DNA of 64,000 nucleotides from Maricaulaceae bacterium (GTDB lineage Bacteria; Pseudomonadota; Alphaproteobacteria; Caulobacterales; Maricaulaceae). The notes under the pieces were generated by a model that worked only from the letters and a program-made list of their open reading frames with translations, had not been told where the DNA came from and searched no databases. The DNA is taken from contig CBCYMI010000028.1 in assembly GCA_965183855.1 (NCBI GenBank), forward strand, positions 7,701-71,700, written 5' to 3'. Positions within the stretch are counted from its first letter, which is position 1. Each line of letters begins with the position of its first letter. The translations under genes were made by a program, and so were the position numbers. This document shows positions 1 through 64,000 of the stretch, in pieces.

Positions 1-1483
1 GGGCATTATTCGTGTGCGCTATAATCCGCTAACAAGACGCAGCGCAAAAGAAGATGAGCAAGGAAAGTCAATCTTTCAAGAAGATCTCATCTGGCAATCC
101 GTCGCGCTTGATTATGTCCCATGGAATCACTTCTATCATGAGGATGCGCATATCTGGAATGATGTAAACTGGATTGCGTTTTTAAAAACCTATACCAAAG
201 AAGAATTAGAAAGCATTCTTGCTGAAAAAACCTTAAAAACCCTCGATTTTAAATCCTCAGAACAGATAGAAAATTCTCACGGCAAAGAAGAAACAACTGA
301 AATCTATGAAATCTGGGAAAAAACCACTCGAAAGGTTTATTTTATCTCAGAAGCTCTTGAGACTCCAATTTCTGTAATGGAAGATCCCTTAAACTTACTG
401 GATTTCTTTCCTGTTCCAAAACCTTTTTATAGTTTGAGAAAAACACAAAATCTAATGCCCATTCCACCTTATTCAGTCTATGAAAAACAGGCAATTGAAC
501 TCAATGAAACCACAAGGCGAATTCTAGCATTAACCAAAATGCTTAAATTTAAAGGAATTCGAGCCTCTGAAATTCATGAATTCGACCAGTTTGAAAACTT
601 GGATGATGGCGAATTTATGCCTTCTGAAAATGCAATGATTTTCTTACAACAAGGTCTAAGTCTTGATCGAGCTCTTTGGACTATGCCATTAGAGCGTATT
701 ATCCAAACCATTCGAGAACTCGGCGCGCAAAGAGAACAAATTAAACAAACCATTTATGAAATCACAGGCATTGCAGATATTATGAGAGGGGCAAGCAAAA
801 CAACAGAAACCGCAACTGCACAGCAATTAAAAGCACAATGGGGATCTTTACGCATTCAACAAGCACAACAGAATTTCCAAATCTTTGCGCGTGATATGAT
901 ACGTCTAAAAGCAGAAATCATCGCGTCCCATTTTTCAAAACAAACGCTTTCCTATCTCGCAGGAGAACCCGTTGAAGAAGAGGTCTTAGAGCTCTTAAGA
1001 GGAGATTTAATACGAAATTATACCATTGAAATTGAAACCGATTCAACTATTCGTGGTGATATGGCTAGAAATCAGCAAAATATGACCCAATTCTTAAGCG
1101 CAACCGCAAGCTATCTTCAAACCCTTGCGCCCGCTTTACAACAAGGCATTATTCCTCAAGATCTCGCCTTGACCATTTTTGCGGGATTTGCCAAACAATT
1201 TAAACTCGGAAAAGCTATTGAAGATAAACTCTCAGAACATATTAAACACGCGGAAGAACAGGCAAGCCAAACCCAAAAACAAGCAGAACAGCAAGAAGAA
1301 ACTCAACAAGAAAAACGCAAACAAGAAGAAGAAGCAAAAGCTCTAAATAAACAAAAACTCATGCTGGAAACCCAAAAACAACAAGCAGAAATTGAAAAAC
1401 TCAATAGCCAAACCCAAAAAACAAACGCAGAAACTCAAGAAAAACATCTGGAAAATCAATTAAACCACCCCCCTTTAATCTAA
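1..1483 (+). CDS. Phage portal-like protein (5' end lies outside the window)
   Basis: The frame of the 14..1483 ORF stays open back to base 2, so the gene begins upstream of the window. It is a long ORF with a Q/E/K-rich low-complexity C-terminal tail. The region ...IYEITGIADIMRG...ETATAQQLK... resembles podovirus-type portal/connector proteins from memory. Lysis-type genes follow downstream. Confidence 0.5.
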   Translation, partial: GIIRVRYNPLTRRSAKEDEQGKSIFQEDLIWQSVALDYVPWNHFYHEDAHIWNDVNWIAFLKTYTKEELESILAEKTLKTLDFKSSEQIENSHGKEETTEIYEIWEKTTRKVYFISEALETPISVMEDPLNLLDFFPVPKPFYSLRKTQNLMPIPPYSVYEKQAIELNETTRRILALTKMLKFKGIRASEIHEFDQFENLDDGEFMPSENAMIFLQQGLSLDRALWTMPLERIIQTIRELGAQREQIKQTIYEITGIADIMRGASKTTETATAQQLKAQWGSLRIQQAQQNFQIFARDMIRLKAEIIASHFSKQTLSYLAGEPVEEEVLELLRGDLIRNYTIEIETDSTIRGDMARNQQNMTQFLSATASYLQTLAPALQQGIIPQDLALTIFAGFAKQFKLGKAIEDKLSEHIKHAEEQASQTQKQAEQQEETQQEKRKQEEEAKALNKQKLMLETQKQQAEIEKLNSQTQKTNAETQEKHLENQLNHPPLI

Positions 1484-1499
1484 TCTATTTGGAAATAAT

Positions 1500-1772
1500 A
1501 TGTCTAGAAAAGTCTATGATTTTACCTTAAAAAAATGGCGAAATCCCGAGCAATATTATGCGGAAAAACAAATCCAAAAACAACGCTCACCATTTCATTT
1601 CCCAGAAATTATAAAACCCATGCCTGAATATACCTCAATGGCATCTGGCAAACGCATCACAACCCGCTATGAAAGAAAAGAAGATCTAAAACAATATCAT
1701 TGTAGAGAAACTGACCCCTCCGAACACAGCCAAAGCCACGCGACCGCGTGTGACTTTTCTAAGAGAACTTAG
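1500..1772 (+). CDS. Hypothetical small phage-region protein; C-terminus encoded by a REP unit
   Basis: 90-aa ORF starting 17 nt after the portal stop. The last ~12 codons (..HATACDFSKRT*) and the stop lie inside the first 91-bp repeat unit. Confidence 0.35.
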   Translation: MSRKVYDFTLKKWRNPEQYYAEKQIQKQRSPFHFPEIIKPMPEYTSMASGKRITTRYERKEDLKQYHCRETDPSEHSQSHATACDFSKRT

Positions 1773-2300
1773 CGTATTTAAGTAAGCTCTTAAGTCTAAT
1801 CTGGGTAGTTAAAGAGCCTTAAGAAACCACGCGACCGCGTGTGACTTTTCTAAGAGAACTTAGCGTATTTAAGTAAGCTCTTAAGCCTAATCTGGGTAAT
1901 TAGAGCGCCTTAAGAAACCACGCGACCGCGTGTGACTTTTCTAAGAGAACTTAGCGTATTTAAGTAAGCTCTTAAGCCTAATCTGGGTAATTAGAGCGCC
2001 TTAAGAAACCACGCGACCGCGTGTGACTTTTCTAAGAGAACTTAGCGTATTTAAGTAAGCTCTTAAGTCTAATCTTGGCACTTAATGTGCTTTAAAAAAC
2101 CACGCGACCGCGTGTGACTTTTCTAAGAGAACTTAGCGTATTTAAGTAAGCTCTTAAGTCTAATCTTGGCACTTAATGTGCTTTAAAAAATCACGCGAAC
2201 GCGTGTGACTTTTCTAAGAGAACTTAGCGTATTTAAGTAAGCTCTTAAGTCTAATCTTGGCACTTAATGTGCCTTAAAAAATCACGCGACCGCGTGTGTG
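1736..2300. repeat. Tandem REP array, 91-bp period, six full units plus a seventh hairpin
   Basis: The hairpin CACGCGACCGCGTG recurs at 1736, 1827, 1918, 2009, 2100, 2191 and 2282, an exact 91-bp spacing. Each is followed by a ttctaagagaacttagcgtatttaagtaagctcttaag.ctaatct.gg... body. Confidence 0.95.
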
Positions 2301-2314
2301 AAGGAAAATTTATT

Positions 2315-2779
2315 ATGTCTCCTATTAAACCGTATCAAATACCATTACCTCCGAGCCTAACACAGGTTTTATTACAAAATCCAGGCTTAATTCCAGGCTA
2401 TCCAAACAAAGCTTTGATTTCTGGAAACTCTGGATATGCGCGCCCTATTGCGGATCTTGCACAAATTTTAATGAATAAAAACAGACCACAAATTAAATTA
2501 GAGCCCATGAAAACCCCTACCGCAAAACTGACAGAAAAAACGCCATTTAATGATTCTTTTGATCCTGCTGAAAATCTGGCAAACGCGCTATGGTCTTCCA
2601 ATCGTCTCAACAGAGGACAGAAAATTGCAAATTATTTACAGAGCAATGCATTAAGAAATGAACGAATTATCCATCCAATTGAAGGCGTCGCAAAGCTCGC
2701 AGAAGCGATTTTAGCATCAAGAATGAATAAAAAAATAGATCGAGAAAAAACCCAAATTGGCGAATTTACCAAGAATTAG
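2315..2779 (+). CDS. Hypothetical phage-region protein
   Basis: The tracked ORF 2267..2779 begins inside the repeat. The ATG at 2315 is preceded by GAAGGAAA at a suitable distance, giving MSPIKPYQIP... No recognisable family. Confidence 0.45.
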   Translation: MSPIKPYQIPLPPSLTQVLLQNPGLIPGYPNKALISGNSGYARPIADLAQILMNKNRPQIKLEPMKTPTAKLTEKTPFNDSFDPAENLANALWSSNRLNRGQKIANYLQSNALRNERIIHPIEGVAKLAEAILASRMNKKIDREKTQIGEFTKN

Positions 2780-3325
2780 ACGCTCATTTAACCAAAACAG
2801 CCTATGGGTCAGTATGAAAATATTATTGAGAATGCCTTAAAATCGGATGTTATAGACAATAATGCAATTGTTAAAGCAAACATATTTTTAAAACGCGCGC
2901 GCTCTGCTGCAGAAGACCCAGAATAAGAAAGATTATCAAAATAAACGTTAAGCGCTGCGAATAATGAGATAAACGGTATCAACAGATAAAGAAAAAACCT
3001 ATAAAGGTACGATAAAATCTATTGATGAAAACCCTAAAAAAGTTTCCTTTTTAAATGAGAAAATAAAAACAAATTGTGATTTAGAAAATATCTTTTTTCA
3101 GCGTAAAATACTTCTGGTAGATATAAATCTCCATTACAACCCAAATAATACAATTGCCAAATATGAAATTGTTAACTGTTTGGGAACCGTCGAAAAGAGT
3201 TAGAATTTAATGCATCCAAATTTGGATGTATCTCTTAAGCGCACGCAATCATTATTTAATTTTCAACTTAATGTTTAGCCTAATTCAGCCAAGCTTTTAA
3301 TCTAAATTAAAGGAGGTAATTCCTT

Positions 3326-4421
3326 ATGCCGTTTAATCCTCAAGGTCTGTTACAGCGTCTTTATTCCTGGATACAGGAACGAGATCAAAATCAGAAAATT
3401 CAGGCTTATAAAATGGATCAGGAATTTAATAATATCATCTCTGCCATTAATCAACTCACCACAGGACAGGTTAAAATTAAAGGTCAAATGCAGCCAGAAG
3501 GTGGAAACCCTGAAACGCCAGGCTATGCGTTTTATCATGATAGCGATACAGGCATGTATACCAATCAGCAAGATCATCTTGGATTCGCAAGCAAAGGGGT
3601 TGAAGCGTTTAAAATCAATGATAAACAAGAAATCTATTTTGCAAAACAAACCCATTTCAACCAGAGCGTGATTTTCAACCAGAGCGTGAATTTTTAATCA
3701 TGCTGTTGATTTTAATCAATCTATTAAAGCTCATTTAGGATTAGAGCTTGTTTCAAAGGATAATGACGCGAATTCTTCAAATCATGCCATTTATCTTGCG
3801 CCACAAAAAACAAAACAAACCCATAAATTATTTTTAAAAGAATTATGGACGGTTTTTCAGTCTCATAAAGATAAAGGGTGGAAATACCAAGATGAACAGG
3901 GAGATGATATTTTTATCCTTGGAGCAGGAGGATTTATCGAGATTTTTGGAAAAACCCATTCCTTATCCTATATTGATTTTAAATTCCAAAAAGACAGAGA
4001 TTTTGATGTTCGTTTAATGGTCAAGCCCAATCATGTAATGTTTGGCGCAAACAGCCAGGATTTTTCATTCTCTCTAGACACACCTATAACCGCACATAAT
4101 TATATTAAATATCATTCAGATGGAAAAGTTCAATGGGCGATTGGAAAAGCAGCAGATGGAAATTTCTATATTCATCGACATAATCCAGATGGTAGCTGGA
4201 AAGAAGTTGTCTTTCAAATCAATAAAGATAACGGTCATATTTGGACAAAACATCTGGGCTGGATAAAAGATTATATCGTCCAAGATGTTCGAATTATTGA
4301 TCAAACAACGCTCCAGAAAAAAATCTTTAACGCATGGTATACCATCGGAACTATCGCAGAAATTCACAATCATTATGATAATGATTCAGGTGGAAGAGAT
4401 TCTGAAATACCACCTTATTAA
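3326..4421 (+). pseudogene. Phage tail-fibre-like gene interrupted by a +1 frameshift in a T5 run
   Basis: ORF 3326..3697 contains the N-terminal ..PGYAFYHDSDTGMYTNQQDHLGFASKGVEAFKI.. motif typical of tail fibre N-termini. The frame of 4017..4421 is open back to ~3699. The periodic FNQSV/FNQSI pattern continues across the junction if gtgaatttttaatcat (T5 near 3690) is read as T4. Confidence 0.5.
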
Positions 4422-4460
4422 TCCCGTTTATTTTTCTATCTTATCATTTAGGAACATCTT

Positions 4461-5147
4461 ATGAAATATTTAGGCTTTTTTACATCCTATCAACCCAAAC
4501 AAATTGATGAAAACAAGCAAGATGTTCGGTTTTTAAAAAATGAGCAGGATAAAGATTGGTATGAATTGATTGAACATATTTTGAAATCCAATAAAAAATC
4601 CCTCTCTAACTGGTTTTGCGCAACGGATCAAACAGGTAAAATCTTAAGTCAAACAGAGGATATCTCAACGCTTTTTCCTCTCAACCAACATGTTTATCAC
4701 TTCTTGAAAACCACAAGACTCGAAAAAGAATATATTCTAAAAGGTAAATTAGTAGATAAACCCATTCAATACCTAAAAAAACAGGCATTAACTGAATTGG
4801 TTAAACACCATTCAAGCTTTATCTATCAAATGAGTGATCAAGCAAGCCTTGAAGAAAGAGATAGCTGGATTTTAAAAAAACTAGCAGCGAGTGCCTATCT
4901 TGAGGGAAAAGCTGATCAATTTCAAATCCAAATGCTAAAACAAGAAGCAAAAACCGTTGGAGAAACAATTAACCATCTTGCACAAACTATTCTTTATAAA
5001 GTAAATCTCTATCAAAAATATATCGGAATTGCGGCAGGACTTAAACGTAAACATCAAGCAGAAATCAAAAAATGTAAAACCAATCAGGAAGTCAAACACT
5101 GTCTTAAACAGCTAAAACAAGACTTTAAAGCAGCAAAAAGCCTATAA
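4461..5147 (+). CDS. Hypothetical phage-region protein
   Basis: 228-aa ORF with a plausible RBS (aggaac) upstream. Its position between the fibre-like gene and the endolysin suggests a fibre assembly or accessory role, but no motif was recognised. Confidence 0.45.
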   Translation: MKYLGFFTSYQPKQIDENKQDVRFLKNEQDKDWYELIEHILKSNKKSLSNWFCATDQTGKILSQTEDISTLFPLNQHVYHFLKTTRLEKEYILKGKLVDKPIQYLKKQALTELVKHHSSFIYQMSDQASLEERDSWILKKLAASAYLEGKADQFQIQMLKQEAKTVGETINHLAQTILYKVNLYQKYIGIAAGLKRKHQAEIKKCKTNQEVKHCLKQLKQDFKAAKSL

Positions 5148-5206
5148 TATACCTCTCTTTTTGTCTAAATACAGTTATAATCCATTATAAATAGGTATTT
5201 TTTAAA

Positions 5207-5620
5207 ATGCTCATTTCTTCTCCTCTGCCTTCTTTAATCAATCCTAAAAGATGGCCGAATTTTACGCTATCTGAGCTTATCTGTCATTGTGGGATTTATT
5301 GTAGAGGAGAATATTACCATCATCCTTATTTTCTCGATTGCCTACAGGCTCTAAGAGAAGAAATCGGAAAACCTTTAATTCTGAATTCTGCGCATCGTTG
5401 TGCTCTTTGGAATGCGCAAATAGGGGGCGCCCCTCTGTCTGAACATAAAAAAATAGCCGTTGATATCAGCTTGAAAAATCAGAATAGAAAACAAATCTTG
5501 CAAACCGCAAAAAATCTGGGCTTTACAGGCTTTGGGCTCTATCAAACCTTCTTGCATTTAGATCAAGGGCGCCCAAGAGTTTGGATAGGCAAAAACACGC
5601 GAACACAGCCAAAGGGCTGA
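5207..5620 (+). CDS. Peptidase M15A-type cell-wall hydrolase (phage endolysin-like)
   Basis: Contains ...LNSAHRCALWNAQIGGAPLSEHKKIAVDI...FLHLD..., which fits the H..D..H zinc D-Ala-D-Ala carboxypeptidase-like fold (Peptidase_M15_3). The final codons ..TQPKG* are supplied by a REP cap hairpin, cagccaaagggctga. Confidence 0.7.
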   Translation: MLISSPLPSLINPKRWPNFTLSELICHCGIYCRGEYYHHPYFLDCLQALREEIGKPLILNSAHRCALWNAQIGGAPLSEHKKIAVDISLKNQNRKQILQTAKNLGFTGFGLYQTFLHLDQGRPRVWIGKNTRTQPKG

Positions 5621-5777
5621 CTTTTCTAAGAGAATTTAACATATAGAAATAAGCGCAAAGCCTAATCTTGCTAGGTAAAGCGCTGTAAGAAAATCCAGTC
5701 CGAAACTGGCTTTGGCTGCACGCGAAGGCGTGACTTCTTAAGGAGCGCTCAGCATATAAGAGTAAAGGAATATTTTT

Positions 5778-6254
5778 ATGGAATTGACAAATTTTATCCC
5801 GTCTGCATTGGGCGGCGGTTTGTTTGGTTTAATCGGAGCAAGTCTAAACAGAGTATTTTCATTTATCGAACGCTGGCAAACCCATAAATACAAGCTTGCT
5901 GAATGGCAGCATGAATTAAAATTATATGAATTACAACGAAAAATCAGACAGGAAGAAATTGAACAAGAAATCTTGCTGACCAAAGAAGAAGGAAGCTGGC
6001 AGGGATTAAGAGAATCCATCAGAGCAGAAGCAGAAATTGGAAATAGTTATTTATGGGTAAATGCCATAAGAGCCCTGATAAGACCTGCCTTAACCTTGTT
6101 ATTATTGCTCATTTCGGCTGGAATCTGGTTTTATTCCAAGGATCAGGCTCTTTTACAGACATTAAGTTTTAATAGCTCTGCTGTCATTCTCTGGTGGTTC
6201 GGAGATAGAGCCCAAAGACGCAATCAAACCCCACACCAACCAGAAACAAAATAA
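5778..6254 (+). CDS. Holin-like membrane protein
   Basis: 158 aa with an N-terminal TM (FIPSALGGGLFGLIGASL) and two C-terminal TMs. It sits directly after the endolysin. The call rests on position and topology only. Confidence 0.4.
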   Translation: MELTNFIPSALGGGLFGLIGASLNRVFSFIERWQTHKYKLAEWQHELKLYELQRKIRQEEIEQEILLTKEEGSWQGLRESIRAEAEIGNSYLWVNAIRALIRPALTLLLLLISAGIWFYSKDQALLQTLSFNSSAVILWWFGDRAQRRNQTPHQPETK

Positions 6255-6271
6255 GAGATTTATTTTAAATT

Positions 6272-6514
6272 ATGCCTGGCACACACAACTCATCTCAGCG
6301 CTCAAATATGAGACATATAGAAAGAGAATTAGGAAGCATGACCGCAAGATTAGATGATCTTGATCGAAGAATAACCCATATTGAACGCGATGTAAAAGAA
6401 ATCAGAAGCTTTATTCTCTCCGCGAAAGGAAGCTGGAAAGCCTTAATTGTGGTTGCAGCTATTTCCTCAACACTAACCGCATTTGCACTAAAGCTATCTC
6501 ATTTCTTTAAATAA
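6272..6514 (+). CDS. Small coiled-coil protein with a C-terminal TM (lysis-cassette accessory?)
   Basis: 80 aa with a charged N-terminal half and a C-terminal hydrophobic helix (ALIVVAAISSTLTAFALKL). It follows the holin-like gene. Confidence 0.35.
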   Translation: MPGTHNSSQRSNMRHIERELGSMTARLDDLDRRITHIERDVKEIRSFILSAKGSWKALIVVAAISSTLTAFALKLSHFFK

Positions 6515-6850
6515 CACACGCGTTCGCGTGGTTTCTTAAAGCGCGCTGAGTAGAAATGTTAAGCTCTTAAGTTTAATCTCGCTAGTTAGCGTACCTAATA
6601 AAACCACACGCGGTCGCGTGCGCGTTCGCGTGATTTCTTAAAGAGCGCTTAGCGTATAAAAGAAAGCTCTTAAGTTTAATCTGGATACTTAAAGACACGC
6701 GTTCGTGTGTGATTTTTTTAAGAGCGCTCAGTATCAATGTTAAGCTCTTAAGTTTAATCTTGCTAATTAGCGTACCTAAATAAAGTCAGCCCTTCGGCCG
6801 CGCGTGTTCGCGCGCAAGGGTTAAAAACATGCTCTTTTCTCACACGGATT
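6515..6850. repeat. REP units (about four), ending in a cap hairpin
   Basis: GC hairpins (cacacgcgttcgcgtg, cacacgcggtcgcgtg...) each followed by a ttcttaaagcgcgc..taagctcttaagtttaatct.gcta.ttagcg body. Ends with aaagtcagcccttcggcc. Confidence 0.9.
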
Positions 6851-6853
6851 GTG

Positions 6854-7732
6854 TTAAGCCTCTTTTACACTATGAGCATAATGCTGTGTTCCTTGATGAT
6901 AGATTTTATCTTTAGGCGCAATGTCTTCTGGACAATACATGGCTTGAACTTCAAGCTTTGGATAAATATCTGCAAAATCCTGCTGGGTTTTTTCAAATAA
7001 TTCATCAAATGAATGAATAACAAAATAGGTTTGTTGAAAATCATCTATTTTATAATCCGTACTCATAATCCGCTTAAGATCAAAATGAACACGATTAGGA
7101 GAAGCATCTTGAATCGAAAAAACACTCTCTGTATTGGAAGAAATAATTCCTGCTCCATAAATCCATAATCCTTCTGGCTTGTTAATCAATCCAAACTCTA
7201 CCGTATACCAATAAAGACGAGCAAGATTTTTTAACTGGTCATACGCATTCAAAGCCCTTAGCCCACCATGACCATAAGCCTCCATATAATCCGCAAACAC
7301 AGGAAGCGTTAATAAAGGAATATGACCAAAAATATCATGAAAAATATCTGGCTCTTGTAGATAATCAATCTGTTCTGACTTTCGAATAAATTGTCCCGCA
7401 GGAAATCTTCTGTTTGATAAATGATGAAAAAAAACATCATCTGGAACTAAAGAAGGAACAGTAACTACTGTCCAGCCTGTTAATTTATAGAGTTTTTCAT
7501 TAATTCTTCGAATATCTGGAATCTTTTCTGATCCCAGATTAATTAGCTCAACTCCTTGATAAAACTCATCACAAACCAATCCTTTAAGCGTTTTTAACTG
7601 ACGCTGATAAAGCGTTTTCCAAACAGTATGCTCTTGTTCTGTATACTTTTCCCAATCCTGAGAAATAATCCAATCATTTGCCTGTTTTTCAAAATCCTGA
7701 TTTGATTTTGACTCCGCGTTCTGTTTTTTCAT
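6854..7732 (-). CDS. phhA: Phenylalanine 4-hydroxylase
   Basis: Shows the iron-ligand region HDIFGHIPLL, then YWYTVEFGL and GAGIISS, and has bacterial PhhA size. The likely start is the ATG at 7732 behind GGAGAGAGAG; the tracked ORF extends to 7765. Confidence 0.85.
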   Translation of the reverse strand: MKKQNAESKSNQDFEKQANDWIISQDWEKYTEQEHTVWKTLYQRQLKTLKGLVCDEFYQGVELINLGSEKIPDIRRINEKLYKLTGWTVVTVPSLVPDDVFFHHLSNRRFPAGQFIRKSEQIDYLQEPDIFHDIFGHIPLLTLPVFADYMEAYGHGGLRALNAYDQLKNLARLYWYTVEFGLINKPEGLWIYGAGIISSNTESVFSIQDASPNRVHFDLKRIMSTDYKIDDFQQTYFVIHSFDELFEKTQQDFADIYPKLEVQAMYCPEDIAPKDKIYHQGTQHYAHSVKEA

Positions 7733-7765
7733 CACTCTCTCTCCTATATTCCATTCATTCCACAC

Positions 7766-8880
7766 GCGTTCGCGTGATTTCTTAAGGCGCGCTCAACAGA
7801 AATGTTAAACTCTTAAGTTTAATCTGGGTACTTAAAGACACACATTCGTGTGTGTTTTCTTAAAGCGCGTTCAGTATCAATGTTAAGCTCTTAAGCTTAA
7901 TCTAGGTACTTAAAGACACACATTCGTGTGTGATTTTTTTAAGAGCGCTTAGCATATAGAAATAAGCACAAAGTTTAATCTTGCTAATTAGCGACACACA
8001 TTCGTGTGTGTTTTTTTTAAGAGTGCTCAGTATCAATGTTAAGCTTAAAGCTTAATTACGAATAAGTACAAAGCTTAAATCCTGACGCTTAAAGACACGC
8101 AAAGGCGTGTAACCACATGCTTAGCGCTTTTAAAAAAAGACTCAATAATCTATTAATATATACTATAAATATATATCATTTTAATCAATTGGCAAATAAC
8201 CACACGCGTTCGCGTGACTTCTTAAGGCGCGCTCAGTATCAATGTTAAGCTCTTAAGTTTAATCTAGGTACTTAGAGCGCCAAATAAAATCACGCCTTCG
8301 CGTGCGCGTTCGCGTGACTTCTTAAGGCGCGCTCAACAGAAACATTAAGCTCTTAAGTCTAATCTGGATACTTAAAGACACACATTCGTGTGTGTTTTTT
8401 TTAAGAGCGCTCAGTATCAATGTTAAGCTCTTAAGCTTAATCTAGGTACTTAAAGACACACATTCGTGTGTGATTTTTTTAAGAGCGCTTAGCATATAGA
8501 AATAAGCACAAAGTTTAATCTTGCTAATTAGCAACACACATTCGTGTGTGCTTTTTTAAGAGCGCTGAGTAGAAACATTAAGCTCTTAAGCTTAATCTAG
8601 GTACTTAAAGACACACATTCGTGTGTGATTTTTTTAAGAGCGCTTAGCATATAGAAATAAGCACAAAGTTTAATCTTGCTAATTAGCGACACACATTCGT
8701 GTGTGTTTTCTTAAAGCGCGCTCAGTATCAATGTTAAGCTCTTAAGCTTAATCTAGGTACTTAAAGACACACATTCGTGTGTGATTTTTTTAAGAGCGCT
8801 CAGTATCAATGTTAAGCTTAAAGCTTAATTACGAATAAGTACAAAGCTTAAATCCTGATACTTCTCGCGCCTTAGATAGA
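7766..8880. repeat. REP array (more than ten units, irregular), with an internal ~110-bp non-repeat patch at 8100-8210
   Basis: Repeated gacacacattcgtgtgtg and cacgcgttcgcgtg hairpins with the conserved body. The blocks 7910-8100 and 8750-8870 are near-copies of each other. Confidence 0.9.
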
Positions 8881-8911
8881 GTGCCATCTCATATTTGCGT
8901 GGGAGCTGGGA

Positions 8912-9664
8912 TTATTTCTCAAGCTGATAGGTAATGGTAGAAACCACTCGTACTTTTTTAAAAATCTGCTTGTTTTGACGAAGTCCTTCGATTGAATCTC
9001 TAGGTAGAATTACAAAAACACCTTGATTCGCATTTCGAATATTTCCAATAATACTACCTGAATCCTGCGCAAATTGCTGTGCTGATTTTCTGGCATTTGC
9101 TGTTGCTTGCGCAATCATTTCAGGCTTGATCTCATTCAGTTTGGTAAAGACATAGGTTGGACTACGGTTTTGCCAATCTTGGCGTAATACAATTCCTTGA
9201 TGAATCAAATTCCCCAAGCGTCTGCTTACCGCAGAAACCAAATTTACATTTTTAGATCTTAAAATAATGGATTGAATAACAGTATAGCGTTCAACGGGTT
9301 TGTTTTGCCCATACCCAGGACCTGCATCTTGAACCTGAAGTGTTCCTGTTTGAATTTCTGCCTCATCAAACTGGTTATTCTTTAAAAACGCTCTCACTTT
9401 TTTGGTATCTTGATCCAGTTTCTTTTGCGCCGCTGAAATGTAATTTGAACTTGAGGAAAATTGAATCTGCCAAAATGCCAAATCTGCCTTTACTTCTTTT
9501 TCCGCAAGCCCTTTAACCGTCACACGCCGATCCGCATTGCGACTTTTAATCAGGCTGTCTCCAATTGTCCAAGCCCCACCAATTAAACCAATAAATAAAA
9601 AAAAGGATGCAAATAAACCGACCGCAATTCCAGAATTTCGTGACATATTTAATCTCCCTGACAA
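8912..9664 (-). CDS. SIMPL (DUF541) domain protein
   Basis: N-terminal signal-anchor followed by a ~220-aa domain whose pattern (..VTVKGLAEKEVKADLA....ANARKSAQQFAQDSG..) matches the SIMPL/26-kDa periplasmic protein family from memory. Confidence 0.65.
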   Translation of the reverse strand: MSGRLNMSRNSGIAVGLFASFFLFIGLIGGAWTIGDSLIKSRNADRRVTVKGLAEKEVKADLAFWQIQFSSSSNYISAAQKKLDQDTKKVRAFLKNNQFDEAEIQTGTLQVQDAGPGYGQNKPVERYTVIQSIILRSKNVNLVSAVSRRLGNLIHQGIVLRQDWQNRSPTYVFTKLNEIKPEMIAQATANARKSAQQFAQDSGSIIGNIRNANQGVFVILPRDSIEGLRQNKQIFKKVRVVSTITYQLEK

Positions 9665-9938
9665 GAAATATTCTAAAATAATATTTCCAGCTTTATGACG
9701 ATATATTACCCTCTTGCCAATATGGCTTTTATAAAATCATAGATTCAAAATAATATCTATTAATATTTATTAAATCTATTTTTTCAACAGGTTTCAAACT
9801 CTTTATACTTTTAATTTTTAAGGATTTTGTTTTTTATTTAATCGCGATTAAATAAATCCAAGCTCGATTGTTTTATCTATTTAATCTTGGATAACGCAAT
9901 TTGATTTATTCTACTTTAATTAAATGAATTAAACCAAA

Positions 9939-12161
9939 TTATTTATCAAACAGGTTTTTTAATAAATCCTTTGCTTTATCTTCAATTTTTTCCTTTTTTT
10001 CTGGTTTTTTCTGTTGATCTTTTTGATCCTTAGACGAATCATTCTTTGGATCAATAATATTTTTAAGGAAATCAGACGTATTTTTATCCAGATTTTTCTC
10101 GATTAATTTTAATCCTTCTTTTTTAATTTCTTTTCTGGCATTTCGTTCAACAATTTTTTCTACCCGATCAATATCAAGCGTAATTTTAGGATCTGTTAAA
10201 CTTCCTTGAATAATAATATCAAAAGGAAGGAAATTATTTTTATCTGTTTGATCATTGGTTGAGGTCTTTGTGAGTTTAGGTGTTAATCTATATGCAATCT
10301 GTTTTTGAACAAGAGAAAGGTTTCCTTTTCCAAACACATTCAAATATGGCATGCTCATCACAAGATCATCATTGTTTACAACGCCATTAACAAGCTGAAA
10401 ACTCCCATTCATCTTAGAAAAATCGGTTGATTGTTCAGGTGAGATATATTGATAGATAGATTTTGACTGTATTAATTCTTTCCCAAGCTTTGTTAAAGAC
10501 TGGATGGATTGTTTTTTAAGTAAAGGCTCTATGGTTCTAGCAATTTGTCCAATATTAATTCCAGAAATTTTTCCATCCTCAACCGTAAAATGCCCTTCCC
10601 CGCTTAGATTTCGAACGATTAGATCCTGTGAATTTCCTTTTGTTTTTAAACTGATTGTAACGCCTGTTTTTCCTTTAAGCTTATCTATTTTTACAACAGA
10701 GCTTAAAAATGGATATAATTCAAAATCATGCAAATCCGCTTTAAGATTAAACAATGGCTGTGACGTTCTGGCATTTAAGGTTAAATCTCCACTTCCAATT
10801 CCATCATAAGCGTTTAATTCTGACATTAGCATTCTTAATTTTGCATTTGAAAGATCTGTTTTAATCTTCATTTTATCAATCACTATATCATTAAACGCAA
10901 TCTTTGAAAGATCGAGGTCAAACAAAGCATTAATCTGTCCTAAAGCAGAAAAATCCATTGCTTCTTTTGACCATTCCTGCGTTTGATTTTGAGTATTTTT
11001 CGCTTGCTCGGAGGATATTTCTTTTGAAGCGGATTCTGTTTTTTGATCAGAAGATGAAGAAGAGGGAAAGGTCTCCAGAGTTTTCGTAGAAATTGGTGGC
11101 GTTTCCTGAAAATAAGGGGTAAGATTTAATTCAGGAATAGACAAGTGTGCTTTTACAAACGGCTTTTTCTGAGACCAGTCTATATCAAGCGTGCCATTGG
11201 CTTTGATTTTATCAAAATTCACGAGAAGGTCAGAATATTCAACCCCCTTTAATCCTCCTGATAGCTTTCCTTCAAGACGAAATTTATCAAATACATCCCT
11301 CTTATTTCCTAATTCCATCTTAAAGATTTCAGCCAGTTTTTTAAGGTCTACCAGATTAATAATCAGGTTTCCTGAAAAATCTGGCTGATGACTTTGTAAA
11401 AACTGTCCTGTAAAGTCTGCTTTTACCAATTCTGTTTTTAAATGAAGCGAAAAAGGCGTTTCTTTTGCTTCAAAAAAACGGTTTAAAGAATCAAGCTTTA
11501 ACGCTGTTTCTATCCGATTTTTCTTATACTGGAAGCCTCCATTTAGTATAAAAGGCTGATGCAAGGATGGCATTTCTACAGAAAGGCTGACCTGATTAAT
11601 CTCCAGATTTTTATTCGTCATGCCATCTTGATATAGCAATAATCCATCTTCAATATGAATACGATCCAGCCTTAAATCTTTTAAGGGCAGGATATCGGGT
11701 CTTCTTTCAAAAGGCTTTTTAGCATGCGTTTTAGCATGCGTTTTATCTTTGGGTTGCTTTTCAGGCTCTGTTTTTTCTCCAAATGCCCAGTTAATTTCTC
11801 CTTTTTTATTTTTTTCCAGATAAATTTTTGGGCTTTTAAGCGTAAATTCATTAATTTCAACTTTTTTTTGTAATAATGCCCATAATTTAAGGCTCGCTTT
11901 CATTTTTTTGAGCTCAATCAAGGCAGGCCGTGAGAATTCCTTTGTATTTTCAACAACAATATTATGTGCGGTAACACTCACAGGAGGAAAAAGCGATAAC
12001 CCGATCTTTCCATTAATTTTAACAGGACGATTAAGTGCTTCACTTGCGTTTTTCTCAATCTGTTTTTTATAATAGGAAGTTGGAATAAAAAATGGGAGTG
12101 CAATCAAAGCAACAAGAATAATCAAAAGAAAGGAGAATAAAATCATTAAAAGCTTTTTCAT
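9939..12161 (-). CDS. AsmA-family outer-membrane biogenesis protein
   Basis: 740 aa with an N-terminal signal anchor, a long beta-rich body and a K/D/E-rich tail. Layout and N-terminal region are typical of AsmA-family proteins. Confidence 0.7.
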   Translation of the reverse strand: MKKLLMILFSFLLIILVALIALPFFIPTSYYKKQIEKNASEALNRPVKINGKIGLSLFPPVSVTAHNIVVENTKEFSRPALIELKKMKASLKLWALLQKKVEINEFTLKSPKIYLEKNKKGEINWAFGEKTEPEKQPKDKTHAKTHAKKPFERRPDILPLKDLRLDRIHIEDGLLLYQDGMTNKNLEINQVSLSVEMPSLHQPFILNGGFQYKKNRIETALKLDSLNRFFEAKETPFSLHLKTELVKADFTGQFLQSHQPDFSGNLIINLVDLKKLAEIFKMELGNKRDVFDKFRLEGKLSGGLKGVEYSDLLVNFDKIKANGTLDIDWSQKKPFVKAHLSIPELNLTPYFQETPPISTKTLETFPSSSSSDQKTESASKEISSEQAKNTQNQTQEWSKEAMDFSALGQINALFDLDLSKIAFNDIVIDKMKIKTDLSNAKLRMLMSELNAYDGIGSGDLTLNARTSQPLFNLKADLHDFELYPFLSSVVKIDKLKGKTGVTISLKTKGNSQDLIVRNLSGEGHFTVEDGKISGINIGQIARTIEPLLKKQSIQSLTKLGKELIQSKSIYQYISPEQSTDFSKMNGSFQLVNGVVNNDDLVMSMPYLNVFGKGNLSLVQKQIAYRLTPKLTKTSTNDQTDKNNFLPFDIIIQGSLTDPKITLDIDRVEKIVERNARKEIKKEGLKLIEKNLDKNTSDFLKNIIDPKNDSSKDQKDQQKKPEKKEKIEDKAKDLLKNLFDK

Positions 12162-12338
12162 GAGAACACCAGAATTTATGTTAATTTTGTGCTAATATTT
12201 AATAAGGCAATCTTTATGGACTCACTATCATTATGAATCAATCAATATTCATAATACAAAAGCCTATATGAATCAATACTTGATTCATTTTGTAAAATTT
12301 GTATAAAATGAATTATCCAGATTAGGGAGAATAGACAT

Positions 12339-13151
12339 ATGCAAAAGCAAACAGGTATAAAACCCATAGCTATGAAACCCATTGTGATGAATCGTCGAGA
12401 ATTGGTAACAGGTCTTGCAGCGGGAACAATTGTTCCTTTTATTGAAGGATGTGTACAAAATTCTGCTCTTGGTAGAAACCAGCTCTTACTAGTCTCAGAT
12501 GGTCAACTTGCTCAATTATCTGCCTCTGCCTGGCGAGATATCAAGCACACTCAGCGCGCTTCATCGGATAGAGTGTTAAGAAGGAAAGTTGAACGCGTTG
12601 GCAGTCGCATTGCGGATTCCGCGGGATTACAAAACTTAAACTGGGAATTTGAGGTCTTTGATAATGATCAAATTAATGCCTGGGTTATGCCAGGTGGAAA
12701 AGTCGGATTTTATAAAGGCATATTAGATATTATGGATAATGATGATCAGGTCTCTGTTGTAATGGGACATGAAGTCGGTCATGTGGTAGGTCATCATGCC
12801 GCAGAACGCTATAGTCAAAAACTTGCTGCAAATGTCGGCATGACCATTGCCCAAATTGCCTTGGCAAGCTCTGATATCAGCTATAAGCATGAACTTGCTG
12901 CAATCTTGGGCGCGGGTGTTACATTCGGAGTAATCCTACCCTATTCACGCAAGCATGAATATGAAGCGGACAGGCTTGGAGTTGGGTTTATGGGTAAATC
13001 AAACTATAATGTCCAAGAAGCATTGAATTTCTGGCAAAGAATGTCTTCTAAAAACAAACGCAAACCTTTAGAATTTATGTCAACCCACCCTTCTGATGAA
13101 AACCGGATCAGGGCAATGAGAAGCTATATTAATCGAATGGGATTATTATAA
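12339..13151 (+). CDS. M48-family zinc metallopeptidase (lipoprotein-like)
   Basis: HEVGHVVGHH (HExxH) with a downstream EYEADRLG, and an N-terminal signal ending ..FIEGC. Confidence 0.8.
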   Translation: MQKQTGIKPIAMKPIVMNRRELVTGLAAGTIVPFIEGCVQNSALGRNQLLLVSDGQLAQLSASAWRDIKHTQRASSDRVLRRKVERVGSRIADSAGLQNLNWEFEVFDNDQINAWVMPGGKVGFYKGILDIMDNDDQVSVVMGHEVGHVVGHHAAERYSQKLAANVGMTIAQIALASSDISYKHELAAILGAGVTFGVILPYSRKHEYEADRLGVGFMGKSNYNVQEALNFWQRMSSKNKRKPLEFMSTHPSDENRIRAMRSYINRMGLL

Positions 13152-13871
13152 TAAATAGAATAAACAAATAAAACCAATTTATAAAAACAGGATAGCTTAA
13201 CCTGCGATCAAATCCAAAGCGCCTATTTGTATCTTAATGAAATCATTCAACTAACAAAACAGATAAAATAATCGAATAAATAAATCATAGAAGAAGATAA
13301 AAATAAAACAAAAGAGTAAAATTCTAAAATATTCTATCTCTTTTGCTAAGTCAAACCCTTGGATTTAAAGAGAATTATATTTTCAAAATATACATTAAAC
13401 CATGCTTGGCAAACGGCTTGAAAACAGGATTAAAAAGAATAAATTCTACCAAAATATAATGGAAAACTCCTTATTTTTAGCCCTTCATAACAGATATTAA
13501 GTGATATCATTTCAATAAAACTTAACCCCCTATCATCTGTTTTAATAAATGGTTGAATAAAAATATTACGCTCTTCTATGTTTTCCTTTTTCATGATCCA
13601 TTCCAGCTTTTCAAGCTTGTTTGCTTCCCTTTCCAACTCGTCTTGTTTTCTTCTTCTAATTTTAGTCTTTAAAACAGCATTCTAAATCCATTTTTTTCTT
13701 TTTTATTTATAAGTTTTCTTTCTATTTGTCTTAAAAGAAAATCTTGCTTTTAAGCATTTACAGCGCTTTTAAATCTGAATATATAATTTTGTGCCCTGCC
13801 AGCAAAAAGAATGTATTTTATCCCTTGTCATTCAAAGAATCACAGTATAGTAATAATCGCATTATATAGAT

Positions 13872-13948
13872 GCCGCGGTAGCTCAGTTGGTTAGAGCGCT
13901 TGATTGTGGATCAAGAGGTCCGGGGTTCGATTCCCTGCCGTGGTACCA
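13872..13948 (+). tRNA. tRNA-His (GUG), no encoded G-1, G1-U72, A73, CCA encoded
   Basis: Hand-folded cloverleaf: acceptor gccgcgg/ccgtggt, D arm gctc-agttggtta-gagc, anticodon arm cttga-ttGTGga-tcaag, variable loop aggtc, T arm cgggg-ttcgatt-ccctg, then A and CCA. The base before position 1 is T. Confidence 0.9.
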
Positions 13949-14449
13949 TTATATCTTTTTATATAAAACAAGCAAGATTAACAAGAATAAATTTTGTGTA
14001 AAGAATTTTATATATCAAATCATAATACGCTTTTTTATGCTATTAAACATAGAATCATTTATCTCTTTCTTAAAAAAACCGGGTAATCTTAAACTCAGAT
14101 ACAAAACCTTTTAAAAACAGATCTTTTATCAAATCAAATTTCAAATCCCCTATCCAAACAGATTAAATATTCTGTTTTTTATTGAAAATAAAGTTTCTCT
14201 TCTCTATTAGATATCATTTTATATTAAGGCTAAAAGAATTTAACAAAATAAATCAGAAAATTTAATTTATTTTTTTTTGTTGTTAATAAAAAATTAAGGT
14301 TTTCTTTATATTCAGAATATAACTTATAAAGTTAGAAACATAGCACAAGATCAAGATGATAAAAAAATATAGGTTGAAAAGCCTATATTTTTTTATGTGT
14401 AGAAAGCATTTTTTCCTATCTGTTTTTTCAAAATCCCTAAAATATACAA

Positions 14450-15470
14450 ATAAGCTCTTAAGCTTAATCTTGCTAATTAGCGACACACATTCGTGTGTGC
14501 TTTTTTTAAGAGCGCTCAGTATCAATGTTAAGCTCTTAAGCTTAATCTTGCTAATTAGCGACACACATTCGTGTGTTATTTCTTAAAGCGCGCTGAGTAG
14601 AAACATTAAGCTCTTAAGTTTAATCTTGCTAGTTAGCGACACACATTCGTGTGTTATTTCTTAAAGCGCGCTGAGTAGAAACATTAAGCTCTTAAGTTTA
14701 ATCTTGCTAGTTAGCGACACACATTCGTGTGTGCTTTTTTTAAGAGCGTTCAGTATCAATGTTAAGCTCTTAAGCTTAATCTTGCTAATTAGCGACACAC
14801 ATTCGTGTGTTATTTCTTAAAGCGCGCTGAGTAGAAACATTAAGCTCTTAAGTTTAATCTTGCTAATTAGCGACACACATTCGTGTGTGCTTTTTTTAAG
14901 AGCGTTCAGTATCAATGTTAAGCTCTTAAGCTTAATCTTGCTAATTAGAGACACACATTCGTGTGTTATTTCTTAAAGCGCGCTGAGTAGAAACATTAAG
15001 CTCTTAAGTTTAATCTTGCTAATTAGAGACACACATTCGTGTGTTATTTCTTAAAGCGCGCTGAGTAGAAACATTAAGCTCTTAAGTTTAATCTTGCTAG
15101 TTAGCGACACACATTCGTGTGTTATTTCTTAAAGCGCGCTGAGTAGAAACATTAAGCTCTTAAGTTTAATCTTGCTAGTTAGCGACACACATTCGTGTGT
15201 GCTTTTTTTAAGAGCGTTCAGTATCAATGTTAAGCTCTTAAGCTTAATCTTGCTAATTAGAGACACACATTCGTGTGTTATTTCTTAAAGCGCGCTGAGT
15301 AGAAACATTAAGCTCTTAAGTTTAATCTTGCTAATTAGAGACACACATTCGTGTGTTATTTCTTAAAGCGCGCTGAGTAGAAACATTAAGCTCTTAAGTT
15401 TAATCTTGCTAGTTAGCGACACACATTCGTGTGTTATTTCTTAAAGCGCGCTTAGTATATAAAATAAGGT
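14450..15470. repeat. Tandem REP array, 78-bp period, 13 hairpins
   Basis: The hairpin ACACACATTCGTGTGT recurs at ~14484, 14562, 14640 ... 15420, an exact 78-bp spacing. Two body subtypes (..cagtatcaatgttaag.. and ..gagtagaaacattaag..) are intermixed. Confidence 0.95.
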
Positions 15471-15539
15471 CCAGAGTGTCATATTTTAAAACTTGGGATA
15501 AGCTTACATTAAAATAGATAAAAATTCAATAGAATAATG

Positions 15540-15660
15540 TAAAACCAGACTAAAATTGTATAAAGATAGAGATCATTAACTCATAATATTGATATAATCT
15601 ATTTATAGGGCATATAAAACTTTATTATAGATCTTCTTAAAAGCACTTAGTATATAAAAA
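15540..15660 (-). promoter_or_regulatory. Orphan diverged copy of the peptide-gene upstream module
   Basis: The sequence aaaaccagactaaaattgtataaagatagagatcattaactcataatattgatataatctatttatagggcatataaaactttattatagatcttcttaaaagcactt aligns with the module found upstream of six leader-peptide genes. No peptide gene follows it. Confidence 0.4.
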
Positions 15661-15696
15661 TAAGACTTTTAAGTTTAATCTTGCTAATTAGCGTAC

Positions 15697-16859
15697 CTAA
15701 ATAAAGTCAGCCCTTTGGCTGCGAACGTGTGTGGTTTTAAGGAGCGTTTCAAGTTTTTTCGATTGTATCTTTAAATTAAACTGTTCTAACGCTCTTTTTC
15801 TTCCTGCATCCCCAAATCTTGCCACCTCGTCAAAATCAGATAAAGCCTTCTTTAAACAGGCTTTAAAAGCTTGTTTATTTCCCTCTTTAAAAATCCAACC
15901 TGTTTGACCATCAAGAACCGCTTCTGGCAAACCTGCATGATCAGAACTAATAATAGCAGCACCAGACATCATGCCTTCCAGCGCAATCATTGGTAATCCT
16001 TCACAATCTCCATTTGACGCCATTTTTGATGGAACAAGAACCAGTTTTGCTGAAGATAAATACACTCTGATTTGCTCTGGAGAAACCCAGCCTGGAAATT
16101 CCGCATGAATCCCAGAATGCATTAATTGAGATCTTGCTTGATCCCATAATGCTCCACTACCCAAAAAGAAAAATTGCCAATCATGAATTGGTTTAAATCC
16201 TTCTTGCGTTAACTCAATTAATGCCTGAACAATTAAATCAATTCCTTTTTTTTCAACCATACGACCTGCAAAAACAACCCTGTTTTCTTTTTTCGATGGA
16301 TAAAAATAATCTGGATCAACACCATTATAATGCGTTTGAACCCTTTTCTCTAAAGCGCCTTGTGCCAATAATCTTGCCTTTATAAAATCCGAAACCGCTA
16401 AAATTAAATCTGCAGATCTAAATAAATCCGCACGCCTTCGATTATAGCTTTTTAAAAATATTCTGATCTGTATGACTCCGCTTGGTCGCATCCGCGCCAT
16501 GATAGGTAACAATTAAAGGAAGATTTAAAATTCTGGATAAAGGTAAAGCATATGCGCCACTTTTGCCAAAATGTGCATGTATTACTCCAAATTCCCGCTT
16601 TCTTAAAACATGAACCAAACGATTAGGAAGAATTCCCATCACATGAAATAAAAAACGCTCTATTGATTTAAATCGATAAAATGAATTAAAATCCAATACA
16701 AAATTCAGATTAATAATAGATCGACGTTCTGACTGTTTTCTTAAATGCCCACTATAAAATACTTCTAAATCTTGAAAAAGCGTAATACGCCCTTTGAATA
16801 AAGCTTTCAGAAGGTAAAAAAAGCTTGTCTCGATAAACCAATATTCGATGATGATCCAT
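15697..16859 (-). pseudogene. GT4-type glycosyltransferase, fragmented by at least two frameshifts
   Basis: The pieces 16859..~16760, 16696..16442 and 16512..15697 together give one glycosyltransferase with an E-x7-E region (EGLPMIALE). The frame changes sit at a T5 run (~16800) and a T5/A5 run (~16455). The last ~12 codons and the stop lie in a REP cap hairpin. Confidence 0.7.
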
Positions 16860-17206
16860 ATAAGACTCTTATCATAATGGCGAAATTATATATATAAACC
16901 TACCTATATATCATAGAGTTCATAAAAACAATTCCAGCTAATCATTCTCTTTTAAAAAACTTAAAATCTTACCTAGTTAAACATGATTTAACGCTTAAAA
17001 TAATCAAGCCTTTCTTAAAACCAGAATATCTTAAAAAACCTAAGAAAATAAAAGGAAACCCATAAAAAAATTATTTTAAAGTCCGTATTTTAAACTCCTG
17101 ATAAAAAATTCTTTAAACACGCACACTCTTTTTTTACAAAAAAAATCTTGATAAAATAAAAAAATAGATTAAAATGCATTCCAAACAAGCGGTCATAAAA
17201 TAAAAG

Positions 17207-18005
17207 CGGGATAGAAATTGCAGGCAGAGATTAGAAATTGCAGACAGAGATTAGATGCCGCGGACAGAAATAGAGGCTGCGGGCAGAGATTAGATGCCGC
17301 GGACAGAAATAGAGGCTGCGGGCAGAGATTAGAGGCTGCAGACAGAGATTAGATGCCGCGGACAGAAATAGAGGCTGCGGGCGGAGATTAGAGGCCGCGG
17401 ACAGAAATAGAGGCTGCAGGCAGAGATTAGATGCCACGGACAGAAATAGAGGCTGCAGGCAGAGATTAGATGCCGCGGACAGAAATAGAGGCCGCGGGCA
17501 GAGATTAGATGCCGCGGACAGAAATAGAGGCTGCGGGCAGAGATTAGATGCCGCGGACAGAAATAGAGGCTGCAGGCAGAGATTAGATGCCGCGGACAGA
17601 AATAGAGGCTGCAGACAGAGATTAGATGCCGCGGATAGAAATAGAGGCTGCAGGCAGAGATTAGATGCCGCGGACAGAAATAGAGGCTGCAGGCAGAGAT
17701 TAGATGGCCGCGGACAGAAATAGAGGCTGCAGGCAGAGATTAGATGCCGCGGACAGAAATAGAGGCCGCGGGCAGAGATTAGATGCCGCGGACAAAAATA
17801 GAGGCCGCGGACAGAAATAGAGGCCGCGGGCAGAGATTAGATGCCGCGGACAGAAATAGAGGCTGCGGGCAGAGATTAGATGCCGCGGACAGAAATAGAG
17901 GCTGCAGGCAGAGATTAGATGCCGCGGACAGAAATAGAGGCTGCGGGCGGAGATTAGAGGCTACAGACAGAAATAGAGGCTGCGGGCATAAGCTTTAGAT
18001 TAGCA
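17207..18005. repeat. 39-bp tandem array (~20 units), each unit made of two ~19/20-bp half-repeats
   Basis: The unit agattagatgccgcggacagaaatagaggctgc(g/a)ggcag repeats head to tail. Its half-units, cagagattagatgccgcgga and cagaaatagaggctgcgggc, are related to each other. It is unrelated to the REP family. Confidence 0.95.
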
Positions 18006-18100
18006 ATGCCTCTCGAAATGAAACAAAAAACCTGCGGATATAGGTTTTAAAATGAGCAATAAACGCTCACGAATGAGATAAATTAAAGAAATAAAACCCC

Positions 18101-18181
18101 ATGATGATCAAATTAAAAATACATTTCTCAGTTCAAAAAACAGGATGGTGGTCTGGTATCATCAGGCCTATTTGTATCTAA
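18101..18181 (+). CDS. trpL: trp operon leader peptide (26 aa) with tandem Trp codons
   Basis: Encodes MMIKLKIHFSVQKTGWWSGIIRPICI*, with TGG TGG at 18146..18151. It lies ~100 nt upstream of trpE and is followed by a strong intrinsic terminator. Confidence 0.65.
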   Translation: MMIKLKIHFSVQKTGWWSGIIRPICI

Positions 18182-18206
18182 TTCTCTCTTATACCAATGA
18201 TCAATA

Positions 18207-18236
18207 AAAGGCCCGCTCTTAGCGGGCTTTTTTTTA
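18207..18236 (+). terminator. trp attenuator (intrinsic terminator)
   Basis: Stem gcccgct (18211..18217) pairs with agcgggc (18221..18227) around a 3-nt loop, followed by a T8 run. It lies ~50 nt before the trpE start. Confidence 0.7.
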
Positions 18237-18284
18237 ATTTAACCGCAATAGAAAAACTGCTTTATACGCTCGCAAGGAAAAATC

Positions 18285-19868
18285 ATGAAGGAAGTCTCCA
18301 TTGGAGAAATTAATCTCATAAATCAAAAAATACACTATATTAATAATCCAACAAATCTATTTCATCAAATAGGATTAAATCGTCCACACACACTTTTGTT
18401 TGAATCCGCAGAAACACAATCTAAAAAAGAAATACAGAGCCTAATGCTCATAGACGCCGCCGTTCAAATTACCTGTAAAGAACAAACCGTCGAATTTAAA
18501 GCATTAACCCAAAACGGGATAAACTGTATAAACGCGATTAAACAAGCCTTTACAAAAACAAATCATAAACTGAATGAACGCCAAAACAAGCTGATGATAA
18601 CATTTCCAAAACCAAAATATGACGCAATGGAAGAAGAAGAAAAATTTCATTCTCCTTCCGTTCTCGACGCTCTGCGTTTAACACAAAAATCTTTTAAAAA
18701 TCTAAAACAACACCCAAAACAAGCCCTGTTTATCGCGGGAATATTTAGTTATGACCTTGTTTCATCTTTTGAAACATTGCCTGAGCTCGATCAAGTCAAA
18801 CCTTGTCCAGATTATGTCTTTTATATCTCGGAAATATTATTGATCATTAATCATAAACAAAAAACCTCCCATTTGCAGGCAACCGTGTTTGGAGCAAAAA
18901 ATCATGCTAAGATTCATAGTAAATTAACCAAAAGAATAGGTGAGCTCGCGAGTCAAAAATATACCAAAATCAAGCCATTGCCAAATTCTGACACTCAAAA
19001 TCTGGATGTGTTTACTTCTCTAAGTGATCAACAATTTGCAAATCAAGTCCGTTCTCTTAAAAACTATATTAAAAAAGGAGATATTTATCAGGTCGTTCCT
19101 TCCCGAAAATTTAAAATTGAATGCACAAACCCATTATCGGCATATTGTGAACTAAAACGAACCAATCCAAGCCCGTATATGTTTTATTTTCAACATGAAA
19201 GCTTTACCTTGTTTGGAGCCTCCCCAGAAAGTGCTCTGAAATATGACGCAAAAACAAATCAAGTGGAAATCTATCCAATTGCGGGAACCAGACCACGTGG
19301 AAAACAGCCAAATGGAACTCTCAATCAAGACTTGATACACGGATTGAACTCGAATTAAGACAAGATCAAAAAGAACAGGCAGAACATATCATGCTGGTCG
19401 ACCTTGCCAGAAACGATATTGCCAAGAATTAGTAAAACAGGAACCAGAAAACTCGCAGAACTCTTGCAAATCGATCGATATAGCCATGTCATGCATCTCG
19501 TTTCTCGTATTACCGGACAGCTTAGAAAAGAATTAGATGCTCTACATGCCTATCAGGCATGCATGAATATGGGAACGCTAACAGGAGCTCCCAAAATTAG
19601 AGCCATGGAACTCATCCGACAATATGAAAATGAATATAGAGGAACATATGGTGGCGCAATCGGATATCTAAACGGACATGGAGATTTAGATAGCTGTATT
19701 ATTATCCGTTCTGCCTATGTTAAAGATAAATATGCCCATATCCAAACAGGTGCTGGAATCGTCGCAGATTCTATCCCAGAAAAAGAAGCCCTGGAAACAA
19801 TCCAAAAAGCACAATCCGTCTTGTCCGCAATCCAGTCAAGCCAAACCCCAATAAGGAGAAATACATGA
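18285..19868 (+). pseudogene. trpE: Anthranilate synthase component I, carrying a -1 and a +1 frameshift 93 bp apart
   Basis: ORFs 18285..19358 and 19404..19868 are in the same frame. The conserved segment [32 protein letters not shown] between them reads only in another frame. A base is missing near 19334 (gacttg-ata) and an extra A is present near 19427 (aagAatt). As written, translation stops at 19356..19358. Confidence 0.85.
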
Positions 19869-19953
19869 ACCTCCAATATAATCTGAGCAATCAAAAACTG
19901 GAATGCGCTTTGTCAGCACCCAGATCAAACCAAGAGATCAATGAGGTAAATCT

Positions 19954-20559
19954 ATGAAATCAGCGCACATCCTCTTAATTGATAATTTTGACTCCTTTAC
20001 CTATAATCTGGTCGATCAGTTTCGAATATTAGGCTTGAAAACCAGTATTTATCGAAACCATATTCCATATCAAAAAATAATCAATATTATCCAGGATTAT
20101 ATAAACCCAATCCTCGTCTTTTCACCAGGTCCCAGCACACCTGACAAGGCTGGAAATATGCCAGAGTTAATCCAGCATTTTAAAGGAAAACTCCCAATCC
20201 TCGGCATTTGCCTCGGACATCAGGCAATCATAGAAGCATATGGAGGCTCTATTGGAAAAGCAAACCAGATCTTTCACGGAAAAACTTCAAATATCACAAC
20301 AACCCCACATCCTGTTTTTTCAGGACTCTCAAATCCGCTCATTGTCGGACGCTATCACGCTTTGATTGGAACAAAAATTCCAAAAAGCCTTAAAATTATC
20401 GCAAAACATCAAAACCAAATCATGAGTATTGCTCATAAAACAGATAAAACAATTGGCTATCAATTCCATCCAGAATCCATCCTGACAACACAAGGAGAAA
20501 CCCTGCTAAAAAATACCATAAAATGGCTCTTGTCCTCTGATCAATCATCCACATCCTAA
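19954..20559 (+). CDS. trpG: Anthranilate synthase component II (glutamine amidotransferase)
   Basis: Shows GICLGHQ (catalytic Cys) and FHPES (His/Glu). 201 aa. Confidence 0.9.
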   Translation: MKSAHILLIDNFDSFTYNLVDQFRILGLKTSIYRNHIPYQKIINIIQDYINPILVFSPGPSTPDKAGNMPELIQHFKGKLPILGICLGHQAIIEAYGGSIGKANQIFHGKTSNITTTPHPVFSGLSNPLIVGRYHALIGTKIPKSLKIIAKHQNQIMSIAHKTDKTIGYQFHPESILTTQGETLLKNTIKWLLSSDQSSTS

Positions 20560-20581
20560 CCATATAAAAAAGGGTTCGTAT

Positions 20582-21601
20582 ATGCAGTCCATTTATAAAA
20601 AATTAACAGATTTAAAACCTCTTACAATAAAAGAAAGCACGCAATTATTCCATCATATGCTAACTGGAAAAATGGATCCTGTCTTAATCAGTTCTGTGCT
20701 AACAGCACTGAAAATCAGACAGGAACATAAAACCAACCCCTCCATTAGCCATGAACTCCTAGGTGCCACAAATGCAATGATTAAAACCGCAAAACCCTTT
20801 CCAAAACCCAATTACCCATATGCAGATATTGTCGGAACTGGTGGAGATGGCTTAAATACAATCAATGTTTCAACGCTTTCAGCATGTGTGTGTGCGGCAT
20901 ATGGACTTAAAATTGCAAAACATGGAAACCGCGCCGTTTCTGGAATGTCTGGCTCTTCTGAACTGGTTTCACACCTCGGAATGAATCTTCTGCTTTCTCC
21001 AAACGATTCAAGAGCCCTCCTCGATCAATATGGTCTATGCTTCTTGTTTGCACCCCATTATCACACAGGAATGAAATATGTAATGCCTGTTCGAAAAATC
21101 TTGAAAACACGAACCTTGTTTAATATTTTAGGCCCTTTAGCAAATCCTGCAAATCCAGATTTAAAACTCATCGGTGTCTATGATCCAAATCTAATAAAAC
21201 CCGTCGCTAAAACCCTTCTGGCTCTAAAAATCAAGCATGCCTTCATTGTTCATGGCTCAAAATTAGATGAAGTCGCTATTCATGGCAAAACAAAAATTGC
21301 GGAAATTATCAATGGAAAAATCGAATATTATCAACTCTCCCCTGAGGATTTTGGAATTCAAAAATATGAACTGGATTCTATCATTTGTTCTTCTCCAAAA
21401 GAAAATTATCAAACCGCGCTTCATCTCTTAAAAGGAACATCTAGCAAAGCTGTAAATGCCTTAATTGCCGTTAATTCTGCCCTTGTATTGCGCCTGTTCG
21501 GAAATGAAAATATCAAAGAAAATACTGAAAAAATTCTGGACTTATTGGCAAGTGGGACCCCATATCAATTCTTGCAAAATATGATAAAAAATGAAAGTTA
21601 A
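20582..21601 (+). CDS. trpD: Anthranilate phosphoribosyltransferase
   Basis: Shows DIVGTGGDG, KHGNRAVSG and NILGPL.NP motifs. 339 aa. Confidence 0.9.
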   Translation: MQSIYKKLTDLKPLTIKESTQLFHHMLTGKMDPVLISSVLTALKIRQEHKTNPSISHELLGATNAMIKTAKPFPKPNYPYADIVGTGGDGLNTINVSTLSACVCAAYGLKIAKHGNRAVSGMSGSSELVSHLGMNLLLSPNDSRALLDQYGLCFLFAPHYHTGMKYVMPVRKILKTRTLFNILGPLANPANPDLKLIGVYDPNLIKPVAKTLLALKIKHAFIVHGSKLDEVAIHGKTKIAEIINGKIEYYQLSPEDFGIQKYELDSIICSSPKENYQTALHLLKGTSSKAVNALIAVNSALVLRLFGNENIKENTEKILDLLASGTPYQFLQNMIKNES

Positions 21602-21606
21602 AACAT

Positions 21607-22971
21607 ATGAATAATATCCTCAAGAAAATTCTCGAAGATAAATATAAATGGATAGATCATCGCAAAAAAAATCAGCCAGAATCTGAGCTGATTAAACAAA
21701 TTCATCCCCAGCGAACATCCTTTCATAACGCCTTGATTAAACCAGAAACAGGCTTTATTTTGGAATGTAAAAAAGCGTCTCCTTCAAATGGACTCCTTCG
21801 ACCAAACTTTAATCTTGATGAAATCATAAATGTCTATCATCAATACGCAAACGCAATTTCCGTTCTGACCGATCAAGCCTGGTTTCAAGGTCGGTTCGAA
21901 GATCTTAAATCCGTTCGAGAAAAAACAAACCTGCCTATTCTTTGCAAGGATTTTATCATTGATCCATACCAAATCTATTTGGCAAACCATTACGGCGCCG
22001 ATGCCATCTTGCTAATGCTATCTATCTTGGAAGATCATGACTATCAACGCTTATCTAAAATTGCAAAACAATTCAAAATGGATGTTTTAACAGAAATCAG
22101 CACAAAAACAGAATTAAAAAGAGCTCGTAATTTAAAAGCTGAAATTATAGGTATTAATAACCGTAACCTAAAAGACTTAACTATTGATCTTAATAAAACT
22201 AAAGCCCTTGCTAAACATCTTCCTAAAGAACAAATTATTGTTTCTGAATCTGGCTATACATCCAATCAGGAAATTCGTCAAAACGCTCCGTTTGTACATG
22301 CATTTTTAATCGGAACCCAATTGATGAAAGCAAAAAATCTAAAACTGGAAACTAAAAAACTCATCTATGGATCTCATAAAGTCTGCGGTCTGACGCGTCT
22401 TGAAGATGTTTATTTAGCAGAACAAGCAAATGCCGTCTTTGGAGGCTTTATTTTTGCTAAATCCTCTAAAAGAAAAATTACGCTAAAACAAGCTGATTTA
22501 CTCTTACAAAAAACACAGCTCATCCCTGTTGGCGTATTTCAAAACCAACCTATAAAAGAAGTCATAAATATCGCACATAAACTATCTCTATTTGCCCTTC
22601 AACTCCACGGAAATGAAGATCAAGCTTATATCCAAACCCTGAAAAAATCACTAAATAAATCCTGTAAAATCTGGAAAGCCTTAACTATCACAGAAGAAAT
22701 TCCCAAATTAAATCAATATCCAAATATAGACCGCTTCTTATTGGATAGCCCAAAAACACAATGCAAACAAATCTCCTTTAACTGGTCTTTACTAACACCT
22801 TCTATCTGTTCCAAAATCATGCTGGCGGGAGGAATTTCAAAACATAATATCAAACAGGCTCTTTCCTTTAACTGTCTTGGTCTGGATGTAAATTCTGGCG
22901 TGGAAATATCTACTGGAATTAAAAGCTATCAAAAACTGATCGAACTGTTTAAAATTATTAGAGCCTATTAA
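21607..22971 (+). CDS. trpC: Bifunctional indole-3-glycerol-phosphate synthase / phosphoribosylanthranilate isomerase
   Basis: 454 aa. The N-terminal half is IGPS-like (FILECKKASPS, ..CKDFIIDPYQI.., GINNRNL). The C-terminal half is PRAI-like (KVCGLT, LQLHG, DSP..). Confidence 0.9.
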   Translation: MNNILKKILEDKYKWIDHRKKNQPESELIKQIHPQRTSFHNALIKPETGFILECKKASPSNGLLRPNFNLDEIINVYHQYANAISVLTDQAWFQGRFEDLKSVREKTNLPILCKDFIIDPYQIYLANHYGADAILLMLSILEDHDYQRLSKIAKQFKMDVLTEISTKTELKRARNLKAEIIGINNRNLKDLTIDLNKTKALAKHLPKEQIIVSESGYTSNQEIRQNAPFVHAFLIGTQLMKAKNLKLETKKLIYGSHKVCGLTRLEDVYLAEQANAVFGGFIFAKSSKRKITLKQADLLLQKTQLIPVGVFQNQPIKEVINIAHKLSLFALQLHGNEDQAYIQTLKKSLNKSCKIWKALTITEEIPKLNQYPNIDRFLLDSPKTQCKQISFNWSLLTPSICSKIMLAGGISKHNIKQALSFNCLGLDVNSGVEISTGIKSYQKLIELFKIIRAY

Positions 22972-23031
22972 AAAACAAACCTTAAAATAAACATATAAAA
23001 ATCATCTTTAACCCAATAGAGCCCATTTAAC

Positions 23032-24231
23032 ATGAATAAAAAAACCTTAAATCCATATTTTGGTGAATTCGGAGGACAATTCGTCCCAGAAATCCTGATG
23101 AGTGTCCTCAATGAATTAGAACATGCATTTATCGAATCTGAACAAGATCAACAGTTTCAAAAAAACCTGAATGATTTATTATCAGAATATGCAGGACGCC
23201 CTACCCCTTTGTTTTTATGTCAAAACCTGACACAAAATTCCAAAACACGCCTTTATCTCAAGCGCGAAGATCTTCTTCATAGTGGCGCGCACAAAATCAA
23301 TCAGGTAATCGGACAAGCCCTGTTGGCAAAAAAAATGGGAAAAACAGAAATTATCGCAGAAACAGGCGCTGGACAACATGGCGTCGCAACGGCAATGGTT
23401 TGTGCGTTATTAAATCTGAAATGCCGTATTTATATGGGAAAAAAAGATATGGAAAGACAAACCCCAAACGTCTTTCGTATACGCCTTATGGGAGCAAAAC
23501 TCATTCCTGTTCATCACGGATCCGCAACTCTTAAAGATGCCTGTAGCGAAGCTTTAAGAGATTGGACCGCGCACTATAAACAAGCGCATTATTTACTCGG
23601 AACCGCCGCAGGTCCTCACCCTTTTCCAACCCTGGTCAGACAATTTCAATCGATTATTGGAAAAGAAACAAAACAGCAAATCCTTAAAAAAGAACAGGCT
23701 CTGCCCGATCAAATCCTTGCCTGCGTCGGAGGGGGCTCAAATGCAATCGGGATCTTTCATGAATTTATTCAACATAAACAAACCCAATTAATCGGCGTTG
23801 AACCTGCTGGAAAAGGAATTAAAACCAAACAACATGGTGCTCCTTTAAAACACGGAAAAACAGGTATTTTCTTTGGGATGAAATCAAAATTAATGCAAGA
23901 TCAATACGGACAAATCCAGGAATCTTACTCGATTTCTGCTGGATTAGACTTTCCATCCATAGGACCGGAACATGCCTATCTCAATCAAAGTAAACGTGCG
24001 GATTATGTCTCTGTAACCGATCAAGAAGCCTTAAATGCGTTCCAAACGCTGGCTCATTATGAAGGCATTATTCCAGCACTGGAATCTGCTCATGCACTTG
24101 CCTATGCCTTAAAAATTATCAAAAAAAATCCAGATAAAAAACAAACCTTAATCGTCAATCTTTCAGGAAGAGGAGATAAAGATCTTCTTACAATTTCTCC
24201 TCTCTTAACGCAACAGGAAACTGCTTTATGA
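23032..24231 (+). CDS. trpB: Tryptophan synthase beta chain
   Basis: Shows [20 protein letters not shown] (PLP lysine) and GGGSNAIG. Confidence 0.95.
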
Positions 24232-25067
24232 ATATGCCCCTTTCTTTAAGATATCAAACCTTATTTAACCGTTTAGAACAAAACCAGCAAGCCTGTTTTA
24301 TTCCTTTTATCACTCTTGGAGATCCCAATCTGGAAACTTCTTTAGCAATCATACACACACTTGTTAAACAAGGCGCGGATGCTTTGGAATTGGGGTTTCC
24401 ATTCTCAGATCCGCTTGCAGATGGTCCTGTGATCCAAAAAGCTAATTTCCGAGCCCTAACCGCAGGAATAAACCCTGAAATCTGTTTTAATCTCATCTAT
24501 CAAATCCGAAAAGACTATCCAGACCTCCCCATCGGAGTTTTAACCTACGCGAATCTCGTCTATGCAAACACTATTGACCAATTCTATAAAACCTGCCATC
24601 AAACAGGGATTGATTCTGTTTTAATCGCAGATGTACCAATTTTGGAATCTGCACCCTTTCGAAAATCAGCGCAAACATACGGAATTCATTCTATCTATAT
24701 CTTACCTCCAAATCCAGATTCAAAGACATTAAAACAAATTGCGCATTATGGAAGTGGATATACTTATTTACTATCAAGAGCGGGCGTAACAGGAGAACGT
24801 GATACGATCGATCTTCCAACACAATCTCTTTTAAAAGCCTTACAAGCCAATCAAGCCGCGGAAATTATAATGGGATTTGGAATCTCCACACCTAAACAAG
24901 TCGCAAATCTTGTTAAATCAGGAATTAAAGGCGTGATTTCTGGCTCTGCTGTCATAAAATTAATCGAAACCAGCCTGCTCAATCAAGAAACACAAGAAGA
25001 AACGCTTAAAAAACTAGCCAGGTTTATAAACGCCATGAAGTCCGCTACTCTTCTTAAAGAGCACTGA
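24228..25067 (+). CDS. trpA: Tryptophan synthase alpha chain
   Basis: Its start overlaps the trpB stop (ATGA). Shows [17 protein letters not shown] and GFGIS motifs. Confidence 0.9.
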
Positions 25068-25150
25068 GCGTATAAAATAAGGCTCTTAAGCTTGGCATTT
25101 AGAGCGCCTTTAAGAAAATCCAGTCCGAGACTGGCGACCGCGCGCGTGTG
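25068..25150. repeat. Single REP unit with a ccagtc-cga-gactgg hairpin
   Basis: The sequence gagcgtataaaataaggctcttaagcttggcatttagagcgcc plus ttaagaaaatccagtccgagactggcgaccgcgcgcg. Confidence 0.85.
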
Positions 25151-25789
25151 TTATTCTTCTGAAAAGATAAATCTGGAGACCAATAAGGCTTGCGTTCTAT
25201 TTACAACGCCTAATTTACGAAAAACAACTGTAATATGTGCCTTAACGGTGGATTCCTTAATATTCATTTGATAGGCAATCTGTTTGTTTAACAATCCCTG
25301 ATTAATTCCTTTTAAAACACTAAATTGCGCTGGCGTTAAAGAAATAAGACGTTTAATAATAGCTTCATCTTTATCATAATATTCTGATTGTGACCAATAT
25401 TTCCTACCTTTAATAATATGGGATAAAGCATAAATCATTTCGGATAATTCTGTAGATTTTTTGAGATAAGCAAACATGCCTGCCTGTTTAGCAAATCGTA
25501 TGGTTTTAGGATCATCATTTGCAGAAACAACCAGTTTTTTAACATTAGGAAAATGTGTCTGAAATTCTAAAATACTTTCTAAACCTTTTGCATCTGACAT
25601 TTGTAAATCCAGCAAAACCAAATCAGGATTAAGCTCTTCTGTCATGCGTAAGCTCTCCTGTAAGCTTGAAGCATAGCTAATTTCTGCATTTGGAATTGCT
25701 TTTTCAACTACAATCGTTAAAGCTTTTCTAAATAAGGGATGATCATCTGTAATAATGATTTTCTTCGAAGACACCCAATACCTCTCCAT
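25151..25789 (-). CDS. NarL/FixJ-type response regulator (REC + LuxR HTH)
   Basis: Receiver acidic pocket (ITDDHP, LVLLDLQMSD) and a C-terminal LuxR-type HTH (LTPAQFSVL....IAYQMNIKESTVKAHITVVFRKLGV.NRTQA). Confidence 0.8.
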   Translation of the reverse strand: MERYWVSSKKIIITDDHPLFRKALTIVVEKAIPNAEISYASSLQESLRMTEELNPDLVLLDLQMSDAKGLESILEFQTHFPNVKKLVVSANDDPKTIRFAKQAGMFAYLKKSTELSEMIYALSHIIKGRKYWSQSEYYDKDEAIIKRLISLTPAQFSVLKGINQGLLNKQIAYQMNIKESTVKAHITVVFRKLGVVNRTQALLVSRFIFSEE

Positions 25790-25840
25790 ATCTTTTTATA
25801 GAAAATAAGCTAAATATAGCTATTTTAATTCGATTTAAGA

Positions 25841-26980
25841 TTAAAATCTAATACTTTTTTTAGGCAAGGCAGAATGTCGGTAGATTCGAGCAGATAATAA
25901 AATACCAAATCCAGCCATAATCGTCATCATAACACTCCCACCATAAGAAACCAGAGGCATGGGAACACCAACAACAGGAGCAAGTCCTGTAACCATCGCA
26001 ATATTAATAAATACATATAGAAAAAAACTTGCCGTAATGCCCATGCTTGCAAGTCGTGAAAATTTGTTTTTAAACGACCATGCAAGCCATCCACAACATA
26101 AAATAATCAAAACATAAAGCGATAAGAGCCCCATACTACCAATAAATCCAAATTCTTCTGCAATCATGGTAAAGATAAAATCTGTGTGTTTTTCAGGTAA
26201 AAAATCAAGATGAGATTGCGTTCCCTGCAAATAGCCTTTTCCAGACAATCCTCCAGAACCAATTGCAATTTTTGATTGTATAATATGATACCCTGAATCC
26301 AAAGGATCACTTTGTGGATTTAAAAATGTCATGATTCTCTGACGTTGATAATCATGAAGCCCAAATAAAACAAAAATTGGGATTAAAAAAGATAACAAAA
26401 TCGAGAAAATGCCAATTACGCGCCAGGAAATTCCAGAAAGAAAAAGAATAATTCCAGTGGAAAATAAAAGCAATAAAGCCGTTCCTAGATCTGGCTGTCT
26501 CAAAATTAATAAAAATGGAATTCCTGTCATAATCAAGGGAATAAACACGATTTTCAAACCATAATCTTGACCATAATCAACATCATAATAATAACGAGCC
26601 AGAGCTAAAACCAGAGTGATTTTCATAAACTCAGAAGGTTGAAGATTAAATATTCCAAGATCTAACCAACGTTGCGCTCCCATACGTTCAACACCAAATA
26701 TATCAACTACGATCAGTAATAATAACGTCATGATATAAAGTGGATAGGAAAGCCTGTACCAAATTCGTATTGGAATTAAAGCACAGATAAACATTAAAAA
26801 AAGCGCGAGTAAAAAACGAAGCAAATGATTCATTGCCCAAGGCGTCCAGGCGCCATCCGCAACAGAATACAACATGAGTACACCAATTAATGCCGTCATC
26901 ATCAGTAAAATAACCAAAGACCAGTAAATATCTAAAACTCTACTTAAAAAACTATCAGGTGTTTTTCGAAAATAAGACAT
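25841..26980 (-). CDS. rodA: Rod-shape-determining SEDS protein RodA
   Basis: 379-aa polytopic membrane protein with FtsW/RodA/SpoVE motifs (..LQPSEFMK.., ..PEKHTDFIF.., ..GVPMPLVSYGGS..). Confidence 0.85.
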   Translation of the reverse strand: MSYFRKTPDSFLSRVLDIYWSLVILLMMTALIGVLMLYSVADGAWTPWAMNHLLRFLLALFLMFICALIPIRIWYRLSYPLYIMTLLLLIVVDIFGVERMGAQRWLDLGIFNLQPSEFMKITLVLALARYYYDVDYGQDYGLKIVFIPLIMTGIPFLLILRQPDLGTALLLLFSTGIILFLSGISWRVIGIFSILLSFLIPIFVLFGLHDYQRQRIMTFLNPQSDPLDSGYHIIQSKIAIGSGGLSGKGYLQGTQSHLDFLPEKHTDFIFTMIAEEFGFIGSMGLLSLYVLIILCCGWLAWSFKNKFSRLASMGITASFFLYVFINIAMVTGLAPVVGVPMPLVSYGGSVMMTIMAGFGILLSARIYRHSALPKKSIRF

Positions 26981-27059
26981 GTATTTAAGACCAAAAGAAA
27001 TTCGTGCATTCTATATTTTTAAATATTAAAATTCATATATTCAGACTTTTAGGAAAAAA

Positions 27060-27255
27060 TCAACTCACACGCACGCATTCGCGTGGCTTCTTAAAGCGCT
27101 CTGAGTAGAAATATTAAGTACAGAGTTTAAATCTCGCTAGTTAGAGAGCCAAATAAAACCAGCCCTTTGGCCGCACGCCTTTGCGTGTGGTTTCTTAAGA
27201 GCGCTTATAGCGTATAGAATAAGGCTCTTAAGTCTAGCCTTGCTAGTAGAGCGCC
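27060..27255. repeat. Two REP units
   Basis: Hairpins cacgcattcgcgtg, ccagccctttggcc and cacgcctttgcgtg with conserved bodies. Confidence 0.85.
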
Positions 27256-27256
27256 T

Positions 27257-27291
27257 AAAAAAGCAGTCTTTATAAATAGGACTGCTTTTTT
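27257..27291. terminator. Bidirectional intrinsic terminator
   Basis: Stem agcagtc (27262..27268) pairs with gactgct (27280..27286). It is flanked by an A run upstream and a T run downstream, so it can work on either strand. It lies just downstream of the TonB-receptor remnant. Confidence 0.55.
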
Positions 27292-27358
27292 AAAATAACA
27301 CCCTGTTTTAAATATTCTAGGTTTCGAGATTTTTCTATTTTATTAAGTCCATTACCTC

Positions 27359-29951
27359 TTAATGCTTCCAGCGAAGCTTGACATAATAAAACCCACCATT
27401 AAATCCAAAGGGAGAATAATTAGGGTAAACAGCTCCCGCAATTCCAGAATATTTATTTTTGTCAGGATAAACATCAAATAAATTATCTGCTCCAACAATA
27501 AAGCTAAACCCTTTGCCTAATTCTGCTTCCAGTTCAACATCAAGTGTTAATTTAGAACCTGGATTAATTTCCAGACTTTCATCATCTAAATGAAATTCAG
27601 TGAATTCATCAAAATAATTTAATCTTACCAATCCTCCATATCTGCCTTGGTGATGCGTAAAGGCAATATTTCCTCTCCATTTTGGCAGTCCCTTTTCTAA
27701 AAGAGCAATTCTCTGGGAAGTAATCGTTCCACTTGCCAAGGCTTCAGCCTTATTGGCGACTTCCGTATTATTATAATTTAAATGAAGTTGAAGCTTTGAA
27801 TCTCCTTCCCATAAGCTAAAGGGCTTAATTGCGACAAAATCAACGCCTTGCGTTTTTGTATCAATCGCATTGGTATAATAACGAATTGATGACAAGCTTT
27901 GCGCTCCTTCTATATTTTGTGCAGCCAATTGATCAATTAACTCCTTGGTCAGATTAATTGAGCTGGTCTGTGCAATTCTGTCATCAACTTTAATATGATA
28001 ATAATCCAATGTAAATTTAAACCCTGCATAATCAAGGCGCCTCCAATTGTAAAGCTTTTTGAGGTTTCAGGCTGTAATCGTTTTCCTCCAAAAAAGATTG
28101 CAACTGGACTTGTTGGTGGAATTGTACCTCGATTGGTTAATTTTCCATTATTAAATACTGTGCTTACATTCGATACGTTTGATTGTCCAGGCGTGGGTGC
28201 ATGAAATCCTGTTGAATAGGTTGATCTAAATGTCAAAAAATGAGTGGCTTTCCATAACCCTCCAAATTTATAATTGGTGGTATCTCCAAAATCATCAAAA
28301 TCTTCCCAACGCAACGCCGCGTTTAAAACAATATTATTTGTAATATCTGCTTCTAAATCCGTATACACAGCAATGTTTGATCGATCAAATTTCCCCGCAA
28401 TATCTGTACTAAATCCTGGAAATCCATTTGATCCGATTGAAAATCCTTGATCCAGTAAGGGACCTTTAGAAAAAGAAGCACTATCTCCTGCTATAATTTC
28501 AAACTCTTCATTTCTCCATTCAAATCCAAAAGCCACATTGACATCAGATGCAAATGCCTTAATAGGAATTGGATATGAAAAATCCGCGTTGAAATTCTTT
28601 TCTCTCTGAACATATCTTCCTGGATGAAAAGAAGTTGGACTATCCGGTCCAAGTGTGGCATTAACCGTATTAACAATCTTAAATTGAGCCTCATTTTGTC
28701 CCGCAGAAAGACTAATATCATATATTAAACCATTACCAATATCATATTTTCCTCTTATTCCCGCAACGCCTGCAAGATCAAAAATCTTTGCTCCAAAGCT
28801 TGGCGTAAACCCACCTGGAAATAATTCATTAAAGACAAAACAGTTCGGATCTTTAAAAACCTGATCCAATAAATCCTGTTCATTACTCGCTCCAATCACG
28901 ATCTCAGGACAGCTCTTTCCATCATTCGGGGTTAAATCACCTATAAGTCTCTTTGTACCATCAGAATTTGCAAAAACGCCTGAACGTGTATCTGGGTTAC
29001 GATAAAAAAGCCTCCAACAACCTCTCTTTGAGCATAATTCCCAAAGGCATAAACTTCCTTATCATTATCAAGCTCAATGCCAAGATTAGCAAATGCCTTA
29101 AAATCTCCTCTTATTTTAGGAGTTCCCCAAATCTGAGCAGGATTTGCAATATCCTCATTTCCTGCAATAAATAATGCTGAAGCATCATCTCTTTGAACAC
29201 TTCTGCTCGTTGGATCAACATTTAAAAGCTCAACCGTGAAATTCGCAAACCCATTCTCTGTTAAAGGCATGCCATAATTTGCAGAAAACTGATATAATCC
29301 ACCATCCGATTTATAGGTGCTGCCATATTTGGCTTCCAACGTTAATCCATCCGTTGAATCCTTTAAAATAAAATTCATCACCCCCGCAATCGCATCAGAA
29401 CCATATTGAGCAGAAGCCGCATCTCTTAATATATCGACTTGTTTTAAAGCCAAAGCAGGAATAACCGAAATATCAGGACCTTGAGCTCCATCTGAAACAC
29501 CATTTCCCAAAAAAGAAATCACCGAAGCACGATGACGTCGCTTGCCATTCCATAAAACCAATGTCTGGTCTGGAGATAGTCCTCTTAAATTTGCAGGTCT
29601 TACAAAGGTTGCCGCATCACTAATCGGCTGCGCATTAATATTATAAGAGGGAATAATTGTCCGTAACTGATTATTAAGATCACCACTGCCTTGTCGAACA
29701 AATTCCTCCCCACCAATAACATCTATTGGCGCAGGCGTATCTGAAACAGAACGCTCACTCCGCCTAGTTCCAATCGAGACAATCACATCTTCCTTGTCTT
29801 GAACCTTTTCTTGCGCCAACGCCCTAGAGCCAAACCCCGTACCATAAAAGACGGAAAGACTCGTTGTCGCTAATAAAGCCGTGAGGGTTAATAAAGATCC
29901 CGTAAAAGGGGAAGATGAAACCTTTTTAAAACTTTTATCTTTAGAGCTCAT
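27359..29951 (-). pseudogene. TonB-dependent receptor split into three ORFs by two 1-nt frameshifts
   Basis: The plug domain lies in 28941..29951 (..TPAPIDVIGGEEF.., ..ILRDAASAQYGSDAIAGVMNFILK..). The beta-barrel lies in 27949..28899 and 27359..28009. The frames rejoin at an A6 run (29004..29009, reading ..GGFFYRNPDTR.. if A7) and near 28037..28040 (..TIGGALDYAGFKFTLDYYHIK..). Confidence 0.8.
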
Positions 29952-30284
29952 GTCTGAATTCTCCCAAAATATCCAATCAAACTTGTAAAATTAAGTATAG
30001 CATACGTGATATTTTTATCAAAAAATAAAGAAAAAAGGGAAATAAAGAAAAATAAAGATACTGAAAGTAATATAATTATCACATAATATTTGATAATATC
30101 ATTAATTATACCTTGAATTATAGACGGTCTATTTTATAATTTAATTTATTTAAGTATAAAGAATTATATAGTTTAAATAGAATTTATTTTATATAGAATA
30201 ATAAATTCATTAAGAAAACTTATTAAGGTGAATTAAAAAAACAATCTTTTAATCAAAAAGCAAATTTTATATTTTATCTATTAA

Positions 30285-30585
30285 TTATTTTTTCTTTCTA
30301 AACCAGGTTTTATAGCTTTTGATTTCTTTTGTTATTCTTTTGTTATTCTTTTGTTATTCTTTTAGGATCTGAATAATCAAAAAATTTATTAAACTTTCCC
30401 TTAAGAATAATATCAAAAATTAAAAATAATAAAGGATATAAAATCAATGCTGAGATAATAACTACCTACCTATTTCCTTCCAAGCCAAATAATAAAATAT
30501 ACCCTACAGAATACACAACTGCCATATTAAAGCTATAGATAAGTGTATATTTATGGTCTTTTAGAAATTTCTTTAAATGCTTCAT
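30285..30585 (-). pseudogene. Decayed copy of the 95-aa immunity-like membrane protein
   Basis: Starts MKHLKKFLKDHKYTLIYSFNMAVVYSVGYILLFGLEGNR, then TAG (30466..30468) where intact copies have Trp (ENRW). The 3' part carries an 11-bp unit (ttgttattctt) three times in tandem. Confidence 0.75.
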
Positions 30586-30600
30586 TTCAAAAATAATACT

Positions 30601-30921
30601 TTATTTAATAAAGCCTCCTAATAAACTGGTTGTACCTGCAGCCGCAGCACCAGTTACACGCATTCCTACTGCGCCAAAACCACCTGCCATTAACCCTGCC
30701 GCAGTTCCAAGGACCGCTCCAGCAGCAACAACACCCCAATCAACGCCAGGCTTGTTGTCTGTTAATTGATTAATTAAAGCCGCTCCTGCGCCCAATGCGG
30801 TTCCAATTCCAACCATAGCAGCAAATAAAGGCAATATTCCACCTTCTACTTGATCAATCTCTATATCGGTTAATTCTCTGATGCCTGGGTTTGCAGGTAT
30901 AGTTAACGCTAAATCTGTCAT
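30601..30921 (-). CDS. Double-glycine-leader peptide precursor, core type A (78-aa Gly/Ala-rich core)
   Basis: The ATG at 30921 follows TAAGGAGAGAAAAG; the tracked ORF start at 30963 lies in the promoter. The 28-aa leader is MTDLALTIPANPGIRELTDIEIDQVEGG. The core begins ILPLFAAMVGIGTALGAGAAL... Confidence 0.8.
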   Translation of the reverse strand: MTDLALTIPANPGIRELTDIEIDQVEGGILPLFAAMVGIGTALGAGAALINQLTDNKPGVDWGVVAAGAVLGTAAGLMAGGFGAVGMRVTGAAAAGTTSLLGGFIK

Positions 30922-30935
30922 CTTTTCTCTCCTTA

Positions 30936-30963
30936 ATTCTAAACTAAAAAAATAGAGAGTCAA
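30936..30963 (-). promoter_or_regulatory. Sigma-70-like promoter of the leader-peptide gene (TTGACT-N16-TAGAAT)
   Basis: On the minus strand the -35 TTGACT is at 30963..30958 and the -10 TAGAAT at 30941..30936. It lies 15 nt upstream of the ATG and is conserved base for base in six gene copies. Confidence 0.5.
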
Positions 30964-31008
30964 TAAAATAAGGTAAAACTAGATGAAAACCGTATAAAAA
31001 TAGAGATC

Positions 31009-31027
31009 ATTAACTCATAGCGTTAAT
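31009..31027. promoter_or_regulatory. Inverted repeat ATTAAC-N7-GTTAAT upstream of the peptide promoter (candidate operator)
   Basis: Perfect 6-bp arms about 45 nt upstream of the -35. The same site recurs upstream of the genes ending at 42798, 44416, 47623 and 57796, with a variant at 53923, and in the tandem duplicate modules. Confidence 0.4.
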
Positions 31028-31079
31028 ATAGTCTATAAATAGAGTGTATAAACCTTTATTATAGCTCTTCTTAAAATAC

Positions 31080-31270
31080 TTTGTGTATAGAATAAGCAGT
31101 TAGGTTTAATCTGGGTAATTAAAGAGCCTTAAGAAAATCCAGTCCGAGACTGGCGACCGCGCGCGCGGTCGCGTGGCTTTATTTGGAACGCTTAGCGTAT
31201 AAGAATAAACTCTTAAGCTTAATCCTGGTACTTGTAGAGCCTAAATAAAGTCAGCCCTTTGGCTGTTATG
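31080..31270. repeat. Two REP units ending in a cap hairpin
   Basis: Hairpins ccagtccgagactgg and cgcgcgcggtcgcgtg, then aaagtcagccctttggctg 7 nt before the clpA stop. Confidence 0.85.
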
Positions 31271-31272
31271 GG

Positions 31273-33642
31273 TTATACTTTTTCTGTTGGCTTATTGTTG
31301 GGAGCTTTGGGAGGGGGGGCTGGCTCAGAGCTTTTATAGGAAAGTTTAAGCCTGGATGCTGGGCTTATTTCAAATCTGAATTCATCCTCGCGATCCTTAT
31401 CAATTAAAATACGAACACTTCCTCCTTTTTTAAGCTTTCCATATAAAATCTCGTCTGCAAGCGGTTTCTTGATTTTCTCTTGAATAATGCGAGCCATGGG
31501 ACGCGCGCCAAATTCCTTATTATAGCCAAGCTTAGCCAAAAAATGCCGAACTTCTTTTGTTAATTCAAAACTAATATCTCGATCCATTAATTGTGTTTCC
31601 AATTGGGCAATAAATTTCTCTACAATCCGTTCAATAATATCCATTGATAAATCAGAAAATTGAATAATGGCATCCAGCCTGTTTCTAAATTCAGGCGCAA
31701 ATAAACGAATAATTGCTTTTTCTTCTTCTCCTGTTTTCTTACCACGCCCAAAGCCAATTGAATTTTGAGAAGACTCTGAGGCTCCTGCATTGGTCGTCAT
31801 GATTAAAATCGTATTTCTGAAATCAACCATTTTACCATTTGAATCTGTTAATTGACCATTATCCATTACCTGAAGCAGAATATTAAAAATATCTGGATGT
31901 GCTTTTTCAATCTCATCAAATAATAAAACACAATGACGATGCTGATCAACGGCATCGGTTAACTGACCTCCCTGATCATGACCAACATAGCCAGGAGGAG
32001 CGCCAAGCATACGAGAAATGGTATGCTTTTCCATATATTCAGACATATCAAAGCGTAATAATTCAATTTGCATTAATCTGGCTAATTGTTTTGCCAATTC
32101 TGTCTTGCCAACCCCTGTAGGACCTGAGAATAAATAACAGCCAATTGGTTTTTCTTCTTCTCTTAATCCTGCTCTTGAGAGTTTAACAGCAGCGCTTAAT
32201 TCTTCTATCGCCCGATCCTGACCATAAATAACACGTTTTAAATCAGAAGGTAAATGACGTAAAAGCTGAGCGTCTGACTGACTGATATGTTTAACAGGAA
32301 CTTTTGCAATCTTGGAAACAATCGATTCAATATCTCTGGTATTAATCGTTTTTCTGCGCTTCGAGGATGGCAGTAATTTCTGAGAAGCTCCTGCTTCATC
32401 AATTAAATCAATCGCTTTGTCAGGAAGCTTTTTCTCTGGAATATATCTAACAGATAAGTCAATAGAGGATTTCAGAGAATCTTGAGTATATCTGACAGAA
32501 TGAAATTTTTCAAAATGAGATTTAAGACCTGATAAAATCTTAAGGGTTTCTTTTTTCGAAGGCTCTTTTACATCGACTTTTTGGAATCTTCTTGCCAATG
32601 CCCTGTCTTTTTCAAAATGCTGTCTGTATTCCTTATACGTTGTGGATCCTATACAGTTTAATTGACCCGTTTGAAGAATCGGCTTTAACAAGGCAGAAGC
32701 ATCCATCGCTCCCCCAGAAGTCGCGCCTGCGCCAATAACGGTATGAATCTCATCAATAAATAAAATAACATCCCGCTTGTTCTGTAAAATATTAATAATA
32801 GATTTTAACCGTTCTTCAAAATCTCCGCGATACCGTGTTCCTGCTAATAAAGCTCCCATATCAAGCGCATAAATCGTCATATTTTCAATCGCACTCGGTG
32901 CATGCTTATATACAATTAAACGGGCAAGCCCTTCTGCAATCGCGGTCTTACCAACGCCTGGATCACCTACCAAAATCGGATTATTCTTTCTTCTTCGGCA
33001 TAAAATCTGGACACATCTGTTAATCTCATCTTGCCTGCCAATTAAAGGATCAATCGCATCACACTCTGCTTTTTTATTTAAATTAACGCAATATGTTTCT
33101 AAAATCTCATTTTCTTTTGTCTGTTTTTTTACAAATTCTTCAGATTTAGAGTTTTGCTCTTCTGACATATCTACATGCTTTGAAAGATCAGACGGTTTCT
33201 TTTTATTCTTACGAACGCCATGAGAAATATAAACCGTTGCATCATACCGTGTCATATTCTGCTTGAGCAGAAAATAAACCGCATGACTTTCTCTTTCAGA
33301 AAAGAGCGCAACTAAAATATTTGCCCCCGTAACCTCATGACTACCAGAAGATTGAATATGAATAACGGCACGATTTAAAACGCGTTGAAAACTCGCCGTC
33401 GTCAGAGATTCAACATAGTCTTCAATCACCAGCATTTTTAATTCATCATCAAGATAATGTATTAAATCATTTCGTAAAATATCCATATTTACATCACAAG
33501 CTTTCATTACAGCAAGCGCATCAACATCATCTGTCAGAGCAAGAAGTAAATGCTCTAAAGTTGCATATTCATGTTGACGATCCGCTGCATAAAGCAAGGC
33601 TCTGTGAATGGTTTCTTCTAAATGTGGTGATAATGAAGACAA
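31273..33642 (-). CDS. clpA: ATP-dependent Clp protease ATP-binding subunit ClpA
   Basis: Clp N-domain, two AAA modules with Walker A GDPGVGKT and GPTGVGKT, and a GARPMARIIQ motif. 789 aa. Confidence 0.95.
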   Translation of the reverse strand: MSSLSPHLEETIHRALLYAADRQHEYATLEHLLLALTDDVDALAVMKACDVNMDILRNDLIHYLDDELKMLVIEDYVESLTTASFQRVLNRAVIHIQSSGSHEVTGANILVALFSERESHAVYFLLKQNMTRYDATVYISHGVRKNKKKPSDLSKHVDMSEEQNSKSEEFVKKQTKENEILETYCVNLNKKAECDAIDPLIGRQDEINRCVQILCRRRKNNPILVGDPGVGKTAIAEGLARLIVYKHAPSAIENMTIYALDMGALLAGTRYRGDFEERLKSIINILQNKRDVILFIDEIHTVIGAGATSGGAMDASALLKPILQTGQLNCIGSTTYKEYRQHFEKDRALARRFQKVDVKEPSKKETLKILSGLKSHFEKFHSVRYTQDSLKSSIDLSVRYIPEKKLPDKAIDLIDEAGASQKLLPSSKRRKTINTRDIESIVSKIAKVPVKHISQSDAQLLRHLPSDLKRVIYGQDRAIEELSAAVKLSRAGLREEEKPIGCYLFSGPTGVGKTELAKQLARLMQIELLRFDMSEYMEKHTISRMLGAPPGYVGHDQGGQLTDAVDQHRHCVLLFDEIEKAHPDIFNILLQVMDNGQLTDSNGKMVDFRNTILIMTTNAGASESSQNSIGFGRGKKTGEEEKAIIRLFAPEFRNRLDAIIQFSDLSMDIIERIVEKFIAQLETQLMDRDISFELTKEVRHFLAKLGYNKEFGARPMARIIQEKIKKPLADEILYGKLKKGGSVRILIDKDREDEFRFEISPASRLKLSYKSSEPAPPPKAPNNKPTEKV

Positions 33643-33668
33643 AACATTAAATCCTTATTCTAAATATA

Positions 33669-34013
33669 TTATTCTGTTTTTTCCATCGTGCATTGTAAAG
33701 GATGCTCATATCTTTTGGCAGAATCCAATACCAGAGCAATCTTAGTCTCTGCAATCTCATATGTATAAATCCCGCAAATACCAACCCCGTGATTGTGAAC
33801 ATGTAACATGATCTTTTGGGCTTCTTCATAGGATTTATTAAAAATATTCTGTAAAATCTGAATAACAAACTCCATCGGGGTGAAATCATCATTTAAAAGA
33901 ACAACTCGGTACATGGAAGGATGCTTAACCCTGGAGTCAGATTCCGTAATAATCCTGACTTTAATACCCAAATCCCGCCTCGGTGCCTTCCTGGATTCCA
34001 GTTTAACTCGCAT
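33669..34013 (-). CDS. clpS: Clp protease adaptor ClpS
   Basis: Shows YRVVLLNDDFTPMEFVIQIL..F and sits immediately upstream of clpA. Confidence 0.9.
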   Translation of the reverse strand: MRVKLESRKAPRRDLGIKVRIITESDSRVKHPSMYRVVLLNDDFTPMEFVIQILQNIFNKSYEEAQKIMLHVHNHGVGICGIYTYEIAETKIALVLDSAKRYEHPLQCTMEKTE

Positions 34014-34273
34014 ATCATTTCCTTATATCCTAAAATCTCATTATCCGATGATTAACGCGCTTTAGTTTATTATGTAAGTGTAAATGTTCAAAATTCAATT
34101 CATAATAAAATAGAAACCTTCATATTATGTAAATTAATCTTGATTATATCACACGCATTCAAATCAAATTTAGCCCTTCTCAAAAACTACAAAAAACAAA
34201 TCTTTACACTTCATAAACCATTTCTCCTGTATTTTAGCAAACTCAAAAAACAAAATAGGGAGTTCAGTATAAC

Positions 34274-35572
34274 ATGATTCGTGGCTATCCTTATGCTTTT
34301 CTATTTATAATCTGTCTATGCCTCATACCCAGTCTTGCCAAAGCAGAGAAAAATAAATATGCCGCAATTTCCATTCATTTCAATACTCATAAAGTATTAC
34401 ATGCTCAAAAAGCAACGGCATTAAGACATCCTGCCTCCTTGACCAAAATGATGACTCTTTATTGCTTGTTCGAACACCTTAAAGCAAAAACTATCACACT
34501 AGATACACCCTTAAACATATCTGAATATGCAGCTTCAAAACCTGCTTCAAAATTATATTTAAAACCAGGAGAAGCCATCACTGTCCAACAGGCAATTTAT
34601 GCCCTGACTATTAAAAGCGCAAATGATGCTGCCGTGGTCATTGCAGAAGCGCTTGCCAAAAACGAAAAAGCATTCGCGATCCATATGACACAAAAAGCAA
34701 AAGAATTGGGAATGAAAAAAACAGCCTTTCAAAATGCGTCTGGATTGCATCATCCAAAACAATACACAACCGCTCTCGATATCTCCTTACTGGCAAGCGC
34801 TCTTATAAAAGGCTTTCCAGAATATTATCCCTTTTTTTCAGCACACCAATTTAGCTATAAAAACCGGATCTATTATACTCATAATGCACTCTTGGGTCAG
34901 CTTCCTGGAGTCGATGGTCTTAAAACAGGATATGTCCATTCATCTGGATATAATCTCGCAATCTCTGCTTTACGCGATAAAGAAAGAATTATTGCAATCG
35001 TCCTTGGCGCAAAAACATCTGATTTAAGAAATGCTCATATGGCAAAACTCGTTGAAAAATCATTTCTGAAAATTCAACACCAAACCAAAAAACAAACCCC
35101 TTCCCTATTTTCTTATTTCAAACCTGAACATTCTCCGAAAACACCTAAACAATCCTCAGAGAAAAAACTGGGCTTTCCTCTCTTTTCCTATCTCGGATCT
35201 ACACAAAAACAATCCTCAAAAATACCTAAAAACTCCCCAGAGAAAAAACTGAAAATCATTCTAAAACACACTCAAAAAAAATCAGAATTAAATCCTCAAC
35301 CTTCCTCTTTTGATACCGTCGAAAACTGGAGTGTTCAATTGGGCTCTTTTTATAGCTCGAATGAAGCAAAAGAATTACTGGATCAATTTAGAAAAAAATA
35401 TCCCGATATGTATTATTCGGGAATTGCCGATATTCAGATTTTTAAAACAGAAAACAATACCTATTACAGATCCCGCCTAACCCATTTGCAAAAAAAAGCC
35501 GCACAGTCTTTATGCAAAGAGTTAAAAAAAATAAATACTGAATGTTTGATTTTAAAAGAATATTCCAGCTAA
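34274..35572 (+). CDS. D-alanyl-D-alanine carboxypeptidase (class C PBP) with C-terminal SPOR domain
   Basis: Signal peptide, SxxK (ASLTK), SxN (SAND) and KTG (LKTGY) motifs. The C-terminus WSVQLGSFYSSNEAKELL...YRSRL is SPOR-like. Confidence 0.85.
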   Translation: MIRGYPYAFLFIICLCLIPSLAKAEKNKYAAISIHFNTHKVLHAQKATALRHPASLTKMMTLYCLFEHLKAKTITLDTPLNISEYAASKPASKLYLKPGEAITVQQAIYALTIKSANDAAVVIAEALAKNEKAFAIHMTQKAKELGMKKTAFQNASGLHHPKQYTTALDISLLASALIKGFPEYYPFFSAHQFSYKNRIYYTHNALLGQLPGVDGLKTGYVHSSGYNLAISALRDKERIIAIVLGAKTSDLRNAHMAKLVEKSFLKIQHQTKKQTPSLFSYFKPEHSPKTPKQSSEKKLGFPLFSYLGSTQKQSSKIPKNSPEKKLKIILKHTQKKSELNPQPSSFDTVENWSVQLGSFYSSNEAKELLDQFRKKYPDMYYSGIADIQIFKTENNTYYRSRLTHLQKKAAQSLCKELKKINTECLILKEYSS

Positions 35573-35668
35573 GCATATGAGCTAAAATATCTGGGCTTAT
35601 TAGATTAAACATGCCTTATTCAAGTAATATTCCTCCCCTTATTGTTTTCTGATAGAACAAAACGCGTA

Positions 35669-36565
35669 TTAAAATGTTAGTTTTTGCTGGCTAAGATCGT
35701 TTAATTCAAGAGATAAAACCAGCTCTCTTAATTCTTGGCGAGCCGCAATATGACTCATTGCAACAGGCATCTCTGAATTGGATTCTCGAATATCTAATAA
35801 CGTCAAGCCAGACGGAAACATTTCACGATAAATCACCCGTTCTGAAAACCCAGGAATGACCCTAAATCCAACGCGTTTGGATAAAATTTGTAACCCACGC
35901 CCGATTCTTCTTTTATTGCGCGCATCAATCATAGACATACGATTGCGTAAAACAACCCAATCTGTTACACCTCGATGAAGTGCTGCTTTTTGCTTTCGAC
36001 AATTCCAGATCATTTCACTATAATAGCTCGGTTTAATGACTTCATACGTCTCAGGGTCAACCTGAGCCAATAAATCAAAATCTACAAAACTATCATTAAT
36101 AGGTGTAATAATTGTATCTGCATAACAATGCGCAAGCCAGGATAAATGACTATAAGCACCTGGAACATCAATAATCGTAAAATTACATTTTTTATTTAAA
36201 ATCTGAATTGCTTTCATCCAGCTTTCCTGATCTTCTGTTTCTGCTTGATCTAGATTTCTTTCTTGGCTGGCATTTAAAACCAGTTGAAAAAGAGAAGGAA
36301 GAGAAACTGCATTTTTTTCTGACCAATCCTTTCTATTTTCTAAATATCTGGAGAGTGTTTTCTGTCGTATATCAAGATCAATCACGCCAACTCGAAAATT
36401 CATACGCATTAAAGCCATGGATAGGTGAATGGCAATCGTGGATTTTCCAGCTCCTCCTTTTTCATTACCAATCACAATTAAATGATTTGAGGAAGAGGCT
36501 TGAGTAGAATCTGGTTTAAGAGTTTTTCGAATTCCTGGATTAAACTGATTTTTAAGTTCCGACAA
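35669..36565 (-). CDS. mipZ: ParA-type division-site positioning ATPase MipZ
   Basis: Deviant Walker A VIGNEKGGAGKST followed by VIDLDIRQKTLSRYLENR, as in Caulobacter MipZ. Divergent from panC. Confidence 0.7.
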   Translation of the reverse strand: MSELKNQFNPGIRKTLKPDSTQASSSNHLIVIGNEKGGAGKSTIAIHLSMALMRMNFRVGVIDLDIRQKTLSRYLENRKDWSEKNAVSLPSLFQLVLNASQERNLDQAETEDQESWMKAIQILNKKCNFTIIDVPGAYSHLSWLAHCYADTIITPINDSFVDFDLLAQVDPETYEVIKPSYYSEMIWNCRKQKAALHRGVTDWVVLRNRMSMIDARNKRRIGRGLQILSKRVGFRVIPGFSERVIYREMFPSGLTLLDIRESNSEMPVAMSHIAARQELRELVLSLELNDLSQQKLTF

Positions 36566-36759
36566 AACAAAATCCTTTCATCATACATAGATGGATTAGC
36601 GATACCTAAAAAATTCTGATCAAGCAAGCTTTACATTAAAATCTTATCGTGCATCTTTATTCAATCCAGATTATGTCATACACTTTCTGTTAAAATTAAA
36701 CCCTAAAATAATATTAAGTTAAAAAAAGTAATAAAGTCAAAGCATAAAAAGGTTAGACC

Positions 36760-37653
36760 ATGATTTATGATATGCCATTGGAACAACAAAATCTGGTAAT
36801 TTGTAAAACAGGCGCTTCTTTAAAAAAACAACGTCATATCTGGAAAAAAGAAGCGAAATCTATTGCGTTTGTGCCAACCATGGGCGCATTGCATCAGGGT
36901 CATTTATCCTTAATAAAACATGGCTTAAACATTGCAGACAAAACCATTGTTAGCCTATTTGTCAATCCAATGCAATTTGGTCCCAAAGAAGATTGCAAAA
37001 CCTATCCAAGACCATTAAATCAAGATATTGATCTGCTCAATCAAACGGGGTGTCATTGTGTTTTTATCCCAGATCCGTTAATGCTTTATCCAAAAGAGTT
37101 TTCAACCCATATCCATGTTAAAGGTATTTCAGAAGATCTGGAAGGAAAAACAAGACCTAGTTTTTTTACAGGAATTGCCACTATTCTTATAAAACTCTTC
37201 AATCTCGTTCAACCAGAATATGCTATTTTCGGAGAAAAGGATTATCAGCAATTATGTGTCATAAAAAAACTGGTAAAAGACTTAAATTTAGAGATTAAAA
37301 TTCTACAAGGAAAAACCATACGAGACGCAAATGGTCTTGCCCTATCTTCTAGAAATGCCTATTTAAGCAAAGAAGAAATGAATAAAGCAATTCAGTTAAA
37401 CCTGATTTTACAAAAAACAGCAGAAACCCTTAAACAATCTACCCCCATCCAGCCCGTTTTAAACCATGCAATTAAAACATTTATATCTGCTGGATTTTCA
37501 AAAATTGATTATCTTGAATTAAGAACAGAAGAAACGTTTTTACCCATTATAAATAAAACCCTGCCCAATCCATGTAAAGCACGCTTATTAATCGCGCTTT
37601 ATCTTGGAACAACCCGCTTAATTGATAATTGGCCCGTACATTCCACCTCCTAA
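36760..37653 (+). CDS. panC: Pantoate-beta-alanine ligase
   Basis: Shows VPTMGALHQGHLSL (HxGH), FVNP.QFGP.ED and GEKDYQQ motifs. Confidence 0.9.
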   Translation: MIYDMPLEQQNLVICKTGASLKKQRHIWKKEAKSIAFVPTMGALHQGHLSLIKHGLNIADKTIVSLFVNPMQFGPKEDCKTYPRPLNQDIDLLNQTGCHCVFIPDPLMLYPKEFSTHIHVKGISEDLEGKTRPSFFTGIATILIKLFNLVQPEYAIFGEKDYQQLCVIKKLVKDLNLEIKILQGKTIRDANGLALSSRNAYLSKEEMNKAIQLNLILQKTAETLKQSTPIQPVLNHAIKTFISAGFSKIDYLELRTEETFLPIINKTLPNPCKARLLIALYLGTTRLIDNWPVHSTS

Positions 37654-37654
37654 C

Positions 37655-37795
37655 ACATAACGCGTGGTTTCTTAAAGCGCGCTGAGTAGAAATATTAAAA
37701 GTACAGAGTTTAAATCTTGCTAGTTAGAGAGCCAAATAAAACCAGCCCTTTGGCCGCACGCCTTCGCGTGCCAGCTCTTTGGCTGTTTTTAAGTT
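37655..37795. repeat. REP unit(s) with ccagccctttggcc, cacgccttcgcgtg and cagctctttggctg hairpins
   Basis: Conserved body ttcttaaagcgcgctgagtagaaatattaa... directly after the panC stop. Confidence 0.85.
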
Positions 37796-37994
37796 AAGCA
37801 AAACAGTCCTTATCTATTATTTGGTGTTATCATTCTCTGCCAATATAAATATATGATCTCTTTATTAATCATAAGCAATAATCAAGCTTGCTAAAATTAA
37901 AGAAAAAATCAAAGCTGCCAATATAACAGGATTCTCTTTTATATAGGATGTCAGTCTTTTTATAAGTCATCGCCTCTAAAGATAAATCGGTATT

Positions 37995-38303
37995 TTATGA
38001 TTCTAGTGCTTGTTCCAATGCCTGCTTGGTTTCTTGAATGGTTGATGGGACAAGTTTTAAATAAATGGAAGCTTCTTCTATGGAGGCATGTTGCAGATAA
38101 GCAGTGATTTTAGCAAGTTTTGAAGCACCAACATTTGCAGATGCGCCTTTTAGAGCATGGGCTGTTGAAGAAAGCAGGCTTGTATTGTTTTCCGAAATAG
38201 CAAGATCAATCTCTTCTAAAAGAGAATCACAACTTTGCCAAAAAGAATTAATAATTGATAAAAGCACTTCTTTGGACGTAAATTCAAGCATTTCATTAAT
38301 CAA
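37995..38303 (-). CDS. Single-domain histidine phosphotransfer (Hpt) protein
   Basis: Contains the motif AHALKGASANVGA (H-x-x-K-G) in a ~100-aa helical protein. Confidence 0.7.
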   Translation of the reverse strand: MINEMLEFTSKEVLLSIINSFWQSCDSLLEEIDLAISENNTSLLSSTAHALKGASANVGASKLAKITAYLQHASIEEASIYLKLVPSTIQETKQALEQALES

Positions 38304-38642
38304 ATCAAGATTAATAACAGGTGTTTGACCAATTTCTTCTAGTAAGGAATGAATAATAAATGCTCCTGGATTATTTAATCAAGACAAAATACTTTCATGT
38401 ACAATCTAGCCATTTAAGGTAAATAAAATATAAATTTAGCCTCAGGATTTTATGACTGTTTTTCTCAACGCAATCAACGAAATCGTTAAGAGATGATTTT
38501 GATCAAGTTTAGAGATAAATATTAATAATTATCTAGTTTTTTATCCCTATAAACCTTCTTTGATCCTGCTTTCTATCATTCTGGATCAGATTTTATTTTT
38601 TAATTTATTTATGATGATAGTTTATTTAATAGGAATAGGTTC

Positions 38643-39209
38643 ATGCTGATTTTATTTCAAAAAACAGGACCTTTAATTTATCCATTGGTTTTGTTTTCGT
38701 TTTTGGCATTCATTCTCATTTTAGAGCGGATTTTATATTTTTTCTTACTTCCTTCTACTTCAAGGCAGGCTCAATTTAAGCAGTTAAACGCGCTTTTAAA
38801 ACGTAATCAACATTTATCCAAATCCATGCGAGATGAACTCGTTTCATATGCTTTATGTGAAGTTAGGGAAAGGGTTGAATTCGGAATTCATGCACTAAGA
38901 ATGATTGCGGTTTTAAGTCCAATGATTGGATTATTAGGAACAATCACAGGCATGATTGAAGCGTTTCGAGCAATCTCAGATCAAACAGGACCCGTTTCTC
39001 CGTCTATAATTGCGCAAGGATTATGGCAAGCAATGTTAACGACAGCTTTCGGGCTTTCCATTGCCTTACCCGTTTTGATTTTTGTCTTTATCCTATCAAG
39101 AATAGCATCAAATCGCCTCTGTTTTTTTCAAAATGCCCTGAATTTTGAAAGTCTCTCAATGGAGGGAGCAAATCTAAAACAGGGAATAATACAAGATAGC
39201 AAAGAATAA
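38643..39209 (+). CDS. exbB: MotA/TolQ/ExbB-family proton channel
   Basis: Three TMs and the ...SPMIGLLGTITGMIEAF... motif, followed by an ExbD-like gene. Confidence 0.75.
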   Translation: MLILFQKTGPLIYPLVLFSFLAFILILERILYFFLLPSTSRQAQFKQLNALLKRNQHLSKSMRDELVSYALCEVRERVEFGIHALRMIAVLSPMIGLLGTITGMIEAFRAISDQTGPVSPSIIAQGLWQAMLTTAFGLSIALPVLIFVFILSRIASNRLCFFQNALNFESLSMEGANLKQGIIQDSKE

Positions 39210-39244
39210 AACCCAAACACAAAAGATAAGGAGATTAAACAGGA

Positions 39245-39682
39245 ATGATTATCATGGATTCTCAGAACCGTTCAGGAATTTCAGAAGAATTTCTTCCTGA
39301 TTTTACGCCTTTATTAGATGTGATTTTTCTGCTTGTGATTTTTTTAATTCTCGTTGCAAATAGCATATCTTATTCAATATCGGTTTCTTTGCCAAAAATA
39401 GAGCACGCTTCTCCTTATTTAGAATCTTCACCAGATCAGGAAATTGTCATTACACTCTTTACCAAAGGTCAAGGCTTTAAACTTGACGATCATTTTTATC
39501 AAACAGAAAAAGCATTTAAAACTGCTTTATTATTTCGCTTATCTCAACGCTCAAATCGTCAAATTATCATGATTTGTGATCATTCTGTTAAAATAGAAGA
39601 TTTTTTAAACCTGATTTCTTTTTTACAACAACAAAAAATTACTGCCTCAGAAATTTTAGTAGAAAAACAGCCAAAGGGCTGA
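39245..39682 (+). CDS. exbD: ExbD/TolR-family protein; last codons from a REP cap hairpin
   Basis: N-terminal ..FTPLLDVIFLLVIFLIL.. TM plus a periplasmic domain. The C-terminal ..QPKG* is encoded by cagccaaagggctga. Confidence 0.7.
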   Translation: MIIMDSQNRSGISEEFLPDFTPLLDVIFLLVIFLILVANSISYSISVSLPKIEHASPYLESSPDQEIVITLFTKGQGFKLDDHFYQTEKAFKTALLFRLSQRSNRQIIMICDHSVKIEDFLNLISFLQQQKITASEILVEKQPKG

Positions 39683-41023
39683 CTTCTTAAGGCGCACTCA
39701 ACAGAAATCTTAAGCTCTTAAGCTTAATCTGGGATCTTAAAGAGCCTTAAGAAAATCCAGTCCGAGACTGGCGACCGAGCGCGCATTCGTGTGACTTTTT
39801 TTGGAACACTTAGCGTATAAGAAAAAGCGCAGAGCTTAATGCTTGGTAATTAGAGAGCCTTAAGAAAATCCAGTCCGAGACTGGCGACCGCGCGCGCGGT
39901 CGTGTGACTTTTTTTGGAACACTTAGCGTATAAGAAAAAGCGCAAAGCTTAACGCTTGGTAATTAGAGAGCCTTAAGAAAATCCAGTCCGAGACTGGCGA
40001 CCGAGCGCGCGATCGTGTGACTTTTTTTGGAACGCTTAGCGTATAAGAAAAAGCGCAAAGCTTAACGCTTGGTAATTAGAGAGCCAAACACACATTCGTG
40101 TGACTTTTTTTGGAACACTTAGCGTATAAGAAAAAGCGCAAAGCTTAACGCTTGGTAATTAGAGAGCCAAACACACATTCGTGTGACTTTTTTTGGAACA
40201 CTTAGCGTATAAGAAAAAGCGCAAAGCTTAACGCTTGGTAATTAGAGAGCCAAACACACATTCGTGTGACTTTTTTTGGAACACTTAGCGTATAAGAAAA
40301 AGCGCAAAGCTTAATGCTTAGTAATTAGAGAGCCAAACACACATTCGTGTGACTTTTTTTGGAACACTTAGCGTATAAGAAAAAGCGCAGAGCTTAACGC
40401 TTGGTAATTAGAGAGCCTTAAGAAAATCCAGTCCGAGACTGGCGACCGAGCGCGCATTCGTGTGACTTTTTTTGGAACACTTAGCGTATAAGAAAAAGCG
40501 CAAAGCTTAACGCTTGGTAATTAGAGAGCCAAACACACATTCGTGTGACTTTTTTTGGAACACTTAGCGTATAAGAAAAAGCGCAAAGCTTAATGCTTAG
40601 TAATTAGAGAGCCAAACACACATTCGTGTGACTTTTTTTGGAACACTTAGCGTATAAGAAAAAGCGCAGAGCTTAATGCTTGGTAATTAGAGAGCCAAAC
40701 ACACATTCGTGTGACTTTTTTTGGAACACTTAGCGTATAAGAAAAAGCGCAAAGCTTAACGCTTAGTAATTAGAGAGCCAAACACACATTCGTGTGACTT
40801 TTTTTGGAACACTTAGCGTATAAGAAAAAGCGCAGAGCTTAACGCTTGGTAATTAGAGAGCCTTAAGAAAATCCAGTCCGAGACTGGCGACCGAGCGCGC
40901 ATTCGTGTGACTTTTTTTGGAACACTTAGCGTATAAGAAAAAGCGCAAAGCTTAATGCTTGGTAATTAGAGAGCCTTAAGAAAACCAATCCTTCGTCTGC
41001 ACACCTTTGTGTGCCTTTTGGCT
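39669..41023. repeat. Long tandem REP array with 83-bp short units and ~115-bp long units (about 14 units)
   Basis: The short unit is caaacacacattcgtgtgactttttttggaacacttagcgtataagaaaaagcgca(a/g)agcttaa(c/t)gctt(g/a)gtaattagagagc (83 bp, e.g. 40085 to 40168). Long units add ttaagaaaatccagtccgagactggcgaccgagcgcgc. Confidence 0.95.
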
Positions 41024-41061
41024 AAAAATGATGGAAAGCATAACCTTTGAAATAACTATAA

Positions 41062-41098
41062 AAGAAAAAAAGGAATGGGAGTTTATTCCTTTTTTTCC
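41062..41098 (-). terminator. Intrinsic terminator after the immunity-like gene
   Basis: Stem aaggaat (41070..41076) pairs with attcctt (41085..41091) between A and T runs, directly downstream of the 41102 stop on the minus strand. Confidence 0.55.
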
Positions 41099-41101
41099 AG
41101 A

Positions 41102-41389
41102 TTATTTTTTCTTTCTAAACCAGGTTTTATAGCTTTTGAGCTCTTTTACTATTCTTTTTCTCTTTCTTTTAGGATCTGAATAATCAAGAAATTCATTAAG
41201 CTTTCCTTTAAGAATAATATCAAAAATTAAAAATGATAAAGGATAACCAATAAAAATAAAAGTAACAACTTCCCACCTATTTTCTCCCAGACCAAAAAAA
41301 ATATATCCTACATAATACACAACTGCCATAATAAAGCTACAGATTAGTGTATATTTATGGTTTTTTAGAAATTTCTTTAAATGCTTCAT
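41102..41389 (-). CDS. Immunity-like two-TM membrane protein (95 aa) paired with the type A peptide
   Basis: Starts 15 nt after the type A stop. Two hydrophobic helices and a K/R-rich tail (..KRKRKRIVKELKSYKTWFRKKK). The same gene follows three other type A copies. Confidence 0.6.
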   Translation of the reverse strand: MKHLKKFLKNHKYTLICSFIMAVVYYVGYIFFGLGENRWEVVTFIFIGYPLSFLIFDIILKGKLNEFLDYSDPKRKRKRIVKELKSYKTWFRKKK

Positions 41390-41404
41390 TTCAAAAATAA
41401 TACT

Positions 41405-41725
41405 TTATTTAATAAAGCCTCCTAATAAACTGGTTGTACCTGCAGCCGCAGCACCAGTTACACGCATTCCTACTGCGCCAAAACCACCTGCCATTAACCC
41501 TGCCGCAGTTCCAAGGACCGCTCCAGCAGCAACAACACCCCAATCAACGCCAGGCTTGTTGTCTGTTAATTGATTAATTAAAGCCGCTCCTGCGCCCAAT
41601 GCGGTTCCAATTCCAACCATAGCAGCAAATAAAGGCAATATTCCACCTTCTACCTGATCAATCTCTATATCGGTTAATTCTCTGATGCCTGGGTTTGCAG
41701 GTATAGTTAACGCTAAATCTATCAT
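41405..41725 (-). CDS. Double-glycine-leader peptide precursor, core type A
   Basis: The ATG at 41725 sits behind AAGGAGAGAAAAG. The leader is MIDLALTIPANPGIRELTDIEIDQVEGG. The core is identical to the 30601 and 44096 copies. Confidence 0.8.
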   Translation of the reverse strand: MIDLALTIPANPGIRELTDIEIDQVEGGILPLFAAMVGIGTALGAGAALINQLTDNKPGVDWGVVAAGAVLGTAAGLMAGGFGAVGMRVTGAAAAGTTSLLGGFIK

Positions 41726-41740
41726 CTTTTCTCTCCTTAA

Positions 41741-41769
41741 ATTATACATCAAGTTAAAAATAGAATCAA
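41741..41769 (-). promoter_or_regulatory. Variant promoter TTGATT-N17-TATAAT
   Basis: On the minus strand the -35 is at 41769..41764 and the -10 at 41746..41741. It is created by a ~28-bp insertion relative to the standard upstream region. The same variant occurs at 46566..46594. Confidence 0.5.
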
Positions 41770-41847
41770 ATTTCAGCAAAAAAATAGAGAGTCAATAAAA
41801 CAAGGTAAAACTGGATGAAAATCACATAAAAAAGAATGTATCTAAGT

Positions 41848-42576
41848 TTATATTTTACATATAAATAGTTTTGAGTTTTTTTCTAATTGAGATACATCAA
41901 ACTTTTGATCCATAATTTGATGGAAAGATAATTTCTCTGACTCCATTAAATATTTAATCAGCATACGGAATTTAAAATATTTATAAGATAGAGACTGATT
42001 TATTTTACCAGAACAAAAAAGTTCTTTTCCAAAAACTTCATCAAAAGAGCTTTCATTTGCAATATAATCTGCATAACCTTCACGTTTCCAGACAGGCATA
42101 AAACGATACTTAAAAAATCCTATTTCTTTTTCTGTCAAAACATGAACCATTTCATGAGCTAAAACACTATTTAAAGAACGAGTATTAAACAGTTTCCCAT
42201 TTCTATAAACCTTGTTTTTAGATACATTCGAGCGAGTTACAATTATTCTTTGAAATATAGGAAAACTAACTGCAAAAGACCTATATGATTTCATAACTAG
42301 AGAAGCATATTCTCCATATCCAGAGGTTAAATAAACAGAAAAATAATATTTCCTATCTTGTTCTTTTTGAAAAAGTTCTGAAGCTTCAACTAAATTTATG
42401 CTATGTATTGCCAATCGTTCAAGATTTTTTTTTGAAACCATCTTATGATGATAAAAATCTATTCCAGAAAAACTTGTTTTAGAATAAGAAAGAATAGGCC
42501 AAAAATACCAATAAGCGAGATAACTGACAATCGCGATTACAAATCCATATGAAAAATATTTCTTGATCACCAGCAT
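41848..42576 (-). CDS. Membrane-anchored HExxH protein (peptidase-MA-like)
   Basis: N-terminal TM (FSYGFVIAIVSYLAYWYFWPIL), the motif VLAHEMVHVL and a downstream WKREGYADY (resembling Peptidase_MA_2 HExxH...EG.A). It lies between type B and type A peptide genes. Its product is identical to that of 46673..47401. Confidence 0.6.
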   Translation of the reverse strand: MLVIKKYFSYGFVIAIVSYLAYWYFWPILSYSKTSFSGIDFYHHKMVSKKNLERLAIHSINLVEASELFQKEQDRKYYFSVYLTSGYGEYASLVMKSYRSFAVSFPIFQRIIVTRSNVSKNKVYRNGKLFNTRSLNSVLAHEMVHVLTEKEIGFFKYRFMPVWKREGYADYIANESSFDEVFGKELFCSGKINQSLSYKYFKFRMLIKYLMESEKLSFHQIMDQKFDVSQLEKNSKLFICKI

Positions 42577-42642
42577 CTCTCTTCTTTGGTATTTATTCCA
42601 GAATGAAAATATTCGACTGTTGATTGATATAATAATTTATAT

Positions 42643-42798
42643 TTAATAAGCATCTACAGGAGTCAGCGCGATTGCTATAATAGCTATAATAGCAATCGTT
42701 GTAACGACCGCAAGTCCACCTTCTACTTGATCAATTTCAAATGCTGTTAATTCTCTGATGCCTGGGTTTGCAGGTATAGTTAACGCTAAATCTGTCAT
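42643..42798 (-). CDS. Double-glycine-leader peptide precursor, core type B (23-aa hydrophobic core)
   Basis: The ATG at 42798 follows the RBS. The leader is MTDLALTIPANPGIRELTAFEIDQVEGG and the core is LAVVTTIAIIAIIAIALTPVDAY. Confidence 0.7.
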   Translation of the reverse strand: MTDLALTIPANPGIRELTAFEIDQVEGGLAVVTTIAIIAIIAIALTPVDAY

Positions 42799-42812
42799 CT
42801 TTTCTCTCCTTA

Positions 42813-42840
42813 ATTCTAAACTAAAAAAATAGAGAGTCAA
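42813..42840 (-). promoter_or_regulatory. TTGACT-N16-TAGAAT promoter copy
   Basis: Same sequence and same offset from the ATG as at 30936..30963. Confidence 0.5.
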
Positions 42841-43127
42841 TAAAATAAGGTAAAACTAGATGAAAACCGTATAAAAATAGAGATCATTAACTCATAGCGT
42901 TAATATAGTCTATAAATAGAGTATATAAATCTTTATTATAGACCTTCTTAAAACACTTTGTGTATAGAATAAGGCTCTTAAATCTAAACTTGCTAGTTAG
43001 AGAAGCTTAAGAAATCACGCGACCGCGTGTAAGGTAAAATTAGACGAAAACCGTATGGAAATAGAGATCATTAACTCATAGCGTTAATATAGTCTATAAA
43101 TAGAGTGTATAAACCTTTATTATAGCT
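42841..43127. repeat. Two tandem copies of the upstream module separated by a REP unit
   Basis: The module taaggtaaaa.tagá-like start (taaggtaaaactagatgaaaaccgtat..atagagatcattaactcatagcgttaatatagtctataaatagagt.tataaa.ctttattatag) occurs at ~42847 and ~43030. Confidence 0.85.
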
Positions 43128-43714
43128 CTTCTTAAAAGCACTTAGCATATAAAATAAGGTTCTTAAGTTTAATCTGGGTAATTAAAGAGTCTTAAGAAAA
43201 CCCAGTCCGAGACTGGCGAACGCACACACATTCGTGTGACTTTTTTTGGAACGCTTAGCGTATAAGAAAAAGCGCAAAGCTTAATGCTTAGTAATTAGAG
43301 AGCCAAACACACATTCGTGTGACTTTTTTTGGAACACTTAGCGTATAAGAAAAAGCGCAGAGCTTAACGCTTGGTAATTAGAGAGCCTTAAGAAAATCCA
43401 GTCCGAGACTGGCGACCGAGCGCGCATTCGTGTGACTTTTTTTGGAACACTTAGCGTATAAGAAAAAGCGCAAAGCTTAACGCTTGGTAATTAGAGAGCC
43501 AAACACACATTCGTGTGACTTTTTTTGGAACACTTAGCGTATAAGAAAAAGCGCAAAGCTTAATGCTTAGTAATTAGAGAGCCAAACACACATTCGTGTG
43601 ACTTTTTTTGGAACACTTAGCGTATAAGAAAAAGCGCAGAGCTTAATGCTTGGTAATTAGAGAGCCTTAAGAAAACCAATCCTTCGTCTGCACACCTTTG
43701 TGTGCCTTTTGGCT
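43128..43714. repeat. REP array (about six units of 83/115 bp)
   Basis: Same unit as the 39669..41023 array and the same terminal segment ...aaaaccaatccttcgtctgcacacctttgtgtgccttttggct. Confidence 0.9.
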
Positions 43715-43753
43715 AAAAATGATGGAAAGCATAACCTTTGAAATAACTATAAA

Positions 43754-43790
43754 AGAAAAAAAAGGAATGGGAGTTTATTCCTTTTTTCCA
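43754..43790 (-). terminator. Intrinsic terminator after the immunity-like gene
   Basis: The aaggaat/attcctt hairpin (43762..43768 / 43777..43783) between A and T runs. A copy of the 41062..41098 terminator. Confidence 0.55.
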
Positions 43791-43792
43791 GA

Positions 43793-44080
43793 TTATTTTT
43801 TCTTTCTAAACCAGGTTTTATAGCTTTTGAGCTCTTTTACTATTCTTTTTCTCTTTCTTTTAGGATCTGAATAATCAAGAAATTCATTAAGCTTTCCTTT
43901 AAGAATAATATCAAAAATTAAAAATACTAAAGGATAACCAATAAAAATAAAAGCAACAACTTCCCACCTATTTTCTCCCAGACCAAAAAAAATATATCCT
44001 ACATAATACACAACTGCCATAATAAAGCTACAGATTAGTGTATATTTATGGTTTTTTAGAAATTTCTTTAAATGCTTCAT
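43793..44080 (-). CDS. Immunity-like two-TM membrane protein (95 aa)
   Basis: Differs from the 41102 copy at two residues in the ORF track (T->A, S->V). Same position relative to the type A gene. Confidence 0.6.
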   Translation of the reverse strand: MKHLKKFLKNHKYTLICSFIMAVVYYVGYIFFGLGENRWEVVAFIFIGYPLVFLIFDIILKGKLNEFLDYSDPKRKRKRIVKELKSYKTWFRKKK

Positions 44081-44095
44081 TTCAAAAATAATACT

Positions 44096-44416
44096 TTATT
44101 TAATAAAGCCTCCTAATAAACTGGTTGTACCTGCAGCCGCAGCACCAGTTACACGCATTCCTACTGCGCCAAAACCACCTGCCATTAACCCTGCCGCAGT
44201 TCCAAGGACCGCTCCAGCAGCAACAACACCCCAATCAACGCCAGGCTTGTTGTCTGTTAATTGATTAATTAAAGCCGCTCCTGCGCCCAATGCGGTTCCA
44301 ATTCCAACCATAGCAGCAAATAAAGGCAATATTCCACCTTCTACTTGATCAATCTCTATATCGGTTAATTCTCTGATGCCTGGGTTTGCAGGTATAGTTA
44401 ACGCTAAATCTGTCAT
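44096..44416 (-). CDS. Double-glycine-leader peptide precursor, core type A
   Basis: Its product is identical to that of 30601..30921. The ATG at 44416 follows the RBS. Confidence 0.8.
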   Translation of the reverse strand: MTDLALTIPANPGIRELTDIEIDQVEGGILPLFAAMVGIGTALGAGAALINQLTDNKPGVDWGVVAAGAVLGTAAGLMAGGFGAVGMRVTGAAAAGTTSLLGGFIK

Positions 44417-44430
44417 CTTTTCTCTCCTTA

Positions 44431-44458
44431 ATTCTAAACTAAAAAAATAGAGAGTCAA
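44431..44458 (-). promoter_or_regulatory. TTGACT-N16-TAGAAT promoter copy
   Basis: attcta at 44431..44436 and agtcaa at 44453..44458 on the plus strand. Confidence 0.5.
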
Positions 44459-44860
44459 TAAAATAAGGTAAAACTAGATGAAAACCGTATAAAAATAGAG
44501 ATCATTAACTCATAGCGTTAATATAGTCTATAAATAGAGTGTATAAACCTTTATTATAGCTCTTCTTAAAATACTTTGTGTATAGAATAAGCAGTTAGGT
44601 TTAATCTGGGTAATTAAAGAGCCTTAAGAAAATCCAGTCCGAGACTGGCGACCGCGTGTAAGGTAAAATTAGACGAAAACCGTATAAAAATAGAGATCAT
44701 TAACTCATAGCGTTAATATAGTCTATAAATAGAGTATATAAACCTTTATTATAGACCTTCTTAAAACACTTTGTGTATAAAATAAGGTTCTTAAGTTTAA
44801 TCTGGGTAATTAAAGAGTCTAAATAAAGTCAGCCCTTCGGCTGTGGTCGCGTGGTCTTGA
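44459..44860. repeat. Two upstream-module copies interleaved with REP units, ending in a cap hairpin
   Basis: Modules at ~44465 and ~44655. The cap aaagtcagcccttcggctg lies at 44826..44845, just before the hydrolase stop. Confidence 0.85.
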
Positions 44861-46273
44861 TTAAAGTTTGGGTTCCTTCCAGTTGCCTTCCCTGATCTTA
44901 TTAAGAAAATCTTCTATCATCTGCATTGCTTGCCAGGAAGCATCTCCATTCGCCATAAGACACGCTTTATAAGAAACATATTGCTTTGGCTTTGCACAAC
45001 CATTGGAAAACCAACCCGTTCCTATAATATCATGTTCCGCATGCTTAAAAATCTTCATATAACGGGAAGGATATTCATCACAATTTGCCTGTTTACATAT
45101 TATTCTGGCACCTAATTCTGTATTTCCATATTCATCTTTACCAGAACCAAACACTAATAAAGGGCTTCGAATCTGATCCGAAGGCAGCAATACTTTCTTT
45201 AATGCTTCATCTGAGATATGCTTTAAAGCATATTCATAGGCTTGTCTTTGAGATTTATATAAATAATGAAAAGGAAAAAAACCTCCTTTCATTGAACTTA
45301 GATAAGGAAGCTCTTTTCCTTTTAACGCCCAGTTATATGCTGTAAATAAGCAAAAAGGTCCTTGACTTCCATCTGTAAAAACACCTGCGCCACTCATTAA
45401 AATCATGCCTGCAAGAGGATGTTGATTTTGAGATGCTGTTAAAACAGAAGCCTCTACACCTTTAGAAACACCAAAAAAAATAACTTCATCTAATTCATAC
45501 TTCTTAATAAACCAATCTACAGCATGAACTAAATTCTCTATCGGGATATGATCAAGACAACTCCCATCCTTACGGTATTTATACATAAAAACAGGAAACC
45601 CTCGTGCGGCAAGACGAAAAAGCATGGGTGCAGGAAAGGCATTACCAGAACCAGGAAAATAAATAATTCCTCTTTTCTTTCGAGCTTTGCGCTCTGTTTT
45701 AAAAACCCCGTTTTCTCTTTGCGTAATTAAAAATCCATGATAAGGCGTTTCTAAAAAAATGGTTTTAAAAAAATCACCATTATGAACCACTATCTTCTTA
45801 AAGAAAAGAAGCTGATCTTTTTGATCTGTAACAAAAATAAGATATGCATTCCTAATATGTTTCTTCAAATTCATGATTCTTGTTTGTTCAACCATTTCAA
45901 GAATATAATTTGGAACAGAACCCTGTTTTAATTTATATTGATTATAAAATAATCCAGCAGGATTAACCCCTTGATAAGAACCTGATAAAGGCGCTTGTTG
46001 GCTTAAATCAACTATTCCCTTATCTGGTTTAAAAACTGCGTTTGACACTCCAAGAGTACGCTTATACCTTCCAAAAGAACGCTTATATAATCCAAGAAAA
46101 ACCACTCTGATCGTAATCTGATCCGTCTTTAAACCTTCTATTCTAATGGGAATAGCCTGACCCATATAGATCTTTTCAGGAACTTCAAATTTAATATCAG
46201 CAAAAGCGGATATGCTAAATAAAGATAAAAAAACAAAACAATAGTTTTTAATAAATCTAATTAACATATCCAT
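44861..46273 (-). CDS. Secreted alpha/beta hydrolase (BAAT/acyl-CoA thioesterase-like C-terminal domain)
   Basis: Signal peptide (..FLSLFSISAFA), a nucleophile elbow GVSKG and a downstream ..DEYGN..H.. region. The fold assignment is from memory of BAAT_C/dienelactone-hydrolase-like proteins. It starts 44 nt downstream of the type C peptide gene. Confidence 0.6.
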   Translation of the reverse strand: MDMLIRFIKNYCFVFLSLFSISAFADIKFEVPEKIYMGQAIPIRIEGLKTDQITIRVVFLGLYKRSFGRYKRTLGVSNAVFKPDKGIVDLSQQAPLSGSYQGVNPAGLFYNQYKLKQGSVPNYILEMVEQTRIMNLKKHIRNAYLIFVTDQKDQLLFFKKIVVHNGDFFKTIFLETPYHGFLITQRENGVFKTERKARKKRGIIYFPGSGNAFPAPMLFRLAARGFPVFMYKYRKDGSCLDHIPIENLVHAVDWFIKKYELDEVIFFGVSKGVEASVLTASQNQHPLAGMILMSGAGVFTDGSQGPFCLFTAYNWALKGKELPYLSSMKGGFFPFHYLYKSQRQAYEYALKHISDEALKKVLLPSDQIRSPLLVFGSGKDEYGNTELGARIICKQANCDEYPSRYMKIFKHAEHDIIGTGWFSNGCAKPKQYVSYKACLMANGDASWQAMQMIEDFLNKIREGNWKEPKL

Positions 46274-46316
46274 TCTATCTAAAATTTAAAAATTAACGAA
46301 TCTAGTATAATAGTTT

Positions 46317-46550
46317 TTAATTCGTTACCTCTACTTCACCACCAGCTTCACATTCAGTGCCTGTTTTAGTACTGGTACATTTAGCTGTTGCTTTAAATTT
46401 CCACTTTGCTCCACAACCACTTAATAAACCACCAATAATCACAATACCTGCTATAATTGGCAATATTCCACCTTCTACCTGATCAATCTCTATATCGGTT
46501 AATTCTCTGATGCCTGGGTTTGCAGGTATAGTTAACGCTAAATCTGTCAT
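46317..46550 (-). CDS. Double-glycine-leader peptide precursor, core type C (49 aa, TM helix plus Cys/Lys/Thr-rich tail)
   Basis: Leader identical to the standard one. The core is ILPIIAGIVIIGGLLSGCGAKWKFKATAKCTSTKTGTECEAGGEVEVTN, with three Cys. Confidence 0.75.
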   Translation of the reverse strand: MTDLALTIPANPGIRELTDIEIDQVEGGILPIIAGIVIIGGLLSGCGAKWKFKATAKCTSTKTGTECEAGGEVEVTN

Positions 46551-46565
46551 CTTTTCTCTCCTTAA

Positions 46566-46594
46566 ATTATACATCAAGTTAAAAATAGAATCAA
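46566..46594 (-). promoter_or_regulatory. Variant promoter TTGATT-N17-TATAAT
   Basis: attata at 46566..46571 and aatcaa at 46589..46594 on the plus strand. Identical to 41741..41769. Confidence 0.5.
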
Positions 46595-46672
46595 ATTTCA
46601 GCAAAAAAATAGAGAGTCAATAAAACAAGGTAAAACTGGATGAAAATCACATAAAAAAGAATGTATCTAAGT

Positions 46673-47401
46673 TTATATTTTACATATAAATAGTTTTGAG
46701 TTTTTTTCTAATTGAGATACATCAAACTTTTGATCCATAATTTGATGGAAAGATAATTTCTCTGACTCCATTAAATATTTAATCAGCATACGGAATTTAA
46801 AATATTTATAAGATAGAGACTGATTTATTTTACCAGAACAAAAAAGTTCTTTTCCAAAAACTTCATCAAAAGAGCTTTCATTTGCAATATAATCTGCATA
46901 ACCTTCACGTTTCCAGACAGGCATAAAACGATACTTAAAAAATCCTATTTCTTTTTCTGTCAAAACATGAACCATTTCATGAGCTAAAACACTATTTAAA
47001 GAACGAGTATTAAACAGTTTCCCATTTCTATAAACCTTGTTTTTAGATACATTCGAGCGAGTTACAATTATTCTTTGAAATATAGGAAAACTAACTGCAA
47101 AAGACCTATATGATTTCATAACTAGAGAAGCATATTCTCCATATCCAGAGGTTAAATAAACAGAAAAATAATATTTCCTATCTTGTTCTTTTTGAAAAAG
47201 TTCTGAAGCTTCAACTAAATTTATGCTATGTATTGCCAATCGTTCAAGATTTTTTTTTGAAACCATCTTATGATGATAAAAATCTATTCCAGAAAAACTT
47301 GTTTTAGAATAAGAAAGAATAGGCCAAAAATACCAATAAGCGAGATAACTGACAATCGCGATTACAAATCCATATGAAAAATATTTCTTGATCACCAGCA
47401 T
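46673..47401 (-). CDS. Membrane-anchored HExxH protein (peptidase-MA-like), second copy
   Basis: The 242-aa product is identical to that of 41848..42576. Confidence 0.6.
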   Translation of the reverse strand: MLVIKKYFSYGFVIAIVSYLAYWYFWPILSYSKTSFSGIDFYHHKMVSKKNLERLAIHSINLVEASELFQKEQDRKYYFSVYLTSGYGEYASLVMKSYRSFAVSFPIFQRIIVTRSNVSKNKVYRNGKLFNTRSLNSVLAHEMVHVLTEKEIGFFKYRFMPVWKREGYADYIANESSFDEVFGKELFCSGKINQSLSYKYFKFRMLIKYLMESEKLSFHQIMDQKFDVSQLEKNSKLFICKI

Positions 47402-47467
47402 CTCTCTTCTTTGGTATTTATTCCAGAATGAAAATATTCGACTGTTGATTGATATAATAATTTATAT

Positions 47468-47623
47468 TTAATAAGCATCTACAGGAGTCAGCGCGATTGC
47501 TATAATAGCTATAATAGCAATCGTTGTAACGACCGCAAGTCCACCTTCTACCTGATCAATCTCTATATCGGTTAATTCTCTGATGCCTGGGTTTGCAGGT
47601 GTAGTTAACGCTAAATCTGTCAT
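47468..47623 (-). CDS. Double-glycine-leader peptide precursor, core type B (not in the supplied ORF track)
   Basis: Hand translation gives MTDLALTTPANPGIRELTDIEIDQVEGGLAVVTTIAIIAIIAIALTPVDAY*. The ATG is at 47623..47621 behind TAAGGAGATGAGAAG and the stop at 47470..47468. Confidence 0.7.
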   Translation of the reverse strand: MTDLALTTPANPGIRELTDIEIDQVEGGLAVVTTIAIIAIIAIALTPVDAY

Positions 47624-47638
47624 CTTCTCATCTCCTTA

Positions 47639-47666
47639 ATTCTAAACTAAAAAAATAGAGAGTCAA
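47639..47666 (-). promoter_or_regulatory. TTGACT-N16-TAGAAT promoter copy
   Basis: attcta at 47639..47644 and agtcaa at 47661..47666 on the plus strand. Confidence 0.5.
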
Positions 47667-48132
47667 TAAAATAAGGTAAAATTAGACGAAAACCGTATAA
47701 AGATAGAGATCATTAACTCATAGCGTTAATATAGTCTATAAATAGAGTATATAAATCTTTATTATAGACCTTCTTAAAAGCACTTTGTGTATAGAATAAG
47801 GCTCTTAAATCTAAACTTGCTAGTTAGAGAACCTTAAGAAATCACGCGACCGCGTGTAAGGTAAAACTAGACGAAAACCGTATGGAAATAGAGATTGTTA
47901 ACTCATAGCATTAATATAGTCTATAAATAGAGTGTATAAACCTTTATTATAGACCTTCTTAAAATACTTTGTGTATAGAATAAGGTTCTTAAGTTTAATC
48001 TGGGTAATTAAAGAGTCTTAAGAAAACCCAGTCCGAGACTGGCGACCGCGTGCGGCCAAAGGGCTGACTTCTTAAGGCGCACTCAACAGAAATCTTAAGC
48101 TCTTAAGTTTAATTCTGACACTTGGAGCGCCT
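47667..48132. repeat. Two upstream-module copies with REP units
   Basis: Modules at ~47672 and ~47860. The REP ends with gcggccaaagggctgacttcttaaggcgcactcaacag... Confidence 0.85.
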
Positions 48133-48239
48133 GAAAAAAGAACACTCCGAGAGTATCACATTCCATGTATGGGCTGTACGATTATGCTTGATAATTTACT
48201 CTAAAATCATTAATTTTAATTGATTTAGAGATAAACAAT

Positions 48240-48476
48240 ATGGAAGTGGGTATATTCGAAGCAAAAACATATTTATCCTCCTTGTTGGAAAGAGTAAAAA
48301 AAGGAGAAAGCATTGTGATTAAAAAAAGAGGAAAAGCGATTGTATGTCTTGTTCCAATTCAGAAAATATACTCTTTTAATCTTGATCAAAAAAGGCAAGC
48401 CCTTTTTCACTCGCGTAAAACCATGAAACTAAATCATATGAAGTGGAAGGAATTACGTGATAAAGGTAGAAAATAA
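48240..48476 (+). CDS. Type II antitoxin (Phd/YefM-like)
   Basis: The N-terminus MEVGIFEAKTYLSSLLERVKKGESIVIKKRGKAIV.LVP is typical of Phd/YefM-type antitoxins. It is followed by a PIN-toxin remnant. Confidence 0.65.
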   Translation: MEVGIFEAKTYLSSLLERVKKGESIVIKKRGKAIVCLVPIQKIYSFNLDQKRQALFHSRKTMKLNHMKWKELRDKGRK

Positions 48477-48571
48477 AACCGTAAAAAATCTCTTTTTGGG
48501 GGCAACATATAAAAAGTCTTTTTATATATTAACATTCTCTTCAAATCATACAGATCGAAAGTAATAATGTT

Positions 48572-48990
48572 ATGACGGTTGAACAAAAACCAGTTATACT
48601 AGATTGCTCTATTAGCGTTGCCTGGTTTTTTGAAGATGAAGCGTGTTCTAAAACGGATTCTTTTTTAAAAAATATTCATTCTTATACGGTTATCATTCCA
48701 AATTTATGGCAATTGGAAATATCTTAATTCAGGCAGAAAAACATAATCAAATTACATTCGAACATGTCAGAATATGTCTAGATCTTATTAGAGATTTACC
48801 GACCCTTACAGATATTGAATCAAGTGATCGAGCTCTACGTGATATCTTTCAGCTCGCTCGTCATTTTAAATTAACCAGCTATGATGCCGTCTATCTTGAT
48901 CTTGCACTCAGAAAAAATGCACAAATGGCAACAAAAGATAAACAACTTATCAAGGCTGCCAAAGCAAATAAAATACCTCTTTTGTTCTAA
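48572..48990 (+). pseudogene. vapC: PIN-domain toxin (VapC-like), frameshifted
   Basis: 48572..48727 encodes MTVEQKPVILDCSISVAWFFEDE...LWQLEIS*. 48706..48990, in another frame, continues ..GNILIQAEKHNQIT...SYDAVYLDLA... The frames switch near 48712..48722. Confidence 0.6.
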
Positions 48991-49017
48991 CTCAATCTAT
49001 ACTAGAACGCGTATGTG

Positions 49018-50832
49018 TTAGGTATTTTTTGTTAGACAATACCGTAAAATACGAGAAGCAATTGGAGCGGCAGAAGAAGCTCCTCCTCCGCCATGCTCAA
49101 CCACAACAGAAACAACATATTGAGGCTTGTCATAAGGCGCATAACCAACAAACAAGGCATGATCTCTATTTCTCCATTCTCTATCTTTATTCTTGATAAT
49201 TCCTGTAAGACGTTCTTCTTTTGTAATGGATTTTACCTGCGCGGTTCCTGTTTTTCCAGCCCAGGGAATACCAGGCGTTATGCCAAGCCCCCTATATCGA
49301 TAAGCTGTTCCTCTAGGCGTTTCACAAACGGCTCGCATTGCCTGTTGAACAGGCTTTAAAGCCTGTTGTGAAATCTTCAAGGGAGAAAAAGGTTTTTGTT
49401 GATTTTCCATAAATAATCTTGGAAGAACTTTCCTTCCTGTTGCCAGACGAGCGGTCATAACGGCAAGCTCTAATGGCGTTAGAGCAAGATAGCCTTGTCC
49501 AATCGCAACATTGAGCGTATCTCCTCTATGCCAGCCTAGCCGATAACGATCCTGTTTCCATTTAGAGCCAATCATTGGAGCCGATTGAATTCCTTCTATT
49601 GGTAATTTATAATCCTGGCCAATTCCAAATTTTCTAGCCATTTGCATAATTGGTTTTATTCCCAATTTTAAAGCCAGTTCATAATAATATATATCGCATG
49701 ATTGTTGAATGCTTGATTGAAGATTAATAATTCCATGTCCTTGTTTCTTCCAACAATGAAATTTACGATTACCAAAACTCAAACTTCCCTTACATAACAC
49801 CTTGTCTTTTAACGTAATAAGACCAGATTCCAACCCTGCAAGAGCAACCATCATTTTAAATGTAGAGGCGGGTGGATAAAGACCTGATAATGCCTTGTTA
49901 AACAAGGGATTTGCTTCATCTTTCAATAAGGTCTGATAGGCATTTTGTGATACTCCACGAACAAATAAATTAGGATCAAAACCAGGTGTCGAAAGAGAAA
50001 CCAGAATATCTCCTTGATCTGGTTTTAAAACAATAATTGCACCACTTTTTTTTGTTTTAAACTCCTGAGAGGCAAATCTCTGAAGATCACGATCAAGCGT
50101 AATTTGAATATCTTTTCCTCTTTTAGGCTTTACATAATCATCTTTCCATTCTCGAATGGTTCTCCCATATGCATTCACTTCAACCTTTGAATTCCCTGGC
50201 TTGCCCTGTAAGGGTTTTTCAAAGCTTTTCTCTAATCCTTGACGACCAACATACATGCCTGGTTGATGCAATAAAGGATCTTTCTCAAGATCAGATTCAG
50301 AAGGTCGTGCAACAAATCCTATAATATGACAAAATTCCTGATCATAAGGATAAGATCTGATTTCACCAATATCTGGTTGTATGCCTGAGATTTCTGGCAT
50401 TTTTAAATTTACAATTGCAAACTGTTCCCAGCTTAAATGTTCCTTTAATAAAACAGGGACAAAAGAAGGTTGTTTTTTTAACTGTGACCAAATACGATCA
50501 ATTTGCGTTTCTGTAAGTGCTAGCAAAGATTTCAAACTATTAATGGAATGCTGAAGTTGAATTCCTTTTTCGTGCTGAATTAACACTCTGAAATTTCGTT
50601 TATTTTGGGCAAGAATATTTGAATGGCGATCTAAAATCTTTCCTCTCGAAGGAGTTAAGACTCGTAAATTAAACTGATTATCATCTGAAAGCAGTTTATA
50701 TTTGTGCTGTTTGGTTAATTGAAGATCAATTAACCTGCTTGTTAAAGATAAAAACCCGCCGGCTCCCAATAATCCAATCATGACCATTCGACGATCAAAT
50801 TGTTTCTTAGATGCATCTTCATGATTATTCAT
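49018..50832 (-). CDS. mrdA: Penicillin-binding protein 2 (elongasome transpeptidase)
   Basis: N-terminal anchor, SxxK (ASTFK) and KTG (GKTGTAQV) motifs. Sits downstream of mreC-mreD. Confidence 0.9.
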   Translation of the reverse strand: MNNHEDASKKQFDRRMVMIGLLGAGGFLSLTSRLIDLQLTKQHKYKLLSDDNQFNLRVLTPSRGKILDRHSNILAQNKRNFRVLIQHEKGIQLQHSINSLKSLLALTETQIDRIWSQLKKQPSFVPVLLKEHLSWEQFAIVNLKMPEISGIQPDIGEIRSYPYDQEFCHIIGFVARPSESDLEKDPLLHQPGMYVGRQGLEKSFEKPLQGKPGNSKVEVNAYGRTIREWKDDYVKPKRGKDIQITLDRDLQRFASQEFKTKKSGAIIVLKPDQGDILVSLSTPGFDPNLFVRGVSQNAYQTLLKDEANPLFNKALSGLYPPASTFKMMVALAGLESGLITLKDKVLCKGSLSFGNRKFHCWKKQGHGIINLQSSIQQSCDIYYYELALKLGIKPIMQMARKFGIGQDYKLPIEGIQSAPMIGSKWKQDRYRLGWHRGDTLNVAIGQGYLALTPLELAVMTARLATGRKVLPRLFMENQQKPFSPLKISQQALKPVQQAMRAVCETPRGTAYRYRGLGITPGIPWAGKTGTAQVKSITKEERLTGIIKNKDREWRNRDHALFVGYAPYDKPQYVVSVVVEHGGGGASSAAPIASRILRYCLTKNT

Positions 50833-50862
50833 GTTGTTATTTAACCTTACCTTTTTTAAACT

Positions 50863-59349: not shown

Positions 59350-59544
59350 TCAACCAACTCCCGAAAGACTTTTATTCGAATCATTTAAGGCTATTATGCC
59401 CTTATAATGTATAAAATTCAATTGTCAGTTACATAAATCGTATTCATACAAGATTATATTTCAAAATCTATACAAATTATTTTTAATGTATCCATCTTAA
59501 AAAACAGATTTTTCGAACATAAAATGGATTTAAAGATTAATCAA

Positions 59545-60744
59545 TCAAAAAAGCTTTTGATATTGATCAAGCGCAAAACGGTCTGTCATGCCTGCAATAT
59601 AATCACAAATTAATCTGGCTTTTTTCTCTTTTTTTTGTTCAAAACAGGAAAAAGGTAATAAGCCTGGTTCTTTGAAATATAAATGGAATAGTTTTGTAAT
59701 AATTCTCGATGCATAACTCATTCTTTGATTTACCTTATAGTGATGATACATATTCTGCTTTAGAAAATGCCTTAACAGGGATTGCTGTTTTAGACAGGGG
59801 GTTGAAAAGCGAACAATTGTCTCTTTATGACTGCGAATATCATTTATGGAACGAATCTTGAATTGTTTAATTTGTTGCTGTGTTTCTTGAATGACATCTC
59901 GAACCATATCCCCTATTAACTCACGAATAAGTTGATAAACCAAAAAAGGAAGATCCGAATATATAACAGAGCCAAAAACAGAATCTTTTTTAATTCTATC
60001 AGCATGCTGTTTAAGAAATCGATTAATTGCCTGTCTAACCATTGGCACTTGATCACATAATTGATGAATAGAAAATAAATTTGCTTGCAATCCATCATCA
60101 ATATCATGATTATTATAAGCAATATCGTCCGAAATGGCAGCAATTTGAGCTTCCATACTTGCATAATGGCTCAAATCAAGTGCTTTATAATGTTCATAAT
60201 CCTTAATTGCCCAAGCTAAATCCACATCATCATCTTTATTAGATAAAACAGGGCCATTATGTTTTACAATTCCTTCCAGACTTTCCCAGGTTAGATTTAA
60301 TCCATGAAATTCCATATAATGATGTTCCAGCCTGGTTACAATTCTCAATGTTTGCGCATTATGATCAAATCCACCATATTCTTGCATACAGGCTTGTAGA
60401 GTTTTTTCTCCAGAATGTCCGAAAGGAGGATGTCCTAAATCATGCGCTAGGGCAAGTGCTTCTGTTAAATCTTCATTGACTCCAAAAACACGGGCAAGTG
60501 TTCTTGCAATCTGCGCAACTTCCAGACTATGGGTTAATCGTGTTCGGTAATGATCTCCTTCATGTGAAATAAAAACCTGCGTTTTTCCTTTTAGCCGTCG
60601 AAACGCGGTTGAATGAATAATTCGATCTCGATCTCTTTGATATTCAGATCTATATTGGCTTTTTCTTTCCTTAAAGATTCTTCCTTTTGAATGTTCCGGA
60701 TCACAGGCATAGCTTTGCCAAACAGGATTTAAATACACAATCAT
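59545..60744 (-). CDS. dGTP triphosphohydrolase-like HD-domain protein
   Basis: Shows RDRDRIIHS.AFRRL, HSLEVAQIAR (the H of HD) and LAHDLGHPPFGH. ~400 aa. Confidence 0.85.
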   Translation of the reverse strand: MIVYLNPVWQSYACDPEHSKGRIFKERKSQYRSEYQRDRDRIIHSTAFRRLKGKTQVFISHEGDHYRTRLTHSLEVAQIARTLARVFGVNEDLTEALALAHDLGHPPFGHSGEKTLQACMQEYGGFDHNAQTLRIVTRLEHHYMEFHGLNLTWESLEGIVKHNGPVLSNKDDDVDLAWAIKDYEHYKALDLSHYASMEAQIAAISDDIAYNNHDIDDGLQANLFSIHQLCDQVPMVRQAINRFLKQHADRIKKDSVFGSVIYSDLPFLVYQLIRELIGDMVRDVIQETQQQIKQFKIRSINDIRSHKETIVRFSTPCLKQQSLLRHFLKQNMYHHYKVNQRMSYASRIITKLFHLYFKEPGLLPFSCFEQKKEKKARLICDYIAGMTDRFALDQYQKLF

Positions 60745-60922
60745 ACTCTTTATTTTTTTATTATTTTGACTATACTCATGCTCTGATTTATAATGATAAA
60801 ATCAGAGCTAAAGATATAGCTTACATCTATATTATGGAATATCAATAGGGTTGATATATGGATCTGTTATAAAAAGAATGGATTTTAAATTGATTCTATC
60901 TATTTTAAGAATATGAGTTTAA

Positions 60923-61258
60923 ATGAAGACACAGCATAAAATTACATTATCTGATTCTGCTGCCAGACGAATTAATATTGTTTTTCAGGAAAAAAACACA
61001 AAAGGCTATTTAAGAGTTCAAATTGATGGTGGCGGATGTAGCGGATTTCAATATAGCTTTAGTTTCACAGAGGAAAAACAAAAAGATGATTTGTTGATTG
61101 AAAACAATCGGGCTTATGTTTTAATCGATCCACTTTCCGCGGAATTAATGGAAGGATCAAATATTGATTATATTGAAGAGCTCATTGGATCAAGATTTGA
61201 AATTAATAATCCAAATGCAACAGCAAATTGCGGATGTGGAACCTCTTTTTCTCTTTAA
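60923..61258 (+). CDS. erpA: Iron-sulfur cluster insertion protein (HesB/IscA/ErpA family)
   Basis: Shows GGGCSGFQY and a C-terminal CGCGTSF. Confidence 0.85.
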   Translation: MKTQHKITLSDSAARRINIVFQEKNTKGYLRVQIDGGGCSGFQYSFSFTEEKQKDDLLIENNRAYVLIDPLSAELMEGSNIDYIEELIGSRFEINNPNATANCGCGTSFSL

Positions 61259-61312
61259 AGATCAAATATTTTATTCTATCATCCATTTTTTTCCTTAAAG
61301 AGAATTTCGAAA

Positions 61313-62113
61313 ATGATTAAATTGGCAAGCTGGAATGTAAACTCCGTCAGAGCAAGATTAAAAACAATAGAAAAAACACTTACAGAACTTAATCCTGATA
61401 TTATCTGTCTTCAGGAAATAAAATGTCAAGATGAAGCCTTTCCCTATGAAGCCTTTGAATCTCTTGGATATAATAGCGCTGTCTATGGACAAAAATCCTA
61501 TAATGGCGTGGCTATTTTATCAAAATATCCCTTTGAGGATATTCAAAAAGGCTTTCTGGATCATCACAATCAGACGGACGAACAGGCAAGATATCTCGAA
61601 ACAATCATTAGTATTGATCAAAAACCCTTCAGAATTGCCAGTATTTATGTTCCAAATGGCAATCCTGCCCCTGGGATAAAGTTTGACTATAAACTTGATT
61701 GGCTTCGTCAATTTTATCACCATGCAAAAACCTTATTATCCCATGAAGAAGCCTGTATTCTTGCTGGAGATTATAATATTATTCCAGAAAAAACCGATGT
61801 GTATAGCCCAGAAGACTGGCAGGAAGATGCCTTATTCAGACCTGAATCAAGAGCCATGTTCAGAGCTCTGAAATGGCTTGGATATACAGATGCATTTGAA
61901 GCTAAAATTAATCAGCCATATCAATATACTTTCTGGGATTATCAGGCAGGCGCGTTTAAAAAAAACAACGGGATTAGAATAGATCATATTCTGACTTCTC
62001 CCATCGCTGCGGATCTTTTGAAAACAGTAGAAATTCATAAAGCTGTACGAGGATATGAAAAACCTTCAGATCATGTTCCTATTAGCGCAGAATTTAAGGC
62101 AGAAACTGGGTAA
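61313..62113 (+). CDS. xthA: Exodeoxyribonuclease III
   Basis: Shows SWNVNS.RAR, CLQEIK, GDYNI and SDHVPI motifs. Confidence 0.9.
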   Translation: MIKLASWNVNSVRARLKTIEKTLTELNPDIICLQEIKCQDEAFPYEAFESLGYNSAVYGQKSYNGVAILSKYPFEDIQKGFLDHHNQTDEQARYLETIISIDQKPFRIASIYVPNGNPAPGIKFDYKLDWLRQFYHHAKTLLSHEEACILAGDYNIIPEKTDVYSPEDWQEDALFRPESRAMFRALKWLGYTDAFEAKINQPYQYTFWDYQAGAFKKNNGIRIDHILTSPIAADLLKTVEIHKAVRGYEKPSDHVPISAEFKAETG

Positions 62114-62532
62114 AAAAGAGAGCTAAAGACAGAAACTGGGTAAAATCTATATTTTTCAACTTATAGAATATTGTTTAAGGCTTTTTTTAATTGACCCAAC
62201 TTTAATCAGGAAATTTTTATTTCTTAAGTTTATTCATCCTTTAATTTTCATCTTAAGGATTAAATAAAGCGTTTATTTTTCTTCTCCTTTTCTAATAGAT
62301 TGCTTGTTTCTAGCCTATATGGCACTATGTTTGAGATAGAATTAAGATTGATTTAAAAATCTGGCTCTCTGATTTTAGATTCACTTTAATAAAAATCATA
62401 AAACTGGATTTTTCTTTGGTTCTCTTTATCCTTGTTTTCCTTTTGTTTAGAAGCAGAAATTCAGAGATTGCCTGTTTGAAAAATCGCTTTATTTTTCGCT
62501 TTTCTTCTTCCAGGCTAAACTGTTTGTAAAGC

Positions 62533-63894
62533 TTAATAACGTTCAAAAAAACGTAATAATTTGTGAATAATATCTGTTTTTTCTTTCTCAATTTTCCTGT
62601 TTTTATTGCCTGTTTGATCTGAAATCAAAGAGAAAATCGTTTTATCAAAAACATGCTCGATTCCTGTTTGCTGTTTGTGAGGATTCACGGTAAATAAAAT
62701 CTTTTGAATCATTGAGATTTCATCTGTTAATTTCTGCAAATGTTTTTTGGAAGAAAGCGGAATAAAATAGGAATAGGGTTCAAAAAAATGTGCCCTTTCA
62801 AATGCGATCAAGACAGATTGACGATAAAAAAGCACAAGCAATGATTTTCCACCCATTTGATGTTTTAACGCTGTTATACGTTCTATCCAATCTGGCGTTA
62901 ATAAATAACGTGCCTCTACCTGATCTGTGGTATATACATCATATGTTTCTTCAAATTTTACAGAAGACATGCCTGCACGCTCTAAATTTTTCCCCAAAAT
63001 TTGTTTCTGCCTAGGTTTGAACCATTTCGTGTTTTTTGCCAATATGGTTATGCCTGAAAATGATTTTTCAGTCTGTGTTTGTAAAACACACCCTCTAAAA
63101 AAGGTTCGACTTCCCTTTGTTTGTCTATAATGGATATATTTTTCAAGGTGAATATCACATAATGTAAAAGGAATATTGGATATTTCAGCATAAATATAAT
63201 CTTCAATTCCAAAACGATCTGGTTTTTCCACAAGACCAGAATTAAGAAGAAGACAGAAACTTTTGGGTAATCCTTCTATATAAAACTCTGAAGATTTTCT
63301 CATATAATCCAAATTATCACTGAATTTATAAAGCGTTTGGATATATTCCCAACCAATAAAATTCATGCTTGGTTTAACCAAATCCGATTTAAACGCTATC
63401 CTGATTCGATTTATAGACAGAGCATAAACAAATATAAACGCACTCAAAATAAGAATAAAAAGATATAAAATAGCTCTAACGAGCCTTAAATCCTCAGAAT
63501 GATAGTTAAAGACAAAAACAAAAACCGCAATTGAAACCGAAGCCAATAAAAACAAAAAAATAAGAGCCGCGTTAAAATAAAACTGTCTTTTAGCTTCTAT
63601 CCGAGCAAGTTTTGGTTGAATTTTATGATGATAATACTCGTCATAATAAATCATTATTTTCCCAAATCTGATTTTAATTTTTGTATTTAACTGCTTAGCA
63701 TATAAAAATACCCTTAAAACAAGATAAAAAATTAAATAGAATTTTTTAAATTCTCTCTCTTTTATACTTTTATTCTTACGCAATCTGCAAAAAAACATTA
63801 AAAAAAAACGAAACAAAGGGAAATTTTTATCATACACAAATAAGGAATAAAAAGCATCAAAAAGCTGAACAGATCTAAAAGCTGAATTCATCAC
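62533..63894 (-). CDS. DUF3137-like membrane protein
   Basis: The segment from the Met at 63654 (MIYYDEYYHHKIQPKLARIEAKRQ.., two TMs, then a ~300-aa domain) resembles DUF3137 proteins from memory. The 80 upstream codons of the tracked ORF may not be translated. Confidence 0.5.
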   Translation of the reverse strand: MMNSAFRSVQLFDAFYSLFVYDKNFPLFRFFLMFFCRLRKNKSIKEREFKKFYLIFYLVLRVFLYAKQLNTKIKIRFGKIMIYYDEYYHHKIQPKLARIEAKRQFYFNAALIFLFLLASVSIAVFVFVFNYHSEDLRLVRAILYLFILILSAFIFVYALSINRIRIAFKSDLVKPSMNFIGWEYIQTLYKFSDNLDYMRKSSEFYIEGLPKSFCLLLNSGLVEKPDRFGIEDYIYAEISNIPFTLCDIHLEKYIHYRQTKGSRTFFRGCVLQTQTEKSFSGITILAKNTKWFKPRQKQILGKNLERAGMSSVKFEETYDVYTTDQVEARYLLTPDWIERITALKHQMGGKSLLVLFYRQSVLIAFERAHFFEPYSYFIPLSSKKHLQKLTDEISMIQKILFTVNPHKQQTGIEHVFDKTIFSLISDQTGNKNRKIEKEKTDIIHKLLRFFERY

Positions 63895-64000
63895 AGAACC
63901 CCCTCTTTTTCTTAAAAGATACTTATTTTAAAAAGAGAGCTATCTAAATCAGGCTTAGCTGGTTTGAGTGCCAAGATCGCTATTTTCCTAAATTTAAAAA

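Follow-up and report, generated by a model that had tools for sequence, protein, structure and literature searches.

A 1,093-nt duplication joins the same promoter and leader to two different cores in a double-glycine-leader peptide family of a Maricaulaceae bacterium

In the blp locus of Streptococcus pneumoniae, recombination has given rise to chimeras that re-pair leaders and mature parts, examples being blpN/blpM/blpK and a gene family that has two leader types (PMC4860687). Localized or diversifying recombination has likewise been proposed for prochlorosin-type peptide families (bioRxiv 10.1101/2020.03.09.984088; PMC10783134), and in CdiA-CT/CdiI, Rhs-CT and MafB-CT a conserved 5' region provides the homology that places alternative toxin-plus-immunity modules behind one delivery region (PMC4436062). 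Here we describe a small-peptide family in which a near-perfect duplicated block leads into two different cores. The 64,000-nt stretch of DNA that we analyzed (the window) contains eight double-glycine-leader, class-II-bacteriocin-like peptide genes, with core A in four, core B in two, core C in one and core D in one, and the peptide units lie at three separate chromosomal sites, amid housekeeping genes. The features discussed below are as follows.

30601..30921, minus strand: peptide A0 precursor, a dispersed family member
41102..41389, minus strand: putative immunity protein of 95 aa with two TM segments, 3' of core A in copy 1; function from position only
41405..41725, minus strand: peptide A1 precursor, a 28-aa GG leader (41642..41725) and a 78-aa Gly/Ala-rich core A, the same as in A0 and A2
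41634..42726, minus strand: copy 1 of the 1,093-nt block by alignment, comprising the last 12 nt of leader B1, core B, the HExxH gene, the variant promoter, the A1 leader and the first 8 nt (ILP) of the core
41741..41769, minus strand: variant promoter TTGATT-17-TATAAT, arising from a 28-nt insert, upstream of A1
41848..42576, minus strand: HExxH protein copy 1, 242 aa, a predicted gluzincin-like metallopeptidase with an N-terminal helix
42643..42798, minus strand: peptide B1 precursor, a GG leader and a 23-aa hydrophobic core B
42727..43223, minus strand: upstream extension of copy 1, comprising the 5' part of leader B1, the U1 promoter and the distal upstream repeat; ~95%, family-level similarity only, to 47552..48049
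43591..44431, minus strand: unit A2 (leader, core A, immunity gene and terminator region), 99.05% identical to 40900..41740
43793..44080, minus strand: A2 putative immunity gene, 95 aa
44096..44416, minus strand: peptide A2 precursor
44861..46273, minus strand: secreted alpha/beta-hydrolase-like protein of 470 aa, 3' of core C, with a BAAT N-terminal domain (PF04775, 33.7 bits)
46317..46550, minus strand: peptide C precursor, a GG leader and a 49-aa core C, matching TIGR03949
46459..47551, minus strand: copy 3 of the 1,093-nt block by alignment, comprising the end of leader B2, core B, HExxH, the variant promoter, the C leader and the ILP codons
46566..46594: twin of the variant promoter, upstream of C
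46673..47401, minus strand: HExxH protein copy 2, its product identical to copy 1
47468..47623, minus strand: peptide B2 precursor
53279..53587: immunity-like gene of 102 aa, after A3
53603..53923, minus strand: peptide A3 precursor, its core A with 3 nt differences
57530..57796, minus strand: peptide D precursor, with a Gly/Ala-rich 60-aa core D and the same handle until 16 nt before the GG end

All eight peptide genes share a near-identical 184-nt handle made up of a sigma-70-like promoter, an AAGGAG ribosome-binding site and an 84-nt leader, with six copies at 96% or more over 168-184 nt and two present as 99 nt plus the variant promoter. When the DNA of the family is aligned, ~100 nt of upstream sequence and the 84-nt leader are conserved while the cores are unrelated, and because synonymous positions of the leader and the 100 non-coding nt ahead of it are identical as well, this argues for exchange of DNA over mere constraint on the protein. 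The leader follows the canonical GG pattern (V-4, I-7, E-8, L-12 and I-15), promoter hexamers are predicted where expected, and each of the eight copies looks complete and expressed, with its own predicted promoter, ribosome-binding site, start codon and leader. Peptide C scores above the TIGR03949 class IIb bacteriocin cut-off (23.8 versus 21.5 bits), peptides A, B and D score under curated HMM cut-offs, with D having a weak MccV match (E 0.019), and the NHLP leader model, which differs from Nif11, reaches 13.4 bits against a cut-off of 50.9. No relatives of the leader or cores were detected in 5.8 billion proteins or in scans of genome, metagenome and viral contigs, and these scans yielded no related genome with the same leader for comparison. 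We infer that the family is expressed and has bacteriocin and immunity functions; secretion through the GG leader is a prediction only, since the 64-kb window contains no C39-peptidase ABC exporter, and no PCAT exporter or HlyD partner was found in it either.

Self-BLAST of the window gave one 1,593-nt match at 98.2% between 41634..43223 and 46459..48049. Base-by-base alignment places its near-perfect part at 41634..42726 and 46459..47551, in agreement with the limits of about 41640..42720 and 46465..47545 that a sequence-only reading had proposed for a ~1.1-kb duplication. Over these 1,093 nt there is one mismatch (41721 T/46546 C, Ile versus Thr at leader codon 2), which follows a perfect run of 1,005 nt (42726..41722 and 47551..46547) and is itself followed by 87 further matching bases down to 41634/46459. 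A duplicate of such length and identity lies far beyond chance. The block spans exactly one leader-to-leader period, from the end of leader B through core B, the 242-aa HExxH protein and the variant promoter to the next leader. As that reading had noted, the two 242-aa products are the same protein; it carries a conserved HExxH...EGYADY motif, matches the M9 collagenase peptidase domain weakly in fold, and has relatives numbering 924 representatives and no Pfam model. The locus of one remote homologue contains GG-leader peptides, an HlyD-like protein and a C39 peptidase fragment.

The two edges of the block both lie at leaders. The upstream edge (42726/47551) falls inside leader B, 12 nt ahead of the end of the GG codons, and beyond it ~95% homology extends to 43223/48049, with 27 differences in 497 nt. 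At the downstream edge both copies read GGTGGA ATATTGCC (G-G-I-L-P), after which copy 1 continues with TTT... into core A and copy 3 with AAT... into core C. Identity in the successive 50-column windows past this point is 0.28 and then 0.26, so that the sequences are unrelated there, as proposed, and the drop to ~27%, 8 bases beyond the Gly-Gly codons, is a step rather than a gradual decay. The genes described behind each core were also recovered: core A is followed by the 95-aa two-TM putative immunity protein (hydrophobic segments 13-35 and 40-62; no family match), and core C by the 470-aa hydrolase, which has a signal peptide, a hydrophobic N-terminus and a nearest relative at 23% identity. 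Small membrane proteins and a CPBP protease lie 3' of peptide D. The position of the break just after the leader was correctly read but adds little information, because any crossover within the family must resolve inside the shared handle and what shows as the break is just the point at which homology runs out. The end of homology varies with the core (16 nt short of where the GG codons end for D, right there for B and 8 nt further on for A and C) and there is therefore no fixed site; the drop that follows GG-ILP marks the limit of the shared homology and no specific cut site.

A second repeat found by self-BLAST (40900..41740 and 43591..44431, 99.05%) overlaps the first inside the leader, which makes copy 1 a chimera. 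Aligned against the rest of the family, copy 1 reads as a mosaic of perfect tracts from three parents, the third being unit A2. From upstream to downstream these are 177 nt (42922..42746) identical to the A0/A2 handle, 1,005 nt (42726..41722) identical to copy 3, and 390 nt (41653..41264) identical to the core and immunity gene of A2. All parent switches fall in leaders, within intervals of 12 nt and 20 nt at the leader 3' end (CAA/CAG marker). The upstream region of B1 is 95.1% identical to that of B2 in copy 3 and 96.2% identical to that of A3; copy 1 upstream of leader B is thus no closer to copy 3 than to A3, and the 100% block is not the core of a larger, decaying duplication, which speaks for a discrete event of recent date. 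At the leader B1 junction there is a private cluster of seven differences (42727..42745) that simple conversion among the copies present leaves unaccounted for. A0 and A2, 13.5 kb apart, have in common a 603-nt perfect tract (31161..30559) over handle and core A, beside which the immunity region is 18% different and a pseudogene in A0, and this tract provides independent evidence of likely conversion. The third partner, unit A2, and five other family members had been overlooked in the sequence-only reading.

We consider it probable that handle modules underwent ectopic homologous recombination or gene conversion and that this duplicated the block, inferring both the mechanism and its direction from one genome. 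The 184-nt modules would serve as dispersed direct repeats, and the B-HExxH-C operon would have donated a segment one leader-to-leader period long, made up of core B, the HExxH gene and variant promoter, and the following leader. An A-type unit would have received this copy inside its leader, likely by gap repair in which leader B paired with one broken end and leader C with the other. The outcome would be a new operon whose HExxH gene and variant promoter precede core A together with the putative immunity gene. The idea that the leader and 5' region act as a homology handle for swapping modules is upheld in that the junctions have no other sequence in common and the parents of copy 1 switch inside leaders. 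Adaptive swapping of one core for another is not supported, since every copy looks complete and expressed; what is seen is duplication or insertion and concerted evolution.

A different route to the same arrangement is tandem duplication of a whole ~4.8-kb unit (B-HExxH-C-hydrolase-A-imm-array) by unequal exchange between flanking 83/113-nt arrays, followed by a leader C-leader A deletion that drops C and the hydrolase from one copy, and by later conversions that erode identity upstream of leader B. The minus-strand order that this predicts is present (B2-H2-C-hyd-A2-imm-array-B1-H1-A1-imm-array), the flanking arrays agree with one another at 97-99%, and the leaders are direct repeats that could mediate the deletion. 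We nevertheless regard this history as unlikely: it requires at least three events and is less parsimonious than gap repair, and identity upstream of leader B should then be equally high, but copy 1 matches copy 3 there at only 95%, the proximal 177 nt being identical to the A0/A2 handles instead.

The two-copy state and the junction of the U2 leader to core A are read from one assembly, and an assembler could have jumped between identical leader repeats or duplicated the block in a genome that has one B-HExxH-C unit and simple A units. Both block edges lie in an eight-copy repeat, just where mis-joins arise, the interior is 100% identical across 1,005 nt, and published blp regions include perfect duplications attributed to faulty assembly (PMC4860687). 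Homopolymer-length changes among the differences between copies also suggest some sequencing noise, and an independent Logan contig from SRR30811054, identical at 100% to 47569..46536, backs the copy-3 version only. An artefact is improbable, however, given that each end of the block occurs in two versions within ~30 nt of unique sequence (leader B1 with its TAFEI cluster versus B2 beside core B, and the variant promoter with ATGATA versus ATGACA), so that at least both ends are present twice. Furthermore, the contig resolves 1.4-kb arrays of 83-nt units, which implies long reads, and every junction ORF is intact.

Transposition or replication slippage of a repeat element carrying the modules as cargo, bounded by an inverted GCCRAAGGGCTGA motif and tandem arrays, would account for the duplication in place of leader-based recombination. 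GCCRAAGGGCTGA occurs 11 times against 0.02 expected, array-plus-peptide blocks carry it in opposite orientations at their two ends (39670+/44841- and 52899+/58531-), and the units occupy three chromosomal sites between housekeeping genes; but the 1,093-nt block begins and ends inside leaders, away from these motifs and arrays, and the region showed no transposase or integrase, making this origin very improbable. Least credible of all is a dedicated diversification system with a Chi-like hot spot at the Gly-Gly-coding GGTGG that actively makes leader-core fusions, an idea with a counterpart in the localized recombination and chi sites considered for prochlorosins (bioRxiv 10.1101/2020.03.09.984088), for although both switch points of copy 1 map around GAAGGTGGA, to the final 12-20 nt of the leader (joint probability ~1% under uniform crossovers over the handle, computed from the switch intervals), marker density is low, the homology ends of D, B and A/C differ, no recombinase is nearby, and such clustering at the 3' edge is expected anyway because heteroduplex extension from anywhere in the handle halts where homology ends.

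Recombination between handles would make this locus a clean example, with precedent, of a bacteriocin gene family rearranged through identical promoter-plus-leader segments. The likeness to cassette exchange in polymorphic toxins that had been suggested holds in part, in that a conserved 5' region would provide the homology for recombination here too. Those toxins are, however, large multidomain proteins whose orphan modules have no promoter, start codon or trafficking domain and are expressed only once recombined, whereas the genes here are small and complete, and each of the eight copies carries its own promoter, ribosome-binding site, start codon and leader, so that none appears to be silent. 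With class II microcins and the TIGR03949 class IIb group (lactobin A/cerein 7B) the family shares a GG leader with canonical hydrophobic spacing, Gly/Ala-rich or hydrophobic cores and a small membrane protein directly downstream, while differing from them in the sub-threshold scores of peptides A, B and D and in a window without a PCAT exporter or HlyD partner. Prochlorosins (procA) and other multi-copy RiPP families similarly have many paralogous precursors per genome and highly conserved leader DNA, with conservation stopping abruptly at the GG motif before unrelated cores. Prochlorosins, however, carry a long leader of the Nif11 type and undergo modification by LanM (ProcM), in contrast to the 28-aa classical GG leader here with no modification enzyme, and core diversification in them is reported to proceed mainly through indels, whereas the exchanged unit here takes in the whole HExxH gene. 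The blp locus, with its class IIb-like pneumocins, also combines several small double-glycine-leader peptides that share a few leader types with small membrane immunity genes after each. It is Gram-positive, has its own BlpAB C39-ABC exporter and BlpRH/BlpC regulation where no exporter is present in our window, and exchanges sequence mostly between strains by transformation, whereas the evidence here is of intragenomic conversion, with identity running through the promoter, in units scattered over three chromosomal sites of a divergent alphaproteobacterium.

A six-frame scan together with the ORF lists identified eight genes with the leader MTDLALTIPANPGIRELTDIEIDQVEGG, which we name by their cores. 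All genes relevant to the duplication described here are on the minus strand, and coordinates of peptide genes run from stop codon to ATG.

Double-glycine-leader peptide genes and neighbouring tandem arrays
30601-30921, A0, core A (78 aa, Gly/Ala-rich)
41405-41725, A1, core A
42643-42798, B1, core B (23 aa, very hydrophobic)
44096-44416, A2, core A
46317-46550, C, core C (49 aa)
47468-47623, B2, core B
53603-53923, A3, core A
57530-57796, D, core D (60 aa, Gly/Ala-rich)
39583-41000, 83/113-nt tandem array
43028-43800, 83/113-nt tandem array
53007-53170, 83/113-nt tandem array
54307-55101, 83/113-nt tandem array
58170-58513, 83/113-nt tandem array

DNA alignment and a BLAST search with the A2 module delimit a 184-nt 'handle' consisting of ~100 nt of promoter/5' region and the 84-nt leader, of which six copies are at least 96% identical. 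A1 and C retain only its last 99 nt (ribosome-binding site and leader), with a 28-nt insert that gives them a different promoter. The predicted promoters, TTGACT-16-TAGAAT in the common type and TTGATT-17-TATAAT in the variant, both lie just 5' of AAGGAGAGAAAAG-ATG, and predicted promoter hexamers, AAGGAG, ATG and full leader are present in 8 of 8 copies. Leader DNA is identical at synonymous sites as well as in the non-coding 100 nt upstream, even though core sequences are unrelated. Selection for the leader peptide cannot by itself account for this, and homogenisation must be at work at the DNA level. Homology is lost 16 nt before the end of the Gly-Gly codons in D, at that end in B, and 8 nt past it in A and C, so that there is no fixed junction site. 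The units are distributed over three separate intergenic locations, each flanked by housekeeping genes, and lie within the 83/113-nt arrays. Relatives of the leader or the peptides were found on the source contig only, in searches covering 5.8 billion proteins, GTDB representative genomes, JGI metagenome contigs, viral contigs and plasmids. We also noted a promoter/upstream-repeat remnant at 15510-15714, 82-83% identical to the 5' half of the handle and to the upstream unit of the common promoter type, which precedes a 78-nt array, lacks any leader or peptide gene behind it and may be a decayed peptide unit.

When the 39-49 kb region was compared with itself, 41634..43223 matched 46459..48049 over 1,593 nt at 98.2%, a figure that base-by-base alignment found to be internally heterogeneous. 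A perfect run of 1,005 nt (42726..41722 = 47551..46547) is followed by a single mismatch at 41721/46546, which makes the second leader codon ATA (Ile) in one copy and ACA (Thr) in the other, and then by 87 more identical bases to 41634/46459. Both copies read GGTGGA-ATATTGCC (G-G-I-L-P) and continue as TTT... (core A) versus AAT... (core C), with identity dropping sharply to 26-28% in the 50-column windows that follow. On the upstream side of 42726/47551 the copies are only ~95% identical (27 differences in 497 nt). The sequence-only reading had described a ~1.1-kb block at essentially these coordinates with two identical 242-aa products, and both points are confirmed, the block by self-comparison and base-by-base alignment alike. 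Its sharp downstream break at the leader/core junction is equally real, being a step from 100% to ~27%; gradual decay of identity, named beforehand as the outcome that would tell against such a break, is rejected by the alignment. The abrupt end just after the leader thus stands, but its position is uninformative as a sign of a special site, because exchanges resolve only in shared sequence and heteroduplex extension ends with homology. Switches would cluster at the 3' edge of the leader simply because homology ends there.

The composition of the copy at 41634..42726 (copy 1) differs along its length when it is set against the copy at 46459..47551 (copy 3) and the other peptide units.

Segments of copy 1, listed 5' to 3' on the minus strand
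43223-42923 (-), distal upstream repeat; nearest to the A3 upstream region, 96.2% over 425 nt, versus 95.1% to B2
42922-42746 (-), 177 nt identical to the A0 and A2 handles; 5 promoter differences from B2
42745-42727 (-), leader B1 with a private cluster of 7 differences, TDIEI to TAFEI
42726-41722 (-), 1,005 nt identical to copy 3
41721 (-), private SNP
41720-41655 (-), common to all copies
41654 (-), G, shared with C, A3 and B2; A in A0, A2 and B1
41653-41264 (-), 390 nt identical to A2, covering the whole of core A and the immunity gene start

Judged by these alignments, copy 1 is a three-parent chimera, with parent switches in the final 12 nt of leader B and in the final 12 nt of leader A1 extended by 8 nt. 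The transferred block spans one leader-to-leader period (47540 - 46467 = 1,073 nt). The seven substitutions at 42727-42745 fall exactly between the A0/A2-type and copy-3-type tracts and occur nowhere else in the window; they may have been left by repair or may derive from a family member not seen here. Over 603 nt (31161-30559 = 44656-44054), A0 matches A2, 13.5 kb away, perfectly, in a tract spanning upstream region, leader and core A, next to which the immunity region is ~18% different with a stop codon in A0. This is further evidence of conversion, independent of the mosaic in copy 1.

The chimera is most economically explained if handles served as substrate for ectopic homologous recombination or gene conversion. 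At the exbD-proximal site, an A-type unit would have been broken in its leader and repaired from the B2-HExxH-C operon, leader B pairing with one of the broken ends and leader C with the other, and repair would then have copied in core B, the HExxH gene and the variant promoter. As an alternative, the whole ~4.8-kb unit may have been duplicated in tandem via the flanking arrays, followed by a deletion between leader C and leader A. This agrees with the gene order, but it calls for a larger number of events and leaves the A0/A2-type handle ahead of B1 unpredicted. Under either route the handle would be the recombination substrate, which to that extent supports the proposal of the sequence-only reading that leader and 5' region serve as a homology handle. 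No replacement of one core by another, silent cassette or selective benefit is demonstrated by the sequences.

We consider it improbable that the duplicated block is an assembly artefact, even though perfect duplications in the pneumococcal blp loci turned out to be just that and the published warning (PMC4860687) is pertinent here. Homopolymer-length differences between the copies also suggest some sequencing noise, and they explain an apparent inverted loop in the hairpin after the immunity gene (41072..41090), which we rejected as a product of global alignment across compensating length differences. Against an artefact, each end of the block exists in two versions near unique sequence (B1 versus B2 leader beside core B, and ATGATA versus ATGACA beside the variant promoter), the junction ORFs are all intact, and long near-identical tandem arrays are resolved in the contig, which points to long reads. 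An independent short-read assembly (Logan, SRR30811054) holds a 1,034-nt contig identical to 47569-46536 that ends inside leaders on both sides, as expected for a high-copy leader; it carries copy-3 variants only and is uninformative on copy number. Exact-protein look-ups returned no record for the copy-1-specific products (B1 and A1) or for the cluster representative (P0004).

The 242-aa product of the duplicated block (41848-42576 / 46673-47401) has an N-terminal helix and contains HEMVH, with WKxEGYADYIA conserved 20 residues further on; both are invariant in three homologues. Members of the MA clan (gluzincins) combine HExxH with a downstream Glu as third zinc ligand and a thermolysin-like fold. 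An AF2 model of modest quality (pLDDT 67) gave clostridial M9 collagenase peptidase domains as best PDB fold matches, which were weak (E 6e-3, TM 0.45), and nothing scored above threshold in Pfam, NCBIfam or PDB sequences, nor did a profile search of PDB sequences give anything meaningful. From its motifs and model, the protein is consistent with a gluzincin-type metallopeptidase. It belongs to an uncurated family with no Pfam model, which comprised 924 representative clusters at E<=1e-3 and 512 at <=1e-10 in an exhaustive HMM search. A remote homologue (46% identity) in the MAG GCA_027048175.1 is accompanied by an alpha/beta hydrolase, two GG/GA-leader peptides, an HlyD-like protein and a C39 peptidase fragment, and this neighbourhood ties the protein family independently to bacteriocin-type loci.

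Behind core A, starting 15 nt past it in A1, A2 and A3, is a 95-aa protein with two hydrophobic segments that is an immunity candidate by position. At 30250-30600, the immunity-like gene of A0, ~18% diverged from the other copies and with a stop codon inside, is a pseudogene. Despite this broken neighbour, A0 itself encodes an intact peptide and, within the 603-nt perfect tract, matches A1/A2 at 100%. The gene after core C encodes a 470-aa alpha/beta hydrolase whose N-terminus is hydrophobic and which has a BAAT N-terminal domain. For this protein we found essentially no relatives and no PDB sequence match; its resemblance to the hydrolase beside the remote HExxH homologue was not significant (E 0.21) and was dismissed. 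The region 3' of D (55103-57522) encodes a 126-aa membrane protein made by internal tandem duplication (168-nt period x2, 57153-57492), other small ORFs for membrane proteins and, at 55103-56038, a CPBP/Rce1-like intramembrane protease. The CPBP type of protease is frequently tied to bacteriocin immunity.

The window has a G+C content of 34.8% and contains alphaproteobacterial housekeeping genes (mipZ, clpSA, the trp operon, rodA, PBP2-mreCD and exbBD). Among GTDB representative genomes, the best matches of ClpA are only 58-64% identical and scattered over many alphaproteobacterial orders, indicating a divergent, poorly sampled lineage. A TonB-dependent receptor spread over three consecutive ORFs (27359-29951) and an anthranilate synthase component I over two (18285-19868) are either pseudogenes of a degrading genome or assembly frameshift errors. 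At 48240-48990, adjoining the B2 upstream region, a Phd/YefM-type antitoxin gene (78 aa) precedes a PIN-domain toxin gene that is apparently split by a frameshift (ORFs 48572-48727 and 48706-48990).

The 83-nt and 113-nt arrays are non-coding, stand beside every peptide unit and consist of units 97-99% identical, in which small GC hairpins precede T runs on both strands. Terminator-like sites number 25 at 40.8-48.3 kb, versus 4.1 expected. Rfam matched a tRNA alone in the window, leaving the arrays with no known RNA family, and one array dimer folded no better than shuffled sequences (z = -1.08). Further non-coding arrays at 1732-2298, 7774-8829, 14451-15457 and 17219-17962 (periods 91, 78, 78 and 39 nt), some of them ~75% identical to the 83-nt family, make the window unusually array-rich. 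The motif GCCRAAGGGCTGA occurs 11 times versus 0.02 expected, in both orientations and at the outer ends of arrays or peptide blocks, and resembles the terminal sequence of a MITE/REP-like repeat family. Its copies at 39670-39682 and 5608-5620 form the final codons (PKG) and stop of exbD and of ORF 5207-5620, respectively.

Sites of the repeat-end motif
5608, 6786, 15707, 27159, 31251, 37742, 39670, 44829, 48055, 52899 and 58519, 13-nt sites of GCCRAAGGGCTGA

That handles and 83/113-nt arrays together form a genome-wide platform, actively and repeatedly joining leaders to unrelated toxin/immunity and HExxH/hydrolase modules and maybe focused at the Gly-Gly-coding GGTGG, seems to us quite unlikely. 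If it were true, one cell lineage could rapidly make new bacteriocin operons, and the population would be structurally heterogeneous at its peptide loci.

Double-glycine leaders are defined as 15-30 residues ending in Gly-Gly, hydrophobic at -4, -7, -12 and -15 and acidic at -8. The leader MTDLALTIPANPGIRELTDIEIDQVEGG has V-4, I-7, E-8, L-12 and I-15, positions that are invariant in 7 of 8 copies, and the D leader has V-4, I-7, E-8, L-12 and I-15 with FVVGG. With the class IIb bacteriocin model TIGR03949 (lactobin A/cerein 7B family; cut-off 21.5 bits), peptide C passes at 23.8, peptides A (19.3) and B (17.7) score just under the cut-off, and peptide D gave no match, its Pfam matches to MccV (E 0.019) and Bacteriocin_IIc (E 0.62) being weak. 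Further marks of the class are a small membrane immunity protein encoded directly behind the toxin gene and a nearby dedicated C39-peptidase ABC exporter (PCAT), as a rule with an HlyD-type partner. No Peptidase_C39, ABC or HlyD domain was found by Pfam among ~38 larger ORFs of the 64-kb window, within which no C39-ABC exporter was found. On sequence grounds, the locus is probably best filed as a taxonomically isolated member of the double-glycine-leader class II bacteriocin/microcin-like group. This extends such families to a deeply divergent, low-GC alphaproteobacterium, and places an uncurated HExxH family (>900 representative clusters) at bacteriocin-type loci of two unrelated genomes. Provided that the assembly is correct, the locus also offers a nucleotide-resolution natural example of re-combination of small secreted toxin genes, in which identical promoter-plus-leader segments would act as portable homology that moves unrelated cores, immunity genes and accessory enzymes between operons of one genome.

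By analogy, the present locus works like three known systems. In the blp loci, leaders and mature peptides are re-associated by recombination (PMC4860687), and localized recombination has been suggested for the prochlorosin procA genes, with chi sites among the ideas put forward (bioRxiv 10.1101/2020.03.09.984088). In the procA families, likewise, leader DNA is conserved, cores are unrelated and the GG motif marks the boundary. However, Nif11/NHLP RiPPs such as prochlorosins have a long leader and a modification enzyme (LanM or cyclodehydratase), neither of which is present here: the NHLP leader model TIGR03793 scored 13.4 bits against a cut-off of 50.9, the NCBIfam scan gave no Nif11 match, and the window has no LanM-like ORF. 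Polymorphic toxin loci recombine with orphan toxin/immunity modules through a conserved region (PMC4436062). The likeness to their cassette exchange drawn by the sequence-only reading holds for the way the locus appears to work, but not for class membership. The CDI/Rhs/Maf toxins are large secreted multidomain proteins whose N-terminal region serves trafficking and whose C-terminal toxin domain varies, whereas the precursors here measure 51-106 aa with a 28-aa leader; and their orphans are promoter-less, 5'-truncated and share short homology only, whereas all eight copies here are complete. Since blp loci, prochlorosins and polymorphic toxins have already established the principle, what is gained is a clean case of it rather than a new concept.

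Follow-up and report, generated by a model that had tools for sequence, protein, structure and literature searches.

The two copies of a 242-aa protein gene analyzed here, in a 64-kb stretch of alphaproteobacterial DNA (hereafter the window), are confidently assigned, on the basis of a structural model, to the thermolysin-like gluzincin zinc peptidases, with hydrolysis and zinc binding predicted. Each copy lies immediately behind the gene of a short, strongly hydrophobic peptide with a double-glycine leader (type B). The fold is that of the gluzincins, the metal and catalytic residues are invariant, and the gene order is conserved in a second lineage and was duplicated in the window as a unit. 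Most likely the peptidase protects its producer from the type B peptide or trims that peptide, and of these we favour proteolytic self-immunity, to which we give somewhat less than an even chance. The features on which the argument depends are the following, in order of position in the window.

41063-41098: terminator-like hairpin after the 95-aa ORF
41102..41389, minus strand: 95-aa membrane ORF with two helices, placed behind type A as an immunity gene would be
41405..41725, minus strand: type A glycine-rich double-glycine-leader peptide, downstream of peptidase copy 1
41634..43223, no strand assigned: duplicated block, copy 1 (98.2% identity to copy 2 over 1593 nt)
41741-41769: type A promoter-like site (consensus match)
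41848..42576, minus strand: gluzincin-fold zinc metallopeptidase gene, copy 1 (ORF, model, fold matches and invariant residues)
42643..42798, minus strand: type B precursor peptide, copy 1 (leader MTDLALTIPANPGIRELTAFEIDQVEGG, core LAVVTTIAIIAIIAIALTPVDAY; weak TIGR03949 match)
42813..42840, minus strand: promoter-like TTGACT-16-TAGAAT ahead of type B copy 1 (consensus match only)
44830-44843: terminator-like hairpin after the 470-aa hydrolase
44861..46273, minus strand: 470-aa alpha/beta hydrolase behind type C (BAAT N-terminal region and hydrolase fold)
46317..46550, minus strand: type C double-glycine-leader peptide, downstream of peptidase copy 2 (core begins ILPIIAGIVIIGGLLSGC)
46459..48049, no strand assigned: duplicated block, copy 2 (98.2% identity to copy 1 over 1593 nt)
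46673..47401, minus strand: gluzincin-fold zinc metallopeptidase gene, copy 2 (100% nucleotide identity to copy 1)
47468..47623, minus strand: type B precursor peptide, copy 2 (core same as in copy 1, leader differing at three residues)
47639-47666: equivalent promoter-like site ahead of type B copy 2 (consensus match only)

The original prediction had described two 242-aa proteins with one N-terminal transmembrane segment, the motif AHEMVHVL and a later WKREGYADY, and all of these were recovered. Both ORFs are present with identical translations (0 differences in 729 nt), HExxH occupies residues 141-145, WKREGYADY begins at residue 163, and in the AlphaFold model (pLDDT 94.9, pTM 0.91) a hydrophobic helix spans residues 2-30. 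In the same model HEMVH lies inside helix 135-152 and the third zinc ligand, E166, in helix 162-173, with 20 residues separating it from H145, a distance that suits the clan MA(E) gluzincins (about 18 or more). The top Foldseek matches of the model, and indeed every match at E<1e-3, were M9 collagenase peptidase domains (E 7.5e-5, TM 0.55 at best), followed by M1 aminopeptidases, LTA4 hydrolase and M4 aureolysin, with TM-scores of 0.47-0.56 that denote similarity at the level of the thermolysin-like two-subdomain fold.

A single-sequence, word-indexed protein search retrieved two relatives only, and it was an exhaustive profile search that revealed the family. It comprises at least 924 clusters at 50% identity, has neither a Pfam nor an NCBIfam model, includes members from Bacteroidota, Acidobacteriota, Cloacimonadota, Cyanobacteria and Proteobacteria, and is thus, as judged from sequence comparison, distinct, widespread and uncurated. 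Since H141, E142 and H145 are invariant in all 234 family members compared and E166 is present in 233 of them, the motifs are not a chance occurrence; Y200 (229/234) and R133 (227/234) are nearly as well kept. In the family profile, AHExxH...WxxEG aligns with the zinc site of aminopeptidase N, where E166 takes the place of the NEG glutamate, the PDB profile matches to that enzyme being sub-threshold (E 0.27) and limited to the 46-residue zinc motif. Motif invariance, the high-confidence model and the gluzincin fold matches together back the proposed membrane-anchored HExxH metallopeptidase of the MA clan. The proposed resemblance to Peptidase_MA_2 stands at clan level, but the Pfam model itself does not match the 242-aa protein at E<=1, and neither do the BSP and DUF1570 models. 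Among 78 relatives, BSP (PF04450) matched 13, weakly, DUF1570 (PF07607) seven and Peptidase_MA_2 (PF13485) two, also weakly (best 3.2e-3). Pfam, NCBIfam and PADLOC scans of the 242-aa protein gave nothing above threshold.

Several more specific identities were considered and rejected. Flagellinolysin (NCBIfam NF033876) reached 22.3 bits against a cut-off of 205, in the HExxH region only; an M1 aminopeptidase (PF01433) is contradicted by the missing GxMEN exopeptidase motif and the missing Pfam match; an Abi/CPBP protein (PF02517) by the lack of a match and by a single N-terminal helix in place of a multi-pass architecture; and a C39 leader peptidase by the zincin fold and the absence of a C39 Pfam match. 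A true CPBP gene is located elsewhere in the window (55103-56038).

The orientation of the protein in the membrane was approached through its composition. The distribution of Lys and Arg favours an N-in, C-out topology in 184 of 204 family members. The protein carries a cysteine pair, C188/C240, and across the family Cys188 and the C-terminal Cys occur both in 32 members, singly in eight and in neither position in 194 (Fisher p 1e-30), a co-occurrence which suggests a disulfide and hence an extracytoplasmic domain. The catalytic domain is accordingly predicted to face the periplasm.

The type B core (LAVVTTIAIIAIIAIALTPVDAY) has 23 aa and a GRAVY of 2.15, is much shorter than the other cores in the window and does not share their glycine-rich character. 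Its leader displays hydrophobic residues at -4, -7, -12 and -15, Glu at -8 and Gly-Gly, which are the features of substrates of peptidase-containing ABC transporters. A type B gene is indeed situated upstream of each peptidase copy, as originally described, but at a spacing of 66 nt, not 67, and a purine-rich ribosome-binding stretch precedes the peptidase start. The position is that of an immunity-protein gene, on the same strand as the double-glycine peptide gene and adjoining it, at 66 nt in both copies and at 63 nt in the second lineage described below. Behind both type A and type D comes a small membrane ORF, placed where an immunity gene classically stands, and behind type B only the peptidase.

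Further downstream, the prediction of a type A gene behind peptidase copy 1 and of a type C gene behind copy 2 proved correct, and the 470-aa hydrolase behind type C has a signal-peptide-like stretch at its N-terminus. A shared transcription unit, as had been proposed for the peptidase and the peptide genes that flank it, is possible because the first terminator-like hairpins follow the 95-aa ORF and the 470-aa hydrolase, none being located between the genes, but a promoter-like TTGATT-17-TATAAT stands ahead of both type A and type C, which thus have sites of their own. Type B and the peptidase are probably co-transcribed.

Each duplicated block takes in type B and the peptidase gene together with the regulatory region, the promoter that comes next and the leader portion of the peptide behind it, and ends two to three codons into the core of that peptide. 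All 28 differences between the copies are confined to the A/C leader, the leader region of type B and the stretch upstream of that region, and from 42727 to 41721 there is no difference at all: type B core and peptidase gene were duplicated or homogenised as one unit. All cassettes in the window share repeated upstream regulatory sequences (family D3). The window offers a view of peptide-cassette shuffling in a divergent alphaproteobacterium, by recombination at the leader-core boundary. The best matches of its ClpA are to Alphaproteobacteria, at no more than 66% identity. The region as a whole is rich in repeats and duplications.

The same arrangement occurs in a second low-GC lineage (loci L002 and L174), related to the likewise low-GC alphaproteobacterium of the window, where a peptide gene encoding NTQTLRWSDINVNEGSDIQTLSSTEVEDVSGG|WGWVVAAAVIFYFASTSPAY lies 63 nt ahead of a peptidase homologue of 39% identity. 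The leader of this peptide is the double-glycine type of its own genome, unlike that of type B, but its core is type-B-like, with about 20 hydrophobic residues and the end TSPAY, compared with TPVDAY in the window. Hence the cores of the two lineages are alike and the leaders completely different. In 1.6 Mb of loci, a type-B-like core was encountered solely directly upstream of these peptidase genes. Because the arrangement recurs with a type-B-like core, peptide and peptidase are regarded as a conserved module, and the connection with type B that had been drawn earlier from gene linkage is thereby strengthened. The pair was found in these two lineages only. In the second of them the peptide gene starts with ATA or ATT, not ATG, and the peptidase gene carries a frameshift in one assembly (P0003), though another has it intact (P0270), so the module may be decaying there. 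An alpha/beta hydrolase downstream of the peptidase, as a further partner common to the window and L002, was rejected (BLASTP E 0.21, similarity at fold level only).

The wider neighbourhood survey of homologues, which the original prediction had recommended and which included a genome scan with a 14-sequence alignment, gave a divided picture, with the pairing confirmed in one lineage but most relatives in unrelated housekeeping contexts. One relative of 40% identity (P0004, locus L085) has double-glycine-leader peptides and a truncated HlyD gene 0.4 kb downstream, and the small ORF upstream of it encodes a different membrane peptide of 53 aa without the local leader. Upstream of high-GC and other relatives (L001, L177, L087, L094-L097) no type-B-like peptide was found. 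In 84 loci no universal operon partner of the family was detected, only lineage-specific synteny with unrelated genes, and a link of the whole family to bacteriocins was rejected for this reason; likewise no neighbour is conserved across 160 loci from many phyla. As more than 150 other members stand in housekeeping contexts (IscS/NifU, a cobalamin operon, a fatty-acid desaturase, ribosomal proteins L21/L27), the ancestral function of the family was not bacteriocin-related.

For proteolytic self-immunity, the reading that we prefer, the following course is envisaged. A peptidase-containing ABC transporter, its gene lying outside the window, would cut the type B precursor after Gly-Gly and export it; the mature peptide would be a transmembrane-like stretch some 20 residues long that ends in a short polar tail; and molecules reaching the periplasm or inner membrane of the producer itself would be cleaved by the peptidase, a predicted zinc endopeptidase anchored in the inner membrane and facing the periplasm, so that the producer is protected. 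We infer that type B is the substrate, and immunity rather than maturation the outcome. The two outcomes are not separated by gene order, since gene linkage and conserved pairing fit equally well with a peptidase that trims the type B core after leader removal, for instance at its T-x-P-..-A-Y tail or its N-terminal residues, to yield the active form, and that might also act on the adjacent type A or C peptides. The C-terminal tail is the feature common to both cores and could serve as a recognition or cleavage site, and precedents exist in the two-step processing of lanthipeptides by the second-step proteases CylA (PMC3709268) and LicP and in SagE, a CAAX protease proposed as leader cleaver (PMC9298176). 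On the other hand, a core of 20-23 residues offers little to trim, the peptidase sits where the immunity genes sit behind types A and D, and Gram-negative double-glycine export through transporter, membrane-fusion protein and outer-membrane channel is described as leading directly to the outside (PMC12219008), in which case an enzyme anchored in the inner membrane would not meet the outgoing peptide. Maturation is therefore considered unlikely, albeit a serious candidate. The proposal that the HExxH enzyme replaces a missing C39 domain and removes the double-glycine leader takes its appeal from the composition of the window, in which neither a C39 peptidase nor an ABC exporter is encoded, as far as ORF sizes and Pfam scans tell (the ORFs of at least 600 aa are AsmA, ClpA and PBP2 only), and from exporter genes beside related clusters that appear truncated. 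The original statement on C39 therefore holds, and a tblastn search of the window with a C39 fragment (an approximate CvaB query, of little weight) found nothing either. Leader removal nevertheless seems very improbable to us: the domain is predicted to face the periplasm, no feature expected of a C39-transporter substrate is missing from the leader, it is the cores and not the leaders that are conserved between lineages, types A and D occur elsewhere in the window without an adjoining peptidase, and the window is only part of the genome.

An enzyme with a general role in the maintenance of the envelope, as in other phyla, could also have come to sit by accident in a recombination-prone island of peptide cassettes. 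The lack of a conserved neighbour in the 160 loci, the relatives near cobalamin, desaturase and ribosomal-protein genes and the repeat- and duplication-rich character of the region would all suit such an association by chance, but the recurrence of type-B-like peptide, a gap of about 65 nt and peptidase in the other lineage, where the protein is only 39% identical and the leader unrelated, speaks against it, as does the duplication of peptide core and peptidase as a single unit, and we judge it improbable. Type B might instead be a secreted hydrophobic signal that controls the bacteriocin cassettes and is processed or destroyed by the peptidase, in the manner of SilX, a CAAX protease acting on a quorum-sensing peptide (PMC9298176). 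Such a function would agree with the shortness of type B and its lack of the glycine-rich character of the other cores, with the regulatory sequences repeated ahead of all cassettes, and with a histidine kinase (L002) and a response regulator (L085) adjoining related clusters. However, no kinase or regulator gene is adjacent in the window. Double-glycine inducing peptides are usually cationic and amphiphilic, unlike the nearly pure hydrophobic helix of type B, and a signalling role is rated slightly lower still. Finally, the protein could have kept the fold and act without catalysis, using its transmembrane helix to bind the peptide within the membrane, a precedent being the CAAX protein Abx1, whose action does not depend on its catalytic motifs (PMC9298176); with all metal and catalytic residues intact and invariant, the peptide-linked members included, this is scarcely to be expected.

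Should proteolytic self-immunity prove correct, a first clue to function would be gained for a widespread orphan peptidase family (more than 900 sequence clusters), whose general task could be to rid the periplasmic side of the inner membrane of hydrophobic peptides. In Gram-positive bacteria, CylI and the Abi/CAAX proteins have only been suggested to confer immunity by proteolysis, and to our knowledge this has never been proven. A zinc peptidase with a soluble domain, combined with a tiny candidate substrate that can be synthesised, would make for an unusually tractable test of the idea.

Compared with known systems, the combination of a type B-like peptide with a periplasm-facing, anchored gluzincin could represent an undescribed Gram-negative module for proteolytic toxin immunity or pro-peptide activation, a notion that we put forward tentatively and hold to be rather doubtful. 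The original view that such a partner is without precedent among described bacteriocin systems was too strong, given CylI and the Abi/CAAX proteins. In the literature searched, no bacteriocin partner from this gluzincin family, nor one in a Gram-negative microcin-like locus, was found. With the M1, M9 and M4 gluzincins the protein shares HExxH on an active-site helix, the Glu ligand on the next helix and an N-terminal beta-sheet subdomain, and with M1 also the W-x-x-E-G context of this Glu. It differs from them in the low identity of 10-14%, TM-scores of about 0.5, the absence of GxMEN and of an accessory domain, and a spacing from His to Glu of 20 residues as opposed to 18. BSP, DUF1570 and Peptidase_MA_2 are likewise small single-domain families of the MA clan with HExxH followed by a Glu-containing helix. 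The nisin resistance protein NSR, a membrane-associated, extracytoplasmic S41 protease that cuts the C-terminal tail of nisin, resembles the favoured reading in that a membrane-active peptide is inactivated by an extracytoplasmic membrane-associated protease; NSR, however, belongs to the serine proteases and confers resistance on non-producers, and is no immunity gene paired with a peptide gene.

Immunity proteins of class II microcins are small, non-enzymatic inner-membrane proteins that adjoin the gene of their cognate double-glycine peptide and measure 216 aa or less in verified cases (PMC12219008). With 242 aa, consisting mostly of a soluble enzyme domain with one predicted anchor helix, the window protein is outside this size range, and its complete peptidase domain distinguishes it from class II microcin and bacteriocin immunity proteins, which have no enzyme domain. 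The Abi/CAAX putative metalloproteases (CPBP, PF02517; PlnI-type immunity proteins, SagE, SilX) have been connected with immunity to bacteriocins, with the cleavage of leaders or with the processing of signals (PMC9298176) and are similar as protease-like membrane proteins beside double-glycine-leader peptides in class II loci, but are multi-pass intramembrane proteins of another fold with other motifs, in contrast to one anchor and a soluble gluzincin domain. CylI of the Enterococcus faecalis cytolysin belongs to a Gram-positive lanthipeptide system, is described as a transmembrane protein and acts by a mechanism itself unproven, and a tblastn search with the 242-aa protein against 72,556 plasmids, a weak test of any relation to CylI, yielded no Enterococcus match. 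It is nevertheless a membrane protein with a possible zinc-metalloprotease motif, necessary and sufficient for immunity of the producer, which has been proposed to cleave subunits as they enter the membrane of the producer, and the toxin encoded in the same operon is, as assumed here for type B, a secreted membrane-active peptide cut by an ABC transporter after a double-glycine-type site (PMC3709268).

Two minus-strand ORFs encode the 242-aa protein, and, as the original prediction had it, each contains both motifs and lies between a type B gene and a type A or type C gene; the ORF coordinates agree with this arrangement, and not one nucleotide differs between the two copies. The genes concerned are as follows.

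41848-42576, minus strand: 242-aa peptidase gene, copy 1 (ORF)
46673-47401, minus strand: 242-aa peptidase gene, copy 2 (ORF)
42643-42798 and 47468-47623: type B precursor, 51 aa, 66 nt upstream of each peptidase copy
41405-41725: type A peptide gene, downstream of peptidase copy 1
46317-46550: type C peptide gene, downstream of peptidase copy 2
44861-46273: alpha/beta hydrolase (BAAT), 470 aa, with an N-terminal signal-peptide-like stretch, behind type C in immunity position
30601-30963: fourth type A gene, far from the other type A genes and just downstream of clpA (31273-33642)

HEMVH occupies residues 141-145 and WKREGYADY residues 163-171; 20 residues separate H145 from E166. The type B leader reads MTDLALT(I/T)PANPGIRELT(AF/DI)EIDQVEGG, the variants being those of the two copies, and LAVVTTIAIIAIIAIALTPVDAY follows as the core. 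The entire arrangement is duplicated as a block of 1.59 kb (41634-43223 against 46459-48049, 98.2% identity); each of the 28 differences falls in the leader region of type B, upstream thereof or in the A/C leader, and from 42727 to 41721 there are none. Since the duplicated block stops two to three codons inside the core of the downstream peptide (boundary 41634 / 46459), types A and C have their leader and first residues (ILP), as well as a promoter, in common and are unrelated in their cores, and their leader-core junction looks like a site of cassette shuffling by recombination. Promoter-like sites were found ahead of type B (TTGACT-16-TAGAAT) and of types A and C (TTGATT-17-TATAAT), and terminator-like hairpins around the duplicated units only behind a 95-aa ORF and behind the 470-aa hydrolase. 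These positions suggest that type B and the peptidase are probably co-transcribed, with read-through from the peptidase into the next gene pair possible. The single transcription unit proposed originally is therefore possible, and types A and C also carry promoter-like sites of their own.

The window host is a divergent low-GC alphaproteobacterium (window GC ~35%; closest ClpA matches, in Rhizomicrobium and Oceanicaulis, <=66% identical), and Gram-negative envelope genes (AsmA, ExbB/ExbD-like, MreC-MreD-PBP2) are present. Scattered through the window are eight double-glycine-leader peptide genes with one common leader family, four of type A, two of type B and one each of types C and D. A small membrane ORF lies within 7-15 nt downstream of three of the four type A genes and of the type D gene, which is the classical immunity arrangement; no intact immunity-like ORF was found behind the type A copy at 30601-30963, 30082-30600 being devoid of ORFs of at least 40 aa. 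The sole gene behind type B is that of the peptidase; type C with its 470-aa hydrolase would add another instance in which a peptide gene is followed by an enzyme instead of a small membrane protein. Apart from AsmA, ClpA and PBP2, no ORF in the 64 kb is large enough for a peptidase-containing ABC exporter, which bears out the earlier remark that no C39 peptidase is visible in the window.

Several further features of the island were recorded. The type C core begins with a lipobox-like ILPIIAGIVIIGGLLSG/C and holds three more Cys; the type D peptide (57530-57838) has the variant leader end IDFVVGG, and the 126-aa membrane ORF behind it (57142-57522) contains two 168-nt internal repeats, 91-93% identical. 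Among the peptide cassettes an Rce1-like CPBP/CAAX protein of 311 aa is encoded (55103-56038; PF02517, E 1.7e-14); it belongs to the family classically associated with protease-like immunity in bacteriocin loci of Gram-positive bacteria. Tandem repeats of 83 nt and 113 nt (39737-40975, 43177-43666, 53007-53170, 54349-55093, 58174-58509; units 95-98% identical, up to nine copies, terminator-like hairpins in each) flank every peptide cassette, yield spurious 31-aa ORFs (MRFFLYAK...) and had no Rfam match. Between the peptide island and the PBP2 gene sits a toxin-antitoxin-like group (48240-48990), in which an antitoxin-like 78-aa ORF precedes two overlapping ORFs (48572-48727 and 48706-48990) that, their translations judged by eye, resemble a PIN/VapC-type toxin gene in two pieces, possibly frameshifted. 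The genes mreC-mreD-PBP2 (49018-52649) lie ~22 kb from rodA (FtsW/RodA family, 25841-26980), and the mre genes are flanked by peptide cassettes on either side, as though a cell-shape operon that is normally compact had received insertions. At the edge of the window, an ORF of 489 aa (14-1483) had no Pfam match at E<=1e-3.

For the 242-aa protein nothing above threshold was obtained from Pfam (top SprT-like, E 0.14) or NCBIfam (flagellinolysin, 22 bits against a cut-off of 205 bits), and nothing from PADLOC. Two relatives were returned by a word-indexed search, whereas an exhaustive profile search reached 924 cluster representatives (E<=1e-3), of which 512 scored E<=1e-10. With few exceptions the members are 230-260 aa long; they are "hypothetical protein" in every source naming one, and none of those listed has a precomputed Pfam domain. 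H141, E142, H145 and G167 are invariant in 234/234 full-length members, followed by W163 and E166 (233 each), Y200 (229) and R133 (227). An AlphaFold model from a 78-sequence alignment (pLDDT 94.9, pTM 0.91) comprises an N-terminal helix (2-30), a beta-sheet subdomain, the HExxH helix (135-152) and a Glu helix (162-173), and its top Foldseek matches in the PDB are all gluzincins: M9 collagenase peptidase domains (E 7.5e-5, TM 0.55), M1 aminopeptidases, LTA4 hydrolase and aureolysin. In the family profile the AHExxH...WxxEG stretch aligns with the zinc site of aminopeptidase N. Judged by sequence and model, the protein represents a new, uncurated single-domain family within clan MA(E). The resemblance to Peptidase_MA_2 noted originally stands at clan level only; some relatives match BSP, DUF1570, Peptidase_M1 and Peptidase_MA_2 weakly, and the protein belongs neither to Peptidase_MA_2 nor to M1.

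In 184 of 204 members, the numbers of Lys and Arg on either side of the anchor speak for an N-in, C-out orientation. Of 234 members, 32 have both C188 and a C-terminal Cys (C240 in the window protein), eight have one of them and 194 neither (Fisher p 1e-30), a co-occurrence that would be expected of a disulfide, and on account of both patterns the catalytic domain is placed, presumptively, in the periplasm. The protein is very probably a genuine gluzincin peptidase that faces the periplasm.

Gene neighbourhoods were surveyed at 80 loci of species-representative genomes and 80 metagenome loci, with individual look-ups. The family occurs in Bacteroidota, Acidobacteriota, Cloacimonadota, Cyanobacteria, Bdellovibrio-like bacteria and Proteobacteria, typically beside IscS/NifU, a cobalamin operon, a fatty-acid desaturase or ribosomal proteins, and no universal neighbour gene was found across these loci. 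In a cobalamin cluster, immediately ahead of cobW and cobN, the gene of one family member (P0011; L091 8001-8714) has a 4-nt overlap with the pseudouridine synthase gene upstream of it; this possibly indicates a metal-related or an unrelated function in the lineage concerned. A motif scan within <=5 kb found convincing double-glycine-leader peptides only in the window and two low-GC lineages, which harbour the closest relatives (P0003/P0270, 39% identity; P0004, 40%); in a neighbour-joining tree these fall within the cysteine-pair clade of the window protein. The neighbourhood survey suggested earlier revealed mostly unrelated contexts.

In the P0003/P0270 lineage (two NCBI assemblies and metagenome contigs) the peptidase gene is preceded, at 63 nt and on its own strand, by a frame that encodes NTQTLRWSDINVNEGSDIQTLSSTEVEDVSGG/WGWVVAAAVIFYFASTSPAY-stop. 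Its leader belongs to that genome's own leader family (cf. L002 14920-15093) and is unrelated to the window leader; its core resembles type B, both being ~20 residues long, nearly all hydrophobic and ending S/T-x-P-..-A-Y. Since this core pattern, sought in six frames over 1.6 Mb of fetched DNA, matched only directly upstream of peptidase genes, the pair is a conserved two-gene module, carried by only two lineages, the window's and this one, with the conserved partner feature in the core, not the leader. The type-B-like peptide at L002 9776-9934 starts with ATA or ATT against ATG in its paralogue; the L002 peptidase (10001-10704) is frameshifted into ORFs of 201 aa and 32 aa, that of L174 (635-1339) is intact (234 aa), and a 274-aa lipoprotein alpha/beta hydrolase always follows. 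In the third lineage (L085, with P0004) a different 53-aa membrane ORF lies 56 nt upstream of the peptidase gene, with double-glycine peptides and a truncated HlyD gene 0.4-2 kb downstream. Exporter genes beside the related double-glycine peptide clusters look degraded: an intact HlyD-type gene is followed by only a 64-aa C39 fragment (L002 15797-17215), and HlyD is truncated at 135 aa in L085 (10614-11021).

Leaders of C39 transporter substrates have hydrophobic residues at -4, -7, -12 and -15, Glu at -8 and Gly-Gly, all of which the type B leader keeps. Because, in addition, the catalytic domain would be in the wrong compartment, HlyD and C39 remnants are present in related clusters, and leaders differ between lineages with cores alike, leader removal, one of the roles proposed originally, is unlikely, and a leader peptidase is given very little weight. 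A non-catalytic binder is given equally little. The remaining options are that the peptidase acts on the type B core or that its location is coincidental; the latter, a hitch-hiking housekeeping gene, is improbable, and turnover of a signalling peptide is slightly more so.

Double-glycine peptides of Gram-negative bacteria are described as leaving the cell directly and reaching their targets from the periplasm on re-entry (PMC12219008), so that an inner-membrane, periplasm-facing enzyme would lie at the site of action of immunity proteins and off the path of export. The anchored peptidase would there act on the type B core and confer proteolytic self-immunity. Because of this site, and because the gene follows type B in the slot that immunity ORFs take behind types A and D, we tentatively favour self-immunity, at somewhat less than even confidence from sequence, predicted structure and gene order; trimming or activation of the core, likewise among the roles first considered, is a rather doubtful prospect.

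In our literature search, no microcin-like locus with a gluzincin partner came to light; the original statement that no described bacteriocin system uses such a partner is too strong, as protease-like analogues do exist. In size and architecture the window protein departs from verified microcin immunity proteins or conforms to them only marginally (PMC12219008). The immunity protein CylI has a possible zinc-metalloprotease motif (PMC3709268), and for Abi/CAAX proteins a link to immunity, to the cleavage of leaders or to the processing of signals is described (PMC9298176). As the window protein has a different fold and no PF02517 match, it is not a member of these families, CylI being judged by its published description; both are functional analogues in Gram-positive bacteria.
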